DNA of 40,649 bases from positions 1 to 40,649 of the IMG/VR virus record IMGVR_UViG_3300020138_000004; one strand, written 5' to 3'. This document shows, piece by piece, positions 1 to 40,649 of the stretch. The notes under the pieces are model-generated. The model ran no database searches. It was not told the DNA's origin and was given only the letters and a program-made list of their open reading frames with translations. This stretch comes from a virus. A program made the translations under genes and the position numbers. Positions within the stretch are counted from its first letter, which is position 1. Each line of letters begins with the position of its first letter.

Positions 1-127
1 ACAGCATTAGAGAAAGCAGGTGCGATATGAGCGGATTTGAGAGTTGCCATTATTGTGGCGGGTCAGGGACGCTGCATTCAATCAATGGGACAGGATCATG
101 CAGTTGCTCCGTCTGTGGCGGAAGCGG
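1..127. repeat. Terminal direct repeat, copy A (identical to 40523..40649)
   Basis: Base-by-base comparison of the first and last 127 nt shows no mismatch. Position 1 aligns with 40523. Confidence 0.95.
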
Positions 128-143
128 TCAGGTGAGATCATGA
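27..143 (+). CDS. 38-aa zinc-finger microprotein with two DnaJ-type CxxCxGxG motifs
   Basis: Hand translation gives MSGFESCHYCGGSGTLHSINGTGSCSCSVCGGSGQVRS. CHYCGGSG and CSVCGGSG match the DnaJ cysteine-rich repeat. Its ATG overlaps the stop of the upstream ORF (ATGA) across the contig junction. It is below the 60-aa cut-off of the ORF track. Confidence 0.5.
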   Translation: MSGFESCHYCGGSGTLHSINGTGSCSCSVCGGSGQVRS

Positions 144-241
144 AACGCATGTACGGCCACCTCCACCCCGCAACAATGGCCGCATGGGTGAAGGGCAGAG
201 CGGCGAATGATAACGATAGGTATGAAAGGAAAGCGAAATGA
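140..241 (+). CDS. Small hypothetical protein (33 aa); alternative longer start at 44
   Basis: The in-frame ATG at 140 forms an ATGA overlap with the preceding stop. Its own stop overlaps the next ATG at 238. There is no recognisable motif. Confidence 0.3.
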   Translation: MKRMYGHLHPATMAAWVKGRAANDNDRYERKAK

Positions 242-627
242 TTATCGGATTTGGAAAAACGGAAACTGACTTTGAAAACGCGCTTGAAGAAAAGCTGTTT
301 GAGATAGTCGAGAAAGAATACGACTGCGAACACGATATGTTTTCAGACGGCTTTATTGAGCGAATGAAGAAAGCCGTTAATGGTTGGGCAAAAGAAAGCC
401 AAGACAAAGCCGATGAATACAAAACGGCAGAAAACTACCCTTCAAGATATACGCAATTCTGGGCGTACACGCTCGGCGATTGTAACTATTGCGTCTTTGT
501 CATCACCTTCCACCACATAAACCGCAGACACGGATTGTCGCCCGATGGATGGGCATTGATGCGAACGGAAAAGGCGTTTGCCGTATCCGTTCAAGACATT
601 CGCAAAAAAGCAAGAAAGGCAGCCTAA
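238..627 (+). CDS. Hypothetical early protein (129 aa)
   Basis: ORF-track ORF, ATGA-coupled to the upstream ORF and ending 2 nt before the ERF start. No motif recognised. Confidence 0.6.
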   Translation: MIIGFGKTETDFENALEEKLFEIVEKEYDCEHDMFSDGFIERMKKAVNGWAKESQDKADEYKTAENYPSRYTQFWAYTLGDCNYCVFVITFHHINRRHGLSPDGWALMRTEKAFAVSVQDIRKKARKAA

Positions 628-629
628 CC

Positions 630-1352
630 ATGACCGAAGTTATAGAGCAGAGCAAAGAGATCGCAGTCGCAGGCGGCGATTTAACCGCCCTCATTCAAAC
701 CGCGCTGACAAGCAATGAAGTGACCCCCGAAAAGCTGCACAGCCTTTTGGACTTCCAAGAGCGGGTGATGGGTAAACAGGCCGAGGTGGCTTTTAATGAG
801 GCCATGGCACGGTTGCAACCTCGCATCCCGCAAATCGAGAAAAAAGCAAAGGCGCACAACAACAAACATGCCAAGCTTGAGGATATCGACACAGCCATTC
901 GCCCTCTCTACACGGCGGAAGGGTTTAGCATTTCCTACGACCAGCGCGTCAATGATGATAAGACAAAAACTTATATCGCCTACCTGTCGCACCAGATGGG
1001 ACACAGAACAAAGGCCGAAATAACCCTGCCGGATGATACGGGCGGTTCAAAGAACGCTGTTCAGGCGGTTGCGTCCACTGTTTCTTATGCGCGGCGGTAT
1101 TTGATTAAAATGCTGTTCAACATAATCGAGCGTGACGAAGACGATGACGGCAATGCGGCTGGCGGCGTAATCACCGAAGACCAAGCCGCCAAGCTGAAAG
1201 ACCTGCTCAAAGAAACAGGCTCGAACGTCAAAGCCTTTCTTGACCTGTTCGGCGCCGCCAGCGTTGACGAGATTCCGGCAAAGGAATTTCGCAAGGCAAA
1301 CGCCCTGCTCCTGGCGAAGCGCGAAACCTTGAAAGGCGGCAAAGATGATTAG
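630..1352 (+). CDS. ERF-family single-strand annealing protein
   Basis: Track ORF 489..1352 trimmed to ATG 630. The segments KHAKLEDIDTAIRPLYTAEGF and QAVASTVSYARRYLIKMLFNI followed by the acidic DEDDDG are typical of ERF recombinases. It sits next to the exonuclease and SSB genes. Confidence 0.8.
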   Translation: MTEVIEQSKEIAVAGGDLTALIQTALTSNEVTPEKLHSLLDFQERVMGKQAEVAFNEAMARLQPRIPQIEKKAKAHNNKHAKLEDIDTAIRPLYTAEGFSISYDQRVNDDKTKTYIAYLSHQMGHRTKAEITLPDDTGGSKNAVQAVASTVSYARRYLIKMLFNIIERDEDDDGNAAGGVITEDQAAKLKDLLKETGSNVKAFLDLFGAASVDEIPAKEFRKANALLLAKRETLKGGKDD

Positions 1353-2058
1353 GGAAGTTATCGAAACGAAGCGCGGCAAATTCGTCTGGTACGATATGGT
1401 GCAGCAGTCGCCTGAATGGGTTTTGAAAAGAGCGGGCAGGCCTTCCGCCTCAAAATTCCACACCCTCATAACGCCAGCCAACGGCCAGCCAGCGAAGGGC
1501 GACACGATGCGCTCTTACATGAAAACGCTGATCGCAGAATTGGTCATGCGAAAGCCCATTGAAAAGATCGGCTCTACCTACTGGCTGGAGCGCGGGAACG
1601 AACTGGAGCCACGGGCGCGGCAGGAATATGCCTTCTTGCGCGGAATTGAGGTGCAGCCGGCGGGCTTTTGGATGAACGAGTCCGAGCAATACGGCGCATC
1701 CCCTGACGGCCTTGTGGGCGAAGACGGGCTTGTCGAGTTTAAGACCGGCACGCCCGAAACAATTGTCGGCTACGCGCTGGAGCCGGAGAGCCTTGTAAAA
1801 GACCATTACCCGCAAATTCAGGGGCAACTGCTCTGCACCGGCAGGGATTGGGTGGACATCATGGCCTACGACCCCGAAATCAAGCCCGTGGTGCGCCGAG
1901 TGGAGCGCGACGAAGAATACCTTGCCAAACTGGAAACCGCACTGGCGGCCTTCCTAGAGCAAATGAACGCGGCTTGCGAAAGGCTTATCGCGGACGGGTA
2001 TCTGGTTATCGAGCCAGAGCCGCAAGAGCAACCAACCGACTACCTGATGGCGGGGTGA
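1345..2058 (+). CDS. YqaJ/lambda-exonuclease-like recombination exonuclease
   Basis: N-terminal QQSPEWVLKRAGRPSASKFHTLIT matches the YqaJ signature. ASPDGLV...GLVEFKTGT matches the PD-(D/E)xK core. It overlaps the ERF gene by 8 nt. Confidence 0.8.
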   Translation: MIREVIETKRGKFVWYDMVQQSPEWVLKRAGRPSASKFHTLITPANGQPAKGDTMRSYMKTLIAELVMRKPIEKIGSTYWLERGNELEPRARQEYAFLRGIEVQPAGFWMNESEQYGASPDGLVGEDGLVEFKTGTPETIVGYALEPESLVKDHYPQIQGQLLCTGRDWVDIMAYDPEIKPVVRRVERDEEYLAKLETALAAFLEQMNAACERLIADGYLVIEPEPQEQPTDYLMAG

Positions 2059-2059
2059 T

Positions 2060-2596
2060 ATGGATCATAATTTACACAAACTATGCGAAGAATGCGGGCA
2101 AGTCTTTTTTATGAGAAAGCGCGATGGAATGAAGACATTCAGCGGAAGAAAATTTTGCTCTAAAAGCTGCGCAAACAATAATTCAGGCGAAAAAAGAAAG
2201 AGGCCTCTTATAGAAAGGTTTTGGAAAAATGTTTCTAAACCGGAAGGCGTTGGAGGTGGACAGTGCTGGGCATGGATAGGGCCGACTGACCAGAATGGGT
2301 ATGGGAACATAGATTTAGATGGAGCAAAAAATGGCAGGATCAAAGTCCATCGTCTATCTTGGGAAATAAGTAAAGGCCCCATCCCAAAGGGTAAAGTTGT
2401 GATGCACATATGCGACAATCCCAACTGTGTCAATCCTGCACATTTGAGAATAGGAACTCAAAAGGACAATATCCGCGACAGGTCTAGCAAAGGAAGAATT
2501 AACCCAAACTCCTTTCTAAATCTTCGTCCGGGTAAGGCCGGTGTTGTAGGGGCTGGGCCACTTTCAAGAAGAGAAATAGGAGAATTAAATGCTTAA
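2060..2596 (+). CDS. HNH homing-type endonuclease
   Basis: NGYGNIDLDG...KVHRLSWEISKGPIPKGKVVMHICDNPNCVNPAHLRIGTQKDNIRD is a classic HNH_3 pattern. There is also an N-terminal Cys cluster (CEECG...CSKSC). Confidence 0.85.
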   Translation: MDHNLHKLCEECGQVFFMRKRDGMKTFSGRKFCSKSCANNNSGEKRKRPLIERFWKNVSKPEGVGGGQCWAWIGPTDQNGYGNIDLDGAKNGRIKVHRLSWEISKGPIPKGKVVMHICDNPNCVNPAHLRIGTQKDNIRDRSSKGRINPNSFLNLRPGKAGVVGAGPLSRREIGELNA

Positions 2597-3047
2597 TAAT
2601 TGTAATTTTATTGGAAACCTTGGGGCTGATCCTGAAACAAGGGCAATGGCGAATGGTGATGAAGTCTGCAATCTGTCATTAGCGGTGACGGAAAAATGGA
2701 AAAATGCACAAGGCGAGCGCAAGGAAAAAACTGAATGGGTGCGCGTTGTGATTTTCAGCCAAGGTCTTGTGAAGGTCGCCAAGTCCTACCTGTCCAAAGG
2801 CTCCAAGGTCTATATCAGCGGAAAAATGCAAACCCGCAAATGGACGGATCAGAGCGGCAACGACAAATACAGCACTGAAATCGTTTTGCAGGGGTTTGAT
2901 GCCAAGCTGGTAATGCTCGATGGCAAGCGCGACAGCCAGCCGGAGAGCAGGCAGGATGCTTCTGCGACATCGGGTGGCGGGTACGGTGACATGGACGATG
3001 AAATCCCCTTCGCTCCTCACCTGAAAGGCACGGCGTTTCTGGCATGA
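2589..3047 (+). CDS. ssb: Single-stranded DNA-binding protein
   Basis: OB-fold signature MLNNCNFIGNLGADPETR...EWVRVVIF...GSKVYISGKMQTRKWTDQSGNDKYSTEIV, a Gly-rich linker, and the acidic DDEIPF motif. Here DDEIPF is followed by 11 more residues. Confidence 0.9.
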   Translation: MLNNCNFIGNLGADPETRAMANGDEVCNLSLAVTEKWKNAQGERKEKTEWVRVVIFSQGLVKVAKSYLSKGSKVYISGKMQTRKWTDQSGNDKYSTEIVLQGFDAKLVMLDGKRDSQPESRQDASATSGGGYGDMDDEIPFAPHLKGTAFLA

Positions 3048-3391
3048 GCAATACCGATCCAAAATTCGCCGCATGGATACGCTCTTTAGGGGTGTGTATC
3101 GCGGGCGGCACATGGGGGGCTGCGTGTAACGGCGTTATCCAGTCCTGCCATGTGACCGCGGATACGCATCTGGGGAAGAACCAGAAGCACCCATATCGGC
3201 AGGTTCCTATGTGCGCGGTTCACCATGCTATTCAGCACAACATAGGCGAGCGCCGCTTCTATGACCGCATAGATGGTGTGGGGCGTGCGATTGATCTGGG
3301 CTGGGTTCTGACGGGCATTTATCTAAACAACGCGCCGGAACGCGATTTAGAAGCGCAGCGGTCTATAATCAGGTTCAGGGGGAAAATATGA
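3044..3391 (+). CDS. Cys/His-motif protein, possibly a DUF968/Ref-like HNH-type nuclease
   Basis: The pattern CHV...GKNQKHPYRQVPMCAVHHAIQHNIGERRF resembles the H...K...PxC..HH...H motif of DUF968/P1 Ref-type proteins, recalled from memory. It follows the recombination genes. Confidence 0.4.
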   Translation: MSNTDPKFAAWIRSLGVCIAGGTWGAACNGVIQSCHVTADTHLGKNQKHPYRQVPMCAVHHAIQHNIGERRFYDRIDGVGRAIDLGWVLTGIYLNNAPERDLEAQRSIIRFRGKI

Positions 3392-3501
3392 TCTGGTGGA
3401 TTCTTGCAATTTTATTTTTCGTAGGTCTGATGCTCTTTGTAGTGTCTGCCCTGATTTTGAACTCGCACCTTGCACAATGGGATGAGGGATTGGATAGATG
3501 A
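3388..3501 (+). CDS. Small membrane protein (37 aa)
   Basis: Hand translation MIWWILAILFFVGLMLFVVSALILNSHLAQWDEGLDR contains one TM helix. Both ends are ATGA overlaps. Confidence 0.4.
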   Translation: MIWWILAILFFVGLMLFVVSALILNSHLAQWDEGLDR

Positions 3502-3626
3502 CATTTATTTGTGAGAAGGATAAGCACCCCTTGCTCTGGGAGATTGAATATAAATTATACAAAGAAAGCTGCCGGATGGAAATGCGCGATCCGATGCCTT
3601 ATTGGATATGGAGAATAGAGCAATGA
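3498..3626 (+). CDS. Small hypothetical protein (42 aa)
   Basis: Hand translation MTFICEKDKHPLLWEIEYKLYKESCRMEMRDPMPYWIWRIEQ. It is ATGA-coupled on both sides. Confidence 0.3.
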   Translation: MTFICEKDKHPLLWEIEYKLYKESCRMEMRDPMPYWIWRIEQ

Positions 3627-3901
3627 CCCTAGAACAGATCAGAGCGGCTCGCATGTGGGTTGAGACAGAGCCAAACGCGCCAAAACATTTTACGAAGGCG
3701 GGAAACGAGTCGTGCCGCAAGACAATCCTGTTCTGTCTTTCCGCCTGTGAGAAAATAGCTGCGGTGGATGGGGAGGCTTTGGAAATGGCGATCAATAACT
3801 GCATAAAGGCAAAGCAAATTCACGACCTCAATCCTGATGATGTAGTAACAATGAAAGAAGCCGCCCGCCTCGTTGCGGACATTAAGAAAGCGAATGTGTG
3901 A
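3623..3901 (+). CDS. Hypothetical early protein (92 aa; alternative start 3602)
   Basis: ORF-track ORF 3602..3901. The in-frame ATG at 3623 overlaps the upstream stop. Confidence 0.5.
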   Translation: MTLEQIRAARMWVETEPNAPKHFTKAGNESCRKTILFCLSACEKIAAVDGEALEMAINNCIKAKQIHDLNPDDVVTMKEAARLVADIKKANV

Positions 3902-3987
3902 TGGAATATGTTTTGGTTTTTCTTTTAGGTATGTGTGCCACTCGTTTAATTCAACTTATTTCAGAAAGCGAAAGAAATGACCGCTAA
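3901..3987 (+). CDS. Small hydrophobic protein (28 aa)
   Basis: Hand translation MEYVLVFLLGMCATRLIQLISESERNDR. It fills the gap between two genes with overlapping junctions. Weak call. Confidence 0.25.
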   Translation: MEYVLVFLLGMCATRLIQLISESERNDR

Positions 3988-4447
3988 GACAGAGATGCCG
4001 GAATTGAAACCATGCCCTTTTTGTGGAAGTGATGGCCTTATATATCACAGCAGAGACGGTGAGGTTGCATTTGTTCGCTGTGTGAAGTGGCTTGAAGGAT
4101 GCATGGGCGCAAGCGTTACTTCAACTGAAGATGTTGATGCGATAAAGCAGTGGAACGCCCGTGCCACATCCCCCGATTTGGAGGGGCCGGATGCGGTATA
4201 TGTGGATCATGACAGCATGTCTTACATTGACAGCAATGACCCGCACCTTGAAACGATTTTGGGAATAGGAAAATTTGTCAAATACACCCGCGCCGAATGC
4301 CCCGCGCCCGATTTGGAGCGCAACGTATTGCTAGATATTATTGAACGTGCGGCACACGCACAGAAATGGGGTTCTGTTATAGATCACGTTAAAAAACTTC
4401 GTGAACTCCTCTGCGCACAGGACAGTCAGCGCGGAAAGGAGGAGTGA
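3977..4447 (+). CDS. Lar-like restriction-alleviation protein with a C-terminal extension
   Basis: The N-terminus ELKPCPFCGSDG...FVRCV..C......DVDAIKQWNARA matches the Lar family pattern (KPCPFCG ... C..C ... A...WN.R). About 90 further residues have no recognised motif. Confidence 0.65.
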   Translation: MTAKTEMPELKPCPFCGSDGLIYHSRDGEVAFVRCVKWLEGCMGASVTSTEDVDAIKQWNARATSPDLEGPDAVYVDHDSMSYIDSNDPHLETILGIGKFVKYTRAECPAPDLERNVLLDIIERAAHAQKWGSVIDHVKKLRELLCAQDSQRGKEE

Positions 4448-4701
4448 TGCTTGATCCTAACAATCTGCCCTGCCGAATCATGACATCCGAAGTTTTGGAA
4501 CTGGCGCGCTTCGGATCATCAAAGCTGAGGCAAAAACAGAAACTGGGGGAATTTCCAAATCCCATAGATCGCGGCAAACAAAGCATTTATGACCGGGATC
4601 AGGTTTTGGCCGCTTTGGGATTGATCGAACCCGTGGAAGGAAGTGCACACCATGATCCTTTCAGGAAAGGACTTGAGAGACTTGGCAAAGCTGGAAAATG
4701 A
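4444..4701 (+). CDS. xis: AlpA/excisionase-type helix-turn-helix protein (putative Xis)
   Basis: MTSEVLELARFGSSKLRQKQKLGEFPNPIDRGKQSIYDRDQVLAAL fits the AlpA/Xis HTH pattern (..FP.P......W....V..W). It lies immediately upstream of, and overlaps, the integrase gene. Confidence 0.6.
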   Translation: MMLDPNNLPCRIMTSEVLELARFGSSKLRQKQKLGEFPNPIDRGKQSIYDRDQVLAALGLIEPVEGSAHHDPFRKGLERLGKAGK

Positions 4702-5803
4702 TTTGCCGGCATATTGCGAGGTGCGCCAGCGTAAAGGCTATGCGGTGGTGTATTTCGTCGTGCGCAAGCATATCCGGCCCAAGGGGTGGAAACCAACTTA
4801 TGAAATCGGCCGGACAGACCGCCTAAGCAATGGCGAGATAATCAAAAGAGGCAGGGAATTGTATGAAGCGCTGAAAGAGGCGCGCAAGTCGGAATTGTGC
4901 GACTCCCCTTCCCGCGTTCCAAAAGGATCACTGGCATGGCTAATTGAGCGGTACAAGGAATCCGAGCACTATACAAACCTGAAACCGGCAACACAAAAAG
5001 GCTATCTGCATTATCTGGACACGATAAAAGAATGGTCGGCACTCTCTGGGCATCCCCATGTGCGCTTATTGACGCCGCCGACGATTTGGAAGTTTTTGAA
5101 CCGCTGGAAGGACACGCCGCGCACGAGAAAGCACTATAAGGCGAATCTTTCCAAGCTGTATCAGGTAGCGATCGAGCAGGGCTGCGTGTCTTCAAACCCC
5201 ATGCGGGAAATCAAGCTTCCGAAAGCCAAGAGCAAAAAGCAGCCGTTTAAGGTGTGGAAGCTGAAAGATATTGAATCCTTCGCAAATAAAGCTGATGAAT
5301 TAGGCCTGTCCAACGTCGGAACGGCCGTAATCGTTGCATGGGAAGCATTCAGGCAAACCGATGTTTTTGATCTGCAAGAGCCGAGGGACTATAAAAACGG
5401 CTCATTCCGTTTCTTCACGTCAAAGACAGACCAGCTCATCACGATCAAGGCGTCCGCGCGCACGGTAGAGAGGCTTTCTAATCGACCGTCCGGCCAGCTT
5501 CTTTTGACCGTGAACGACCTGACAAAGATGAAGTGGACGAAGGATTCCTTCTACAACCAATATAAGAAGGTGCTGGAGCAATGCGGATTGAAGGGGCATG
5601 TTTTCCGCCGGATCAGGAATTCATCAGCTATCCATGCTCTCAAAGCTGACCTGACGGATGCCGAGTTCCAGCAGCGTTACGGATGGACGAAAAGCGACGT
5701 AAGGGCGATGCGCGATCTATACACTGATATAGACCAGGAGATCATCGACAAGGGGGCGGAGAAGATCGCCCGCTTGGAAAAAGTTCAACGGATCAAAAAA
5801 TGA
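4643..5803 (+). CDS. int: Tyrosine integrase
   Basis: The C-terminal catalytic region GHVFRRIRNSSAIHAL...GWTKSDVRAMRDLYTD supplies the HxxR box and the terminal Tyr. It is adjacent to a tRNA-derived attP. The start is uncertain (4643 or 4652). Confidence 0.9.
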   Translation: MHTMILSGKDLRDLAKLENDLPAYCEVRQRKGYAVVYFVVRKHIRPKGWKPTYEIGRTDRLSNGEIIKRGRELYEALKEARKSELCDSPSRVPKGSLAWLIERYKESEHYTNLKPATQKGYLHYLDTIKEWSALSGHPHVRLLTPPTIWKFLNRWKDTPRTRKHYKANLSKLYQVAIEQGCVSSNPMREIKLPKAKSKKQPFKVWKLKDIESFANKADELGLSNVGTAVIVAWEAFRQTDVFDLQEPRDYKNGSFRFFTSKTDQLITIKASARTVERLSNRPSGQLLLTVNDLTKMKWTKDSFYNQYKKVLEQCGLKGHVFRRIRNSSAIHALKADLTDAEFQQRYGWTKSDVRAMRDLYTDIDQEIIDKGAEKIARLEKVQRIKK

Positions 5804-5837
5804 AAAGTTCAACGTTTTTTCAGGAAAATAGCTAAGT

Positions 5838-5930
5838 CATTGATTTAATGGTGCGGGTGGCCGGACTCGAACCGGCACGTCTGTTAAGACACCAGATTTT
5901 GAGTCGGGTGAATATTCAATTAAATCAATG
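5838..5930. repeat. Perfect 12-bp inverted repeat bracketing the tRNA-like core
   Basis: CATTGATTTAAT at 5838..5849 and its reverse complement ATTAAATCAATG at 5919..5930. Confidence 0.8.
5849..5908 (-). other. attP core: 3' portion of a tRNA-Leu(CAA) gene (not a complete tRNA)
   Basis: The reverse complement reads ...CCCGACTCAAAATCTGGTGTCTTAACAGACGTGCCGGTTCGAGTCCGGCCACCCGCACCA. This contains an anticodon loop CTCAAAA, a long variable arm (GTCT-TAAC-AGAC), a T arm GGTTCGAGTCC, the acceptor 3' strand and CCA. No matching 5' acceptor strand or D arm lies upstream. Confidence 0.8.
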
Positions 5931-6010
5931 CAAGTGTTGAAGTTTTCACGTTCCGTTCTCATACCGATTCCTGCGGGTTTCCGAGGAAAGTTCAACGGAT
6001 TTTCGGACAC

Positions 6011-6035
6011 AAAAAAAGACGGGGCCGAAGCCCCG
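6011..6035 (-). terminator. Intrinsic terminator closing the late/lysis operon
   Basis: Hairpin CGGGGC-CGAA-GCCCCG (6020..6035), followed on the minus strand by seven T (6017..6011). It lies 5 nt after the o-spanin stop. Confidence 0.8.
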
Positions 6036-6040
6036 TAATA

Positions 6041-6244
6041 TTATTGGTAATAATCCTTACACCGCTGGCGCCGGTTCGATTCATACCGCCACATCCAGCG
6101 CTTTGTGGTGGGGGTATCCTCTGGGTGGGCGGTTCCCCTCTCCGTCCAATCGCAGGACGTATCAGCGATGATTCGCGGGCCGCATGATGCCAAACTCGCG
6201 CAGACCGCGATCAATAGCAGCATCGTCCATATTTCTTTCTTCAT
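6041..6244 (-). CDS. o-spanin (outer-membrane lipoprotein, Rz1-like)
   Basis: Signal peptide with lipobox MKKEIWTMLLLIAVCASLASC. It starts inside the i-spanin gene in another frame and extends past it (overlapped architecture). It is the last gene of the lysis cassette. Confidence 0.7.
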   Translation of the reverse strand: MKKEIWTMLLLIAVCASLASCGPRIIADTSCDWTERGTAHPEDTPTTKRWMWRYESNRRQRCKDYYQ

Positions 6245-6413
6245 GGGTTATCTTCTCCTGATCTTTTTTTGCCTTCGCCGATACCTGTACTCCCGCCGCG
6301 GCCATGTCCCTGATGGCGCGGTTGTAGCCCTTCATGTCCCCGAGCCAATAAGAAAGGCCCGACATAAGGACAAGGAACGCGGCGACAAGCGCCCCGATTT
6401 TCAGTTTCATCAT
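6162..6413 (-). CDS. i-spanin (Rz-like, N-terminal TM anchor)
   Basis: MMKLKIGALVAAFLVLMSGLSYWL forms a TM helix and is followed by a charged periplasmic segment. The gene contains the start of the lipoprotein ORF. Confidence 0.65.
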   Translation of the reverse strand: MMKLKIGALVAAFLVLMSGLSYWLGDMKGYNRAIRDMAAAGVQVSAKAKKDQEKITHEERNMDDAAIDRGLREFGIMRPANHR

Positions 6414-6964
6414 TCGTTTATCCCCCTCACGTCAGTGCCGTGCAGGACGGCCAGAATGGCAACGGCCGCGGCGGCCCCAGTCAAGCATTCCTTTGTCCAG
6501 TGCGGCCATTTCATACGGTGGCCAATCTCATAGCTGGACGGCCAGAGGACAGCGGTGATGATTGCGCCCGGTCCCGTCGGAAGGCCTATCAGGAAGCCCT
6601 TAACACCCATGTATAGGCGGCAATAGGCGGCGGTAGACGGATCGGCCTTTATGGTTTTGCCGTTCAGCCAGTCCACGAAAGGTTTCAGGGTTGAAGTGCG
6701 GTCGGGATTATAGCCACCCTGCCCCCAGTGAAGCGCGGGAGCCGTTGCAGATTGGATAAGGGCGTATGACCATGCGATAGCTAGGGCGCCTGTGATATAG
6801 CCATCCTGCATGAATCCGAACGGCAAAGCTAAAAAGGCTTCCGGCAGCCATGTGAAATTGATCTTTTTGCCGAAAATCTCGATTTCTTTATCAAGGATGT
6901 TTGAATATGGAAGCGATCCTCCGGCATATCCGGCACAGATGGCCATATAGATTATCAGCATCAT
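6410..6964 (-). CDS. Polytopic membrane protein of unknown function inside the lysis cassette
   Basis: 184 aa with about five hydrophobic segments. It is ATGA-coupled to the endolysin upstream and to the i-spanin downstream. No family recognised. Confidence 0.6.
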   Translation of the reverse strand: MMLIIYMAICAGYAGGSLPYSNILDKEIEIFGKKINFTWLPEAFLALPFGFMQDGYITGALAIAWSYALIQSATAPALHWGQGGYNPDRTSTLKPFVDWLNGKTIKADPSTAAYCRLYMGVKGFLIGLPTGPGAIITAVLWPSSYEIGHRMKWPHWTKECLTGAAAAVAILAVLHGTDVRGINE

Positions 6965-7431
6965 GGTTTTTTCTCCTCAAAATGTACAAGGTCTTTGACT
7001 TTCCACTCCCCGCCCCACGTGATCGGAATTCCAAGATCGTTCCCGCAGGAATAGAAGGCTTTGGCAATTTCGTAATACGGTTCCGGCTCCCATGTGCCTT
7101 TGCCGCCGACAAGGGCCATAACATCGATCGCTTCCCCGTCCTGGTGCCGGGAGCGGTTTACCCAGCTCACCCCGCGGGCGATCATGGAACGCTGTTCTTC
7201 CTCTGTCCGAAACCCGTGATAAACAACAAAATCGACCTTCGTGCGCTTTATAGCGCAATGGGCTACGGCCTGAATCCGTGGGGAGGTCGGGGCGAGAGTG
7301 TTTAAGGAACGCTGACTGAACGCAAAGCCAGAATAAATGATGGCCGCACTTGCTGTCGCCAGTGTCGCCGCTCGCGCCGGCGTAACAAAAAGGCCCCGAA
7401 GGGCCTGCGCAATGGTTCTTATGAACGCCAT
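6961..7431 (-). CDS. Endolysin, peptidase M15 type, with a possible SAR/signal N-terminus
   Basis: Zn-ligand motifs SRHQDGEAIDVM and DLVHFE match the H..G.A.D ... D..H pattern of VanY/T5-type endopeptidases. Track ORF 6961..7545 is trimmed to ATG 7431. The N-terminus ARAATLATASAAIIYSGFAF is weakly hydrophobic and rich in Ala/Ser/Thr/Gly. Confidence 0.8.
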   Translation of the reverse strand: MAFIRTIAQALRGLFVTPARAATLATASAAIIYSGFAFSQRSLNTLAPTSPRIQAVAHCAIKRTKVDFVVYHGFRTEEEQRSMIARGVSWVNRSRHQDGEAIDVMALVGGKGTWEPEPYYEIAKAFYSCGNDLGIPITWGGEWKVKDLVHFEEKKP

Positions 7432-7649
7432 TTTTCCCACTTTTCCCGGAACGCGCTTCCCCATCCAGCGACAACCCCATAGGCTTTTGGGATGAGAATG
7501 ACGATTTGGGCGCCCAGATAAAGAAGCGTCAGGATCGCAACCCATTCGTTCAGCGTTATGCCGTATACCGTGACCATCGCGGCGGCCCCGCCTAATCTTG
7601 CCGTTTCTACCTTTGAATCAATATCCATGACTGAATCCCTATAGCTCAT
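7419..7649 (-). CDS. Holin (two TM helices; Met1/Met8 possible dual start)
   Basis: 76 aa. Hydrophobic segments are LGGAAAMVTVYGI and WVAILTLLYLGAQIVILI, and the C-terminus REKWEKWRS is charged. It lies directly upstream of the endolysin and overlaps it. Confidence 0.7.
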   Translation of the reverse strand: MSYRDSVMDIDSKVETARLGGAAAMVTVYGITLNEWVAILTLLYLGAQIVILIPKAYGVVAGWGSAFREKWEKWRS

Positions 7650-8422
7650 GCTCTATAACGTAAAATTACAATTCCATCTGTCCCTGCAACCGCCGCAAAA
7701 TATCCAACGGCTCCGGCATGGCCACCCGATCCGGGTCCTAAAGCTGGCTGTGCTCCCGCACTAATCCCGTTTCCACCTGTTGCGTAGGTAACTGATGTTC
7801 CTGAAATAGAGCTTGGATATCCAGCGCCACCAAATCCCGTTCCTGTATCAGTCCCATTTTGCCCCACCCCGCCAGCCCCGCCACCACCCCCGCCCCATCC
7901 ACCAGCATCTGTACCGCCTAAATTTCCAAGAGAAGTCAGACCTGCTATATTGGTACCCGGCAGGGCATTAGCACTCCGAGCCGCAAGATATGAAGCTCCG
8001 GCCCCAGAGCCTCCATCAGGCGCTGTTCCGCCTGTAGGATATGAGTTTGATCTAGCGCCTCCTAATGCTGTTACAAGGCTTCCTATTGTGGTGTCCCCAC
8101 CGTTAGTGCCATTCGTACCGCCCGCGGGTACGGCTCCACCAGCGCCGATCGTGATTGAATGTGTTCCAGTGGGGATACCGAGATTACCGTACAAAAGCCG
8201 TCCAGCCCCACCGCCACCGGACCCAGCTCCGCCGCCCGTAGAGTTACTTGGGGCACCGCCGCCGCCAACAAGCAATACTTCGAATAGGCCGCCATTGATA
8301 ACTGTAAGCGTGCCGCTTGAAGTAAAAGTATGAATTCGATATCCCCCTGATGTGGTTATCGTACCGCCCGTTGCAAGGGGCTTGTTCGTGACAAGCAGGC
8401 TGGGGAAATTATAATAAGACAT
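7646..8422 (-). CDS. Glycine-rich-domain protein (tail-associated?)
   Basis: Track ORF trimmed to ATG 8422 (TAATG overlap with the fibre stop). The sequence GGYRIHTFTSSGTLTV...EVLLVGGGGAP...GGGAGSGGGGAG followed by long Gly runs resembles the glycine-rich domain seen at phage tail-fibre loci, recalled from memory. Confidence 0.6.
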   Translation of the reverse strand: MSYYNFPSLLVTNKPLATGGTITTSGGYRIHTFTSSGTLTVINGGLFEVLLVGGGGAPSNSTGGGAGSGGGGAGRLLYGNLGIPTGTHSITIGAGGAVPAGGTNGTNGGDTTIGSLVTALGGARSNSYPTGGTAPDGGSGAGASYLAARSANALPGTNIAGLTSLGNLGGTDAGGWGGGGGGAGGVGQNGTDTGTGFGGAGYPSSISGTSVTYATGGNGISAGAQPALGPGSGGHAGAVGYFAAVAGTDGIVILRYRA

Positions 8423-11016
8423 TATCCTTCTTGTGCTACCCCCGTCACATCCCATTTTGTGTCGTTTGAGTTATAAATCATGGACAAATAGAGCCATTTG
8501 GATGCAACCGTCGTTGTTGGTAAAAGAACCCCTACCGCCCTGTAAATCGCATTATAGGAAAGTGTCCTTGGGGTTCCATTATCCTTTATACGAATGATTA
8601 GAGCCTGCCCATTTTGCGGTGATCCTGTTGGCGGCTGCAAGGTGGCGTTCGCAGCGAGGGCGGTTATTTCGTATAAATCATCGAGATTAACTGCCGGGGT
8701 TGGTGTGGCGCTGGAAGTTGTGGACGCCGCCCGTGGATTGATGCGCTTATTAGATAGAGTCTCATACCCAGAAGGAGTTATATAATCCGTTCCAGCGACA
8801 GCTGCGGAGACGAGGCCTGAACCGTTCGCTTTCAAGATTCCATTAACAGATCCCGCTCCGCCATAAGACGATCCAATGACGGAGGCATTCCACACGCCAG
8901 ACGAAATGGTCCCTACCGTTGTAATTGTGCCCTGCCCTGTATAGGTCGAGGCAATGTCAATCGCCGGATTCCCCGATACGCCATTGCCGTTCGTCACAGT
9001 GATGCGATTTGCCGTTCCGGTAATTGTGCGGCCCGTAAAGGTGTCTGCGGCCGTTTGTGTCATCAAGCCGATGGTATTGTAGGCGGCCAGCGCCGTCAAT
9101 GTCGCGTCGGAATTTTGCTTAGCGTTTAGCTGGGTTTGAATGGACGACGTAACCCCGCTTACATATCCTATTTCTGCTGAAGTTGTCGTTGCCGGGCTGA
9201 TAAAACCGGAGGCGTCAGAAATCAAAGCGCGGCTTGCCGTTGTCGCTGCGAGCTTGCTCAGGGAAATCGCCGCCGAGGAATTAACATCAGCATTGACAAT
9301 AGCCCCGGCGGCGATAGACGTTGCGAACGATCCGGTCCCCGAACCCGTCACATCTCCCGTCAATGTAATGGTCTGGTCCCCGGTGTTCGTGCCGGAAAGC
9401 GTAGCGTTTCCCGATACAGTCAAGGTCCGGTTGGAATCATTGACTACAACAGATAGAGTTCTGTTCGCGGTCAATGTTTCCCCGGAGGATATTGCAAGAT
9501 TGTAATCGCCAGACTGATCGTCAATCCTTAAACCCGCATTGGAAAAATATGAGGCGCTTGTGAAGTAATTAGGCTGATATGAAGTTATGCCATTCGCATA
9601 TATCTGGCCTCCGTCGTCTATTGTCACGTTTGAATTTTGTATGATCTTGCCGGTTGTGCCGTCATACCGAACAATGGCGTTGTCTGAGGAACTTGAAGGG
9701 CCTGTGACATCGCCCCCACCGCCGCCGCCAGAGGCGCTAATAACATAAGGGCTTCCTATGTTCCCGGCCCCGGAAATGCTAACATTCGACCCAGCTTGTA
9801 TAAGCCCAAAAATATTGGATATCTTACTGTCGATCTGGGTCTGAATCGCGGAGGTTACGCCACCAAGATATTGGAATTCCGTGTTGGATACTGATCCATC
9901 CGCGATCTTGGTCGCCGCAATGGCAGCACTGGCGTTGATGTCGGCATTGACAATAACGCCGGCCGCGATGGAAGTTGCGTTGCCCGTGCTGGTCACGTCG
10001 CCGGTAAGGTTTGCGTTTGTTACAACGGTCGTGGCCGCGATCGTGCCCGATCCGCTCGTGGCGAGTGATGCGCCCGAGCCGACGACCATTGCGGCCGCGG
10101 TGTTCGTCCCGGAAGTAATATCATTAAAAGCCGATGATCCCCCGCCACCGGACCCATTGGAGGCCGCAGTAATGCGTCCCTTGGCGTCAACCGTAATGTT
10201 GGCGTTCGTAAAAGACCCGACGTTAGAATTGACTGTTGCCAGTGTCGCCCCGGCTGATCCCGGCCCGGAAGCCGAAACATCACCGGTAAGGTCTGTGATG
10301 TAGCTGCCGGAATCCTGCTTCCCGTCTATCTGTGTTTGAATTGAGGATGTTACGCCATCTAGGTATTGAAACTCAGTGTTGCTGACGGAGCCATTGGCGA
10401 TCTTGGATGCATCCAGCCCGCTTATATTAAGGGTAATGGCTGGCGTGGTTGTCGGGTTGTTTACGGTTCCTGAAATGCCGTTGGCGGTGTTCACCGATAC
10501 ATTGGTTACCGTCCCTGAACCGCCACCAGAACCGGGCGCATTGGCTTCCGCGACAAGGCTCCATTTGTCATCGGTCTGGTTAAATAGGATATAGGCGGAC
10601 TGATAGCTTTGATCGAGAACGTATGTCGGCGCACCGTCAATATCCTTTCCGTTCCCGTCAATGGTTATGTTGTAGGAATTTGCATCCCCCTTTGCGTCCT
10701 TGATGACCAAAATCTGGTTTACCGGGTCAGCCGGAAGGGTAACAGTCGTTGCCTCATCCGGTGATTTATTGATGAGAATGACAAAATCATCTGGAAAGAC
10801 TTCTACATCGCCGGACGTAACAACCCTTTCATTCGGTTGCGTCGAAATTCCATTGATCGTGACATCGGTAAGAACGACATTGCTGATATTGCCGCCAGCA
10901 AAGAACACATCATAGTATTCCTGTCCGGCAATTACCGTGCCGCCTTCATATTCATCCGGCCGGTCAGGAATATGCGTGAGGCGTTTGAGCGCCTGATAGG
11001 TTACGTCGCCGCTCAT
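8422..11016 (-). CDS. Tail fibre protein (864 aa) with internal repeats
   Basis: The motif (N/S)TEFQYL.GVTS.IQTQ(I/L)..K occurs three times. The segment LTGDVT..G....SIAAG.IVNAD(I/V)N.SAAI occurs twice. Composition is Ser/Thr/Gly/Asn-rich. It lies at the end of the structural block. Confidence 0.85.
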   Translation of the reverse strand: MSGDVTYQALKRLTHIPDRPDEYEGGTVIAGQEYYDVFFAGGNISNVVLTDVTINGISTQPNERVVTSGDVEVFPDDFVILINKSPDEATTVTLPADPVNQILVIKDAKGDANSYNITIDGNGKDIDGAPTYVLDQSYQSAYILFNQTDDKWSLVAEANAPGSGGGSGTVTNVSVNTANGISGTVNNPTTTPAITLNISGLDASKIANGSVSNTEFQYLDGVTSSIQTQIDGKQDSGSYITDLTGDVSASGPGSAGATLATVNSNVGSFTNANITVDAKGRITAASNGSGGGGSSAFNDITSGTNTAAAMVVGSGASLATSGSGTIAATTVVTNANLTGDVTSTGNATSIAAGVIVNADINASAAIAATKIADGSVSNTEFQYLGGVTSAIQTQIDSKISNIFGLIQAGSNVSISGAGNIGSPYVISASGGGGGGDVTGPSSSSDNAIVRYDGTTGKIIQNSNVTIDDGGQIYANGITSYQPNYFTSASYFSNAGLRIDDQSGDYNLAISSGETLTANRTLSVVVNDSNRTLTVSGNATLSGTNTGDQTITLTGDVTGSGTGSFATSIAAGAIVNADVNSSAAISLSKLAATTASRALISDASGFISPATTTSAEIGYVSGVTSSIQTQLNAKQNSDATLTALAAYNTIGLMTQTAADTFTGRTITGTANRITVTNGNGVSGNPAIDIASTYTGQGTITTVGTISSGVWNASVIGSSYGGAGSVNGILKANGSGLVSAAVAGTDYITPSGYETLSNKRINPRAASTTSSATPTPAVNLDDLYEITALAANATLQPPTGSPQNGQALIIRIKDNGTPRTLSYNAIYRAVGVLLPTTTVASKWLYLSMIYNSNDTKWDVTGVAQEG

Positions 11017-11354
11017 TAATTGTTATCCCATGCAACGATGTCGAGGTCTGGATTGGTGGCCGCGCCGATAGCTACGTAAATAGAAGGGTAGTCATCAATC
11101 TTGTCGCCGTTTCCTACTTTAAATGTGTAGGCACCGTTCGCTGTAATAGAAGGAGACGATCCGTTGATAGGCGCGAGAGGAAGGAGCGTTATTCCACCAT
11201 CCGGCGAGAGGTTGACGGTTACCGTTCCCGTCCCAAACGTCCCGTACACACCAAGGGTGAATAGGCAAGATTCGGAACCATTGCGGGGTTTGTGTACGTC
11301 AAAGACTTTGGCATTGGTATTTTGCGCCGAAAGCGCGGCGGTATATTTGGACAT
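11016..11354 (-). CDS. Small structural protein of unknown function (112 aa)
   Basis: ORF with SD GGAGAAAACAG before the ATG. Its stop overlaps the fibre start. The sequence looks beta-rich. Confidence 0.55.
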   Translation of the reverse strand: MSKYTAALSAQNTNAKVFDVHKPRNGSESCLFTLGVYGTFGTGTVTVNLSPDGGITLLPLAPINGSSPSITANGAYTFKVGNGDKIDDYPSIYVAIGAATNPDLDIVAWDNN

Positions 11355-11367
11355 CTGTTTTCTCCAA

Positions 11368-11389
11368 TAAAAAAGCCCCCGAAGGGGCT
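11368..11389 (-). terminator. Intrinsic terminator inside the late operon
   Basis: Hairpin AGCCCC-CGAA-GGGGCT (11374..11389) followed on the minus strand by a T run. It lies between the stop of the 690-aa gene (11396) and the SD of the next gene. Confidence 0.65.
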
Positions 11390-11395
11390 GGTTGG

Positions 11396-13468
11396 TTATT
11401 GCTGGTTGGCTAGTGATCGTGCGCCGGATATGGCCGAGGTCTGTGCGGGCCCTGATCTTATTAAAAGATCAAGAGCTTCATTTTTGGGCAGGCGTAAGAC
11501 ACTTTCTGGACGTTTAAGAGCTAGATTAATAAGTGCCTGATTAGAGTTTATGCCGGATTGAAAGGCTCTATTTGTCCCAATACCTCCCCCTGTAACCGCT
11601 AAAGCGGACAATGGATCAAGGGCAAATCCCGCAATGGCTCCCAGACCGGCACTTTTTTGGAACGTGTCTGACCCACCTTTTTTAGCAAGAAACTCCTTAC
11701 CAATTCTTGCTAGGTCTACCAAATCATCCGCTCCAGTTTCCGTTTTGGATGCCTTGATATATTTGCTCGCCCCTACTCTGTTTAAAAGCTGAGTGGGATT
11801 AATGCTCCCGTCCGTAGATTTCTCTAATAGGGGCTCAATCGTTTTAAGGTTTCTCCATTGACGCCTTGCGTCTTTCAGAGCTTGGGTCTTTACTTCATCC
11901 AAACCGCCCACTATTCCATCATCGACAACTTGTGCGATGTCACCAAGAAACTCTCTAGCCCCACCACTTGCCCGAGGGATTTTCTTTATGAGTTCCGATC
12001 TAAAGGAAGCAAGCTTTTCTCCGCCTATTGTTCGGTTTGGGCCTATTTCAGCCGATAGCTTGTCTACGTTCTTTCTAACGATTTTTGCTAAATCTTCTGT
12101 TAGGACATAATCTGCCTCTGCGGCAATTTTATTAAGCTGGGCGATCATGTCATCGCTGACCTCGACCGTCTCACCACTCAATACAGCCTGGAATGTATTA
12201 CCAATGCGCTTAGTCGAAGCGTTGATTACATCCGGCGTTAGCTCATCCGCGTCTGTCCCAATAGTTTTGGCGACCGCTTTTGTCCACGCAGCTTGTTGTG
12301 TTTTTTCAAACGCCTCAACACCATTAAAAGGCACTTCTTGTGAAATTTTCTGGACAGTGTTTCTTACGCGAGAAGGCGCAATTTGATCCGCCCGAAGCGG
12401 TATTCCTAAATCTTTGGCTCTTTGCGCTAGAGGCTTTATTGCTTCGTCGATTTTAGGAACAATGGCGTTTACAGCCCCAGAGGCTCCAGCACTAAACAAA
12501 GGAACGGCCCCACCGCCAACAGCGCCCAGAACAGCACCTCTGCCCATAGAGGCGGCGCGATCTTCGCCCACGCCCGAACCATATCCATATAGTCCACCGG
12601 ATGCCGAACCAGCAAGCGCGCCTTTAGCAATACGCGCCAGGGTGTTGCCAGACCGAATGAAATTCCCAATAGCGGAGCCCGCTTTGGTAGTTGCTCCTGC
12701 GATTCCTGTTCCAAGACCACCTAATATATTCCCTGCTACTGCGGCTCCGGGCCTTTGTTCCCACTGTCTCTTATTGCGCTCTGCGGTCTTTGCTCTCGCT
12801 ATCTCTAAAAGAGCATCATAAGGCTCGTCAGTAACTAAAAAAGCCCCCAACGCACCCAATCGGTCTGAAGCCTCATCAGCGAGGCCAAATGTAGCCCCCT
12901 GCATCGTTTGGTCAAAAATAGTTCGGCTAATGCCTTCTTTGACAGAGTCAGATGAGGCCAATGGTAGGCCCACTCCAGCCAGTTTGGCAAGTTCTTCGTT
13001 GCTCAAATCTTCATAATTTGGCTGATCCTGACTGTTTTTGGACGAAACACCCGCAATTTTCATCAATTCTTCATCGGTAAGGGCCGAAAAATCCTGATTG
13101 CCGTAAAAATGCGCTACGGCTTCGGGACCACCCTCCATTTCCACCATTGCAGGCATAACAGCCTCAAGATCAGCTTCCGTTAAGGCTTGATTTGCAGGCA
13201 ATCCGGTACGGGAAGAGACAAAATCAATGTAATTCTGAGTGTCGTTTTCAGTCGGAGGCGCCCATGTGGAAAGAAGATTTTCGAGAGTCGGCTCATACCC
13301 TTCCCCATATTTTGAAAGCATGGCCGGGCTTTCCCCGGCAATCTTTAAAAGCAGGTCCTGCCGCATGGCATCCAAACCTTCTTGGGGGCTGCTGAAGGAT
13401 TGAAACCCATCATTCTGTCCCACAGGCCGCAGATTACCAGGATTGTTGTACTGGACTGACAAGACCAT
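11396..13468 (-). CDS. Large internal virion/ejection protein (690 aa)
   Basis: It has an N-terminal YNNPGNLRP module and central Gly/Ala-rich hydrophobic stretches (GNILGGLGTGIAGATT, GAVLGAVGGGAVPLFSAGASGAV). Its position, last of three consecutive non-enzymatic proteins after the tail genes, parallels T7 gp14-16. Confidence 0.55.
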   Translation of the reverse strand: MVLSVQYNNPGNLRPVGQNDGFQSFSSPQEGLDAMRQDLLLKIAGESPAMLSKYGEGYEPTLENLLSTWAPPTENDTQNYIDFVSSRTGLPANQALTEADLEAVMPAMVEMEGGPEAVAHFYGNQDFSALTDEELMKIAGVSSKNSQDQPNYEDLSNEELAKLAGVGLPLASSDSVKEGISRTIFDQTMQGATFGLADEASDRLGALGAFLVTDEPYDALLEIARAKTAERNKRQWEQRPGAAVAGNILGGLGTGIAGATTKAGSAIGNFIRSGNTLARIAKGALAGSASGGLYGYGSGVGEDRAASMGRGAVLGAVGGGAVPLFSAGASGAVNAIVPKIDEAIKPLAQRAKDLGIPLRADQIAPSRVRNTVQKISQEVPFNGVEAFEKTQQAAWTKAVAKTIGTDADELTPDVINASTKRIGNTFQAVLSGETVEVSDDMIAQLNKIAAEADYVLTEDLAKIVRKNVDKLSAEIGPNRTIGGEKLASFRSELIKKIPRASGGAREFLGDIAQVVDDGIVGGLDEVKTQALKDARRQWRNLKTIEPLLEKSTDGSINPTQLLNRVGASKYIKASKTETGADDLVDLARIGKEFLAKKGGSDTFQKSAGLGAIAGFALDPLSALAVTGGGIGTNRAFQSGINSNQALINLALKRPESVLRLPKNEALDLLIRSGPAQTSAISGARSLANQQ

Positions 13469-14475
13469 TATTTAATCACCCCTCTTTGACGGAGAATTTC
13501 AAGGGCTTGTTCTTTCGTTGGCCTTGTCGCAGCTGATAGATTCTGACCTGTTTGACGCTGAAGAGATTTAATTTGTTCTACTTTATTTGTAATGAATGAA
13601 CGCAGGACCGCATCCTTTTCGGACGGAGATGCATCAGGATCGCCCAACGTTTTCTTGAGGCTTTCGCCCTCTTTTTCGGTAAATTGCGCACCGAAGGTCT
13701 GCCTCAACAAAGGAAGGATCTCATTGTCAACCGTAGACAGATACTCTTTGCGCGCTACTGCCGATGCCGGAACATCAACTCCTGCTTGGCGCATTACAAA
13801 ATCTCTTCCCTGACCCGCCAATGTATAGGTCGCTATCTTTCCAAGTTCACTAAGCCTTCCAACGACGCGTTCCAGATTAGGTAAATTTGCTTCAAGGCTC
13901 GACAAAGAAGCCTGCGCTGTACCTAACTCCGATCCTCTGGCTTTGGCGGCAGCGGCGGCCTCTTCAACCGCCGCTGTGACTTGTGGCTGTAAACCTAACT
14001 GCGTTTGCAATCTCCCTTGTTCGGCCGCAGCGGCTTGTGCACCCCTTACATCTGGACGATCTTGTGGCGCGAGAGTCTTCGTTGCTACCGGTGCAACCTG
14101 CCCGCCCATTCCCAAGACCCCATAGCCGCTCCCAAGATCGAGGACTTGCTGCGCCCGCTTTACACCCAAATATGATTTCTGCTGATCCTCAGGAAGCTTA
14201 CTGAAATACTGATATTCCTGAATGGCTGCCGGAAGGTCGGGATTTAACCCAGTTTCCTGTGCGCGCTTATATTTAGCAAGAGCCATCAGGGCATCAGGAG
14301 AGCCAGTTGCGGCGCCTAAGCCGGTTAAAAGCTGTTCCGCCGTTAAATCCGGTTGTCCTGCCAGTTCCTGAAGAGCATCGCGCGTCCTCATGGTTTGGCG
14401 ATAATCGCTGATCGCGCGGCCCGGTTTTGTTGCACCGACTAGCGCCTCAAGAAATCCCATTTCTGCCATTTTCAA
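13468..14475 (-). CDS. Internal virion protein candidate (335 aa)
   Basis: Ala/Gln/Leu-rich helical ORF. It is tightly coupled (shared-base junction) to the 690-aa gene. Confidence 0.5.
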   Translation of the reverse strand: MKMAEMGFLEALVGATKPGRAISDYRQTMRTRDALQELAGQPDLTAEQLLTGLGAATGSPDALMALAKYKRAQETGLNPDLPAAIQEYQYFSKLPEDQQKSYLGVKRAQQVLDLGSGYGVLGMGGQVAPVATKTLAPQDRPDVRGAQAAAAEQGRLQTQLGLQPQVTAAVEEAAAAAKARGSELGTAQASLSSLEANLPNLERVVGRLSELGKIATYTLAGQGRDFVMRQAGVDVPASAVARKEYLSTVDNEILPLLRQTFGAQFTEKEGESLKKTLGDPDASPSEKDAVLRSFITNKVEQIKSLQRQTGQNLSAATRPTKEQALEILRQRGVIK

Positions 14476-14480
14476 TATCC

Positions 14481-15161
14481 TTAAAACAAATCTACCAAAC
14501 TGCCGAGAATTCCCTTGCTGGAAGAAGCTATTCCCGATGATGTAGATCCGCCGGATTGAGGAATCGCCCCTAAGAGGGTTCCATACATTTGCAGCGCATT
14601 AAACGGCGCCTGATTTGTGGCTGTATCAAGGCTGCGCTCAAACCCGCCGATTCCTAGAAGGTTGGAAATGTCCTGCTGCCTTAGATTGGCAAGCGGACCC
14701 AAAACATTATTCAAGGCGGTGTTATAGGCATTCTGCCGAAACTGCCCGATATTGTTCAGGCGGTTTTGCTCGACATCGGAAGTCCCCAGAAAGGACCGGT
14801 TCGACCCCATCTGCCCTGCCTGCGTTGCGTATTGGTTTATAAGGGAGTTTTGTCCCTGCGCTTCCCGGTTTATTCCTCCAATCACATAATCATCATATGG
14901 ATTCAGGAACATATTCAAATCGCTGACGAGTGATTGTTGCGTCGGCGCAATCCCCTGTCTTATCTGCCCAAATGCGTTTTGTTCGTCCTGCGTAATGGGC
15001 ATAGGCGTAAAAGCCGCCGAATTATCGTCAGAAAAAAGATTGCTCAGCTGCGAACCGTATTGCGTATAGGCCTGCTGTAGTTGCGGCGGAAGAAGGCCAA
15101 ACCCAGATTGAGAGCTTTGTTTTTGCTCGCTTCCACCAAATAACTTATCAAAAAATCCCAA
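14481..15161 (-). CDS. Gln/Asn-rich internal virion protein candidate (226 aa)
   Basis: Low-complexity Q/N/S/G-rich ORF within the structural block. No motif recognised. Confidence 0.5.
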   Translation of the reverse strand: MGFFDKLFGGSEQKQSSQSGFGLLPPQLQQAYTQYGSQLSNLFSDDNSAAFTPMPITQDEQNAFGQIRQGIAPTQQSLVSDLNMFLNPYDDYVIGGINREAQGQNSLINQYATQAGQMGSNRSFLGTSDVEQNRLNNIGQFRQNAYNTALNNVLGPLANLRQQDISNLLGIGGFERSLDTATNQAPFNALQMYGTLLGAIPQSGGSTSSGIASSSKGILGSLVDLF

Positions 15162-15168
15162 TTTTCAC

Positions 15169-15465
15169 CTACCATGTAATATCGAGGGCAACACGCCCCC
15201 ATTTTGCCGTTCCACCGTCATCTAAGAGGGTGAAGTAATAAAAAACACCGGAATCCTCTGCGATATTGAAGTCGCCAATTCTGTCCGAAGCCGACACATC
15301 CAAAACCGAAGACGGTATCTTGCCGACCTTCCGCCCAGCCATGAACCTGCTATCCAGATTGCGGAAATCGTTAATGTCATTGGGCCTCTCGCGCGTGATA
15401 AACCTTAAAAGCTCAAACGCGTCGCCTTCTGTCTTCGGTGTGATCTGCGGATAGTCGTTCATCAC
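15169..15465 (-). CDS. Small structural-block protein (98 aa)
   Basis: ORF overlapping the stop of the upstream 681-aa gene. No motif recognised. Confidence 0.5.
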   Translation of the reverse strand: MMNDYPQITPKTEGDAFELLRFITRERPNDINDFRNLDSRFMAGRKVGKIPSSVLDVSASDRIGDFNIAEDSGVFYYFTLLDDGGTAKWGRVALDITW

Positions 15466-17507
15466 ATATCCGGGCCTTTCTGGACTTCTTCAAACCACGT
15501 CCCCATAGTGAAGTTCTGCCCCAGTTCATCGCCAGACCACGTATATTCGTAAAATCGTCCTGCAACAGGCTCTTCAATTTTCAATGTCTGCTGCGATACC
15601 GCATAATCCAGATTATAGGTTGGGGTGACGGACTGGGGGTATAGATACCCCTTGGTATTGAAATTTATGACACCGGCCTGTTTGCTATCGGGAAGGATAC
15701 GAACGATATTTGTTGTCGGCTTTTCATACAAAATGCGGTTTGATGTCAGCTCGAAAGGCATTGGAGCACCATCAGCATCACTTCCATACTCATGCTGGTA
15801 TAGCCTTCCCACATTGATGAGGCGCGGGTTGACTAGCCTGACATTTGGGTATTCTGCGGCCGTTCTGTCCAACGTATCGACCCACCATGCAAAGGTCAGG
15901 ATATTGACCCTGACAACCCTGTTGGGCTCATTTGATGAGGCGTCGGGATAATGGAACCAGACCTCATTGAATTGCTTGTTGTACCAAGCGAAAATCTTCG
16001 ATTTTTGGCCCCAGTTGAGATTGCCGAAGACATATTTCAGGCAGGTTGATTGCTCCTGTGTATTGGCCGGGATGATTTCGACCGTGCCGCCCCGGTAGAA
16101 GTAAAAATTCTCCTGCCCCATCCAAAACGCCATACCCTTGACAGAACAGCGCGCCATGGGGGCTATCAATCCGATCGATTCATCAAGGGATGTGATCTGC
16201 CAGACAAAGGGAAGACCTATATAGCGCATGATATAGGTCTTAAATTCCGTAAAAATAAGGTTATAGTCCTTCACCGGGCAATGTGAAATAAATCGCCCGG
16301 CGCCTTCGATATCATCGTCATACACCTGATTTGTCGAAGACGATAACCAGACGGTAATATTATTCTGATCTGACGCGAAAATCCTGTTCTCTATTCCTCC
16401 TGCCCCAAATGTCACGACGATATTGTTGGAAACGAAGGCATAATTTATCGCCACAGGCGCGTTCTCGACCAGTTGCGGCGCCGATTCAGTGCTGCCAAAC
16501 CATTGATAGAGGCCACCTTGGTTGCCCGGCGTCATGATGATTGTGTTGCCGAAGCGATCGTCAAACCAAATTCGCGGATAATTTCGTGATGTCAGGCTTA
16601 CGAGGGCTGTTCCATACAAGCCGACCCCATACAATCCCGCTCCATACCCCTGCGCATTTGTTTCATTCACCTGCCCTACAGGGATTTCCGTGTAATATTC
16701 AACCGACGAACCGCCGCCTGCTATAACGGCGCTTGTTGCCTCTCCCAACGTCATGAAATCAAAGCTGTCTGGCTGGACATTTCTTATAATAAATTGCTTA
16801 TTGATTTCAACGGCCAAGATACCGCCAGTATCTTCCGCACCGTCAATTAAGACCCTGTCGCCATTTTTCCTGCCATGCGCTGCATGATCAAGAGTAAGAA
16901 GCCCTGATGTCCTGACAACCGCATTCCCTCCACCAGAAGCAGAAGATGTTGCCGTTTCTCCAGTATAGATTTTGTATTCCCCGATTCCTATTTCCCGGAT
17001 CAGAAAATCGCCATTTAAAGCGCCGGAAGAAACACCTGCAAATCCTACAGCCCCGCTGATGCTTATTGTATCTCCGACCTCATAAAGATCTGTTTCCGGA
17101 TCGTCTATCCAGACAAACATATCACCGGCATCCGCCCTTATGGGGTCTGTTGCGAGTGCGCCATAATGCGTAGATAAAGAATCTCCGGCGGAAACGGCCG
17201 TGTCTTGAATAGGTGTTATATTCGATAGGCGTGATCCGATAAGAGAATAAAGTTTCTCATTCGATCCCAGAATCGTATAATATTTTCCGTTAATAAAATC
17301 AGTATAAAGCGACCTGACAACGCCGGCTATCGTATCGCCATAGTCAAACAATATTGACAGCCACCCTCCAATTTTCTGGGGCTTTCCGTTGTAATCTCTG
17401 ATTTTGTCCGAATAAACATAATGACTCGTGGATACGGGCGTCATATCTGTTGGGGGTTGTACACCGGGAGTAATATTGATAGGCCTTAAAGCGCTTTGAG
17501 CAGGCAT
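15462..17507 (-). CDS. Large tail structural protein (681 aa; nozzle/tubular-B-like by position)
   Basis: Track ORF 15462..17555 trimmed to ATG 17507 (TAATG overlap with the upstream stop). Size and position suggest a podovirus tail hub, but no motif was recognised. Confidence 0.55.
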   Translation of the reverse strand: MPAQSALRPINITPGVQPPTDMTPVSTSHYVYSDKIRDYNGKPQKIGGWLSILFDYGDTIAGVVRSLYTDFINGKYYTILGSNEKLYSLIGSRLSNITPIQDTAVSAGDSLSTHYGALATDPIRADAGDMFVWIDDPETDLYEVGDTISISGAVGFAGVSSGALNGDFLIREIGIGEYKIYTGETATSSASGGGNAVVRTSGLLTLDHAAHGRKNGDRVLIDGAEDTGGILAVEINKQFIIRNVQPDSFDFMTLGEATSAVIAGGGSSVEYYTEIPVGQVNETNAQGYGAGLYGVGLYGTALVSLTSRNYPRIWFDDRFGNTIIMTPGNQGGLYQWFGSTESAPQLVENAPVAINYAFVSNNIVVTFGAGGIENRIFASDQNNITVWLSSSTNQVYDDDIEGAGRFISHCPVKDYNLIFTEFKTYIMRYIGLPFVWQITSLDESIGLIAPMARCSVKGMAFWMGQENFYFYRGGTVEIIPANTQEQSTCLKYVFGNLNWGQKSKIFAWYNKQFNEVWFHYPDASSNEPNRVVRVNILTFAWWVDTLDRTAAEYPNVRLVNPRLINVGRLYQHEYGSDADGAPMPFELTSNRILYEKPTTNIVRILPDSKQAGVINFNTKGYLYPQSVTPTYNLDYAVSQQTLKIEEPVAGRFYEYTWSGDELGQNFTMGTWFEEVQKGPDM

Positions 17508-18043
17508 TAGGCAGTTCGTCTCCAGATATAAACGGTGATATATGGTTGCATCCACGGCATAGGCGTGGCCGTTTCTTGGTTAGCGGCAATAGATGTGCTG
17601 TAATTTCCCGTACCGTCGGCAAGACAGTTCGCACCGCCCGTTCGGCCCACTTGACTCCACGCCTGTGAAGCGTGCTGGTGCGGCCCCACCTCGGCCGTGG
17701 TTTGGGTATGCTGATACTCGCCGCCCGTGTCTCCGGCCGTAAATGTTTCTTCATGAGCGTTGATGTCCGTCCCGGTCCCCGCACCAAGAATTACGCGCCC
17801 TTGTCCGAATGAGGCCCAAGTTCCATAGCCTAGAAGTGTTCCCGGGTTTGTCCCGTCATCGGCATTGAAATAGAGCGACCCGACAGGCAACTGCCCCGCC
17901 ACATCGGCAACATTCGATATGGCTTTCATCGTTGAATCGATGATGTCCATATCCTGATTGAGCATGCCGCCCCACAGATCTTGATCTGTGGGATCGTTTA
18001 CACCCGGCTTGATTAAGCCATAATTCGGCGTATTCGTAGCCAT
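17507..18043 (-). CDS. Tail-collar-domain fibre-like protein (178 aa)
   Basis: N-terminal NYGLIKPGVNDPTDQDLWGGMLNQDMDIID is typical of fibre N-termini. LPVGSLYF...GTLLGYGTW...GEYQHTQTTAEVGPHQH resembles the phage tail collar domain. Confidence 0.6.
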   Translation of the reverse strand: MATNTPNYGLIKPGVNDPTDQDLWGGMLNQDMDIIDSTMKAISNVADVAGQLPVGSLYFNADDGTNPGTLLGYGTWASFGQGRVILGAGTGTDINAHEETFTAGDTGGEYQHTQTTAEVGPHQHASQAWSQVGRTGGANCLADGTGNYSTSIAANQETATPMPWMQPYITVYIWRRTA

Positions 18044-18051
18044 CTATAGCC

Positions 18052-18264
18052 TTACGACGCGCTAATGGCGACCAATGTGTCACACCGCAGCCAGTCGGCC
18101 CCGTTGCTAAAGGCAACGACAGGGTTGCCGGCGGCGCCGTTTGAAACATAAATCACGCCTGTTTTAAGCTTTGCGGCCGAAGGGGCCGTCGCCACGGTAT
18201 ATTCATGAAGCTGAACAGCCCCAAGACGGCGAATGCCACCAAGTGTAGGTGCGCCTGAACTCAT
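18052..18264 (-). CDS. Small structural-block protein (70 aa)
   Basis: ORF with consistent spacing in the tail block. No motif recognised. Confidence 0.45.
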   Translation of the reverse strand: MSSGAPTLGGIRRLGAVQLHEYTVATAPSAAKLKTGVIYVSNGAAGNPVVAFSNGADWLRCDTLVAISAS

Positions 18265-18273
18265 TTAAATCTC

Positions 18274-18915
18274 CTATGTAAGAAGGGTTGAACTAAGAAC
18301 CAAAGAGCCAGACGCGTTAGCCTTTTTAGTCATTGTCTGGAGTTCTTTGTATTCGTCTTGAGCAGCATTTCTGAAATACTGCTCCATCTTTTCATCCTGC
18401 CGGAACTCGGCGATTAGATTCGCGCAGGTCCATAAGGTGAGAAGCCTTGAAGCGTAAATTGTGAAGTCATTGGTGCTGCTGCTATCCACAAGGTCCGGAT
18501 ATTGCTTGAGATAGTGGCAGTTGATTTGATAGTTTCGGTCAGGCTTCGGATACAGGACATAGTCCGTCCCGACACGGGCATACATTCTTGGCAATCCAAA
18601 TCCATTGAGGAGATAGATATTGTCGTATTGCAGCTGCGTCAGCTTCTTGAGCGGATAACGCATTGCGGAATATTCGATATTGAACCCGTCGTTTTCCGTG
18701 GATGGTACCAAAAAATCAGCCGGTAGCGGAATGACCGCATCCTGATCAACGGCTATGGATGCTGCATATCCTTCGTTGAACCAAAAACGCTTGTATTTCC
18801 AATACCTGATAGTGTCGTTAATGGCAGAGGCTACGTCCGGCTCGCTTACAGCCGTATGGTCGGGATCGAGGAGCCGCTTTGATACCGCCGTCTGTATCTG
18901 ACCGAACGTAGCCAT
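18274..18915 (-). CDS. Head-tail adaptor / tail tubular-A-like protein (213 aa)
   Basis: The call rests on position only, downstream of the capsid and decoration-like genes. No motif was recognised with certainty. Confidence 0.4.
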   Translation of the reverse strand: MATFGQIQTAVSKRLLDPDHTAVSEPDVASAINDTIRYWKYKRFWFNEGYAASIAVDQDAVIPLPADFLVPSTENDGFNIEYSAMRYPLKKLTQLQYDNIYLLNGFGLPRMYARVGTDYVLYPKPDRNYQINCHYLKQYPDLVDSSSTNDFTIYASRLLTLWTCANLIAEFRQDEKMEQYFRNAAQDEYKELQTMTKKANASGSLVLSSTLLT

Positions 18916-18925
18916 CTATTAACCT

Positions 18926-19399
18926 TTAGTTAGTAGGCTGGTCATAGACCACGCCAACATTAAAGGTAATGGTGCCTTCGGCCTCGGTGGCATTGACATC
19001 GTTTTCCACGGCCAGCCAACCATTGCCAGTTGTGACAAGGGTCATGCCTGCTGTTTCGTCAATGGTAAGCCAACCGCCCGTCTGCCCGGCAGTAGAGCCG
19101 GAGACAAATGCATCCACATCGTCTGTGCCTTGATCACTGTCTTGGTAGATAATCCCTAAATTCAGGAGAGAATCCGTACCATTATCAATGTCTGTCGTGT
19201 GTACAGACTTGTCGTTGATGACAAATCGCGCACCGGCATTGAAAGGAACAAGACCAATGAATGCGCCTGCCGCTGTGCCGGATGGAACGGTAACTGTTCC
19301 AGCGGCTTGGCGGAGTGCGCCTGACTTGTCGGCCTTGACGTTCAGGTAATCAGTGTAATTGTTCTGAAAACCAGTAGGTACTACTGTAGGTGTCGTCAT
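18926..19399 (-). CDS. Capsid-associated (decoration-like) protein (157 aa)
   Basis: It lies immediately downstream of the major capsid gene and is Gly/Thr/Asp-rich and beta-like. Function is inferred from position only. Confidence 0.4.
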   Translation of the reverse strand: MTTPTVVPTGFQNNYTDYLNVKADKSGALRQAAGTVTVPSGTAAGAFIGLVPFNAGARFVINDKSVHTTDIDNGTDSLLNLGIIYQDSDQGTDDVDAFVSGSTAGQTGGWLTIDETAGMTLVTTGNGWLAVENDVNATEAEGTITFNVGVVYDQPTN

Positions 19400-19409
19400 T
19401 TAAGCCTCC

Positions 19410-20528
19410 TTATGAATGCGGTGCGGCATAGGTTGCGATCACGAACACACCGATGTCCTGAGAGTTGGAAGCCACGGTTTTCTTCAAGCCGTAGATCATC
19501 CGCCCCTCAAGGCCTTTGAAATATTCGTAGTCTTTGAGTTGATCGAAGTAGCGAAGGGCCGATTTTTCCGTCGGTTTTCCGAAGGGAGAGCCGTAGGTCA
19601 GGGCGTCCTTGCCAACAAGAACGGCGCGGCGCACCGTCGTAATGACGGCGGACGAGTCGGAGCGAACACCATAGGCCACACGCGGGGCGGAATAGATATT
19701 CACGCGGCCATACTGGCCCAGACATGGCATCGTCTGGAACATATCGCCTTCAAGCTGGTCGTATTTACCGGAGGTCGCGTAAGCCAGGGCCTGGTTGAAC
19801 CACTGGATTTTACCCGACGTATCCTGCTTCAGATCGGTGAATTGCTCAGGAGACACATACAAATCGAATGTGTCATCCGCGAACATCTTGATCGGCTGGT
19901 CAGAGCGGTCGATAGATTCCAGCGCAAAGTCGATCAGATCCAGAGTCATCGTATTTGACGATCCAAGAGACTGATCGTTTGCCACGCCGCCGGCACGCAG
20001 AACGCGGTCAGACGTCGGTGCAGGAGGCACGTTATGCCCCGTAACAAAAAGACGGTTTCCGCCCGTATAGGTCGTGCCGTTGATTGTGAGGGAGGTTGGA
20101 TAAGCGCCTGCCAATTGATAGAAGCAGGACGTATCTACGAGTTCCATATGACGCGACGGAATCAGTTTGCGGGTACGCTCGGGGAAATCCACAAGGGTGC
20201 GCTGCTGCTCGATCGTGTCATCGTTCGGGTTAAGAACGCCGATACGGGTTACGTTGATTGCCATGGAAAACGATCCAAGGTTCAGGGCTTCCTCGTTACC
20301 GTCAAGGGTTCCACCCTCGCCGATCGGCATGCCCGTAAGCTTGTTCGTATAGTCGTAGGTGATTTGGTCGCCGCGGCCGCGCTGTCCTTCGAACTCATCG
20401 GCATAGTGTACTGCGCCGCGAGAAAACAGGTGACCAAAGGCGGTGCGCTGACCGGGGTTGACCCAGTCTTCGGTTGCCCACAATTTGCGCGTAAGCGCGT
20501 TTGTGGACAGCATTTGTGTGCTGGCCAT
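19410..20528 (-). CDS. Major capsid protein (N4-gp56-like family, from memory)
   Basis: 372 aa. The N-terminal pattern LWATEDW...FGHLFS...RGDQITYDYTNKLTGMPIGEGGTLDGNEEALNLGSFSMAINVTR matches my recollection of the N4-gp56 capsid family. It follows the scaffold gene. Confidence 0.8.
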   Translation of the reverse strand: MASTQMLSTNALTRKLWATEDWVNPGQRTAFGHLFSRGAVHYADEFEGQRGRGDQITYDYTNKLTGMPIGEGGTLDGNEEALNLGSFSMAINVTRIGVLNPNDDTIEQQRTLVDFPERTRKLIPSRHMELVDTSCFYQLAGAYPTSLTINGTTYTGGNRLFVTGHNVPPAPTSDRVLRAGGVANDQSLGSSNTMTLDLIDFALESIDRSDQPIKMFADDTFDLYVSPEQFTDLKQDTSGKIQWFNQALAYATSGKYDQLEGDMFQTMPCLGQYGRVNIYSAPRVAYGVRSDSSAVITTVRRAVLVGKDALTYGSPFGKPTEKSALRYFDQLKDYEYFKGLEGRMIYGLKKTVASNSQDIGVFVIATYAAPHS

Positions 20529-20714
20529 TGTATGGTTCCTTTGATGTTGAAAAGTTAAAGTTGCTGATCAACCGCCAAAGGTTTTTGTAAGGGCCTTGAG
20601 TCCCCTATCCGTGACGTGGACGAGTCGTAGTGCGGAGGGCTTGACGTTGCCGGACGGTGGATTTTACAGACATCCACAAACCTGCCGTTAAGGTGGCGAG
20701 CCTAAAAGAAGCCC

Positions 20715-21554
20715 TTATTCGATAGGCAAGGACTTCATAATTCTCATGCGTTCAGCCAAGGGAATCTTGGCGTATTCACTGGCTGGAAGGTCGGCAAGGG
20801 CGGCGGGCGTCATTTGGGCGCGTTCGCCTGCGCCTTTGGCGCCCGCGGTTCCAGCATTCCTGCGTTTGTTGGCCGCGATTTTATTAAGGTCGGGCTTCAA
20901 TTCTTCCTGCACGGATTCTTCCTGCTTCGGGATCGACTTAAATCCCATGCGCTTGCCATCGAGATACATCTTCTCAATAGGGTTGTATCCCTTGGCTTTA
21001 TGATTGGCCGCAATCTCCAGCAATTTCCGGCGCGTTGCTTCTAAAAGCTGGTCATGCCCGTAATCAGGGTTGTCAGCCTGTAATCCGCGGTAGATCGTTG
21101 CCTTATATTGCAGGGAAACGTCATCGAAATCTTCAGGGGCCGACTGTTTAAAGTCCTGCTCCATGGCAACAACAGCTCTTTCTGCCGCCTCATAGCGTTT
21201 TTCAAGCTTGATTTGCTCAAGCTCATAATCAGTTTGAGGAGCCTCAACTTCTTCTTGTTCTGGCTCTTGAGGCTTTTGCGCCTTCAGCTCAGCGATTTGC
21301 CGTTCCAGATCATCGGCCCGGCGCCTCTCAGCCTCTTTTTCCAGCCTCAAACGGCGATAGCCAGATGCATCGAGTTCCTCTTCCTTGGGCTTTTCTTCTG
21401 CCTCGGTGGGCTCTTCCTCTTCTTCCGGTTCTGCCGTTTCTTCTGCCTCGGCGGGTGCTTCCGCAGTATCCTCAACGACTTTTTCTTCTTCTTGAGTTAA
21501 CGCCTCAAGTTCTTTTTTAATTTCTTCAGCTTCTTCTCGCAGTGCTTTTGTCAT
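20715..21554 (-). CDS. Scaffolding protein
   Basis: 279 aa, extremely Glu/Lys/Ala-rich coiled coil. It lies between the portal and capsid genes. Confidence 0.7.
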   Translation of the reverse strand: MTKALREEAEEIKKELEALTQEEEKVVEDTAEAPAEAEETAEPEEEEEPTEAEEKPKEEELDASGYRRLRLEKEAERRRADDLERQIAELKAQKPQEPEQEEVEAPQTDYELEQIKLEKRYEAAERAVVAMEQDFKQSAPEDFDDVSLQYKATIYRGLQADNPDYGHDQLLEATRRKLLEIAANHKAKGYNPIEKMYLDGKRMGFKSIPKQEESVQEELKPDLNKIAANKRRNAGTAGAKGAGERAQMTPAALADLPASEYAKIPLAERMRIMKSLPIE

Positions 21555-21563
21555 CTTGGCTCC

Positions 21564-23705
21564 TTATATCGTGACATTTGCTTGGGTATAATTTCCGGAA
21601 CGAATGAGATCATTCTCAAGTCCTTTATTAGCGGCTTCTTCAAGAGTTCTGGCAGTTTCCGCCTGCCCTTTAACCTGACTGACCGCCATATCAGACAGCG
21701 TTTTTTCGGCGGAAGCGTTGTTCTTCCTGACTTCACTCTCAACCTTGGCCACCTGCGCATGCGTGAGTTGAGATTGAAGTTGTTCGATCTGCGCTTGTAA
21801 CTGCTGGACAACCTGCATAGGCACCATGTCCTGCGGCTGGAGGATGCGGGATAGACGGTTTCTGACATCTCCATCCAGTCCGGGGAGAAGTTGGATCGCT
21901 TCCATGTGAAAGGCTTTGGCGGTGGCGGCATCGCCAATAGACAGGTACTTGTCCCCCATCGCTGCAATTCCGCTTGCCGTTTCCTGCCTGTCTTCCGGCG
22001 TTTCGGGCGCTTCCATGATGGAAACATCATATTCCGGCGCAAACATGTCTTCAGTCACTTGTAGAAAAACATCGGCTCCGTCTTCCCCGGTTACGCGGAG
22101 CAGCATGCCGTTATTGTTCTGCACCCAGACACGAATCAGATCGCCATTCAGGCGCGCATCCTCTTTCTGATAGAGGGTCACGGAATCGAAATAGCGGGCC
22201 ATCTTGGAAATGACCTGACGGATGCGGCGCTTGTAAAGAATGCCGCTCTGATCTTCTCGCTCCATGTCACCCACGAAGGAAGGATCAACGCCCGCCGAAG
22301 CAATCCCCTGCTCGGACAAGGTGATGATGTTTTCCAGCCCAGTAGGAAGGGCGGGGCGGGTTTTCTCTTGGATGCGCTGTTGGACCAAGGCGCCGTCTTC
22401 CACGACAATTACGGCATCCGTACGGGCGACCTTGTTCTCGAATTCCTGCACATCCTCAACGGCGCCGCGTTCCAGCATCCAGCCGCCTTTGGAATTGGTC
22501 GCGATCGTGAACATCAATTCTGTCAGCGCTTTGTTGTAGTAGCGCTGCGGGTCCATCATGGAATTGACCATGCCGGTCCAGATTTTTTGCGACGGGTTAA
22601 AAACTCCCGTCTTGAACTTGATAGAGAATCCCTGCTGGCAGATGGATTTGAAGTGGTTAAAGACGTGATTGCCGGAATAGACGGCTGTGTAAAACACTTT
22701 TCTCGTAAAGCCGACGGGATTAATCAGGTCGCCGAATTCTTTGACCAGTATTCTTTTGGTCTTTTCATCGAAGACCAACTCTTCGGCCGTCGGGTCCATG
22801 CGGAACATGTCATAGGTCTGCGCATTTTCCGGACCGACTTCCCCGGTGTCCTGCGCGATAATCTCTAATCTGGCCCTGAAATACAGCGCGGCGTCTATAT
22901 CATCCGTTTCGTAAATAGGATTTTTTGCCTTATAGAAAGTCTCATATTCAAACCATTGGTGGTTATAAACGCGCACCATGTTCTCTTCCTTGGAAACCCA
23001 TTCCGCGGAATCGTCATAACGTATCTTGTCGTACAATCCGCCCCAGGGATTCCAGACATAGCCCCTTTCATCGGCGGCTACATTATCCACTGACTGAAAA
23101 TCATCAGGTTCCGAACCTTGGAAAAGGTCTAAAGCATCCTGCAAGGGATAATCATCAAAGTAATAGGCCCAGCGTGCATCCAGAAGGTTCTTCGCCGTAG
23201 CGGTAGGGTCCCATCCCGTCCTTTTCGGATCGAGGCGAACCTTGATAATCTCGCCGTTCGGGTCGGTCGTGGAGTTTCCCACGATATAAGACAGGTCCGT
23301 TTCCGTGGCGCCGTAACCACAGATCATCATATCTGCGTCCTGATCCGTCTCAACCTGATCGGCGTTGGCGTTTTCCCTGTGGAAACTATAAAGCGCATTC
23401 ATATTCTTGGAATATATCTGCTGCTCTTCTTTGGCGTTGAGACGGGCAATGTATTTGGCCTGCCGGCGGTTCTGCGCCATAAACCCGACAACAGCATCAA
23501 CATTCGACTGGACCTTGTTAAAGTTCACCGTCGCGCGTTTCCGGCGCCCCGTAGAGTCGATGAACTGGATACGGTCCTCATAAGTCATCTGATCGCCGTT
23601 GTAGAACGCAAAACAGGCATCGGTATTGTCGTATTGCGGCGACAGGCTTCGCCTTGTGGATTCCCTCTGTTTGCGCAGTTTCTCGGTCAGGCCAAGATTA
23701 GCCAT
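21564..23705 (-). CDS. Portal protein
   Basis: 713 aa. It lies directly after the large terminase (shared-base junction) and before the scaffold gene. Confidence 0.75.
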   Translation of the reverse strand: MANLGLTEKLRKQRESTRRSLSPQYDNTDACFAFYNGDQMTYEDRIQFIDSTGRRKRATVNFNKVQSNVDAVVGFMAQNRRQAKYIARLNAKEEQQIYSKNMNALYSFHRENANADQVETDQDADMMICGYGATETDLSYIVGNSTTDPNGEIIKVRLDPKRTGWDPTATAKNLLDARWAYYFDDYPLQDALDLFQGSEPDDFQSVDNVAADERGYVWNPWGGLYDKIRYDDSAEWVSKEENMVRVYNHQWFEYETFYKAKNPIYETDDIDAALYFRARLEIIAQDTGEVGPENAQTYDMFRMDPTAEELVFDEKTKRILVKEFGDLINPVGFTRKVFYTAVYSGNHVFNHFKSICQQGFSIKFKTGVFNPSQKIWTGMVNSMMDPQRYYNKALTELMFTIATNSKGGWMLERGAVEDVQEFENKVARTDAVIVVEDGALVQQRIQEKTRPALPTGLENIITLSEQGIASAGVDPSFVGDMEREDQSGILYKRRIRQVISKMARYFDSVTLYQKEDARLNGDLIRVWVQNNNGMLLRVTGEDGADVFLQVTEDMFAPEYDVSIMEAPETPEDRQETASGIAAMGDKYLSIGDAATAKAFHMEAIQLLPGLDGDVRNRLSRILQPQDMVPMQVVQQLQAQIEQLQSQLTHAQVAKVESEVRKNNASAEKTLSDMAVSQVKGQAETARTLEEAANKGLENDLIRSGNYTQANVTI

Positions 23706-25222
23706 TAAAACTCCATCCAGCTTTGCGGTTCAGGTTTTGGCCGCATGGCCTTTTCCACCATGTTCATGGCCGGACGCGGGAATGACAGCATGAGGTCGGC
23801 CTCATAGACCCGGCTCTTGGCATCCATCAGGTCATCATGCCTTGCACGAGGGAATGTGTTCATTTCGTTAATAAATTCCTTAACAAGATCGAATTGCCGC
23901 CCTTCCCCATCCACGTACAAAAGCGTTTGCGGGAAATACCATCGGCCATTTTCCATGTCGGGTATCAATTTGCGAATGCGCTCTTCCTTCTGCATCGAGC
24001 CGCCAAGCTCAATCAGGGGAAAATGGTAAGCATCCATATTCTGTTTTTCGCGGATATAGTGGGTATCCGTCATCATACCGTATTTTTCGTAGCCGACTTT
24101 TGGCGGTTTCCCAGTCAGCCCGTTCCATTTGCGGTGCATCATAAAGAGCGTCTCAACACGCTCTGTCGGATTCAGCCTGTCTCTTATGCCATCCAGCCAA
24201 TAGTAGTTATTATCCGGAGCCAGACCGATCACATCAAACACCGTCCAGTCGGACAATTTGCGTTTCTTCTTGTTGATTTCCTCGCCGCCCGCAGGATCGA
24301 CAAGGATGCACAGATTCATGGTCTTTGGCTTGACGGCGCCGGGATTGTAATATTGTAGCCAGCCTTCCTTGAACTCGCCGCCGCCCACAGGGATAGGCTC
24401 CTGCATGTACTGCCCTGAAAAGTGATAGGTCCCGAGATCAACCTTAAGCTTGTCCAAAGCTTCCTTACCAAGGCGCGGGGTCAAATAACTCCCTTCGTCC
24501 ATCTCCCATGACTTGCCGCGAAAATCTATTTGTATTCGTTTAGGCGCAAAGGCTGGTAGTTTCAGAAGCGTATAGCCGCCATCCTTCAGTAAATCTCCCG
24601 TCGGGTCGGCCTCATGAAGCCTTTGCATGATCATCACGAAGCGCCGATTTTTATAATCATTAAACCGGGAAAACAGGGTTGACCTGATCTCATTGATGGC
24701 ATTAACCCGGATCGTATCGGAAACCGCTTCCTTCGGATTTATTGGATCGTCAATAATCAGTGTGTTGCAGCCGAAGCCCGTGATGGTTCCGCCGATCCCG
24801 GTTCCCTTGTATTGCCCGGCTTTGGTGGTTGTAAAATAGTCTTTTTTGTCCTGATCTTCGGAAATATTCGTTGCGAACAACTCCCGATACCAGTCCGAGC
24901 GTATGATTTGCCGCGCGCGCATGACATTGCGCTCTGCCAGCATATGGGCATAAGACGCCCCAATAAACTGGTGGTGAGGCTCTTTCCCCAATACCCATGC
25001 AGGGAATATCTGCGCCACCTGTACGGATTTTAACGTCCGCGGCGGCTCGTTAATGATCAGGTCCTGTATTTCGCCTGCATAAAGCGCTTCCAAATATTCA
25101 CTGATCGCCCCGATATGCCAGTTATACTCAAACTCTACGCCCGGCTCCAAAACTCCAAAGGCCTTGCATGTGAATGTCTCCAGATTCTCCCTGCATATCG
25201 CTTGGAGAAGATCGGGAGTCAT
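23705..25222 (-). CDS. terL: Terminase large subunit
   Basis: ATPase-like motifs EPPRTLKS and NTLIIDDP. The C-terminal nuclease-like segment contains LCILVDPAGG and RHDDLMDAKS. Size is 505 aa and the portal gene follows. Confidence 0.85.
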   Translation of the reverse strand: MTPDLLQAICRENLETFTCKAFGVLEPGVEFEYNWHIGAISEYLEALYAGEIQDLIINEPPRTLKSVQVAQIFPAWVLGKEPHHQFIGASYAHMLAERNVMRARQIIRSDWYRELFATNISEDQDKKDYFTTTKAGQYKGTGIGGTITGFGCNTLIIDDPINPKEAVSDTIRVNAINEIRSTLFSRFNDYKNRRFVMIMQRLHEADPTGDLLKDGGYTLLKLPAFAPKRIQIDFRGKSWEMDEGSYLTPRLGKEALDKLKVDLGTYHFSGQYMQEPIPVGGGEFKEGWLQYYNPGAVKPKTMNLCILVDPAGGEEINKKKRKLSDWTVFDVIGLAPDNNYYWLDGIRDRLNPTERVETLFMMHRKWNGLTGKPPKVGYEKYGMMTDTHYIREKQNMDAYHFPLIELGGSMQKEERIRKLIPDMENGRWYFPQTLLYVDGEGRQFDLVKEFINEMNTFPRARHDDLMDAKSRVYEADLMLSFPRPAMNMVEKAMRPKPEPQSWMEF

Positions 25223-25593
25223 GCGCGCATCAGCCTCTCAGCGCAGCCGATTACAGTCTTTAGGGGTTGCCGCATTGTCCCGGTGTCTTCTTTTCTGTCC
25301 CAGGACATATGCCACTCCTCGGGCCCGGGAAAGGTGACCCGGAGCCCGCGATCTATGTGGGGCTTCAATACCTCCAAAAGAGCCGCTTCGGTCGTAATCT
25401 TTGCCGGCGGCTTTGTCATCAGGCGCGCATCGTACTGGGGCATTACAGGCGGGATTGACGGCTTGGGCAGCGCATCGGCCTGCTTGATGGCAATCTCCTG
25501 CCTTAGCTGTATATCCGTCTTGGCAAAGATGTCAGAGATGCCATAGCCCTGAGCAATTGCCCGGAGCTGGTGCAAAGATTTTCCCTCAAGCAT
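25219..25593 (-). CDS. Rho_N/SAP-like motif protein, paralogue 2 (candidate small terminase component)
   Basis: It has an N-terminal LHQLRAIAQGYGI motif. The C-terminal LLEVLKPHIDRGLRVTFPGPE resembles VLEALGPLANKEGFDIKFPGDN of the upstream ORF. It is ATGA-coupled to terL. Confidence 0.45.
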   Translation of the reverse strand: MLEGKSLHQLRAIAQGYGISDIFAKTDIQLRQEIAIKQADALPKPSIPPVMPQYDARLMTKPPAKITTEAALLEVLKPHIDRGLRVTFPGPEEWHMSWDRKEDTGTMRQPLKTVIGCAERLMRA

Positions 25594-26045
25594 CAGCCAA
25601 ACATCATTACGCCGGTTCCGCGCACTTCACCATCCTGCACCATTTTTGGGGCAAACTTTGTCTTGGCCGCGCTTTCGGCCTGGCGCTTGATCACATGCAT
25701 GGGGATGGACAGGTTGCAGGACTCGCTAATCCCGCGATAGGTAAAGATCACCGTATTGTCACCGGGGAACTTGATATCAAATCCCTCTTTATTGGCAAGC
25801 GGACCCAAAGCCTCAAGGACCTCTTCAGGCGTGTTTTTAAACACTGGCGCCGGGTTCTTTGGTTTAGGCTCTTCCCAGCCTTCCCGCGCTGGCTGCGTAT
25901 TCATCTGCCGGGATGCAAGCTGTTCAACAATCACGCGGCGGATTGTTTCGTCCTTGGAGCGCGGATGCACTTTGATGTCCGCCTTCCCGGCAAATTCCAA
26001 AAGCTGGTCACGGTTCATTTTGCTCAATTCTTCGGGGCGGATCAT
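25593..26045 (-). CDS. Rho_N/SAP-like motif protein, paralogue 1
   Basis: It has an N-terminal LSKMNRDQLLEFAGKADI motif. Domain order matches that of 25219..25593. Confidence 0.45.
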   Translation of the reverse strand: MIRPEELSKMNRDQLLEFAGKADIKVHPRSKDETIRRVIVEQLASRQMNTQPAREGWEEPKPKNPAPVFKNTPEEVLEALGPLANKEGFDIKFPGDNTVIFTYRGISESCNLSIPMHVIKRQAESAAKTKFAPKMVQDGEVRGTGVMMFG

Positions 26046-26284
26046 GCGGCGCCTCCCATCGCATAGTTGTACATATCGTTGGCCATAGCCTCGATTGCCG
26101 TAAACTGAGGGGGCACGCTGGCCTTCTCATAAACCCTCACGGCACGGTCCAGCGCCCAGGCACGGGTTTGCTTTTCGTCATCCGACCGGATTTTGTGAAT
26201 TTCCTCGTTCAGCAGTTCTATATGCTTTGAGAGATATTCAATCGCTTCTTCCTTGGTGCAATCCTCTTTCGGGACTGGGATCAT
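26042..26284 (-). CDS. Hypothetical late-operon protein (80 aa)
   Basis: ORF with overlapping junctions on both sides. No motif recognised. Confidence 0.5.
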   Translation of the reverse strand: MIPVPKEDCTKEEAIEYLSKHIELLNEEIHKIRSDDEKQTRAWALDRAVRVYEKASVPPQFTAIEAMANDMYNYAMGGAA

Positions 26285-26595
26285 TTTTTGGCTCCTTTGC
26301 TGTTAAGAAAACGCTGTATTAACTCTTTGTCCGACTGACTGACTTCCTGCGTTGTGCGAAAAGCCTCTCCTTCCGGATTGGCAATCTGTAGAGGCATGGC
26401 CTTGCCGATGAGCGACATGAACGCACTGGCATTCTTAGATTTTCCCTGCTCCACGAGATAATCCTTGCCCCCCAGATCATCGAGGGCGTCCAGGATCATT
26501 TTCTTGATGTCGCCGGATATACGATTCGGGGTCCCCTTTTTACGTCCGCCTGTTTTGGGGCTTCCTTTGGGTTTTCCAGGTCTTCCATTTGCCAT
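26281..26595 (-). CDS. Basic N-terminus protein (GRPGKPKGSPKTGGRKKGTPN), possible DNA-binding/packaging accessory
   Basis: The Gly/Lys/Pro-rich N-terminus resembles proteins found next to terminase genes in some phages (recalled as DUF5681-like, unverified). Confidence 0.4.
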   Translation of the reverse strand: MANGRPGKPKGSPKTGGRKKGTPNRISGDIKKMILDALDDLGGKDYLVEQGKSKNASAFMSLIGKAMPLQIANPEGEAFRTTQEVSQSDKELIQRFLNSKGAKK

Positions 26596-26606
26596 ATCTA
26601 GTACAC

Positions 26607-26738
26607 AATCGTTATGTTATTTCTTGTTACTTTTGCCGGCTTTGCTCATGGCGATAGCAACGGCCTGTTTCTGGGGTTTTCCGGTGAACATTTCTGTCTT
26701 GATGTTTTGGGAAATCGTTTTATTGGACGATCCTTTTT
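26607..26738 (-). CDS. 43-aa Lys-rich protein, first ORF after the late terminator
   Basis: Hand translation [51 protein letters not shown] lies 7 nt upstream. It is below the ORF-track cut-off. Confidence 0.45.
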
Positions 26739-26767
26739 TCAGCGGCATTCATGGCTCCTTTGGATGC

Positions 26768-26793
26768 AAAAACCCCCGCTCGAATGGCGGGGG
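26768..26793 (-). terminator. Intrinsic terminator between the late promoter and the late genes
   Basis: Hairpin CCCCCGC-TCGAATG-GCGGGGG (26773..26793) followed on the minus strand by TTTTT (26772..26768). Confidence 0.7.
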
Positions 26794-26926
26794 TGAATTG
26801 AGAACGTGACCGCCTTAGCGGCCCGTTAGCCTGTTCTGCATCATGGCAGATTGGCAACAAAAAACCGGCGCGAACAATTCGGCCAGTTGGTGATGCGCTT
26901 AAGGCGCAAATCGAACGAATATCAAG

Positions 26927-26955
26927 ATTATGACGAAAACCGCCTGACTCGTCAA
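26927..26955 (-). promoter_or_regulatory. Near-consensus sigma70-type promoter (candidate late promoter)
   Basis: On the minus strand: TTGACG (26955..26950), 17-nt spacer, CATAAT (26932..26927). The -35 overlaps the stop codon of the upstream gene. A second -10-like GATATT lies at 26923..26918. Confidence 0.55.
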
Positions 26956-27437
26956 ATATTTTCTTGATCCCCCCATCCGGCCAGGACGCAATATTCATTC
27001 AGGCCGTAGCGCAGGAGCCGATTGGCCGTATCCCTTCCTATGCGCTCATCGGTCTTGATCTGATCTATACTATGCTCTTCCTGACAGACCCGACAACAAA
27101 TCGTAAGTGCCATGGGGGAGTATTTCCAGAGAACCCCGCGCCATTCCGCATAGCGCTTGTTGATATCCATCGCCCACGCACTCAAATCCTCTGCTTTCAT
27201 CCCCGATACCCTGCCATAGCCCATCGTGCGGTAGAATCCGGGGTTGTCGATCAGGTTCTTGGCCATGGCGATCTCAACCATCGCGTCCTGCATTGGCCCT
27301 GTCAGCGAGGCCATAAGCTCATACACGGCTTTTTTTTGGAAAAATACCGTTGTTTGGCGTTCCCCGCTCAATCGCCCCTGCACGGCAACAATCTCACCGG
27401 ATTCCAATTTTGCCTTGATATATTCGATGTCGCTCAT
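26952..27437 (-). CDS. Candidate late-gene regulator (Q-like antiterminator or activator; family not recognised)
   Basis: 161 aa with a C-terminal CCRVC motif and an HTH-like SIDQIKTDERIGRDTANRLLRYGL segment. It is the last early gene, abutting the promoter-leader-terminator unit. Function is inferred from position. Confidence 0.4.
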   Translation of the reverse strand: MSDIEYIKAKLESGEIVAVQGRLSGERQTTVFFQKKAVYELMASLTGPMQDAMVEIAMAKNLIDNPGFYRTMGYGRVSGMKAEDLSAWAMDINKRYAEWRGVLWKYSPMALTICCRVCQEEHSIDQIKTDERIGRDTANRLLRYGLNEYCVLAGWGDQENI

Positions 27438-27757
27438 GCTACCCCCTGATATTTGTTTACGATTGCGTCTGCGAGTTCCGAGAGCATGGGCTTGTCCCCC
27501 ACGCCTGTTTTCCGGCGGATATCCCCGATGACCTGAATCAGGAACATGGTTTCATCATCCACAATTTCGATGTAGCGGCTCCTGCCGTAAACCCTGCGAA
27601 TTTTGCCGTTCGCTTCAAGGCCGGACACAATCCGGTGAATTCCGGACTTCGATTTCACCCCCAGATGGTCCAGCATATCCGCATAAGATGGGCTGTACCC
27701 ATGCTGCTCGATGTAGGATTTGATGAACTTTAAACATTCTGCCTGTTTTGGTGTCAT
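27434..27757 (-). CDS. LexA N-terminal DNA-binding-domain-like protein without a protease domain
   Basis: MTPKQAECLKFIKSYIEQHGYSPSYADMLDHLGVKSKSGIHRIVSGLEANGKIRRVYGRSRYIEIV follows the LexA winged-HTH pattern. Total length is only 107 aa. Confidence 0.65.
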   Translation of the reverse strand: MTPKQAECLKFIKSYIEQHGYSPSYADMLDHLGVKSKSGIHRIVSGLEANGKIRRVYGRSRYIEIVDDETMFLIQVIGDIRRKTGVGDKPMLSELADAIVNKYQGVA

Positions 27758-27766
27758 TTAAACCTC

Positions 27767-29167
27767 CTATACGTCCGCCCATTCAAAGCGGTTGATTGAA
27801 CTGTTGAACCTGAAATTCTTAAGCCCCGGCTTCCCGATGATGTCGTGATAGCGGGATTTTGAGCAGACGATCTCCACGGCTGGGCTGCTATCGTCCGGCC
27901 TGTGAACGACAAGCCCCACGTCCGCCTTGTTTGCCCAATGGGCAGAATCCGAAATGCTGTAAAGGGTTGGACGTGGATACTTCCCGTCCGTCCCCCTGCT
28001 CAATTTCGTGGGGTGCGCCACAACCATCATGTGGACGTTGTAGGTTCTGGCAAACCCTTTGATCCTGCGAATTGCAGAGCCGACATACTCGGTCAGGGAT
28101 TGGTTTCTATCGGTTTGATGCTCCAGCTCGTTCCACGGGTCTAAAACGATCACCTGTGCGCCGAATTGCTTTACGGCTACGGCGGATCGCTCAAGGAACC
28201 ACCCCAAATCCAGCGTGTCCGAAAGCCTCTGTTCGTCGGACGGGTAGATGAAGCTGAAATGCTTGTCGATCCATTCGTTGGCTTCACCGTTGAGCAAATC
28301 ACCATCGCCTGCATACCAGCGTTTCAGGTTGCGGAGGTGATCCTGCGTCGGGTGCTGCTCGAAGGATGAAAAGCAAACCTTGATGCCGTGTTTCTTCACT
28401 ACCCGCGCCAAAAGGTCGTTTACGAACGTCGATTTCCCATGTGAAGGGATTCCGGTCACAACCGAAAAATCGCCCAAGCGAAGTTTGAAGTTTTCCTCGA
28501 ACCCCGTAAAGCCCGTTTCAAAAACCTTGCTATCCGGCATGGGCGGCAGATCGGAAGCCTTGAATACTCCATCGACCTGAATCCATTGCTGGGTTGCGAT
28601 GGACTTCCTCACGCCTTCAACCCCGTATTTTTTCAGTGCGTCGTTGAGGTCTTTGCAATCCTTGGGGTATTTTACCCATTTGCACATATCCCGCCCGATT
28701 TTGATGGACAGATCGTGCAAGAGGTTCGCCCCGTTCTTATCGCTGTCCACGGCCAGAATGACATAGGGGCAGTGTGCGCGGATCGTTGGTATGATGCCCC
28801 AAAGATAATCATACTTCGCGCCATCCCCTCCGCGCTCGTTCGGTGCGCCATCAGGAACGGATACAACGCGGCTGAATCCTGCCTGTATCGCCGCCCAAGC
28901 ATCCGGCTCGCCTTCCGTGATTATCAGCGGCTCGTTTTCAAGCGTCTGATCGAAAATCACGTCCTGATTGTAAAAGCACTTCACGCCGTCAGGGTCTTGG
29001 TAGAAGCCCTTTTCTGCCAAGCGGCGGTATTTGTGATTTACTATTTCACCAGAACGAACGAACGGAATCTTTGCCCAGATTTCCCCGTTTTTCCGGTGTT
29101 CGGTTACGCCCATCCCAATAACCAGCTCTGGTTCCAATCCCCTGTTTTCCAGCCATTTTTCCAGCAT
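27767..29167 (-). CDS. TOPRIM primase / DnaB-like (RecA-fold) helicase fusion
   Basis: TOPRIM motifs LIITEGEPDAWA and LAVDSDKNG. Walker A VVTGIPSHGKST. Walker B VIVLDPWNEL. The organisation is T7 gp4-like but lacks the zinc-binding domain in this frame. Confidence 0.85.
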   Translation of the reverse strand: MLEKWLENRGLEPELVIGMGVTEHRKNGEIWAKIPFVRSGEIVNHKYRRLAEKGFYQDPDGVKCFYNQDVIFDQTLENEPLIITEGEPDAWAAIQAGFSRVVSVPDGAPNERGGDGAKYDYLWGIIPTIRAHCPYVILAVDSDKNGANLLHDLSIKIGRDMCKWVKYPKDCKDLNDALKKYGVEGVRKSIATQQWIQVDGVFKASDLPPMPDSKVFETGFTGFEENFKLRLGDFSVVTGIPSHGKSTFVNDLLARVVKKHGIKVCFSSFEQHPTQDHLRNLKRWYAGDGDLLNGEANEWIDKHFSFIYPSDEQRLSDTLDLGWFLERSAVAVKQFGAQVIVLDPWNELEHQTDRNQSLTEYVGSAIRRIKGFARTYNVHMMVVAHPTKLSRGTDGKYPRPTLYSISDSAHWANKADVGLVVHRPDDSSPAVEIVCSKSRYHDIIGKPGLKNFRFNSSINRFEWADV

Positions 29168-29354
29168 CGTCGCTTCCTTCCTTGATTACGCCAGCCCACC
29201 CGCAGTGGTGGCAATTGAACAAAATTTCATCGTGTTTCACCGTGACCGAAAGGCATGGATCGCGCTTGTTCCTCCGGCCTTGTGAGCATTTCGGGCAGGG
29301 CTGTTTCCTGCGCTTCGGATCAATGCCCATGTTTCTTGCCTTGTCGGAAATCAT
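29046..29354 (-). CDS. Primase-type zinc-ribbon ORF (102 aa) overlapping the primase-helicase start in another frame
   Basis: MISDKARNMGIDPKRRKQPCPKCSQGRRNKRDPCLSVTV...FNCHHCGWAGVIKEG is a CxxC...CxxC ribbon. The ATG is ATGA-coupled to the upstream gene. The last ~40 codons overlap 27767..29167 out of frame. Confidence 0.55.
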   Translation of the reverse strand: MISDKARNMGIDPKRRKQPCPKCSQGRRNKRDPCLSVTVKHDEILFNCHHCGWAGVIKEGSDDAGKMAGKQGIGTRAGYWDGRNRTPEKRGNLGKDSVRSFW

Positions 29355-30274
29355 AGCCAGTGAACCCCCGTTGATTGGGGCTTGGATTCCTGCACTTCGT
29401 CCTGCCAACGCCCCTCGCTCAACCACGTCGATGGATGAGGTACGAACTGCCAGTCTTCCGTGCCTTTTTTCTTAAGCCAGAGGAGATTCATGGCCCGCCA
29501 ATTTGGAAGGATTTCTTCCAACGCTGCTCGGCTCCTCGCCTTGAGAAATGCTTTTTTTGCCGCGTCCTTGCCGACCTTCTTCGCCGCTATCGGCCAGAAG
29601 TCGTTTTCAAATTCGATCAATCGCGGAGATAAACCTTTAGGTTTATCTTTTTCTGTATCTGTTTCTGTATCTGTTTCTGTATCTGTGATTGCTTGAGCCT
29701 TGCTAGGGCTTGCTAGGGGTGGGACATAGCCTTTTCTGTACGACATTCCCGCCTGATCTATTGAAAATTCACGCTTTTTTGCGTTACAGGCCCGACACGC
29801 GGTGACCAAGTTATCTAGGCTATTATCCCCTCCCTTAATCTCTGGGATGATGTGGTCTAGCGTGAGATTTTTTTCACTAGTGCAATACACGCAAGCATAA
29901 GCATCCCTTGCTAGGACTTGCTTGCGTGTATTCTGATTAACCCATCTCCGCCGAGGCAATCCAAGGCTCTCCCTTTTTTCGCGGTGCCGCTCCTGCTGGT
30001 TGTAAGTGGCTGTGTATTGCCGCTTATCCCAGTTCATTAAGCGTCCATTCTCATCGCAAAAACCCTTGTTATGAAACAGGCGAAACGTTTCTTCTAACGC
30101 TTCATTGTCGATACGCAGGGCAAAAGCGATCTCATCTCTGGTCAGCTTCTCCAATTCGCCGCCGCTATGAAGGCAAAATAACATCACCAATCGGCGTTGC
30201 ATGGCCTCCGGCATGGTCTGCACCTTCGGATCGGTTGCGAATTCGCTGTATAGCCTGAACCATTGATTAGCCAT
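29351..30274 (-). CDS. Replication-organiser-like protein with an embedded HNH domain and a (TDTE)3 repeat
   Basis: The N-terminus WFRLYSEFATDPKVQTM and the C-terminus FWPIAAKKVGKDAAKKAF...PHPSTWLSEGRWQDE resemble phage replication initiation/organiser proteins. The central CVYCTS...LTLDHIIPEIKGGDNSLDNLVTACRACNAKK is an HNH motif. Confidence 0.65.
   Translation of the reverse strand: MANQWFRLYSEFATDPKVQTMPEAMQRRLVMLFCLHSGGELEKLTRDEIAFALRIDNEALEETFRLFHNKGFCDENGRLMNWDKRQYTATYNQQERHREKRESLGLPRRRWVNQNTRKQVLARDAYACVYCTSEKNLTLDHIIPEIKGGDNSLDNLVTACRACNAKKREFSIDQAGMSYRKGYVPPLASPSKAQAITDTETDTETDTEKDKPKGLSPRLIEFENDFWPIAAKKVGKDAAKKAFLKARSRAALEEILPNWRAMNLLWLKKKGTEDWQFVPHPSTWLSEGRWQDEVQESKPQSTGVHWL
29651..29686. 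repeat. Three perfect tandem copies of the 12-mer TTCTGTATCTGT
   Basis: Read directly from the sequence. It encodes TDTETDTETDTE on the minus strand, inside 29351..30274. Confidence 0.95.
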
Positions 30275-30501
30275 TATTCTGCCCCCAATTCCATTTCATC
30301 TGGAAACAAGGACCAACGAATAAGGCTTACCGCCCCTTCTTCGCGGTATGACAGTGCATAATCGTTGAAGCGAAATATCCCATCGTAAAATCGACCGGAT
30401 GCAGCCGCAGTATATTGCTGCTCACCTGTGCCGAAACGATATACAACTATGACATCGGTATTAGGCGGCGGAAGCTGTTCGTTAAAGTTTATGAAATTCA
30501 T
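30274..30501 (-). CDS. DUF551-like small protein (75 aa)
   Basis: The pattern EQLPPPNTDVIVVY...IRWSLFPDE resembles DUF551 (lP....Vlv...W..lP). Recalled from memory. Confidence 0.45.
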   Translation of the reverse strand: MNFINFNEQLPPPNTDVIVVYRFGTGEQQYTAAASGRFYDGIFRFNDYALSYREEGAVSLIRWSLFPDEMELGAE

Positions 30502-30503
30502 CT

Positions 30504-30671
30504 CTATTCCTCCTTCAATCCATTAACTGCTATGGCCCACTGCAACAAAGACGGGCGAATGATCCCCGCCTGATAGAGCGCAGTAAGGCGTTGTTTCTTT
30601 TTTGGGGCAGTAGGGGCAGACAAAGCCGCCCTCACCCCGATGTGCCCGATTGTTTCGCGGATGTGTCTCAT
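30504..30671 (-). CDS. Small hypothetical protein (55 aa)
   Basis: Track ORF trimmed to ATG 30671, which forms an ATGA overlap with the upstream stop. Confidence 0.4.
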   Translation of the reverse strand: MRHIRETIGHIGVRAALSAPTAPKKKQRLTALYQAGIIRPSLLQWAIAVNGLKEE

Positions 30672-30853
30672 TGCTCCACCTTCCGCCAATGTTCGGCATG
30701 CTGGCTGTAGATACGCGCCTGCATGTCGTCTTTTTCTTTCAGGGATGCTTCTGCCAGATCGGCGTACTTTGCCGCGATCTGTGCCGCCGTTCCCCGTAGC
30801 TTCAATTCCCCGCAGCGCGAGGTGTAAATCGGCTTTCTGTGATTTGTTCTCAT
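30668..30853 (-). CDS. DUF4167-like small protein (61 aa)
   Basis: LKLRGTAAQIAAKYADLAEASLKEKDDMQARIYSQHAEHWRKV matches my memory of the alphaproteobacterial DUF4167 core (IRG.A.QIAEKY..LARDA...GD...AENY.QHAEHY). The start is set at the ATGA overlap at 30853. Confidence 0.55.
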   Translation of the reverse strand: MRTNHRKPIYTSRCGELKLRGTAAQIAAKYADLAEASLKEKDDMQARIYSQHAEHWRKVEQ

Positions 30854-31146
30854 CTGCGGCATGTGGCGAACCTCCCCCAATCCGTTGTCCGCACTCTGAC
30901 CTGATCGGCGCGGTAGTCTTTGATGATTTGATGAGCGTAGGCTTGCGAAACGCCCGCCGCTTCGTGTATGTGGCGCAGGGAGTGGCCTTTTGCCGCGAGG
31001 TGGCGGATCATACCGTCAAGAACATGATCGCCCTGTGCGGCCTTTAAAACGTCCGCAAACGCAAATCCGCGCAACGCACAATATCTCTCGATGTCCGCTC
31101 TTACAGACGGGGGGAGTTTTGCGAGGGTTTCGAGTTCTTGGATCAT
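30850..31146 (-). CDS. Helix-turn-helix protein (98 aa)
   Basis: GHSLRHIHEAAGVSQAYAHQIIKDY is HTH-like. The gene is ATGA-coupled on both sides. Confidence 0.45.
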   Translation of the reverse strand: MIQELETLAKLPPSVRADIERYCALRGFAFADVLKAAQGDHVLDGMIRHLAAKGHSLRHIHEAAGVSQAYAHQIIKDYRADQVRVRTTDWGRFATCRR

Positions 31147-31541
31147 GCCGGAAACCCCTTTTTATCTGCTGGCGCGCGCCATTGTTCTTCACGCTCTAAG
31201 AATGAGCCGCCAACAACTGTTTTTTCCCATCCCCACTTTTTCAAGATCGCTTCCATTTGCGAAAACGGGCAAATCACAACTGGGGTGAGTCCATCGCGCC
31301 GTATGCCATCAACCATCTTTCTAAAAGATCCCCTGCCCTGCTGCTTAGCGATGATGGCGATGATGCGAACCTCTTTTCCGTTTTTTGACAGAACGCCATC
31401 ATTCCAATGCCTTTTTGAGAACCATGGCTTTTCACCAACCTTTATTGGCGTGTATCCCTTGGCAATTTCATCCTGCGTCATAGCTTCGACCGGCCCGATA
31501 GCCAGACAGCGAGTCAAAGTTTTCAAGAATTGATCGTTCAT
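31143..31541 (-). CDS. Possible minimal GNAT-fold acetyltransferase (132 aa)
   Basis: VRIIAIIAKQQGRGSFRKMVDGI resembles the GNAT acetyl-CoA-binding beta4-alpha3 motif (Q/R-x-x-G-x-G/A). Weak call. Confidence 0.3.
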   Translation of the reverse strand: MNDQFLKTLTRCLAIGPVEAMTQDEIAKGYTPIKVGEKPWFSKRHWNDGVLSKNGKEVRIIAIIAKQQGRGSFRKMVDGIRRDGLTPVVICPFSQMEAILKKWGWEKTVVGGSFLEREEQWRAPADKKGFPA

Positions 31542-31678
31542 CGCTTCGGCAACTCCTTAATCTTCACCGCGCAGCCCAAAGCCTTAAGCTGATTGCCCTT
31601 CGCAATCGCCTCTCTCATGGTTTTGGCGGTGTGAATTTCTGTTCTGCCGGATGGGTATGTGGCTTCGATGCGGATCAT
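31538..31678 (-). CDS. Small hypothetical protein (46 aa)
   Basis: Hand translation MIRIEATYPSGRTEIHTAKTMREAIAKGNQLKALGCAVKIKELPKR. Both ends are ATGA overlaps. Confidence 0.4.
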   Translation of the reverse strand: MIRIEATYPSGRTEIHTAKTMREAIAKGNQLKALGCAVKIKELPKR

Positions 31679-32427
31679 TGTGCACCTCGTGAAGCCAGTA
31701 TGGCGTTCCCAATTATTTCCGGTATCTGCGGCACAACGGCATTGCCAAATGCCCCTATTGCGTCCAGTTCTTGGGGAAGCCCATTATCATTTCGATCAAT
31801 GTCTTCGCCTGTGTAATTGAAAAATTCGCCCACTGCGGGAAGTAATTGAAGCGCACTTGCCCACCGCGGGTCACTGCGCGGCTTATAGATCGGCGCAAGT
31901 TGGTCTTTGATGTTCGTGTCCAGGCATACGCATCTGTCTTGTTCGGGGTTGGCAAAAATCCAGATGCGATCTCGGCCATGGGGGAGGCCAACGTGGGAAG
32001 CTGGTATGCAATGCCATTCCGAGTCATACCCGACCTGGGCCAAGGCCCCAAGAACCTCTGGTAGCCCTCTATGAAGCAAAGCTGCCACGTTCTCCAGCAG
32101 GAGTTTGGGGCGTCCCACCATGCTAGCGGCTCTAAGGATGTGCCAGAATAATCCAGAACGCTCTCCTTCCAGTCCGGCGCCCCCCCCAGCGTGTGAGATG
32201 TCCTGACAGGGAAAGCCCGCCGTAACCAAGTCCACGGGTTCTTTAAATCTGGCTGTTGTAATGTCATTGTATATCTCCGTTTCACCCCAGTTTTTACGCA
32301 ATGTCGCGTGGCAAGACTTATCAATTTCGCAAAATGCTACTGTTTCAAATCCGCCCGTCCGTTCAAGGCCAAGCGAAAAACCACCGATGCCAGAAAAAAG
32401 GTCGAGGACTTTAAGTTTCTCGCTCAT
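31675..32427 (-). CDS. DNA (cytosine-5) methyltransferase, orphan
   Basis: Motif I VLDLFSGIGGFS, motif IV TAGFPCQDIS, motif VI LLLENV and motif X GNAVVPQI are present. No restriction endonuclease candidate lies nearby. Confidence 0.9.
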   Translation of the reverse strand: MSEKLKVLDLFSGIGGFSLGLERTGGFETVAFCEIDKSCHATLRKNWGETEIYNDITTARFKEPVDLVTAGFPCQDISHAGGGAGLEGERSGLFWHILRAASMVGRPKLLLENVAALLHRGLPEVLGALAQVGYDSEWHCIPASHVGLPHGRDRIWIFANPEQDRCVCLDTNIKDQLAPIYKPRSDPRWASALQLLPAVGEFFNYTGEDIDRNDNGLPQELDAIGAFGNAVVPQIPEIIGNAILASRGAQ

Positions 32428-32867
32428 TATTCCCCCATCGCGTAAAGCAGCAGGGCAACGGCATCTGCCGCATTGTCATCCTGCACATTGAATCCTTTGC
32501 CCTTCACTGCGGCCATGACTTCGGGCTTCTTGGCCTTGCCAGAGCCGCAGATTGATTTTTTGATCGTCATGGGTGAAATCATGTGGCGCGGAATGTTCCG
32601 GCTCTCGGCGGCTCTGTTGGCTTCCCATGTCAGCCCCCAAAGCAATTCCGTGGTTGGTAGCCCGTTCTTGTAAAATCCGCGCTCGATATAGACATCATGC
32701 GGCTCGATCTCGGTCAGCAATTCGAGCAGCCAGCGATTGAACCGCCGCCCTCTAACTGCGTTGTCCGAAGAAAGGCCGGAAAAATCCCTTGTGCCAAACT
32801 GGATATCTTCCGGCGTGTTGCCGTATGCGAATCCGGTTCTTAAGGCTATATCGAGCGCGAGGATCAT
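32427..32867 (-). CDS. RuvC-like Holliday junction resolvase
   Basis: MILALDIALRTGFAYG supplies the first catalytic Asp motif. The C-terminal QDDNAADAVALLLYAM matches the RuvC end motif. Track ORF trimmed to ATG 32867 (TAATG overlap). Confidence 0.75.
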   Translation of the reverse strand: MILALDIALRTGFAYGNTPEDIQFGTRDFSGLSSDNAVRGRRFNRWLLELLTEIEPHDVYIERGFYKNGLPTTELLWGLTWEANRAAESRNIPRHMISPMTIKKSICGSGKAKKPEVMAAVKGKGFNVQDDNAADAVALLLYAMGE

Positions 32868-33364
32868 TAGATGTGCGCCCACCTATCGCGTCTGGCAATC
32901 CGGTTAACCATATCGGTAGAAACAGAAAAACGATCAGAGATGGATTTGCTTGAATATCCGGCCAATTTCAGATCTCTTATTTTTTTTACTTGAAGAGAAG
33001 TTAGCCTGGCATTTCCATTCCTCTCGCCTGCCCCGGTTACAGAGGTTCCGTGCTTTACACTATCCTGATAGTTTTCTCTGGTTGTGGCCCACCTAAGGTT
33101 AGTAAAATGATTGTTGTCTTTGCTTCCATCCCCGTGCGCGACCACATGGCGCGTCGATGGTTGCAAACCACAGAATGCCTCACATACTATCCTGTGGACA
33201 TAAAAGCTTTTTCTGCTTTTTTTTGTTCCGCTGTATAAATAAACCAGATTGTAGCCGTCATGATTTTTGTGTTGTCGCAACACCCTTGAAGTTTTTTTAT
33301 TACGAACGTTTCCGCAATCAGATACTTCGTATTTGGGATTGCCCGTTACTGTCTTCCACTGCAT
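32867..33364 (-). CDS. NUMOD4 + HNH homing endonuclease with a C-terminal HTH
   Basis: WKTVTGNPKYEVSDCGNVRNKKT is NUMOD4-like. YVHRIVCEAFCG...VVAHGDGSKDNNHFTNLRWATTRENYQD is HNH_3-like. The C-terminal YSSKSISDRFSVSTDMVNRIARR is HTH-like. Confidence 0.85.
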   Translation of the reverse strand: MQWKTVTGNPKYEVSDCGNVRNKKTSRVLRQHKNHDGYNLVYLYSGTKKSRKSFYVHRIVCEAFCGLQPSTRHVVAHGDGSKDNNHFTNLRWATTRENYQDSVKHGTSVTGAGERNGNARLTSLQVKKIRDLKLAGYSSKSISDRFSVSTDMVNRIARRDRWAHI

Positions 33365-33472
33365 TTAATTCCCCTGATGGAGTTAGCCTCCTCGGATCAG
33401 CTGAATGCTTCTTCGCAAGGTTGGCGGTTGGTATGCCCGGCCCTTTGAGCGGAGGCCGGAAACCGCTTTCCC

Positions 33473-33745
33473 CTAGGAAAAGGAAACTTTCGCCGATCCT
33501 CGAAAGGACAGATCGGCGCCGTGATGCGCAGAGGTGCAAGGCCGCGCTACGGGATTATGTTTTTTGCTTGCAATTCGGTCAGCTTGTGGATAAGTCTGTT
33601 CGCAATTACAGGAATCCAGCTCACGCAAAGCGCGCCCGTTAAGGGTATTCAGCGCTAAAGGCGGCTTATTGCCTTGTGTTTGCTGGGCCGAAAAAAAAGA
33701 GGAATCGGGTTTGATTTCGGAAAACGACAAGCTGTCCGGCTTCAT
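33473..33745 (-). CDS. Doubtful ORF (90 aa, low-complexity product)
   Basis: It is co-oriented with the operon, and SD GAAGGAG lies about 10 nt before the ATG. The product, MKPDSLSFSEIKPDSSFF..., looks non-globular. Confidence 0.2.
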   Translation of the reverse strand: MKPDSLSFSEIKPDSSFFSAQQTQGNKPPLALNTLNGRALRELDSCNCEQTYPQADRIASKKHNPVARPCTSAHHGADLSFRGSAKVSFS

Positions 33746-33750
33746 GTTCT

Positions 33751-33939
33751 TTACGCTCCTTCTCTATTTGATTGAGAAGGGGCAAATCGACCTGAAGGAG
33801 TATCAGGATTTTGCGCGGCGCTATCTTGAAGCCTCACGTCTGCCCGAACCATTGAAGCCAATAATTCGAGATGCGATTGATACTTTAGGCGAAAGTAAAA
33901 CCCTGCAATAGCATCCCTGATTGTCTTAAAAGGCTTCAT
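33751..33939 (-). CDS. Possible small early protein (62 aa)
   Basis: ATG 33939 is preceded by AGGA at about 6 nt and is co-oriented with cro. A competing + strand ORF (33744..33911) covers the same DNA. Confidence 0.3.
   Translation of the reverse strand: MKPFKTIRDAIAGFYFRLKYQSHLELLASMVRADVRLQDSAAQNPDTPSGRFAPSQSNREGA
33758..33780. promoter_or_regulatory. 23-bp palindrome CCTTCTC-N9-GAGAAGG
   Basis: It has perfect 7-bp arms. It shares the 9-mer TTCTCTATT with the two operators at 37374 and 37409. On the minus-strand RNA the 3' arm overlaps the SD of the 33745 ORF. Confidence 0.45.
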
Positions 33940-33950
33940 GGCGTTCCTGT

Positions 33951-33989
33951 AAAAATAAAGCCCCCGCGCGACTGGCATCGCTTGAGGGG
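33951..33989 (-). terminator. Possible weak terminator just after cro
   Basis: The minus-strand RNA reads CCCC-UCAA-GCGA-UGCCAG-UCGC-GC-GGGG followed by CUUUAUUUUU. The stem is imperfect. Confidence 0.3.
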
Positions 33990-34187
33990 TTATTGGGTGG
34001 TTGAAAAGAAACCGTTGTAAGTGACCTTTTCGGCACCAAATTCACGCAAGTAGGCTTCAAACAGCTTGCGCGAACCTTGCTTCTTTCCGTTCTCGACTTC
34101 GGAAAGGTAGCCCTTTGCAAAACCAAGGCGCTTGGACATTTCTTCCAAGGTCAACCCTTCCGCATTCCTAATTTCGATAGGTCTCAT
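33990..34187 (-). CDS. cro: Cro-like XRE-family HTH protein (65 aa; alternative start 34238)
   Basis: MRPIEIRNAEGLTLEEMSKRLGFAKGYLSEVENGKKQGS is a typical HTH_XRE. The gene is divergent from the CI-like gene. There is no clear SD before ATG 34187. Confidence 0.7.
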   Translation of the reverse strand: MRPIEIRNAEGLTLEEMSKRLGFAKGYLSEVENGKKQGSRKLFEAYLREFGAEKVTYNGFFSTTQ

Positions 34188-34280
34188 GTGGCGTAGGTTC
34201 TCATAATGAAAACCTAAAGGCAAGAGAAAAGTTCTCATTTTTTCCCTTTGTAATTTTTCGAGGGGGGCTAGGAGTCGGAT
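34188..34280. promoter_or_regulatory. CI/Cro divergent control region with inverted repeats
   Basis: TAGGTT-N11-AACCTA at 34194..34216. GAGAA-AAG-TTCTC at 34224..34236. GTTCTCAT occurs twice (34198 and 34231). Promoter hexamers were not confidently placed. Confidence 0.5.
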
Positions 34281-34952
34281 ATGCAAAACAACATCAGGTT
34301 TCACCGCAAAAAGGCGGGCCTAAGTCAGACCCAACTTGCGGGTGCGGCTGGCACGGTGAAAAGCAAGATTTCCACCCTCGAAAGCGGAAAGCAGGAGCTA
34401 ACGCTGACATGGATGGAAAAGATATGCGATGCCCTTGCCAGTCACGGTTACAAAATTGAGCCTGCGGATTTGTTGCCGAATTCAGAAATAAAGAAGCTCG
34501 GCTATATCAACGTCATAGGCGAGGTGCAGGCTGGTATATGGAGCGAAGCCTCCCAATGGGATGAGGCCGACTGGCAGGTGGCTCTGTTCGACGTAAGCGA
34601 AGCTGAGAAGCTGGCTTACGGGCTTCGCGTTAAAGGCGATTCCATGGATGAGTTCTACCCCGAAGGCTCTATTGTCGTCGTCATGGACATCCATGATTAT
34701 CCTATTCCGATCGACACTTTCGACCATGTGATCGTTCAGCGTTGCCGGGGCGGGGATATTTGCGAAACTACAATCAAGGAACTGGTTATTAAGGGGGACA
34801 AGGCCGAGTTATGGCCGCGGTCAAGAAACCCGAAATATAAAGACCCGATATGCCTGTTTTGGCCGTACGATAAGCGCCAGCAGCATGGGATTGAATCTGT
34901 CGAAATTAAAGGGGTGGTAATAGGCTCAATCAATAGAAGGAAGAGATTTTAA
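34281..34952 (+). CDS. cI: CI-type repressor: XRE HTH plus S24 (LexA-like) autopeptidase
   Basis: HTH: IRFHRKKAGLSQTQLAGAAGTVKSKISTLESGKQ. Candidate Ala-Gly cleavage site in GEVQAGIW. Ser motif in VKGDSMDEFYPEGSIVVV and Lys in TTIKELV. SD AGGAG lies upstream. Confidence 0.9.
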   Translation: MQNNIRFHRKKAGLSQTQLAGAAGTVKSKISTLESGKQELTLTWMEKICDALASHGYKIEPADLLPNSEIKKLGYINVIGEVQAGIWSEASQWDEADWQVALFDVSEAEKLAYGLRVKGDSMDEFYPEGSIVVVMDIHDYPIPIDTFDHVIVQRCRGGDICETTIKELVIKGDKAELWPRSRNPKYKDPICLFWPYDKRQQHGIESVEIKGVVIGSINRRKRF

Positions 34953-34962
34953 GGAAAAACAT

Positions 34963-35457
34963 ATGAAAAAACTTTTTATTTTGAGCGTGTTTGTATTGGC
35001 AGGGTGCTCGCAAACAGGGCTTTATTCCCCAGAACAGCAGGCGCGCGTCATGAGTGATGCATATCTATGCAAAGAAGCCACAGGCAGAATAGCCGAGGAT
35101 ATCCAAAAAGCAGAGATCGGGCGCAGAGAAATTGATTGCAAAAAGGTCATAGAAAACAAAGAAAAAGCCAAAGCTGCCGCCTCAAAAAAAGAGAAAAAAG
35201 CCCAAGAGGAGCGGTACGCGGACGCAAATAGACTTCATAGGCAAAAACCCAAAATCAGAAACATAAGCGACCAAGTATTAGCGGACTCGATCGACCAGTA
35301 TTACATCGTGAGCGATAACGGCGGCTCTCATACCGAACGATGCGTTTATGCCGGCATGGTAAAGGCTGCGGCGGCACAGGCTAAAAGGCAGGACTATTAC
35401 CGAGCATGGAACGATTTTGCGAAGCTGGACTGCTCGCTTGCAGAGTGGCTTGATTAA
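34963..35457 (+). CDS. Lipoprotein (164 aa), co-oriented 10 nt after cI
   Basis: Lipobox in MKKLFILSVFVLAGC, SD AAGGAAAAACAT, a Lys/Glu-rich linker and four further Cys residues. Confidence 0.75.
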   Translation: MKKLFILSVFVLAGCSQTGLYSPEQQARVMSDAYLCKEATGRIAEDIQKAEIGRREIDCKKVIENKEKAKAAASKKEKKAQEERYADANRLHRQKPKIRNISDQVLADSIDQYYIVSDNGGSHTERCVYAGMVKAAAAQAKRQDYYRAWNDFAKLDCSLAEWLD

Positions 35458-35484
35458 CCGCCCCCAGAGAGGAGAGGATGAAGA

Positions 35485-35676
35485 ATGGATGATAAAACCC
35501 ATTATGTGCTTTTAGATATACTCTCTGCCCAACTGAAAATGCACGGGTCAATACAAGATTTGTTCTATCAGGTTTACAATCCAGAATTGCCTGGCCTTAT
35601 AGATAAAAATGATCTTAAGAAAAACATAGATGAGACATTTAAGGATATCTCCAAAGCGATCGAGAGGCTGAAATGA
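35485..35676 (+). CDS. Small helical protein (63 aa)
   Basis: ORF with SD GAGAGGAGAGGA upstream. Its stop overlaps the next start. Confidence 0.55.
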   Translation: MDDKTHYVLLDILSAQLKMHGSIQDLFYQVYNPELPGLIDKNDLKKNIDETFKDISKAIERLK

Positions 35677-36014
35677 GCGCCCCCGATACATGGAGGCTTA
35701 AACAAGCCGAGGATGATATTAAGTCCCTTAAAGAAAAACTTGAAATCTCCGGCGGCGGCGGTGATAATGGTGGCATGACGCTTTGGCAAACCAGCGTAGA
35801 GAACAGGCTCGGGCAACTCCATACGGACATTGTCGGCCTAAAAAACTTCCTGCTTATTGCTTATGGCGCGGGGTTCCTTGCCATGCTTGGCATTTTCGGC
35901 GCGGGGTTTGCTTCCCTGGATCATAAATTCGAGCGCGTAAATGAGCGCATGGATATCACCAATGCGACCTTATCAGATATTCAATCCGTTCTTTCACAGC
36001 AGGATAAGAAGTGA
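35673..36014 (+). CDS. Single-pass membrane protein with coiled-coil N-terminus (113 aa)
   Basis: It has a GGGGDNGG linker and a TM segment FLLIAYGAGFLAMLGIFGAGF. The start is an ATGA overlap. Confidence 0.6.
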   Translation: MSAPDTWRLKQAEDDIKSLKEKLEISGGGGDNGGMTLWQTSVENRLGQLHTDIVGLKNFLLIAYGAGFLAMLGIFGAGFASLDHKFERVNERMDITNATLSDIQSVLSQQDKK

Positions 36015-36151
36015 AGCCTACCGATCATCAACATGACATGGATCGTCGCCTTAAAAACATAGACGCACGATTCAAGCTTGTTATGTGCACATTTTTTGCT
36101 TCTTTTCTGTCCCTTGCTGCTTTGTTGGCAAAGGGCTTTGGCTGGCTGTAG
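36011..36151 (+). CDS. Small C-terminally anchored membrane protein (46 aa, GTG start; alternative ATG 36038)
   Basis: Hand translation VKPTDHQHDMDRRLKNIDARFKLVMCTFFASFLSLAALLAKGFGWL. It forms a GTGA overlap with the upstream stop. Confidence 0.4.
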   Translation: MKPTDHQHDMDRRLKNIDARFKLVMCTFFASFLSLAALLAKGFGWL

Positions 36152-36157
36152 GCCGCC

Positions 36158-36475
36158 ATGAACCTCGTCCCCAAACAAACCCTCCCCGACGCGCAATATG
36201 TCGAGCTGCATCAAGAGCTGTCCGAATGGCTGCTCGATAATGGCTATTTCCCCGCCGCAGAGGGGCTTACAGAGGAAGAATGGGCCGATCTAAGGCACAG
36301 AGCCTCGGAAGTCGCCCACGGGCTTATACGGCTCTCCCTAAAGGCTTTGGGGAAGGATTTGAAAACCGCGATCGCGGATAAGTCGATCTACCCTGCCCTT
36401 GTCCATCCCCTGCCCATGCCGGATGTGAGCATCGACCTCGATTTTATCGTGAACGGGGAAAAGGTTAAATTTTGA
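36158..36475 (+). CDS. Acidic hypothetical protein (105 aa)
   Basis: ORF-track ORF starting 6 nt after the preceding stop. No motif recognised. Confidence 0.55.
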   Translation: MNLVPKQTLPDAQYVELHQELSEWLLDNGYFPAAEGLTEEEWADLRHRASEVAHGLIRLSLKALGKDLKTAIADKSIYPALVHPLPMPDVSIDLDFIVNGEKVKF

Positions 36476-36532
36476 ATGGCGCGTGAAACGGGCCATGGGC
36501 GATACGGGGCTGGATAGGCAGAGGTGAGCGGG

Positions 36533-36742
36533 TTAGAATTTTTTGTCTATTCCCGCATCTTTCAGAACACCGTTTGCCGTATGGCGGGATTTAACGCCTT
36601 TATCAACAATCAAGTTCTTTTTTACGATTGGGCTATACCAAATCTCATGATCCCCCCTGCCCTGTCGGACAAAAGTGCATCTATGTTCTTGAAGGGTTTT
36701 AATTAATTCTCGATAGAATCCTTTAGACACACGCCGCCCCAT
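36533..36742 (-). CDS. hicA: HicA-family toxin
   Basis: 69 aa. LIKTLQEHRCTFVRQGRGDHEIWYSP...SRHTANGVLKDAGI fits the HicA/YcfA pattern (L...G....RQ.GSH......P.H....gt...Ilk.ag). Confidence 0.75.
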   Translation of the reverse strand: MGRRVSKGFYRELIKTLQEHRCTFVRQGRGDHEIWYSPIVKKNLIVDKGVKSRHTANGVLKDAGIDKKF

Positions 36743-36995
36743 ACGGCACTACAAAAGAGCGCGGATCAAAGAGGAAGTTGTCACGGCTGATGTCTTCTTT
36801 GACGCCGTTCAATTCCAGCAATTCAGGCGCGACCTCCATAACTCGCTTCACGAGAGCCGACATCGTTGGGGCTTCGGTATTAAGGCCATAAATGTCATCG
36901 CTATGGGCTACAAACACCTCTGCTTCGCCGTCCCATTCAACAAAGACAGTATAGGTTTTTGGCTGGGCTAAAACGCGTTTTATCATGCTTAACAT
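36723..36995 (-). CDS. hicB: HicB-like (DUF1902-type) antitoxin
   Basis: YTVFVEWDGEAEVFVAHSDDIYGLNTEAPTMSALVKRVMEVAPELLE fits the HicB N-terminal fold pattern. It overlaps hicA by 20 nt. The start was chosen at the ATG 7 nt after AGGA (alternatives 37001 and 36986). Confidence 0.65.
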   Translation of the reverse strand: MLSMIKRVLAQPKTYTVFVEWDGEAEVFVAHSDDIYGLNTEAPTMSALVKRVMEVAPELLELNGVKEDISRDNFLFDPRSFVVPYGAACV

Positions 36996-37048
36996 TCTCA
37001 TATCCTGCCTAACAAGAGGTTAACAGAATCCGCCCGTCACGGGCAAAT

Positions 37049-37132
37049 CAGGGGAAATATACTTTTTGGGTTGGGAGTAACATAGAGAGACATTTTGGCG
37101 TTTTCAAGGCCATTATGGGGTGATTTCCCCTG
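37049..37132. repeat. 10-bp perfect inverted repeat bracketing the hicBA promoter
   Basis: CAGGGGAAAT at 37049..37058 and ATTTCCCCTG at 37123..37132. Confidence 0.8.
37079..37107 (-). promoter_or_regulatory. Candidate hicBA promoter
   Basis: On the minus strand: TTGAAA (37107..37102), 17-nt spacer, TATGTT (37084..37079). This is about 75 nt upstream of hicB. Confidence 0.5.
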
Positions 37133-37145
37133 TCTGAAAAGCCCC

Positions 37146-37334
37146 CTATTTCGATGGTGTGGCAATTACCTTGCCGCTGTCCTGGCTTTCGGGGTGATGG
37201 GCAGCACAATAAGAAATCCCCGCTAAGGCTATTCCTAGCCCGATCCAGAACCCCAGCCAGCAAAGACCTTTCCCGATCCAATAAAGGTGTCCCATGTGAT
37301 TGGGGCTATCTTTCCATTTTCCGTCTTCATCCAT
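37146..37334 (-). CDS. Small Trp/Gly-rich membrane protein (62 aa)
   Basis: TM segment LCWLGFWIGLGIALAGISYCAA, with GGGGG about 6 nt before the ATG. The gene is divergent from the early + strand promoter. Confidence 0.45.
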   Translation of the reverse strand: MDEDGKWKDSPNHMGHLYWIGKGLCWLGFWIGLGIALAGISYCAAHHPESQDSGKVIATPSK

Positions 37335-37372
37335 ACCCCCTTATCCCGCGATTTTCCGCTGTTGTCAAAATA

Positions 37373-37426
37373 ATTCTCTATTAGCGAATATTTTTCCTTG
37401 ACTTGCTGTTCTCTATTAGCGAATAT
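37373..37426 (+). promoter_or_regulatory. Early + strand promoter flanked and overlapped by two identical 18-bp operators
   Basis: TTCTCTATTAGCGAATAT lies at 37374..37391 and 37409..37426. TTGACT (37398..37403), 17-nt spacer, GAATAT (37421..37426). Each operator contains the 17-bp quasi-palindrome (A/G)TTCTCTATTAGCGAAT. Confidence 0.65.
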
Positions 37427-37449
37427 CAGATCAACAAAAGGAAACCGCC

Positions 37450-37782
37450 ATGTCACAGACACAGAAACACACGACTCTATACGCGCATCGCCAATTTGTA
37501 ACCGACAAGCAATCATTCTTTATCGACGAAAACGGAACTCGTTACGGCGAAACCCCGAACTTGGTAATTGACGCAGGTGATGAAAACCTAGCCGCCCTGA
37601 TCGCCGCCGCGCCGGAACTGCTTGAGGCTTTGGAACGGGCAGATATACGCCTTGAAAGCATTTCTGACTATTTAGAAATGCACTGTAGCGGCGAAAACGC
37701 CATGGCAAAAAGGCAAATTCTTTATTCGATCCGCGAACAAATCACAGCCGCAATCGCCAAAGCCACAGGCGGTGCGCAATGA
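37450..37782 (+). CDS. Hypothetical early protein (110 aa)
   Basis: It is the first ORF after the early promoter, with SD AAAGGAA upstream. No family recognised. Confidence 0.6.
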   Translation: MSQTQKHTTLYAHRQFVTDKQSFFIDENGTRYGETPNLVIDAGDENLAALIAAAPELLEALERADIRLESISDYLEMHCSGENAMAKRQILYSIREQITAAIAKATGGAQ

Positions 37783-38108
37783 ACATCCCTTTCTCCTACG
37801 AAGAACCAAGCAGCTATTTCGATCATTACCTGATCGCAAAAACGAGCGATGGGCTTGAAATAAAAATCGGCTTTAAGGGTTTTGAGGCTGAATACATCTA
37901 CATATCCGAACATGAGATGGAGGTTGCCAGCGATGATTATAAGGGCCTCTACGTCAATTTCGGCCATGGGCTGGAAATGAAGATCATCCCTATCGCCAGC
38001 GTGATCCAGCAGGCCAATGCTCAAATTGATTTCATCGTTGCCGAAGTCGAAGCCGAGCAGCGCGACTGGGATCGGCATGTCGCCTCTTTTTCTCAAGCAC
38101 AATTATAG
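37779..38108 (+). CDS. Hypothetical early protein (109 aa)
   Basis: ATGA-coupled ORF. No motif recognised. Confidence 0.55.
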   Translation: MNIPFSYEEPSSYFDHYLIAKTSDGLEIKIGFKGFEAEYIYISEHEMEVASDDYKGLYVNFGHGLEMKIIPIASVIQQANAQIDFIVAEVEAEQRDWDRHVASFSQAQL

Positions 38109-38117
38109 GAAACCGAA

Positions 38118-39173
38118 ATGATCACCAAGCTAACAAAACAACAAGAAGCAAAATTTCCCCTTTATGTCCGGAAATGGATTGATATTGGCCTTTGCACAAA
38201 ACCTGCTGATCGTGAGAAAGCAGAAAAAGCCATCAAAGGTATGTATGGATTGGCGAAGCTACGGGAGCCTGTTGTTATATGGCTTCCCTGCCCCCTAAGC
38301 GCGGCCATGAGCGCATGTGCTTTCTCTTATTACATGAAGACACGGCACAATAAAAGTTCTGCGGTGGGTTCTGCGGTGGGTTCTGCGGTGGGTTCTGCGG
38401 TGAATTCTGCGGTGCGTTCTGCGGTGGATTCTGCGGTGCGTTCTGCGGTGCGTTCTGCGGTGAATTCTGCGGTGGGTTCTGCGGTGGGTTCTGCGGTGGG
38501 TTCTGCGGTGGGTTCTGCGGGATACTCTTATTTTGGGGGCTCCTTATGGGCTGGCTGGGGTGTTTGGGGATCATATTATGGCCCTGCTGCACTTGATTAC
38601 TATTCCGAGGTTCTTGGTGTTTCGATTGACCTAAACCTCAATGAAATAACTAAAAGTTGCGGCTATTATTGGACGCTTGATGGCGTTTGTTTTGCCAGTG
38701 AACGACCGAATCTAATTAAGTTGGATGAACAAGGACGCCTCCATAGCGAAACTGGGCTTGCGATTTCCTATCCATCAGGATGGGGCCTGTATTACTGGCA
38801 TGGGACACGTATCCCGCCAGAATGGCTTTCTGAAAAAGAAAAACTTACTCCACAGGTCGCATTGACGTGGGAAAATGTCGAGCAGCGCCGCTGTGCATGT
38901 GAAATTCTAGGCTGGGGTAATGTCCTCGAACACCCTTCCTTAAATCCAAAAATCATCGACAAAGACGAACCGCATATCGGTTCACTGATTGAGGTTGATT
39001 TACCAGATGCTCCCAAACAACGATTTATCAAATTCCAATGTGGGACTGGTAGATGGTTTGCAGAACCCGTTAACGACCCAAAGTACAATACCGCACTCAA
39101 AGCTAACGCTGGCGGGAATGGCTGGCGTGGCCTTGGTGACCCTGAGAGTTTTATTCCATTCATTCGTAGCTAA
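38118..39173 (+). CDS. Repeat-containing protein (351 aa), resembles the uncharacterised DUF6745-type family (from memory)
   Basis: The N-terminus is W.DIGLCTKPADREKAEKAIKGMYGLAKLREPVVIWLPCPLSA. The centre is (SAVx)13. The C-terminus is YYWTLDGVCFASERP...DEQGRLHSETGLAISYPSGWGLYYWHGTRIP...ENVEQRRCACEILGW. Confidence 0.7.
   Translation: MITKLTKQQEAKFPLYVRKWIDIGLCTKPADREKAEKAIKGMYGLAKLREPVVIWLPCPLSAAMSACAFSYYMKTRHNKSSAVGSAVGSAVGSAVNSAVRSAVDSAVRSAVRSAVNSAVGSAVGSAVGSAVGSAGYSYFGGSLWAGWGVWGSYYGPAALDYYSEVLGVSIDLNLNEITKSCGYYWTLDGVCFASERPNLIKLDEQGRLHSETGLAISYPSGWGLYYWHGTRIPPEWLSEKEKLTPQVALTWENVEQRRCACEILGWGNVLEHPSLNPKIIDKDEPHIGSLIEVDLPDAPKQRFIKFQCGTGRWFAEPVNDPKYNTALKANAGGNGWRGLGDPESFIPFIRS
38358..38520. 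repeat. Thirteen tandem 12-bp units TCTGCGGTGNNT plus a partial unit
   Basis: Units start every 12 nt from 38358 to 38502. Only positions 10-11 vary (GG, AA, CG, GA), giving the order G G G N R D R R N G G G G. Confidence 0.95.
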
Positions 39174-39189
39174 AAAAGGAGAAAATACG

Positions 39190-39603
39190 ATGATTCACTT
39201 GACCGAAGACATGTTCAAATCTGGAAAGCCTGTCGCACAGGGAGAAGTCCTGATCTGGATGAAAAAATACGCACCGGAATCCGTAACAAAGGCTATTGCG
39301 GGACTAAAAAGCATGACCGCAATGAAGCTGGAAAATGGCCAGCTTATTCTGGGCCATTCAGAGACTGGACACCACCACGTTCTTGAGTCTGTTCGTCCTA
39401 GCGTTTCCATCAGCAAGGTTGCACAAGCCCTTATTGATCAGACCAACGATACGTTTGTGGAACTTAAGCTTTACGAAGACTGCAAGCTGGTACATCAACG
39501 TGGCCACGACACCCACGCAGGATTTGTTCTTCCTGCCGGTGAATATATCCGCGGTATACGTGAAGAGCAATCACCCGAAGGGTGGAGACGGGTTCAGGAC
39601 TAA
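39190..39603 (+). CDS. His-cluster small protein (137 aa), unknown function
   Basis: Track ORF 38989..39603 trimmed to ATG 39190, which follows SD AAAGGAGAAAATACG. It contains GHSETGHHHVL and HQRGHDTHAG and looks beta-rich. Confidence 0.6.
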   Translation: MIHLTEDMFKSGKPVAQGEVLIWMKKYAPESVTKAIAGLKSMTAMKLENGQLILGHSETGHHHVLESVRPSVSISKVAQALIDQTNDTFVELKLYEDCKLVHQRGHDTHAGFVLPAGEYIRGIREEQSPEGWRRVQD

Positions 39604-39607
39604 GGCC

Positions 39608-39781
39608 ATGAAACCGATCATCACAACTGTTTGCGTAACTATGTTCATTGTGTCCGCTGTGTTGAATATCGGGCTGGTGAGCGGATACGTCCGCATCGCC
39701 AGTCCCGATCAACACAAGGAAATGGCTTATGCGGATTCTCAACGTGCGCTTATGTCTGCGCTTGTGGAGGACGTTCAATGA
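39608..39781 (+). CDS. Small membrane protein (57 aa)
   Basis: The in-frame ATG at 39608 gives MKPIITTVCVTMFIVSAVLNIGLVSGYV with one TM helix. Confidence 0.45.
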   Translation: MKPIITTVCVTMFIVSAVLNIGLVSGYVRIASPDQHKEMAYADSQRALMSALVEDVQ

Positions 39782-39978
39782 TGACACTCGCCGAAGCCAA
39801 TAACCGCGCTATGGACCGCCGTATAGGCACTTGCCGCGAAGCAATACGCAAGATCGACGAGGTCTTATCCATGTTCGACGTGCTCGGAGATGCCTCGCTG
39901 GCGCACCTGATAGCCGCAAAAATGCTCATCCAGAACCAAATCACCGTTTATGAGGCAGGACGATGCAACCTGCACTGA
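39778..39978 (+). CDS. Small hypothetical protein (66 aa)
   Basis: The in-frame ATG at 39778 forms an ATGA overlap with the upstream stop. Confidence 0.45.
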   Translation: MMTLAEANNRAMDRRIGTCREAIRKIDEVLSMFDVLGDASLAHLIAAKMLIQNQITVYEAGRCNLH

Positions 39979-40262
39979 AAGAGGACTGGGAACCGGCCAA
40001 CGACAACCAATCATTCATAGGATTGACGATGCAACAGATCGAAAACCTACCGATTTATTTTCACACGGACGATCAGCGGATTAACGCTTTTCTCCAAAAG
40101 AACAGGCTTCACCATGAATTGTTTGGCGGGCGGCAAATTGCCAAGCCACTTAACATCCGCATGGCGAAGGGCGGCAACGGACGCATACGCGGTTTCCTTC
40201 TTATATGCGCCGTTGTCGTTCTCTACCTTTATTTCGCACTGCAAGCGTGGGGGTGGATGTGA
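39963..40262 (+). CDS. Hypothetical protein with a C-terminal TM helix (99 aa)
   Basis: ORF-track ORF. The C-terminus GFLLICAVVVLYLYFALQAWGW is hydrophobic. Confidence 0.5.
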   Translation: MQPALKEDWEPANDNQSFIGLTMQQIENLPIYFHTDDQRINAFLQKNRLHHELFGGRQIAKPLNIRMAKGGNGRIRGFLLICAVVVLYLYFALQAWGWM

Positions 40263-40552
40263 TGGAGCAAGCTATCGGAAAGCCCAGTTGCAATGTGTGC
40301 GGCCAAGTCATGGCAGACAGATACTACCGTGCCTGCGAAACCTGCCGCGAAAAATGGCGCAAGGCCAAAAGCCGAACGCCGTTGCAAGCCAGAAACGCAG
40401 CGCAGGAAATCATCGAAGCCCTCCTGACCGCCCTTCCCTATGTGGAGGACGTACTTGATAACCCCGAACAGCTTAAATGCTTCAAGGCCGGGGCGGTGCA
40501 GCAGGACGTGAAGAAAATCAAAACAGCATTAGAGAAAGCAGGTGCGATATGA
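40262..40552 (+). CDS. Zinc-ribbon-like small protein (96 aa)
   Basis: Track ORF trimmed to ATG 40262, which shares a base with the upstream stop. It contains CNVCGQ...CETCREKW. Its stop overlaps the ATG of the DnaJ-type finger ORF. Confidence 0.5.
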   Translation: MEQAIGKPSCNVCGQVMADRYYRACETCREKWRKAKSRTPLQARNAAQEIIEALLTALPYVEDVLDNPEQLKCFKAGAVQQDVKKIKTALEKAGAI

Positions 40553-40649
40553 GCGGATTTGAGAGTTGCCATTATTGTGGCGGGTCAGGGACGCTGCATT
40601 CAATCAATGGGACAGGATCATGCAGTTGCTCCGTCTGTGGCGGAAGCGG
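40523..40649. repeat. Terminal direct repeat, copy B (identical to 1..127)
   Basis: Same comparison as copy A. It contains the 5' part (from ATG 40549) of the small zinc-finger ORF that is complete at 27..143. Confidence 0.95.

Follow-up and report, generated by a model that had tools for sequence, protein, structure and literature searches.

Genes that stay switched on beside a phage repressor have proved to be a source of anti-phage functions, as known from rexAB and bstA. According to previous studies, bstA sits behind cI, presumably under the same promoter, and this arrangement is conserved across phages (PMC8585504). As well, the gene ltp (PMC3952083) belongs to the lysogeny module and lies beside the repressor, as does the lipoprotein gene ORF1 described here, P22 sieA is expressed from the prophage (PMC10883804), and lipoprotein-mediated exclusion was shown experimentally for Lpp of mEpimmI (PMC11893012). 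Here, we analyzed a window of 40,649 nt (the whole stretch of viral DNA), in which the cassette under study occupies 34963-36475, 3' of cI. With moderate confidence, the locus is read as a lambda-type immunity-region accessory stack of independent units, for which exclusion or abortive infection is the likeliest role.

Gene order and putative operators of the immunity region

An earlier note on this DNA had described five + strand ORFs behind the cI stop (34952), and their coordinates were reproduced exactly. The features of the region are as follows:

33990..34187, - strand: cro-like HTH gene (Pfam HTH_3/HTH_31)
34196..34246, between cro and cI: putative right operator region, a palindrome and a weaker site
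34281..34952, + strand: cI, CI-type repressor with HTH and S24 autopeptidase
34963..35457, + strand: ORF1, 164 aa, lipoprotein
35485..35676, + strand: ORF2, 63 aa, helical, predicted cytoplasmic
35673..36014, + strand: ORF3, 113 aa, predicted single-pass membrane protein
36011..36151, + strand: ORF4, 46 aa, GTG start, predicted tail-anchored
36158..36475, + strand: ORF5, 105 aa, acidic ORFan
36533..36742, - strand: HicA toxin (Pfam PF07927, 28.8 bits, cut-off 27)
36723..37001, - strand: DUF1902 HicB-like antitoxin (PF08972, 3e-15)
37362..37426, + strand: putative left operator/promoter OL/PL, two exact 18-nt repeats with promoter-like pairs

The junctions from cI to ORF5 were re-measured as 10 nt, 27 nt, a 4-nt overlap, a second 4-nt overlap and 6 nt, and a consensus scan of the + strand from 34952 to 36475 returned zero terminator-like sites, in agreement with what had been claimed for both. 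The protein features noticed at the time in ORF1-ORF5 (lipobox, cysteines, GGGGDNGG, TM segments, acidity) were all recovered as well. A promoter-like site inside the cassette (35740-35768) was called by the consensus scan, the number of such sites being within chance expectation. A terminator closing the cassette 3' of ORF5 was sought in 36440-36570 and dropped, because the fold there is no better than that of shuffles (z -0.68). Rfam gave chance-level matches only on 33000-38000, the tRNA scan found zero tRNAs, 34281-36475 matched no GenBank phage at the DNA level, and no contigs with exact-sequence matches to the window proteins were found. The nearest terminases, about 32% identical or less, belong to phages of assorted Gram-negative hosts.

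The repressor matches Pfam PF00717 (2e-11), HTH_31 (1.8e-9) and phrog_4 (3e-26). Its identity to the CI proteins of L011, L013 and L019, three loci with homologs of ORF1 or ORF3 discussed below, is 40%, 29% and 30%, respectively. Aligned from residue 18 of its longest ORF onward, the cro-like protein is 52% identical to cro of the locus L007, and it likely begins at the ATG of 34187, with a length of 65 aa. Between the two genes, a palindrome, GGTTCTCATAATGAAAACC, is present at 34196-34214, and a second site, TTCTCATTTTTTCCC, which is weaker and half-conserved, lies at 34232-34246. Their geometry, TTCTC-N5-GnrAA, and their offsets from the cro start match operators 1-2 of the three TTCTC-N5-GAGAA operators located between cro and the repressor of L007, and the sites at 34196-34246 are regarded as putative CI/Cro operators.

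A second putative operator set was found ahead of gene 37450, where the 18-nt repeat TTCTCTATTAGCGAATAT occurs twice in exact form, at 37374 and 37409, with 12/15 positions identical to operator 2 of L007. At each repeat, a promoter-like pair was called by eye (TTGTCA-18-GAATAT and TTGACT-17-GAATAT), whose spacer and -10 overlap the repeat; the -10 matches at 3/6 positions, and the pair is without a call from the consensus scan. The pattern TTCTC-W5-GnrAA, which was derived from the same three sites, has 3 exact matches in the 40.6 kb, all of them 15-bp imperfect palindromes, one between cro and cI (34198) and two ahead of gene 37450 (37374 and 37409). From this gene onward, the + strand operon behind OL/PL carries Erf, exonuclease, HNH, SSB, Lar-like and integrase genes. 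ORF1-ORF5 share the strand of cI and are placed after it, ahead of the putative OL/PL and the early-left genes, which is a lambda-type layout. The claim that the cassette forms one operon with the repressor is supported indirectly by this position between the cro/cI operators and the second operator/promoter set.

The earlier note had also placed a HicBA pair directly downstream. The hicA/DUF1902 pair (36533-37001) is indeed present inside the immunity region, where the two genes overlap by 20 nt and match phrog_353 (2e-12), the HicA domain and its partner both being found. However, it is encoded on the opposite strand and convergent with the cassette.

The lipoprotein family of ORF1

ORF1 carries a signal peptide with the lipobox LAGC, Cys15 and a Ser at +2 (MKKLFILSVFVLAGC), has a mature length of 149 aa, and possesses a K/E-rich stretch and further cysteines at 36, 59, 127 and 157. 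It is predicted to be an outer-membrane-type lipoprotein that faces the periplasm. In the family alignment, the lipobox Cys, the C-terminal domain and the four cysteines are invariant. The AF2 model of ORF1 is all-helical and consists of an N-terminal helical hairpin, a long K/E-rich helix and, at the C-terminus, a strongly conserved domain of three helices, over which pLDDT is around 90.

Only 4 relatives of ORF1 were found among 5.8 billion protein clusters, and a further one, a lipoprotein with the C-terminal domain only, is encoded by a prophage of Comamonas koreensis. No match was found by tblastn of ORF1 against 50,697 phages, in which low-complexity masking may hide Gly-rich and TM parts, by tblastn of ORF1 and ORF3 against 72,556 plasmids, or by IMG/VR scans with ORF1, ORF2, ORF3, ORF5 and the ORF1 alignment. 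The ORF1 homolog of L011 starts 13 nt after the CI gene. In L007, the homolog and the repressor stop overlap by 8 nt, and a terminator (a G+C hairpin plus a T-run) lies behind the homolog. Elsewhere, homologs are located after tail genes or form the terminal cargo of a small integrative element. The ORF1 family consists of rare helical lipoproteins on mobile elements.

As to function, Foldseek of the ORF1 model against PDB and BFVD returned generic helical bundles only (E > 0.7), and a profile search of PDB sequences with ORF1 returned nothing. The NCBIfam matches of ORF1 are far under cut-off and cover the signal peptide and the K/A-rich helix, and the match to phrog_1119 (Cor), at E 0.032, is confined to residues 1-32. 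It could be speculated that ORF1 is a lysogenic-conversion factor, which would aid the host through Bor/TraT-like envelope or serum resistance and would not act against phages. Lambda bor is a precedent, as it encodes a lipoprotein made in lysogens, and the occurrence of ORF1-type lipoproteins in prophages and as the cargo of an integrative element agrees with such a role. However, ORF1 shows no likeness to Bor, TraT or annotated lipoprotein families, and the repeated slot right behind the repressor is the pattern of exclusion genes (PMC8585504), so that a conversion factor appears quite unlikely.

ORF3, its truncated paralog ORF4 and the neighboring ORFs

ORF3 contains a GGGGDNGG linker and a single hydrophobic segment (59-77), with about 32 residues beyond the TM helix. 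An exhaustive phmmer search gave 73 representative clusters of relatives at E<=1e-3, and ORF3 matches a family HMM built without the window sequence at 2e-33. The alignments (A2 and A3) contain the signature GGGGxxGGM-x-WQxSVExRLGQLHxD followed by a Gly/Ala-rich TM helix, and the family, small and uncharacterised, consists of proteins with a predicted single membrane pass. The family profile met coiled-coil noise only among PDB sequences, and tblastn of ORF3, a consensus-like relative and P0041 against the 50,697 phages found none, with the Gly-rich/TM parts again possibly hidden by masking.

Loci with ORF3 homologs were searched with a 12-sequence subset, as the full 40-sequence alignment was too diverse. 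A degenerate DNA pattern for WQxSVExRLGQ added one locus only, L020, which was rejected as false. The gene order of L013 is OR, CI, ORFs of 58 aa and 92 aa, the ORF3 homolog and OL copies of the OR sequence. In L019, two OR sites and CI are followed by genes for a membrane protein of 119 aa and a helical protein of 74 aa, the ORF3 homolog, a terminator, two OL sites that repeat the OR sequence and overlap a TTGACC promoter, and then SSAP and SSB. In both loci, no further gene separates the ORF3 homolog from OL, and the window, L013 and L019 have unrelated operator sequences, the two CIs being 29-30% identical to that of the window. In the other five loci, the homologs are situated beside virion genes (L014-L016 and L018) or alone in a chromosome (L017).

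The stop of ORF2 overlaps the start of ORF3, and helical ORFs of 71-92 aa likewise overlap the start of the ORF3 homologs in L013, L014 and L019. Homology between ORF2 and these upstream ORFs was considered and rejected, as no sequence similarity was detectable, and ORF2 is a positional analog only. It is also the lowest-GC 192-nt stretch of the window (36%), within the lowest 0.04% of stretches of that length.

ORF4, with one C-terminal hydrophobic segment (21-39), matches the ORF3-family HMM (E 4e-7, 20 bits, HMM positions 52-90) and, by BLASTP, the C-terminus of P0002 (12/23 identities, E 5e-8), and phrog_20262 is matched both by ORF4 (0.0019) and by the ORF3-family member P0041 (5.7e-9). 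The pre-TM helix, the TM helix and the AKGFGWL end are kept in ORF4 and the conserved N-terminal motif is absent; judged from its sequence, ORF4 belongs to the ORF3 family as a truncated paralog. ORF5 has a pI of 4.9 and is predicted to be helical, its search among 5.8 billion clusters found itself only and none in viral contigs, and its single-sequence AF2 model (pLDDT 67) gave no fold or PDB match.

These small genes raise the question of whether ORF4, ORF5 and perhaps ORF2 are decaying remnants or chance ORFs, with which the lack of detectable relatives of ORF5 and ORF2 and the truncation and GTG start of ORF4 are consistent. A Shine-Dalgarno-like purine run precedes each of ORF1-ORF5, and the weak ribosome-binding site of ORF5, the weakest of them, points in the same direction. 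However, in a codon-usage model trained on the long genes of the phage, each of ORF1-ORF5 scores best in its annotated frame, ahead of the other five, and the scores are phage-typical (0.19-0.37 log2 odds/codon; training genes 0.21 +/- 0.07, off-frames about -0.3). In addition, short family members ending in AKGFGWL occur elsewhere as independent genes, and the 4-nt overlaps suggest translational coupling. Decay or chance is therefore considered very unlikely.

Another possibility is that ORF1 and/or ORF3-ORF4 are spanin-, holin- or antiholin-like lysis proteins that lie near cI by chance. ORF1 matches an Rz-like spanin PHROG at 9e-4, a few single members of the ORF3 family have weak matches to holin or spanin PHROGs (E about 1e-3), a full-length protein together with a truncated paralog resembles holin/antiholin pairs, and virion genes adjoin some of the homologs. 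However, the spanin match of ORF1 covers residues 1-18 only, which belong to the signal peptide; ORF1 is long and helical, unlike a short Pro-rich o-spanin, and the placement of the ORF3 TM helix, with the residues that follow it, is unlike that of an i-spanin. No endolysin adjoins the cassette, none was identified beside the ORF3 homologs, for which annotation covered some of the neighbors, and a holin within the OR-OL interval would be on in lysogens. Moreover, the window possesses a complete lysis cassette at 6041-7649:

6041-6244: o-spanin-like gene, overlapping the i-spanin gene
6162-6413: i-spanin-like gene, overlapping the o-spanin gene
6961-7545, - strand: endolysin
7419-7649: holin-like gene

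A spanin or holin identity for ORF1, ORF3 or ORF4 was thus dropped as highly improbable.

Independent units, their proposed role and known systems

The five genes had been proposed to form a single system, and a survey of their co-occurrence next to repressors had been suggested. The genes fail to travel together, as ORF2-5 are missing from all 12 loci with ORF1 homologs and ORF1 is missing from L013-L019, the seven loci in which ORF3 has homologs. ORF1 and the ORF3 unit have a patchy, moron-like distribution and occur independently of each other in differing phage and element backgrounds. Terminators follow the ORF1 homolog of L007 and the ORF3 homolog of L019, and the unit boundaries in the window are without them. 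A single, co-inherited system that is dedicated to defence or exclusion and read with cI would agree with the shared strand, the tight or overlapping, terminator-free junctions and the presence of membrane and lipoprotein components next to the repressor. However, because co-occurrence is lacking, this view is largely refuted and appears extremely improbable: ORF1 and ORF2-5 never share a locus among the loci of their relatives, ORF5 is without any relative, GC along the cassette is mosaic, ranging from 36% in ORF2 to 54% in ORF5, and the ORF3 unit of L013 and L019 is accompanied by other, unrelated genes. The cassette consists of three or four independently acquired units. Since homologs also occur elsewhere, neither the ORF1 nor the ORF3 family is tied to repressors, and the repressor-linked phages share related cro/CI, so part of the linkage may be inherited and not independently selected.

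In agreement with the earlier note, none of the five proteins could be assigned to an annotated family, as Pfam, PHROG functions, NCBIfam and PADLOC were negative; the best and sole match in PADLOC-DB 2.0 was that of ORF4 to PDC-S32 (E 0.011, 13.5 bits). The Foldseek search that had been recommended for AF2 models was run for ORF1 and ORF5 and gave no match in PDB/BFVD, and no likeness of the cassette to known exclusion, Abi or defence proteins was found in sequence or fold.

The units might also serve the life cycle of the phage itself, by tuning the lysogeny-to-lysis switch or induction, or by acting on the host membrane or proteolysis, in the way proposed for RexA/RexB, cIII or kil of lambda. 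The placement in the OR-OL interval of three phages and the predicted cytoplasmic motif that forms the conserved part of the ORF3 family are compatible with this, and lambda RexAB has been reported to aid the transition from lysogeny to the lytic cycle (bioRxiv 10.1101/2021.04.19.439022). However, homologs of ORF1 and ORF3 also occur outside immunity regions (in the integrative element, after tail genes, at a prophage end or alone in a chromosome), which is atypical for switch components, and DNA-binding or protease-related domains are absent from ORF1-ORF5 in Pfam and NCBIfam. Such a role is considered unlikely.

Based on position and predicted membrane localisation, phage exclusion or abortive infection is probably the role of the cassette. 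The accessory stack would read from cro, transcribed leftward from OR, through cI and ORF1-ORF5, transcribed rightward, to the reversed hicAB and then OL/PL, which would serve the early-left operon. In the lysogen, the cassette would most likely be co-transcribed with cI from the maintenance promoter, like lambda rexA-rexB. As the first unit, ORF1 would be anchored in the outer membrane and face the periplasm, where its disulfide-bonded, nearly invariant three-helix C-terminal domain probably recognises a conserved component of the envelope or of a phage; most likely, ORF1 would exclude superinfecting phages, either at the receptor or during DNA ejection. The second unit would be formed by the translationally coupled ORF2-ORF3-ORF4, with ORF2 as a small cytoplasmic helical protein, ORF3 in the inner membrane with its conserved motif in the cytoplasm, and ORF4, which consists of the membrane part only, as a possible modulator of ORF3. 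The Gly/Ala-rich TM helix of ORF3 could oligomerise, and the unit would most likely act at the membrane, together with a cytoplasmic partner, in exclusion or abortive infection. ORF5 would stand alone as the third unit.

More tentatively, and with less than even confidence, two new exclusion or defence families could reside behind one repressor, namely a Rex-like two-part module and a periplasmic lipoprotein class. The former would pair an ORF2-like partner with the GGGG/WQxSVExRLGQLH protein, conserved in the rexAB slot of a proteobacterial temperate-phage lineage, with ORF4 as modulator; the latter would be a lipoprotein whose three-helix head is invariant and disulfide-bonded, with repeated linkage to repressors and also present on a small integrative element. 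The locus yields two small, testable, unannotated families with relatives in the same slot under differing immunity specificities. Should phage exclusion hold true, new membrane and envelope mechanisms would be added, together with a positional rule for mining poorly studied proteobacterial prophages, which is to take the last genes between cI and OL; should it be false, the locus would be a typical mosaic of prophage ORFans.

Among known systems, Cor of phi80/N15, Llp of T5, Ltp of TP-J34 and Lpp of mEpimmI are phage lipoproteins, as is ORF1, which is probably expressed from the prophage. ORF1 is much bigger than Cor or Llp, and its mature part is without sequence or fold similarity to Cor, Llp and Ltp (Foldseek none below E 0.7). 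The Lpp genes of mEpimmI lie in the structural cluster and not next to the repressor (PMC11893012), whereas ORF1 adjoins it. P22 SieA/SieB and HK97 gp15 are small prophage inner-membrane proteins, as predicted for ORF3, and are encoded as morons, a likeness shared by the ORF3 homologs that lie among or after virion genes. However, they have no sequence relation to ORF3, and its Gly-rich/WQxSVExRLGQLH cytoplasmic motif is undescribed there. The architecture of bstA, an accessory gene 3' of a prophage repressor, is the same as that of the cassette, but in that system one large Abi protein, cytoplasmic and able to bind DNA, is combined with the self-immunity element aba, and the cassette encodes small, unrelated envelope proteins. 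Similarly, no sequence homology to RexA/RexB is present in ORF1-ORF5 (Pfam, PHROG, NCBIfam and PADLOC), RexB has four TM helices and ORF3 has one, and the lambda rexAB slot is without the extra unrelated ORF1, ORF5 and reversed hicAB of the window. In its layout, however, lambda rexA-rexB is like the cassette, being located directly 3' of cI, on the same strand and before OL/PL and the early-left operon; it combines a cytoplasmic with a membrane protein, as the ORF2-ORF3-ORF4 unit is predicted to do, and the ORF3 homologs of L013 and L019 have a layout equal to the rexAB slot.

Gene structure and putative immunity region

The window phage has a lambda-like map, in which five plus-strand ORFs (ORF1-ORF5, 34963-36475) directly follow the cI repressor gene and occupy the position of rexA-rexB. 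The ORFs and junctions listed in the earlier note matched exactly when the coordinates were re-checked, the junctions from cI to ORF5 being, in order, 10 nt, 27 nt, a 4-nt overlap, a 4-nt overlap and 6 nt. Its protein features were also confirmed, namely the LAGC lipobox of ORF1, the GGGGDNGG stretch and single hydrophobic segment of ORF3, and the C-terminal anchor of ORF4. As it had stated for the gene boundaries, a consensus scan detected no terminator-like site on the plus strand within the block.

Genes of the block and selected flanking genes (window coordinates)
34281-34952, plus strand: cI, 223 aa, HTH and Peptidase_S24 repressor
34963-35457, plus strand: ORF1, 164 aa, lipoprotein with Cys15, 36, 59, 127 and 157
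35485-35676, plus strand: ORF2, 63 aa
35673-36014, plus strand: ORF3, 113 aa
36011-36151, plus strand: ORF4, 46 aa, start codon GTG
36158-36475, plus strand: ORF5, 105 aa, pI 4.9
36533-37001, minus strand: HicA and DUF1902 (HicB-like) genes, antitoxin first, 20-nt overlap
489-1352, plus strand: Erf
4643-5803, plus strand: integrase

When codon usage was modelled on 18 long window genes, each of ORF1-ORF5 scored best in its annotated frame (0.19-0.37 log2 odds per codon, versus 0.21 ± 0.07 for the training genes), and each has a purine-rich ribosome-binding stretch, so that all five look like real genes. A promoter-like TTGAAA-17-GATAAT (10/12; 35740-35768, plus strand) lies within ORF3, upstream of ORF4 and ORF5, and resembles the internal rexB promoter of lambda, yet such sites occur at chance level.

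On the minus strand, cro (33990-34187) is followed by an HNH gene, a RuvC-like gene, replication genes, terminase, virion genes and endolysin. On the plus strand, unknown genes begin at 37450 beyond the block and continue across the window ends, with Erf followed by exonuclease, HNH, SSB, a Lar-like protein and integrase. Each early operon holds one HNH-type endonuclease gene, at 2060-2596 (plus; strong PHROG match) and 32867-33364 (minus; a candidate judged from sequence alone). At 38118-39173 (plus), third in the putative early-left operon, lies a gene for a 351-aa product of unknown function, whose (SAVG/SAVR/SAVN)n tract is encoded by the 12-nt tandem repeat GTTCTGCGGTGG (38356-38520, 13.8 copies, 92% matches). 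The large terminase (23705-25222, minus) shares at most about 32% identity with any of 50,697 GenBank phages, the best matches being from phages of Yersinia, Idiomarina, Pseudoalteromonas and Pseudomonas, which indicates that the window phage is distant from sequenced phages and belongs to an unsampled lineage.

The 18-nt sequence TTCTCTATTAGCGAATAT occurs in two exact copies shortly upstream of gene 37450, at 37374 and 37409, and each copy overlaps a promoter-like pair (TTGTCA-18-GAATAT and TTGACT-17-GAATAT) in its spacer and -10. The repeats share a 15-bp core, an imperfect palindrome whose geometry matches that of TTCTCATAATGAAAA at 34198, the palindrome located between cro and cI. In the window, exact matches to TTCTC-W5-GnrAA are confined to these three sites; with one mismatch the pattern has eight matches versus 0.9 expected, which is supportive but not independent, because the pattern came from those very sites. 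Independent support is provided by locus L007, a fetched locus with an ORF1 homolog, whose cro is 52% identical to the window cro and which carries three TTCTC-N5-GAGAA sites between cro and repressor, the second being 12/15 identical to the 37374/37409 sites. We therefore read 37362-37426 as a putative left operator and promoter (OL/PL) and 34188-37430 as the putative immunity region; the promoter is an inferred one, since its -10 is weak and the consensus scan did not list it. The HicBA pair noted earlier downstream of the cassette is present inside this region, reversed, convergent with the cassette and pointing into it between the right operator region (OR) and OL; the Pfam score of HicA is barely above cut-off (28.8 vs 27 bits).

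The ORF1 lipoprotein family

ORF1 belongs to a real protein family: 5.8 billion protein clusters contained four relatives (48-57% identity), and 185,579 species genomes one further lipoprotein, comprising only the C-domain, which lies behind tail genes in a Comamonas koreensis prophage. The C-terminal domain is near-invariant (KPKIRxIxDxVLADSIDQY...GGS...CVYAGMVKAAAAQAK...W.N...L.C), and four Cys are conserved.

ORF1 homologs recur directly behind repressors. L011 has the order cro, CI (40% identical to the window CI), 13 nt, ORF1 homolog and an unrelated multi-TM protein, while in L007 cro and a short HTH repressor precede the homolog, which overlaps the repressor stop by 8 nt and is closed by a terminator (a hairpin with T-run) before a convergent gene. 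In L011, 65-nt direct repeats (2711-2775 and 3170-3234, 80% identical) each precede one of two tandem membrane-protein genes behind the homolog, which looks as if another accessory gene distal to the repressor had been duplicated in tandem. In L001, L002, L005 and L006, the homolog is the last gene of a ~5.5-kb element with integrase, HTH_17 and Rep genes. In L001 (4812-10477) and L005 (208-5745) this integrative element, which encodes a tyrosine integrase, HTH_17, HTH_91 and a REP_ORF2-G2P replication protein, sits next to an amino-acid permease gene within a Tad-pilus region and may represent a satellite, or a small replicon that has integrated, with exclusion-type cargo. ORF2-ORF5 were not found by tblastn in any of the loci with ORF1 homologs.

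The lipobox of ORF1 is not followed by Asp at +2, two disulfides are probable, and the model shows a helical stalk and a three-helix head (pLDDT around 90). The protein is plausibly periplasmic and anchored in the outer membrane, with an invariant head that would bind a conserved partner. For prophage lipoproteins of this type, superinfection exclusion has the best precedent (PMC3952083; PMC11893012), and ORF1 may act in this way; it may instead be a host-fitness conversion factor.

The ORF3 family and its neighbouring genes

ORF3 likewise represents a real family, for which a word-indexed search gave one partial relative and exhaustive phmmer 73 representative clusters at E<=1e-3. Its signature, GGGGxxGGM-x-WQxSVExRLGQLHxD, precedes a Gly/Ala-rich TM helix. 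No member matched Pfam, coiled-coil noise aside, while PHROG gave function-unknown families and a few holin/spanin matches at about 1e-3. A family HMM from which the window sequence had been left out recognises ORF4 (E 4e-7) across its pre-TM and TM part, and ORF4 shares the AKGFGWL end of short members, which marks it as a truncated paralog of ORF3.

The rex slot of lambda is also filled by an ORF3-family unit in two further loci. In L013 (IMG/VR), a near-palindrome, TATACGTATGCGTATA, with neighbouring sequence lies between cro and CI and is repeated at 7324-7380; the interval between the copies holds CI, ORFs of 58 aa and 92 aa (the latter helical) and the ORF3 homolog (6878-7234), which share the CI strand and overlap at their junctions, and exonuclease and recombinase-like genes lie downstream. 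In L019 (metagenome), two copies of AATGTACCCAAGCTAGGTAC precede CI (3625-4194), which is followed by genes for a membrane protein of 119 aa and a helical 74-aa product (4658-4882), then by the ORF3 homolog (4875-5228); a terminator (a G+C hairpin with T-run) closes the unit, then two more AATGTACCCAAGCTAGGTAC copies overlap a TTGACC promoter ahead of a 105-aa ORF and the genes of a Rad52-like annealing protein and of SSB. The operators of the three phages are unrelated to one another, and the CIs of L013 and L019 are only 29-30% identical to the window CI. Elsewhere, the ORF3 homolog adjoins a host gene at the prophage end (L014-L016) or lies beside minor-tail and DNA-ejection genes (L018). 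A lone chromosomal member (L017 4872-5225; GC3 0.67 vs around 0.9 for host genes), with no phage genes nearby, is flanked by transthyretin-like (hydroxyisourate hydrolase-type) and phosphoribosyltransferase-like genes.

A small helical ORF (63-92 aa) ends within the start of the ORF3-family gene in every sequenced locus. The L019 and L014 ORFs are homologs of each other (39% identity, E 2e-11), and that of L013 is a marginal case; ORF2 showed no detectable relation to these three and no relative in IMG/VR or the fetched loci. Among window stretches of its length, ORF2 has the lowest GC (35.9%, against a window mean of 50.8%; 0.04th percentile), which suggests that it is of recent foreign origin or has replaced the usual ORF3-family partner gene. 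ORF5 (54% GC) matches only itself, and either ORF4 or ORF5 may be non-functional.

The single five-gene cassette that the earlier note had proposed is contradicted by this distribution, since the genes do not co-occur. The ORF1 and ORF3 families recur directly behind repressors and inside OR-OL intervals, and the units of the block are independent of one another.

Candidate roles and comparison with known systems

The OR-OL position implies that the block would be expressed in lysogens, where it is probably read together with cI. Such expression argues against a role in lysis, which is unlikely also because the window holds a separate, complete and canonical lysis cassette at the late-operon end (6041-7649, minus strand), and because the spanin match of ORF1 spans only the signal peptide.

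Lysis cassette (window coordinates)
7419-7649, minus strand: holin-like gene, 76 aa, two TM
6961-7545, minus strand: endolysin, phrog_465
6410-6964, minus strand: multi-TM membrane protein, 184 aa
6162-6413, minus strand: i-spanin-like gene, 83 aa
6041-6244, minus strand: o-spanin-like lipoprotein gene, 67 aa, lipobox LASC, overlapping the i-spanin-like gene

The five-gene system gives way to two compact candidates, ORF1 alone and ORF2-ORF4, with comparative support for lysogen expression; this amounts to a reasonable lead and not to a discovery. ORF2-ORF3-ORF4, as a cytoplasmic partner with N-in single-pass proteins whose TM helices are rich in small residues, would plausibly form a membrane-acting exclusion or abortive-infection module, in which ORF4 may modulate ORF3. 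Alternatively, the block may serve the phage's own switch or induction, as RexAB has been proposed to aid the lysogenic-to-lytic transition (10.1101/2021.04.19.439022). A PADLOC search of the five proteins, Foldseek with the ORF1 model against PDB and BFVD, and an ORF3-family profile against PDB sequences gave no similarity to known defence proteins, and the ORF1 and ORF3 families are unannotated and rare. Immunity-region accessory genes of temperate phages are a known kind of thing: bstA, downstream of cI, offers a positional precedent for ORF2-ORF3-ORF4 (PMC8585504), and the likeness of this unit to lambda rexAB is one of position.

Follow-up and report, generated by a model that had tools for sequence, protein, structure and literature searches.

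The gene at 38118-39173 of the window (the whole 40,649-nucleotide stretch of viral DNA analyzed here, a circular contig with a terminal repeat of 127 bp) encodes a DUF6745-family protein that carries an expandable tetrapeptide array at a fixed site and is followed by a conserved partner gene. We consider it plausible, at about an even chance, that the two act as an accessory module, tunable by mutation, that serves counter-defence or binds a variable host factor. The features of the region are:

37450-37782 and 37779-38108, + strand: two small ORFs ahead of the repeat gene in its operon (gene packing, PHROG 1273, Pfam Phage_P22_Y8K6; source contig record)
38118-39173, + strand: DUF6745-family gene, 351 aa, comprising N-domain, tetrapeptide array and C-domain (ORF list, Pfam PF20530)
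38118-38342, + strand: conserved N-domain, aa 1-75, ending in a VIWLPCPLSA motif and a helix (alignments A1-A3, AlphaFold)
38356-38520, + strand: expandable insertion, 13.8 x 12 bp (TCTGCGGTGNNT), encoding (SAVx)13 and SAG (TRF, per-position variation, second assembly)
38521-39173, + strand: C-terminal globular region with motifs SERP, GRLH, WHG and N.EQRR (Pfam, alignments, AlphaFold pLDDT 87-97)
38634-39008, + strand: Pfam DUF6745 match within the C-terminal region, aa 173-297 (PF20530)
38853-39170, + strand: C-terminal tail, aa 246-351, with a mosaic boundary inside the gene (co-inherited as a block with the partner gene)
39190-39603, + strand: conserved partner gene, 137 aa, predicted all-beta, motifs HSETGHxH and HxRxxDTH (loci, homologs, AlphaFold)

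An AGGA at 38107-38110 lies 7 nt ahead of the ATG of the repeat gene. The protein matched PF20530 (DUF6745) over aa 173-297 with 70.9 bits (gathering cut-off 27, E=1.2e-19), which bears out the initial annotation, made from the sequence alone, in its reading of the flanking domains as DUF6745-like; the model itself spans the C-domain only and excludes the N-domain, the array and the partner. Within the N-domain (AlphaFold pLDDT 86-97), P59 was invariant and L5 and Y43 were at least 90% conserved in all 102 sequences, while W20, G24 and P51 reached at least 90% in the 52 closest. The core motifs common to DUF6745 members include an invariant H209, with P197, G229, N253, E255, R257 and R258 at least 90% conserved (102 sequences). 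The predicted fold matched a DUF6745 protein of Microcystis phage LMM01 (BFVD E=1.7e-15, probability 1.00), and comparison with PDB folds gave no significant match (best E=0.7). Sequence-profile searches of the PDB were empty, and beyond the DUF there was no Pfam, NCBIfam, PADLOC or solved-structure match for the repeat protein. Profile searches of the flanks thus returned no characterized family, DUF6745 itself being uncharacterized and without mention in the literature searched. Weak PHROG matches to tape-measure proteins were rejected, as they fall on the repeat region and stem from composition alone. No match turned up in megablast searches of cultured phages and of E. coli genomes.

Tandem Repeats Finder (TRF) reported 38356-38520 as a single array (period 12, 13.8 copies, 92% matches, score 274) that outscores every other tandem repeat in the window by far. 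Thirteen complete TCTGCGGTGNNT units span 38358-38513, after which TCTGCGG runs to 38520; two-unit patterns occurred 6 times in the window, against 0 in 100 shuffles. Reading the 13 full units one by one, we found every base constant except the pair that opens codon 4 (unit positions 10 and 11), just as had been described at the outset. Along these units residue x runs G G G N R D R R N G G G G, an order that had been noted as nearly mirror-symmetric. This symmetry was not significant: an order of this kind was reached by 2.6% of free permutations and by 27% when G units were fixed at both ends. Mirror order as a structural clue (a helical hairpin) was therefore rejected, since the terminal G units account for it and it does not recur in a second assembly. 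The array tract had an AlphaFold pLDDT below 50, so that of the 4-residue-periodic helical repeats proposed for the family, the 4-residue period was seen in members and the helical character was not established.

The second assembly is an independent MEGAHIT contig (ENA ERZ27245341 k141_40388) of the same genome, with 0 mismatches across 5.7 kb of flanks. It breaks off within the array at both contig ends (GGGNRDRNRDDRRRR... and ...RGDRRRDRRNGGGG), and because these ends cannot be overlapped, the allele there has at least 30 units. The two assemblies disagree only in the array. The 13 units of the window correspond to the left 7 and right 6 units of the k141_40388 ends, joined via a shared 46-nt 'RDR' stretch, and the window array is thus a collapse in assembly unless it represents a real short allele. 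The count of 13, although read correctly in the window, is accordingly unreliable, as is the unit order. Many family arrays come from short-read metagenome assemblies, which often break and may collapse at such repeats, and part of the variation in unit number and order could therefore be artefactual. As a practical lesson, short-read assemblies often break, and possibly collapse, these genes, and their diversity is under-counted as a result.

A total of 320 homologs of the repeat gene were found at E<=1e-3 among scored candidates. Viral contigs contributed 226 related loci and bacterial genomes 6, while single-sequence locus searches found no loci. The C-domain is carried by 5,470 cluster representatives, and family members, some on viral contigs of 100-156 kb, belong to phages or prophages of Proteobacteria, Acidobacteria and Actinobacteria. 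The number of units in homologs ranged from 0 to more than 60 tetrapeptides (SAVx, SQVx, DATx, DQLx and others), and in all of them the array site was fixed between the conserved N-domain and the DUF6745 C-domain. This spectrum included members with no array, with short and long perfect arrays, and with degenerate or decayed arrays. Arrays recur at this one site in very divergent lineages, with different units, and the unit length was 12 bp in all arrays examined. About two-thirds of the top C-domain representatives had no clear array, which indicates that the core function is independent of it.

Length change of the tract in frame, as initially predicted, was observed among near-identical genes. 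Protein pairs with 100% identical flanks differed 2-3 fold in unit number, a range subject to the assembly caveat above, and one pair of loci (L002 and L006) differed by a clean 3-unit indel. Slipped-strand mispairing or unequal recombination would be expected to produce such gain or loss of whole units in frame. Over the 12 unit positions in turn, the 37 arrays compared (881 units) had 4, 16, 6, 3, 2, 0, 6, 7, 11, 73, 37 and 13 extra alleles, that is, 110 at positions 10-11 compared with 17 at positions 3, 6 and 9. The synonymous positions 3, 6 and 9 were near-invariant within an array and differed between arrays, each array having its own codon series (e.g. TCT GCG GTG, TCG GCG GTG, TCC GCC GTG, AGC GCC GTG). 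The uniformity of the array at about 10 of 12 nucleotides indicates concerted evolution. In NNC-type arrays x was D/R/G/Y/H in 85% of units, and in NNG-type arrays it was W/G/R/E in 94%; Lys, Gln and Cys were absent at x, and Thr, Pro and Ile were not among the x codons even though they are mutationally adjacent. That different codons lead to the same residue classes (Asp/Glu, Arg, Gly, Tyr/Trp, His) speaks for selection at the protein level. The recent expansion first proposed for the array cannot by itself explain variation limited to codon 4, which needs homogenization together with selection on x.

The partner gene directly follows the repeat gene on the same strand after a gap of 16 nt (family median 4 nt), with AAGGAG at 39176-39181 ahead of it. 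It was kept in 55 of 63 loci, including 31 of the 37 with an array and 24 of the 26 without. We found 380 homologs of the partner at E<=1e-3, the best 120 of which were 66-87% identical. The protein is confidently predicted (AlphaFold pLDDT 90) and probably binds metal; it had no match in Pfam, PHROG, PADLOC or NCBIfam and none among PDB folds (best E=0.3). Where the partner was at least 64% identical, the tail was in every case at least 75% identical, with N-domain and C-core identities of 3-56%, and judged from these identities the C-terminal tail and the partner gene are inherited together as one block.

The pair belongs to the delayed-early leftward operon, with the immunity region on one side and the recombination genes on the other, consistent with the early-operon placement ahead of a His-cluster ORF suggested previously. 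The two small upstream ORFs have 4 nt in common, and 9 nt separate the end of the second from the repeat gene; operon membership was judged from gene packing, as a promoter and terminator scan performed at chance level. The operon resembles the early leftward (PL) operon of lambda, in a temperate lambdoid context with an integrase, a CI-like repressor and a Cro-like HTH protein. It also holds Erf, YqaJ exonuclease, SSB and the Lar restriction-alleviation gene, with the gene pair just upstream of them and a HicAB cassette nearby.

The only phage tetrapeptide-repeat protein with a role known so far is Tweety gp54, from one mycobacteriophage protein family. Its tetrapeptide repeat has a unit of 12 bp in which third codon positions do not vary, and the non-essential gene sits in the early part of a temperate phage genome; the close relatives Tweety gp54, Che8 gp57 and PMC gp51 have 48, 26 and 15 units (PMC2884959). 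According to PMC9262239, which cites Dedrick et al. 2017, defence-escape mutants of gp54 change the repeat number and thereby overcome Phrann gp29/gp30. The window gene shares with gp54 an array of 12-bp tetrapeptide units flanked by unique N- and C-terminal regions, invariant third codon positions with variable first and second positions of specific codons, and repeat numbers that differ among otherwise near-identical genes (the assembly caveat applying to the DUF6745 arrays). Unlike the DUF6745 gene, gp54 has non-homologous flanks without a Pfam domain, two variable residues per unit (AAxx rather than S-A-V-x), only about 45 aa after the array and no annotated His-cluster partner downstream. 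Homology was rejected on the flanks: hhalign gave the gp54 N-domain a probability of 0.1%, and the repeat alone aligns. Function can therefore be transferred by analogy only. The repeat gene goes unmentioned in a toxicity screen of cluster F1.

Other systems share parts of this design. DUF6745 occurs together with about 50 (G/D)QLx units in gp38 of the Mycobacterium abscessus prophage prophiGD102-1, where the protein that follows is small and Cys/His-rich but different from the partner in the window. TAL effector repeats also combine near-identical DNA, variation at a specific codon, and concerted evolution with selection on specificity residues, but their units are 34-aa helices with a proven one-repeat-one-base DNA code, whereas DUF6745 units have 4 aa. 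Bacterial simple-sequence-repeat contingency loci, whose slippage-prone coding repeats give fast, reversible and heritable variation, offer a further comparison, with examples in Haemophilus (PMC2651432). The DUF6745 unit is a multiple of three and would change length and surface, unlike loci switched on and off by frameshift, a putative exception being one assembled array (L092); with a unit of 12 bp in all arrays examined, a frameshifting phase-variable locus was rejected. In Bordetella phage BPP-1/BMP-1, variable region 2 of the non-essential gene bbp36 is an in-frame tandem repeat with 9-20 copies between isolates, and bbp36 has been cited as a parallel to gp54 (PMC2884959). Its element is 24 bp (19-bp repeat and 5-bp spacer) rather than 12 bp, and it is likened here by description.

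Several other explanations of the locus were weighed. That the array is a neutral, slippage-prone linker between domains, with hypervariability in part an assembly artefact, would fit the many members without an array, the decayed arrays, the low-confidence structure of the tract, the frequent assembly breaks, the derivation of the window array as a collapse of a longer one and the frameshifting 37-nt deletion in the assembled array of L092 (putative and possibly not real). Drift, however, would hit synonymous sites at least as often as codon 4, contrary to the excess of extra alleles at positions 10-11. Residue x also converges on the same classes via different codon series, arrays with different units occupy the same site in very divergent lineages, and repeat number has a phenotype in Tweety gp54 (PMC9262239); a neutral linker is accordingly quite improbable. 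Codon x might instead be written by a dedicated site-specific mutagenic mechanism, either new or like that of diversity-generating retroelements (DGRs), which share codon hypervariability in a phage accessory gene. Variation limited to two nucleotides per 12-nt unit amid uniform synonymous sites would agree with this, as would the fixed part of the window unit (TCTGCGGTG), which lacks adenine and leaves a variable codon NNT reminiscent of mutagenesis of an AAT template. Against it, the 20 larger ORFs of the window matched other functions or nothing in a PHROGs screen, none being a reverse transcriptase, and a search of the whole window with the two-unit pattern (up to 3 mismatches) gave matches only inside the array, with no template copy elsewhere. 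Many family arrays keep invariant adenines at fixed positions (AGC, CAG, GAC, AAC), ruling out adenine-specific mutagenesis of the DGR type for the family, and the restricted, chemically convergent residue set indicates selection. We regard a dedicated mutagenic mechanism as very improbable.

Prophage defence or superinfection exclusion is a further alternative, in which the repeat protein would be a fast-evolving sensor for components of invading phages and the His-cluster protein would be a metal-dependent effector. The element is temperate, its homologs in bacterial genomes are probably prophages, and the two genes form a tight unit in which the partner probably binds metal; sensors typically show diversifying variation, and the nearby HicAB cassette shows that lysogeny-type morons occur in the region. 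Neither protein, however, matched PADLOC-DB 2.0 at E<=0.01, the pair sits inside a packed early operon near Erf and Lar and not beside the repressor or attachment site, and relatives occur on 100-156 kb viral contigs from phages that may be lytic. The only functional precedent for the repeat design is counter-defence (PMC9262239). A defence role is unlikely on this balance. A bolder reading, which we offer as a long shot, is that the DUF6745 protein and its partner constitute a widespread, undescribed programmable phage system. The array would then serve as a modular element for recognition, each 4-aa unit contributing one specificity residue from a small alphabet, and be read along a linear or repetitive target, loosely as in TAL effectors; or x would be diversified by a new site-specific mutagenesis.

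The explanation we favor remains that of a tunable accessory module. The array is kept uniform at about 10 of 12 nucleotides, with diversity retained at no bases but the first two of codon 4 and x drawn from a restricted set (Gly, Arg, Asp/Glu, Tyr/Trp, His and, in the present phage, Asn). The number of units may set the spacing or geometry between the two conserved domains, residue x may provide a variable surface, and simple repeat changes could re-tune the protein to new targets, as experiments have shown for the non-homologous Tweety gp54. The partner would probably be a metal-binding effector or cofactor working with the conserved C-terminal tail. The pair would act during infection, most likely in counter-defence or in binding of a variable host factor; we infer the host-takeover or counter-defence role, as suggested initially, only from the analogy with Tweety gp54 (PMC2884959, PMC9262239) and from operon position.

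The repeat design of Tweety gp54 is now seen in a protein family that is unrelated to it and very large, with 5,470 cluster representatives. There it has a fixed insertion site, a conserved partner, and a clear evolutionary signature in which in-frame length change and homogenization go together with one hypervariable residue under selection in each unit. Should the analogy hold, DUF6745 and its partner would be a concrete candidate for experiments, and repeat-tuned proteins would represent a general route to quick phage adaptation.

A single strong tandem array of period 12 (13.8 copies, score 274) was identified at 38356-38520 of the window by Tandem Repeats Finder. Thirteen full TCTGCGGTGNNT units span 38358-38513, followed by TCTGCGG to 38520, and the array is in frame within the 351-aa ORF 38118-39173 (the repeat gene). 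The unit count and encoded order read in the initial annotation (SAVG x3, then SAVN, SAVR, SAVD, SAVR, SAVR, SAVN and SAVG x4) were reproduced in our sequence check. Variation among these 13 units was limited to unit positions 10 and 11, and two-unit patterns were confined to the array (0 in 100 shuffles). The near-mirror symmetry of the order, noted in the initial annotation, was reached by 2.6% of free permutations and by 27% once the G units were fixed at both ends, and is therefore uninformative.

The C-terminal part of the repeat protein matched DUF6745 in Pfam (PF20530, E=1.2e-19), the family suggested in the initial annotation; DUF6745 was not mentioned in the literature searched. We found 320 homologs of the repeat protein at E<=1e-3 among scored candidates, while the C-domain alone matched 5,470 cluster representatives among 1.84 billion proteins. 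Locus searches placed related genes at 226 loci in viral contigs and 6 in bacterial genomes (Sphingomonas, Rhodospirillales, Acidobacteria, Steroidobacteraceae and Terriglobales). Among 50,697 records of cultured or deposited phages, only 2 carried the family, one being the Mycobacterium abscessus prophage prophiGD102-1; gp38 of the M. abscessus prophage is a true DUF6745 member with ~50 (G/D)QLx units, x being the variable fourth residue. A DUF6745 gene with SSLx repeats was observed in MW202476.1 (L088). All close homologs shared one layout, with an N-domain ending in VIWLPCP.SA, the array, and then GGS.W and a DUF6745 core containing the motifs SERP, GRLH, WHG and N.EQRR. In the AlphaFold model of the repeat protein (pTM 0.72) the two conserved parts had pLDDT mostly >90 and the array <50, so that of the helical four-residue periodicity first proposed for the family the periodicity stands and the helical character is unproven. 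Foldseek found no relative of the model in the PDB (best E=0.7) and matched only other DUF6745 proteins in the viral library. Additional ORFs with four-residue-periodic repeats (NATx, xQVx) were observed no more than a few kb from the DUF6745 gene at several related loci (L077 6214-9888, L078 7557-11232, L068 10840-12092, L066 and L070/L071/L074), and these may be tandem paralogous repeat genes.

The window is a novel temperate phage, with a closest capsid relative only 32% identical (from a Rhizobium phage) and no nucleotide match in cultured phages or E. coli genomes. Its first 127 bases are identical to bases 40523-40649, and it is therefore a circular contig with terminal overlap and 40,522 non-redundant bases. 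The gene layout is lambdoid, with a + strand order of CI-like repressor, small ORFs (including the two listed), repeat gene, partner, small ORFs, Erf, YqaJ-type exonuclease, HNH, SSB, Lar and integrase. The features concerned are as follows.

33990-34304, divergent strand: Cro-like HTH gene, first gene, followed by replication and structural genes
34281-34952, + strand: CI-like repressor
36533-37001, - strand (antisense): HicA/HicB-like cassette (HicA PF07927, E=1.3e-6; DUF1902/HicB-like antitoxin, E=3e-15)
37450-37782, + strand: small ORF upstream of the repeat gene
37779-38108, + strand: small ORF upstream of the repeat gene
39190-39603, + strand: His-cluster partner ORF, starting 16 nt past the repeat-gene stop, with an AAGGAG ribosome-binding site
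3977-4447, + strand: Lar restriction-alleviation protein (PF14354, E=6e-10), immediately ahead of the integrase
4643-5803, + strand: integrase

In lambdoid phages, the position of the repeat gene and partner is the one used for early accessory and anti-defence genes, and the gene order therefore places the pair in an early accessory/anti-defence position. Lar is a known type of anti-restriction gene, and it shares one leftward operon with the repeat gene. The HicA/HicB-like cassette separates the repressor from the early leftward genes. Promoter and terminator scans of the window gave results at chance level. Elsewhere in the window, a second 12/6-bp tandem repeat (TATCTGTTTCTG x3.6, score 79) at 29644-29686, in the 3' part of the replication-initiator ORF, could be an iteron set or origin. 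The replication-initiator/DnaD-like gene (29351-30274, - strand) also carries an HNH endonuclease segment at aa ~90-180 amid its replication-protein matches, as might result from gene fusion or from insertion of a homing-type nuclease.

A partner homolog was observed directly downstream on the same strand (median gap 4 nt) at 55 of 63 loci, comprising 31 of 37 loci with an array and 24 of 26 without. Conservation is much stronger in the partner than in the repeat protein, since the best 120 of the partner's 380 homologs (E<=1e-3) are 66-87% identical. The partner had no match in Pfam, PHROGs, PADLOC or NCBIfam, and its confident all-beta model (pLDDT 90) had none in the PDB; the conserved motifs HSETGHxH and HxRxxDTH suggest a putative metal site. 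At all loci where the partner was at least 64% identical, the last ~105 residues of the repeat protein were at least 75% identical, and identity of the N-domain, array type and C-core was unrelated to that of partner and tail. The tail is thus co-inherited with the partner and the repeat gene is mosaic (window 38853-39603; loci L093, L007, L022, L009, L017, L011 and L003, with the converse in L004). An unannotated partner homolog was also observed downstream of the DUF6745 gene in the deposited genome MW202476.1 (4480-5019). In prophiGD102-1 (L087), another small Cys/His-rich protein (gene 39, 5380-5724) begins 2 nt after the DUF6745 repeat gene and replaces the HSETGHxH partner.

The same genome was also assembled independently (ENA ERZ27245341, contig k141_40388, 40,727 bp), and this second version agrees with the window for 3,579 nt on the left of the array and 2,136 nt on the right (0 mismatches), the difference being limited to the array itself. 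Both ends of this contig fall inside the array, with G G G N R D R N R D D R R R R and an incomplete unit on the N-side and R G D R R R D R R N G G G G on the C-side. These ends cannot overlap, and that allele therefore has at least 30 units. Subtracting the 205 array bases that separate the two assemblies gives exactly 40,522 bp, so their non-redundant lengths are equal apart from the array difference. The 13 units of the window equal the first 7 N-side and last 6 C-side units of k141_40388, joined via a shared 46-nt "RDR" stretch. The window array would be either a real deletion between repeated sub-motifs or an assembly collapse, and the join fits both. Contig ends inside such arrays recur (L094, L096 and several IMG/VR loci). 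The 13 units are present in the window sequence in near-mirror order, but their exact count and order are unreliable.

Repeat number also varied across relatives, a comparison proposed at the outset. Unit number at the one shared site ranged from 0 to >60 across homologs, and about one third of the top C-domain representatives had a clear array, the others either lacking one or showing a decayed tract of 4-residue period. Where two proteins had N and C flanks that were 100% identical, their unit counts were 14 vs 7, 11 vs 24 and 15 vs 6 (2-3 fold), and L002 and L006 differed by a clean three-unit indel, although part of these length differences may be assembly artefacts. The evidence is consistent in direction and agrees with length differences in cultured mycobacteriophages (PMC2884959). 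In one phage recovered from two JGI samples, a single 564-aa gene with a degenerate DATx array (L093, 782-2476) was split by a 37-nt array deletion and frameshift into 294-aa and 211-aa ORFs (L092, 819-2476), which reflects either true inactivation of the gene or a fault in assembly.

The units were lineage-specific (SAVx, SATx, AATx/DATx, SQVx, SQLx, DQVx/AQVx, DSVx/ASVx, DNLx, QQVx and (G/D)QLx). Across 37 non-redundant arrays (881 units), unit positions 1 to 12 had 4, 16, 6, 3, 2, 0, 6, 7, 11, 73, 37 and 13 extra alleles, so variation is concentrated at bases 1-2 of codon 4, with Asp/Ala alternation in some arrays accounting for the added variation at position 2. Third (synonymous) positions were near-invariant inside one array and different from array to array, e.g. 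TCT GCG GTG, TCG GCG GTG, TCC GCC GTG, TCG GCC GTC and AGC GCC GTG. Arrays were detected by protein-level periodicity, which may mask non-synonymous changes in codons 1-3 but never synonymous ones. Such a pattern requires homogenisation of the units (concerted evolution), with diversity at x retained or regenerated.

Targeted mutagenesis could regenerate this diversity, and a DGR-type mechanism was tempting in the window alone, where the unit has no fixed adenine and the variable codon is NNT. We excluded it because no template copy of the array was found elsewhere in the window, no reverse transcriptase was present among its larger ORFs screened against PHROGs, and many family arrays have invariant adenines at fixed unit positions; we consider targeted mutagenesis very improbable. 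That the array is a neutral linker seems doubtful, if less so. Arrays with x codons ending in C encoded Asp (27%), Arg (20%), Gly (18%), Tyr (14%) and His (7%), and those ending in G encoded Trp (27%), Gly (27%), Arg (25%) and Glu (14%), so that acidic, Arg, Gly and aromatic classes were attained in both through different codons. Lys, Gln and Cys were absent and Thr, Pro and Ile were not among the x codons, all of them mutationally adjacent. Residue x is thus under protein-level selection.

The closest precedent is gp54 of mycobacteriophage Tweety, which has 48 copies of a 12-bp tetrapeptide repeat between unique termini, with invariant third codon positions and variable first and second positions; counterparts in Che8 and PMC have 26 and 15 copies, and the authors predicted that such repeats are perhaps widespread in phages (PMC2884959). 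The window protein shares this array design and the invariant third positions, but its unit is SAVx rather than AAxx. Homology was rejected: gp54 has no DUF6745 domain, comparison of its N-domain with the family profile gave no match (probability 0.1%), and alignment was confined to the repeat. Tweety gp54 is therefore an architectural and evolutionary analogue and not a relative. According to PMC9262239, citing Dedrick et al. 2017, gene 54 has more or fewer repeats in Tweety mutants that escape a putative (p)ppGpp synthetase system, the defence constituted by Phrann gp29/gp30, a result suggesting that domain juxtaposition tunes counter-defence.

The array as first described was confirmed, and most of its interpretation was upheld. 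The array would consist of in-frame, slippage-driven, homogenised tetrapeptide units, a single residue of each being hypervariable and under selection. It would interrupt an early phage protein between its two conserved domains, and this protein may act together with the conserved His-cluster partner, most likely as a tunable counter-defence or host-interaction module. We give this explanation as a whole about an even chance; its evolutionary mechanism is well supported, and for the function the argument is solely one of analogy and position. A prophage defence system is a possible, though unlikely, role for the same genes. The tetrapeptide repeat design was already known from Tweety gp54; the literature searched contains no description of this protein family or its scale, nor of the fixed insertion site, the hypervariability of a single residue per unit or the conserved partner.
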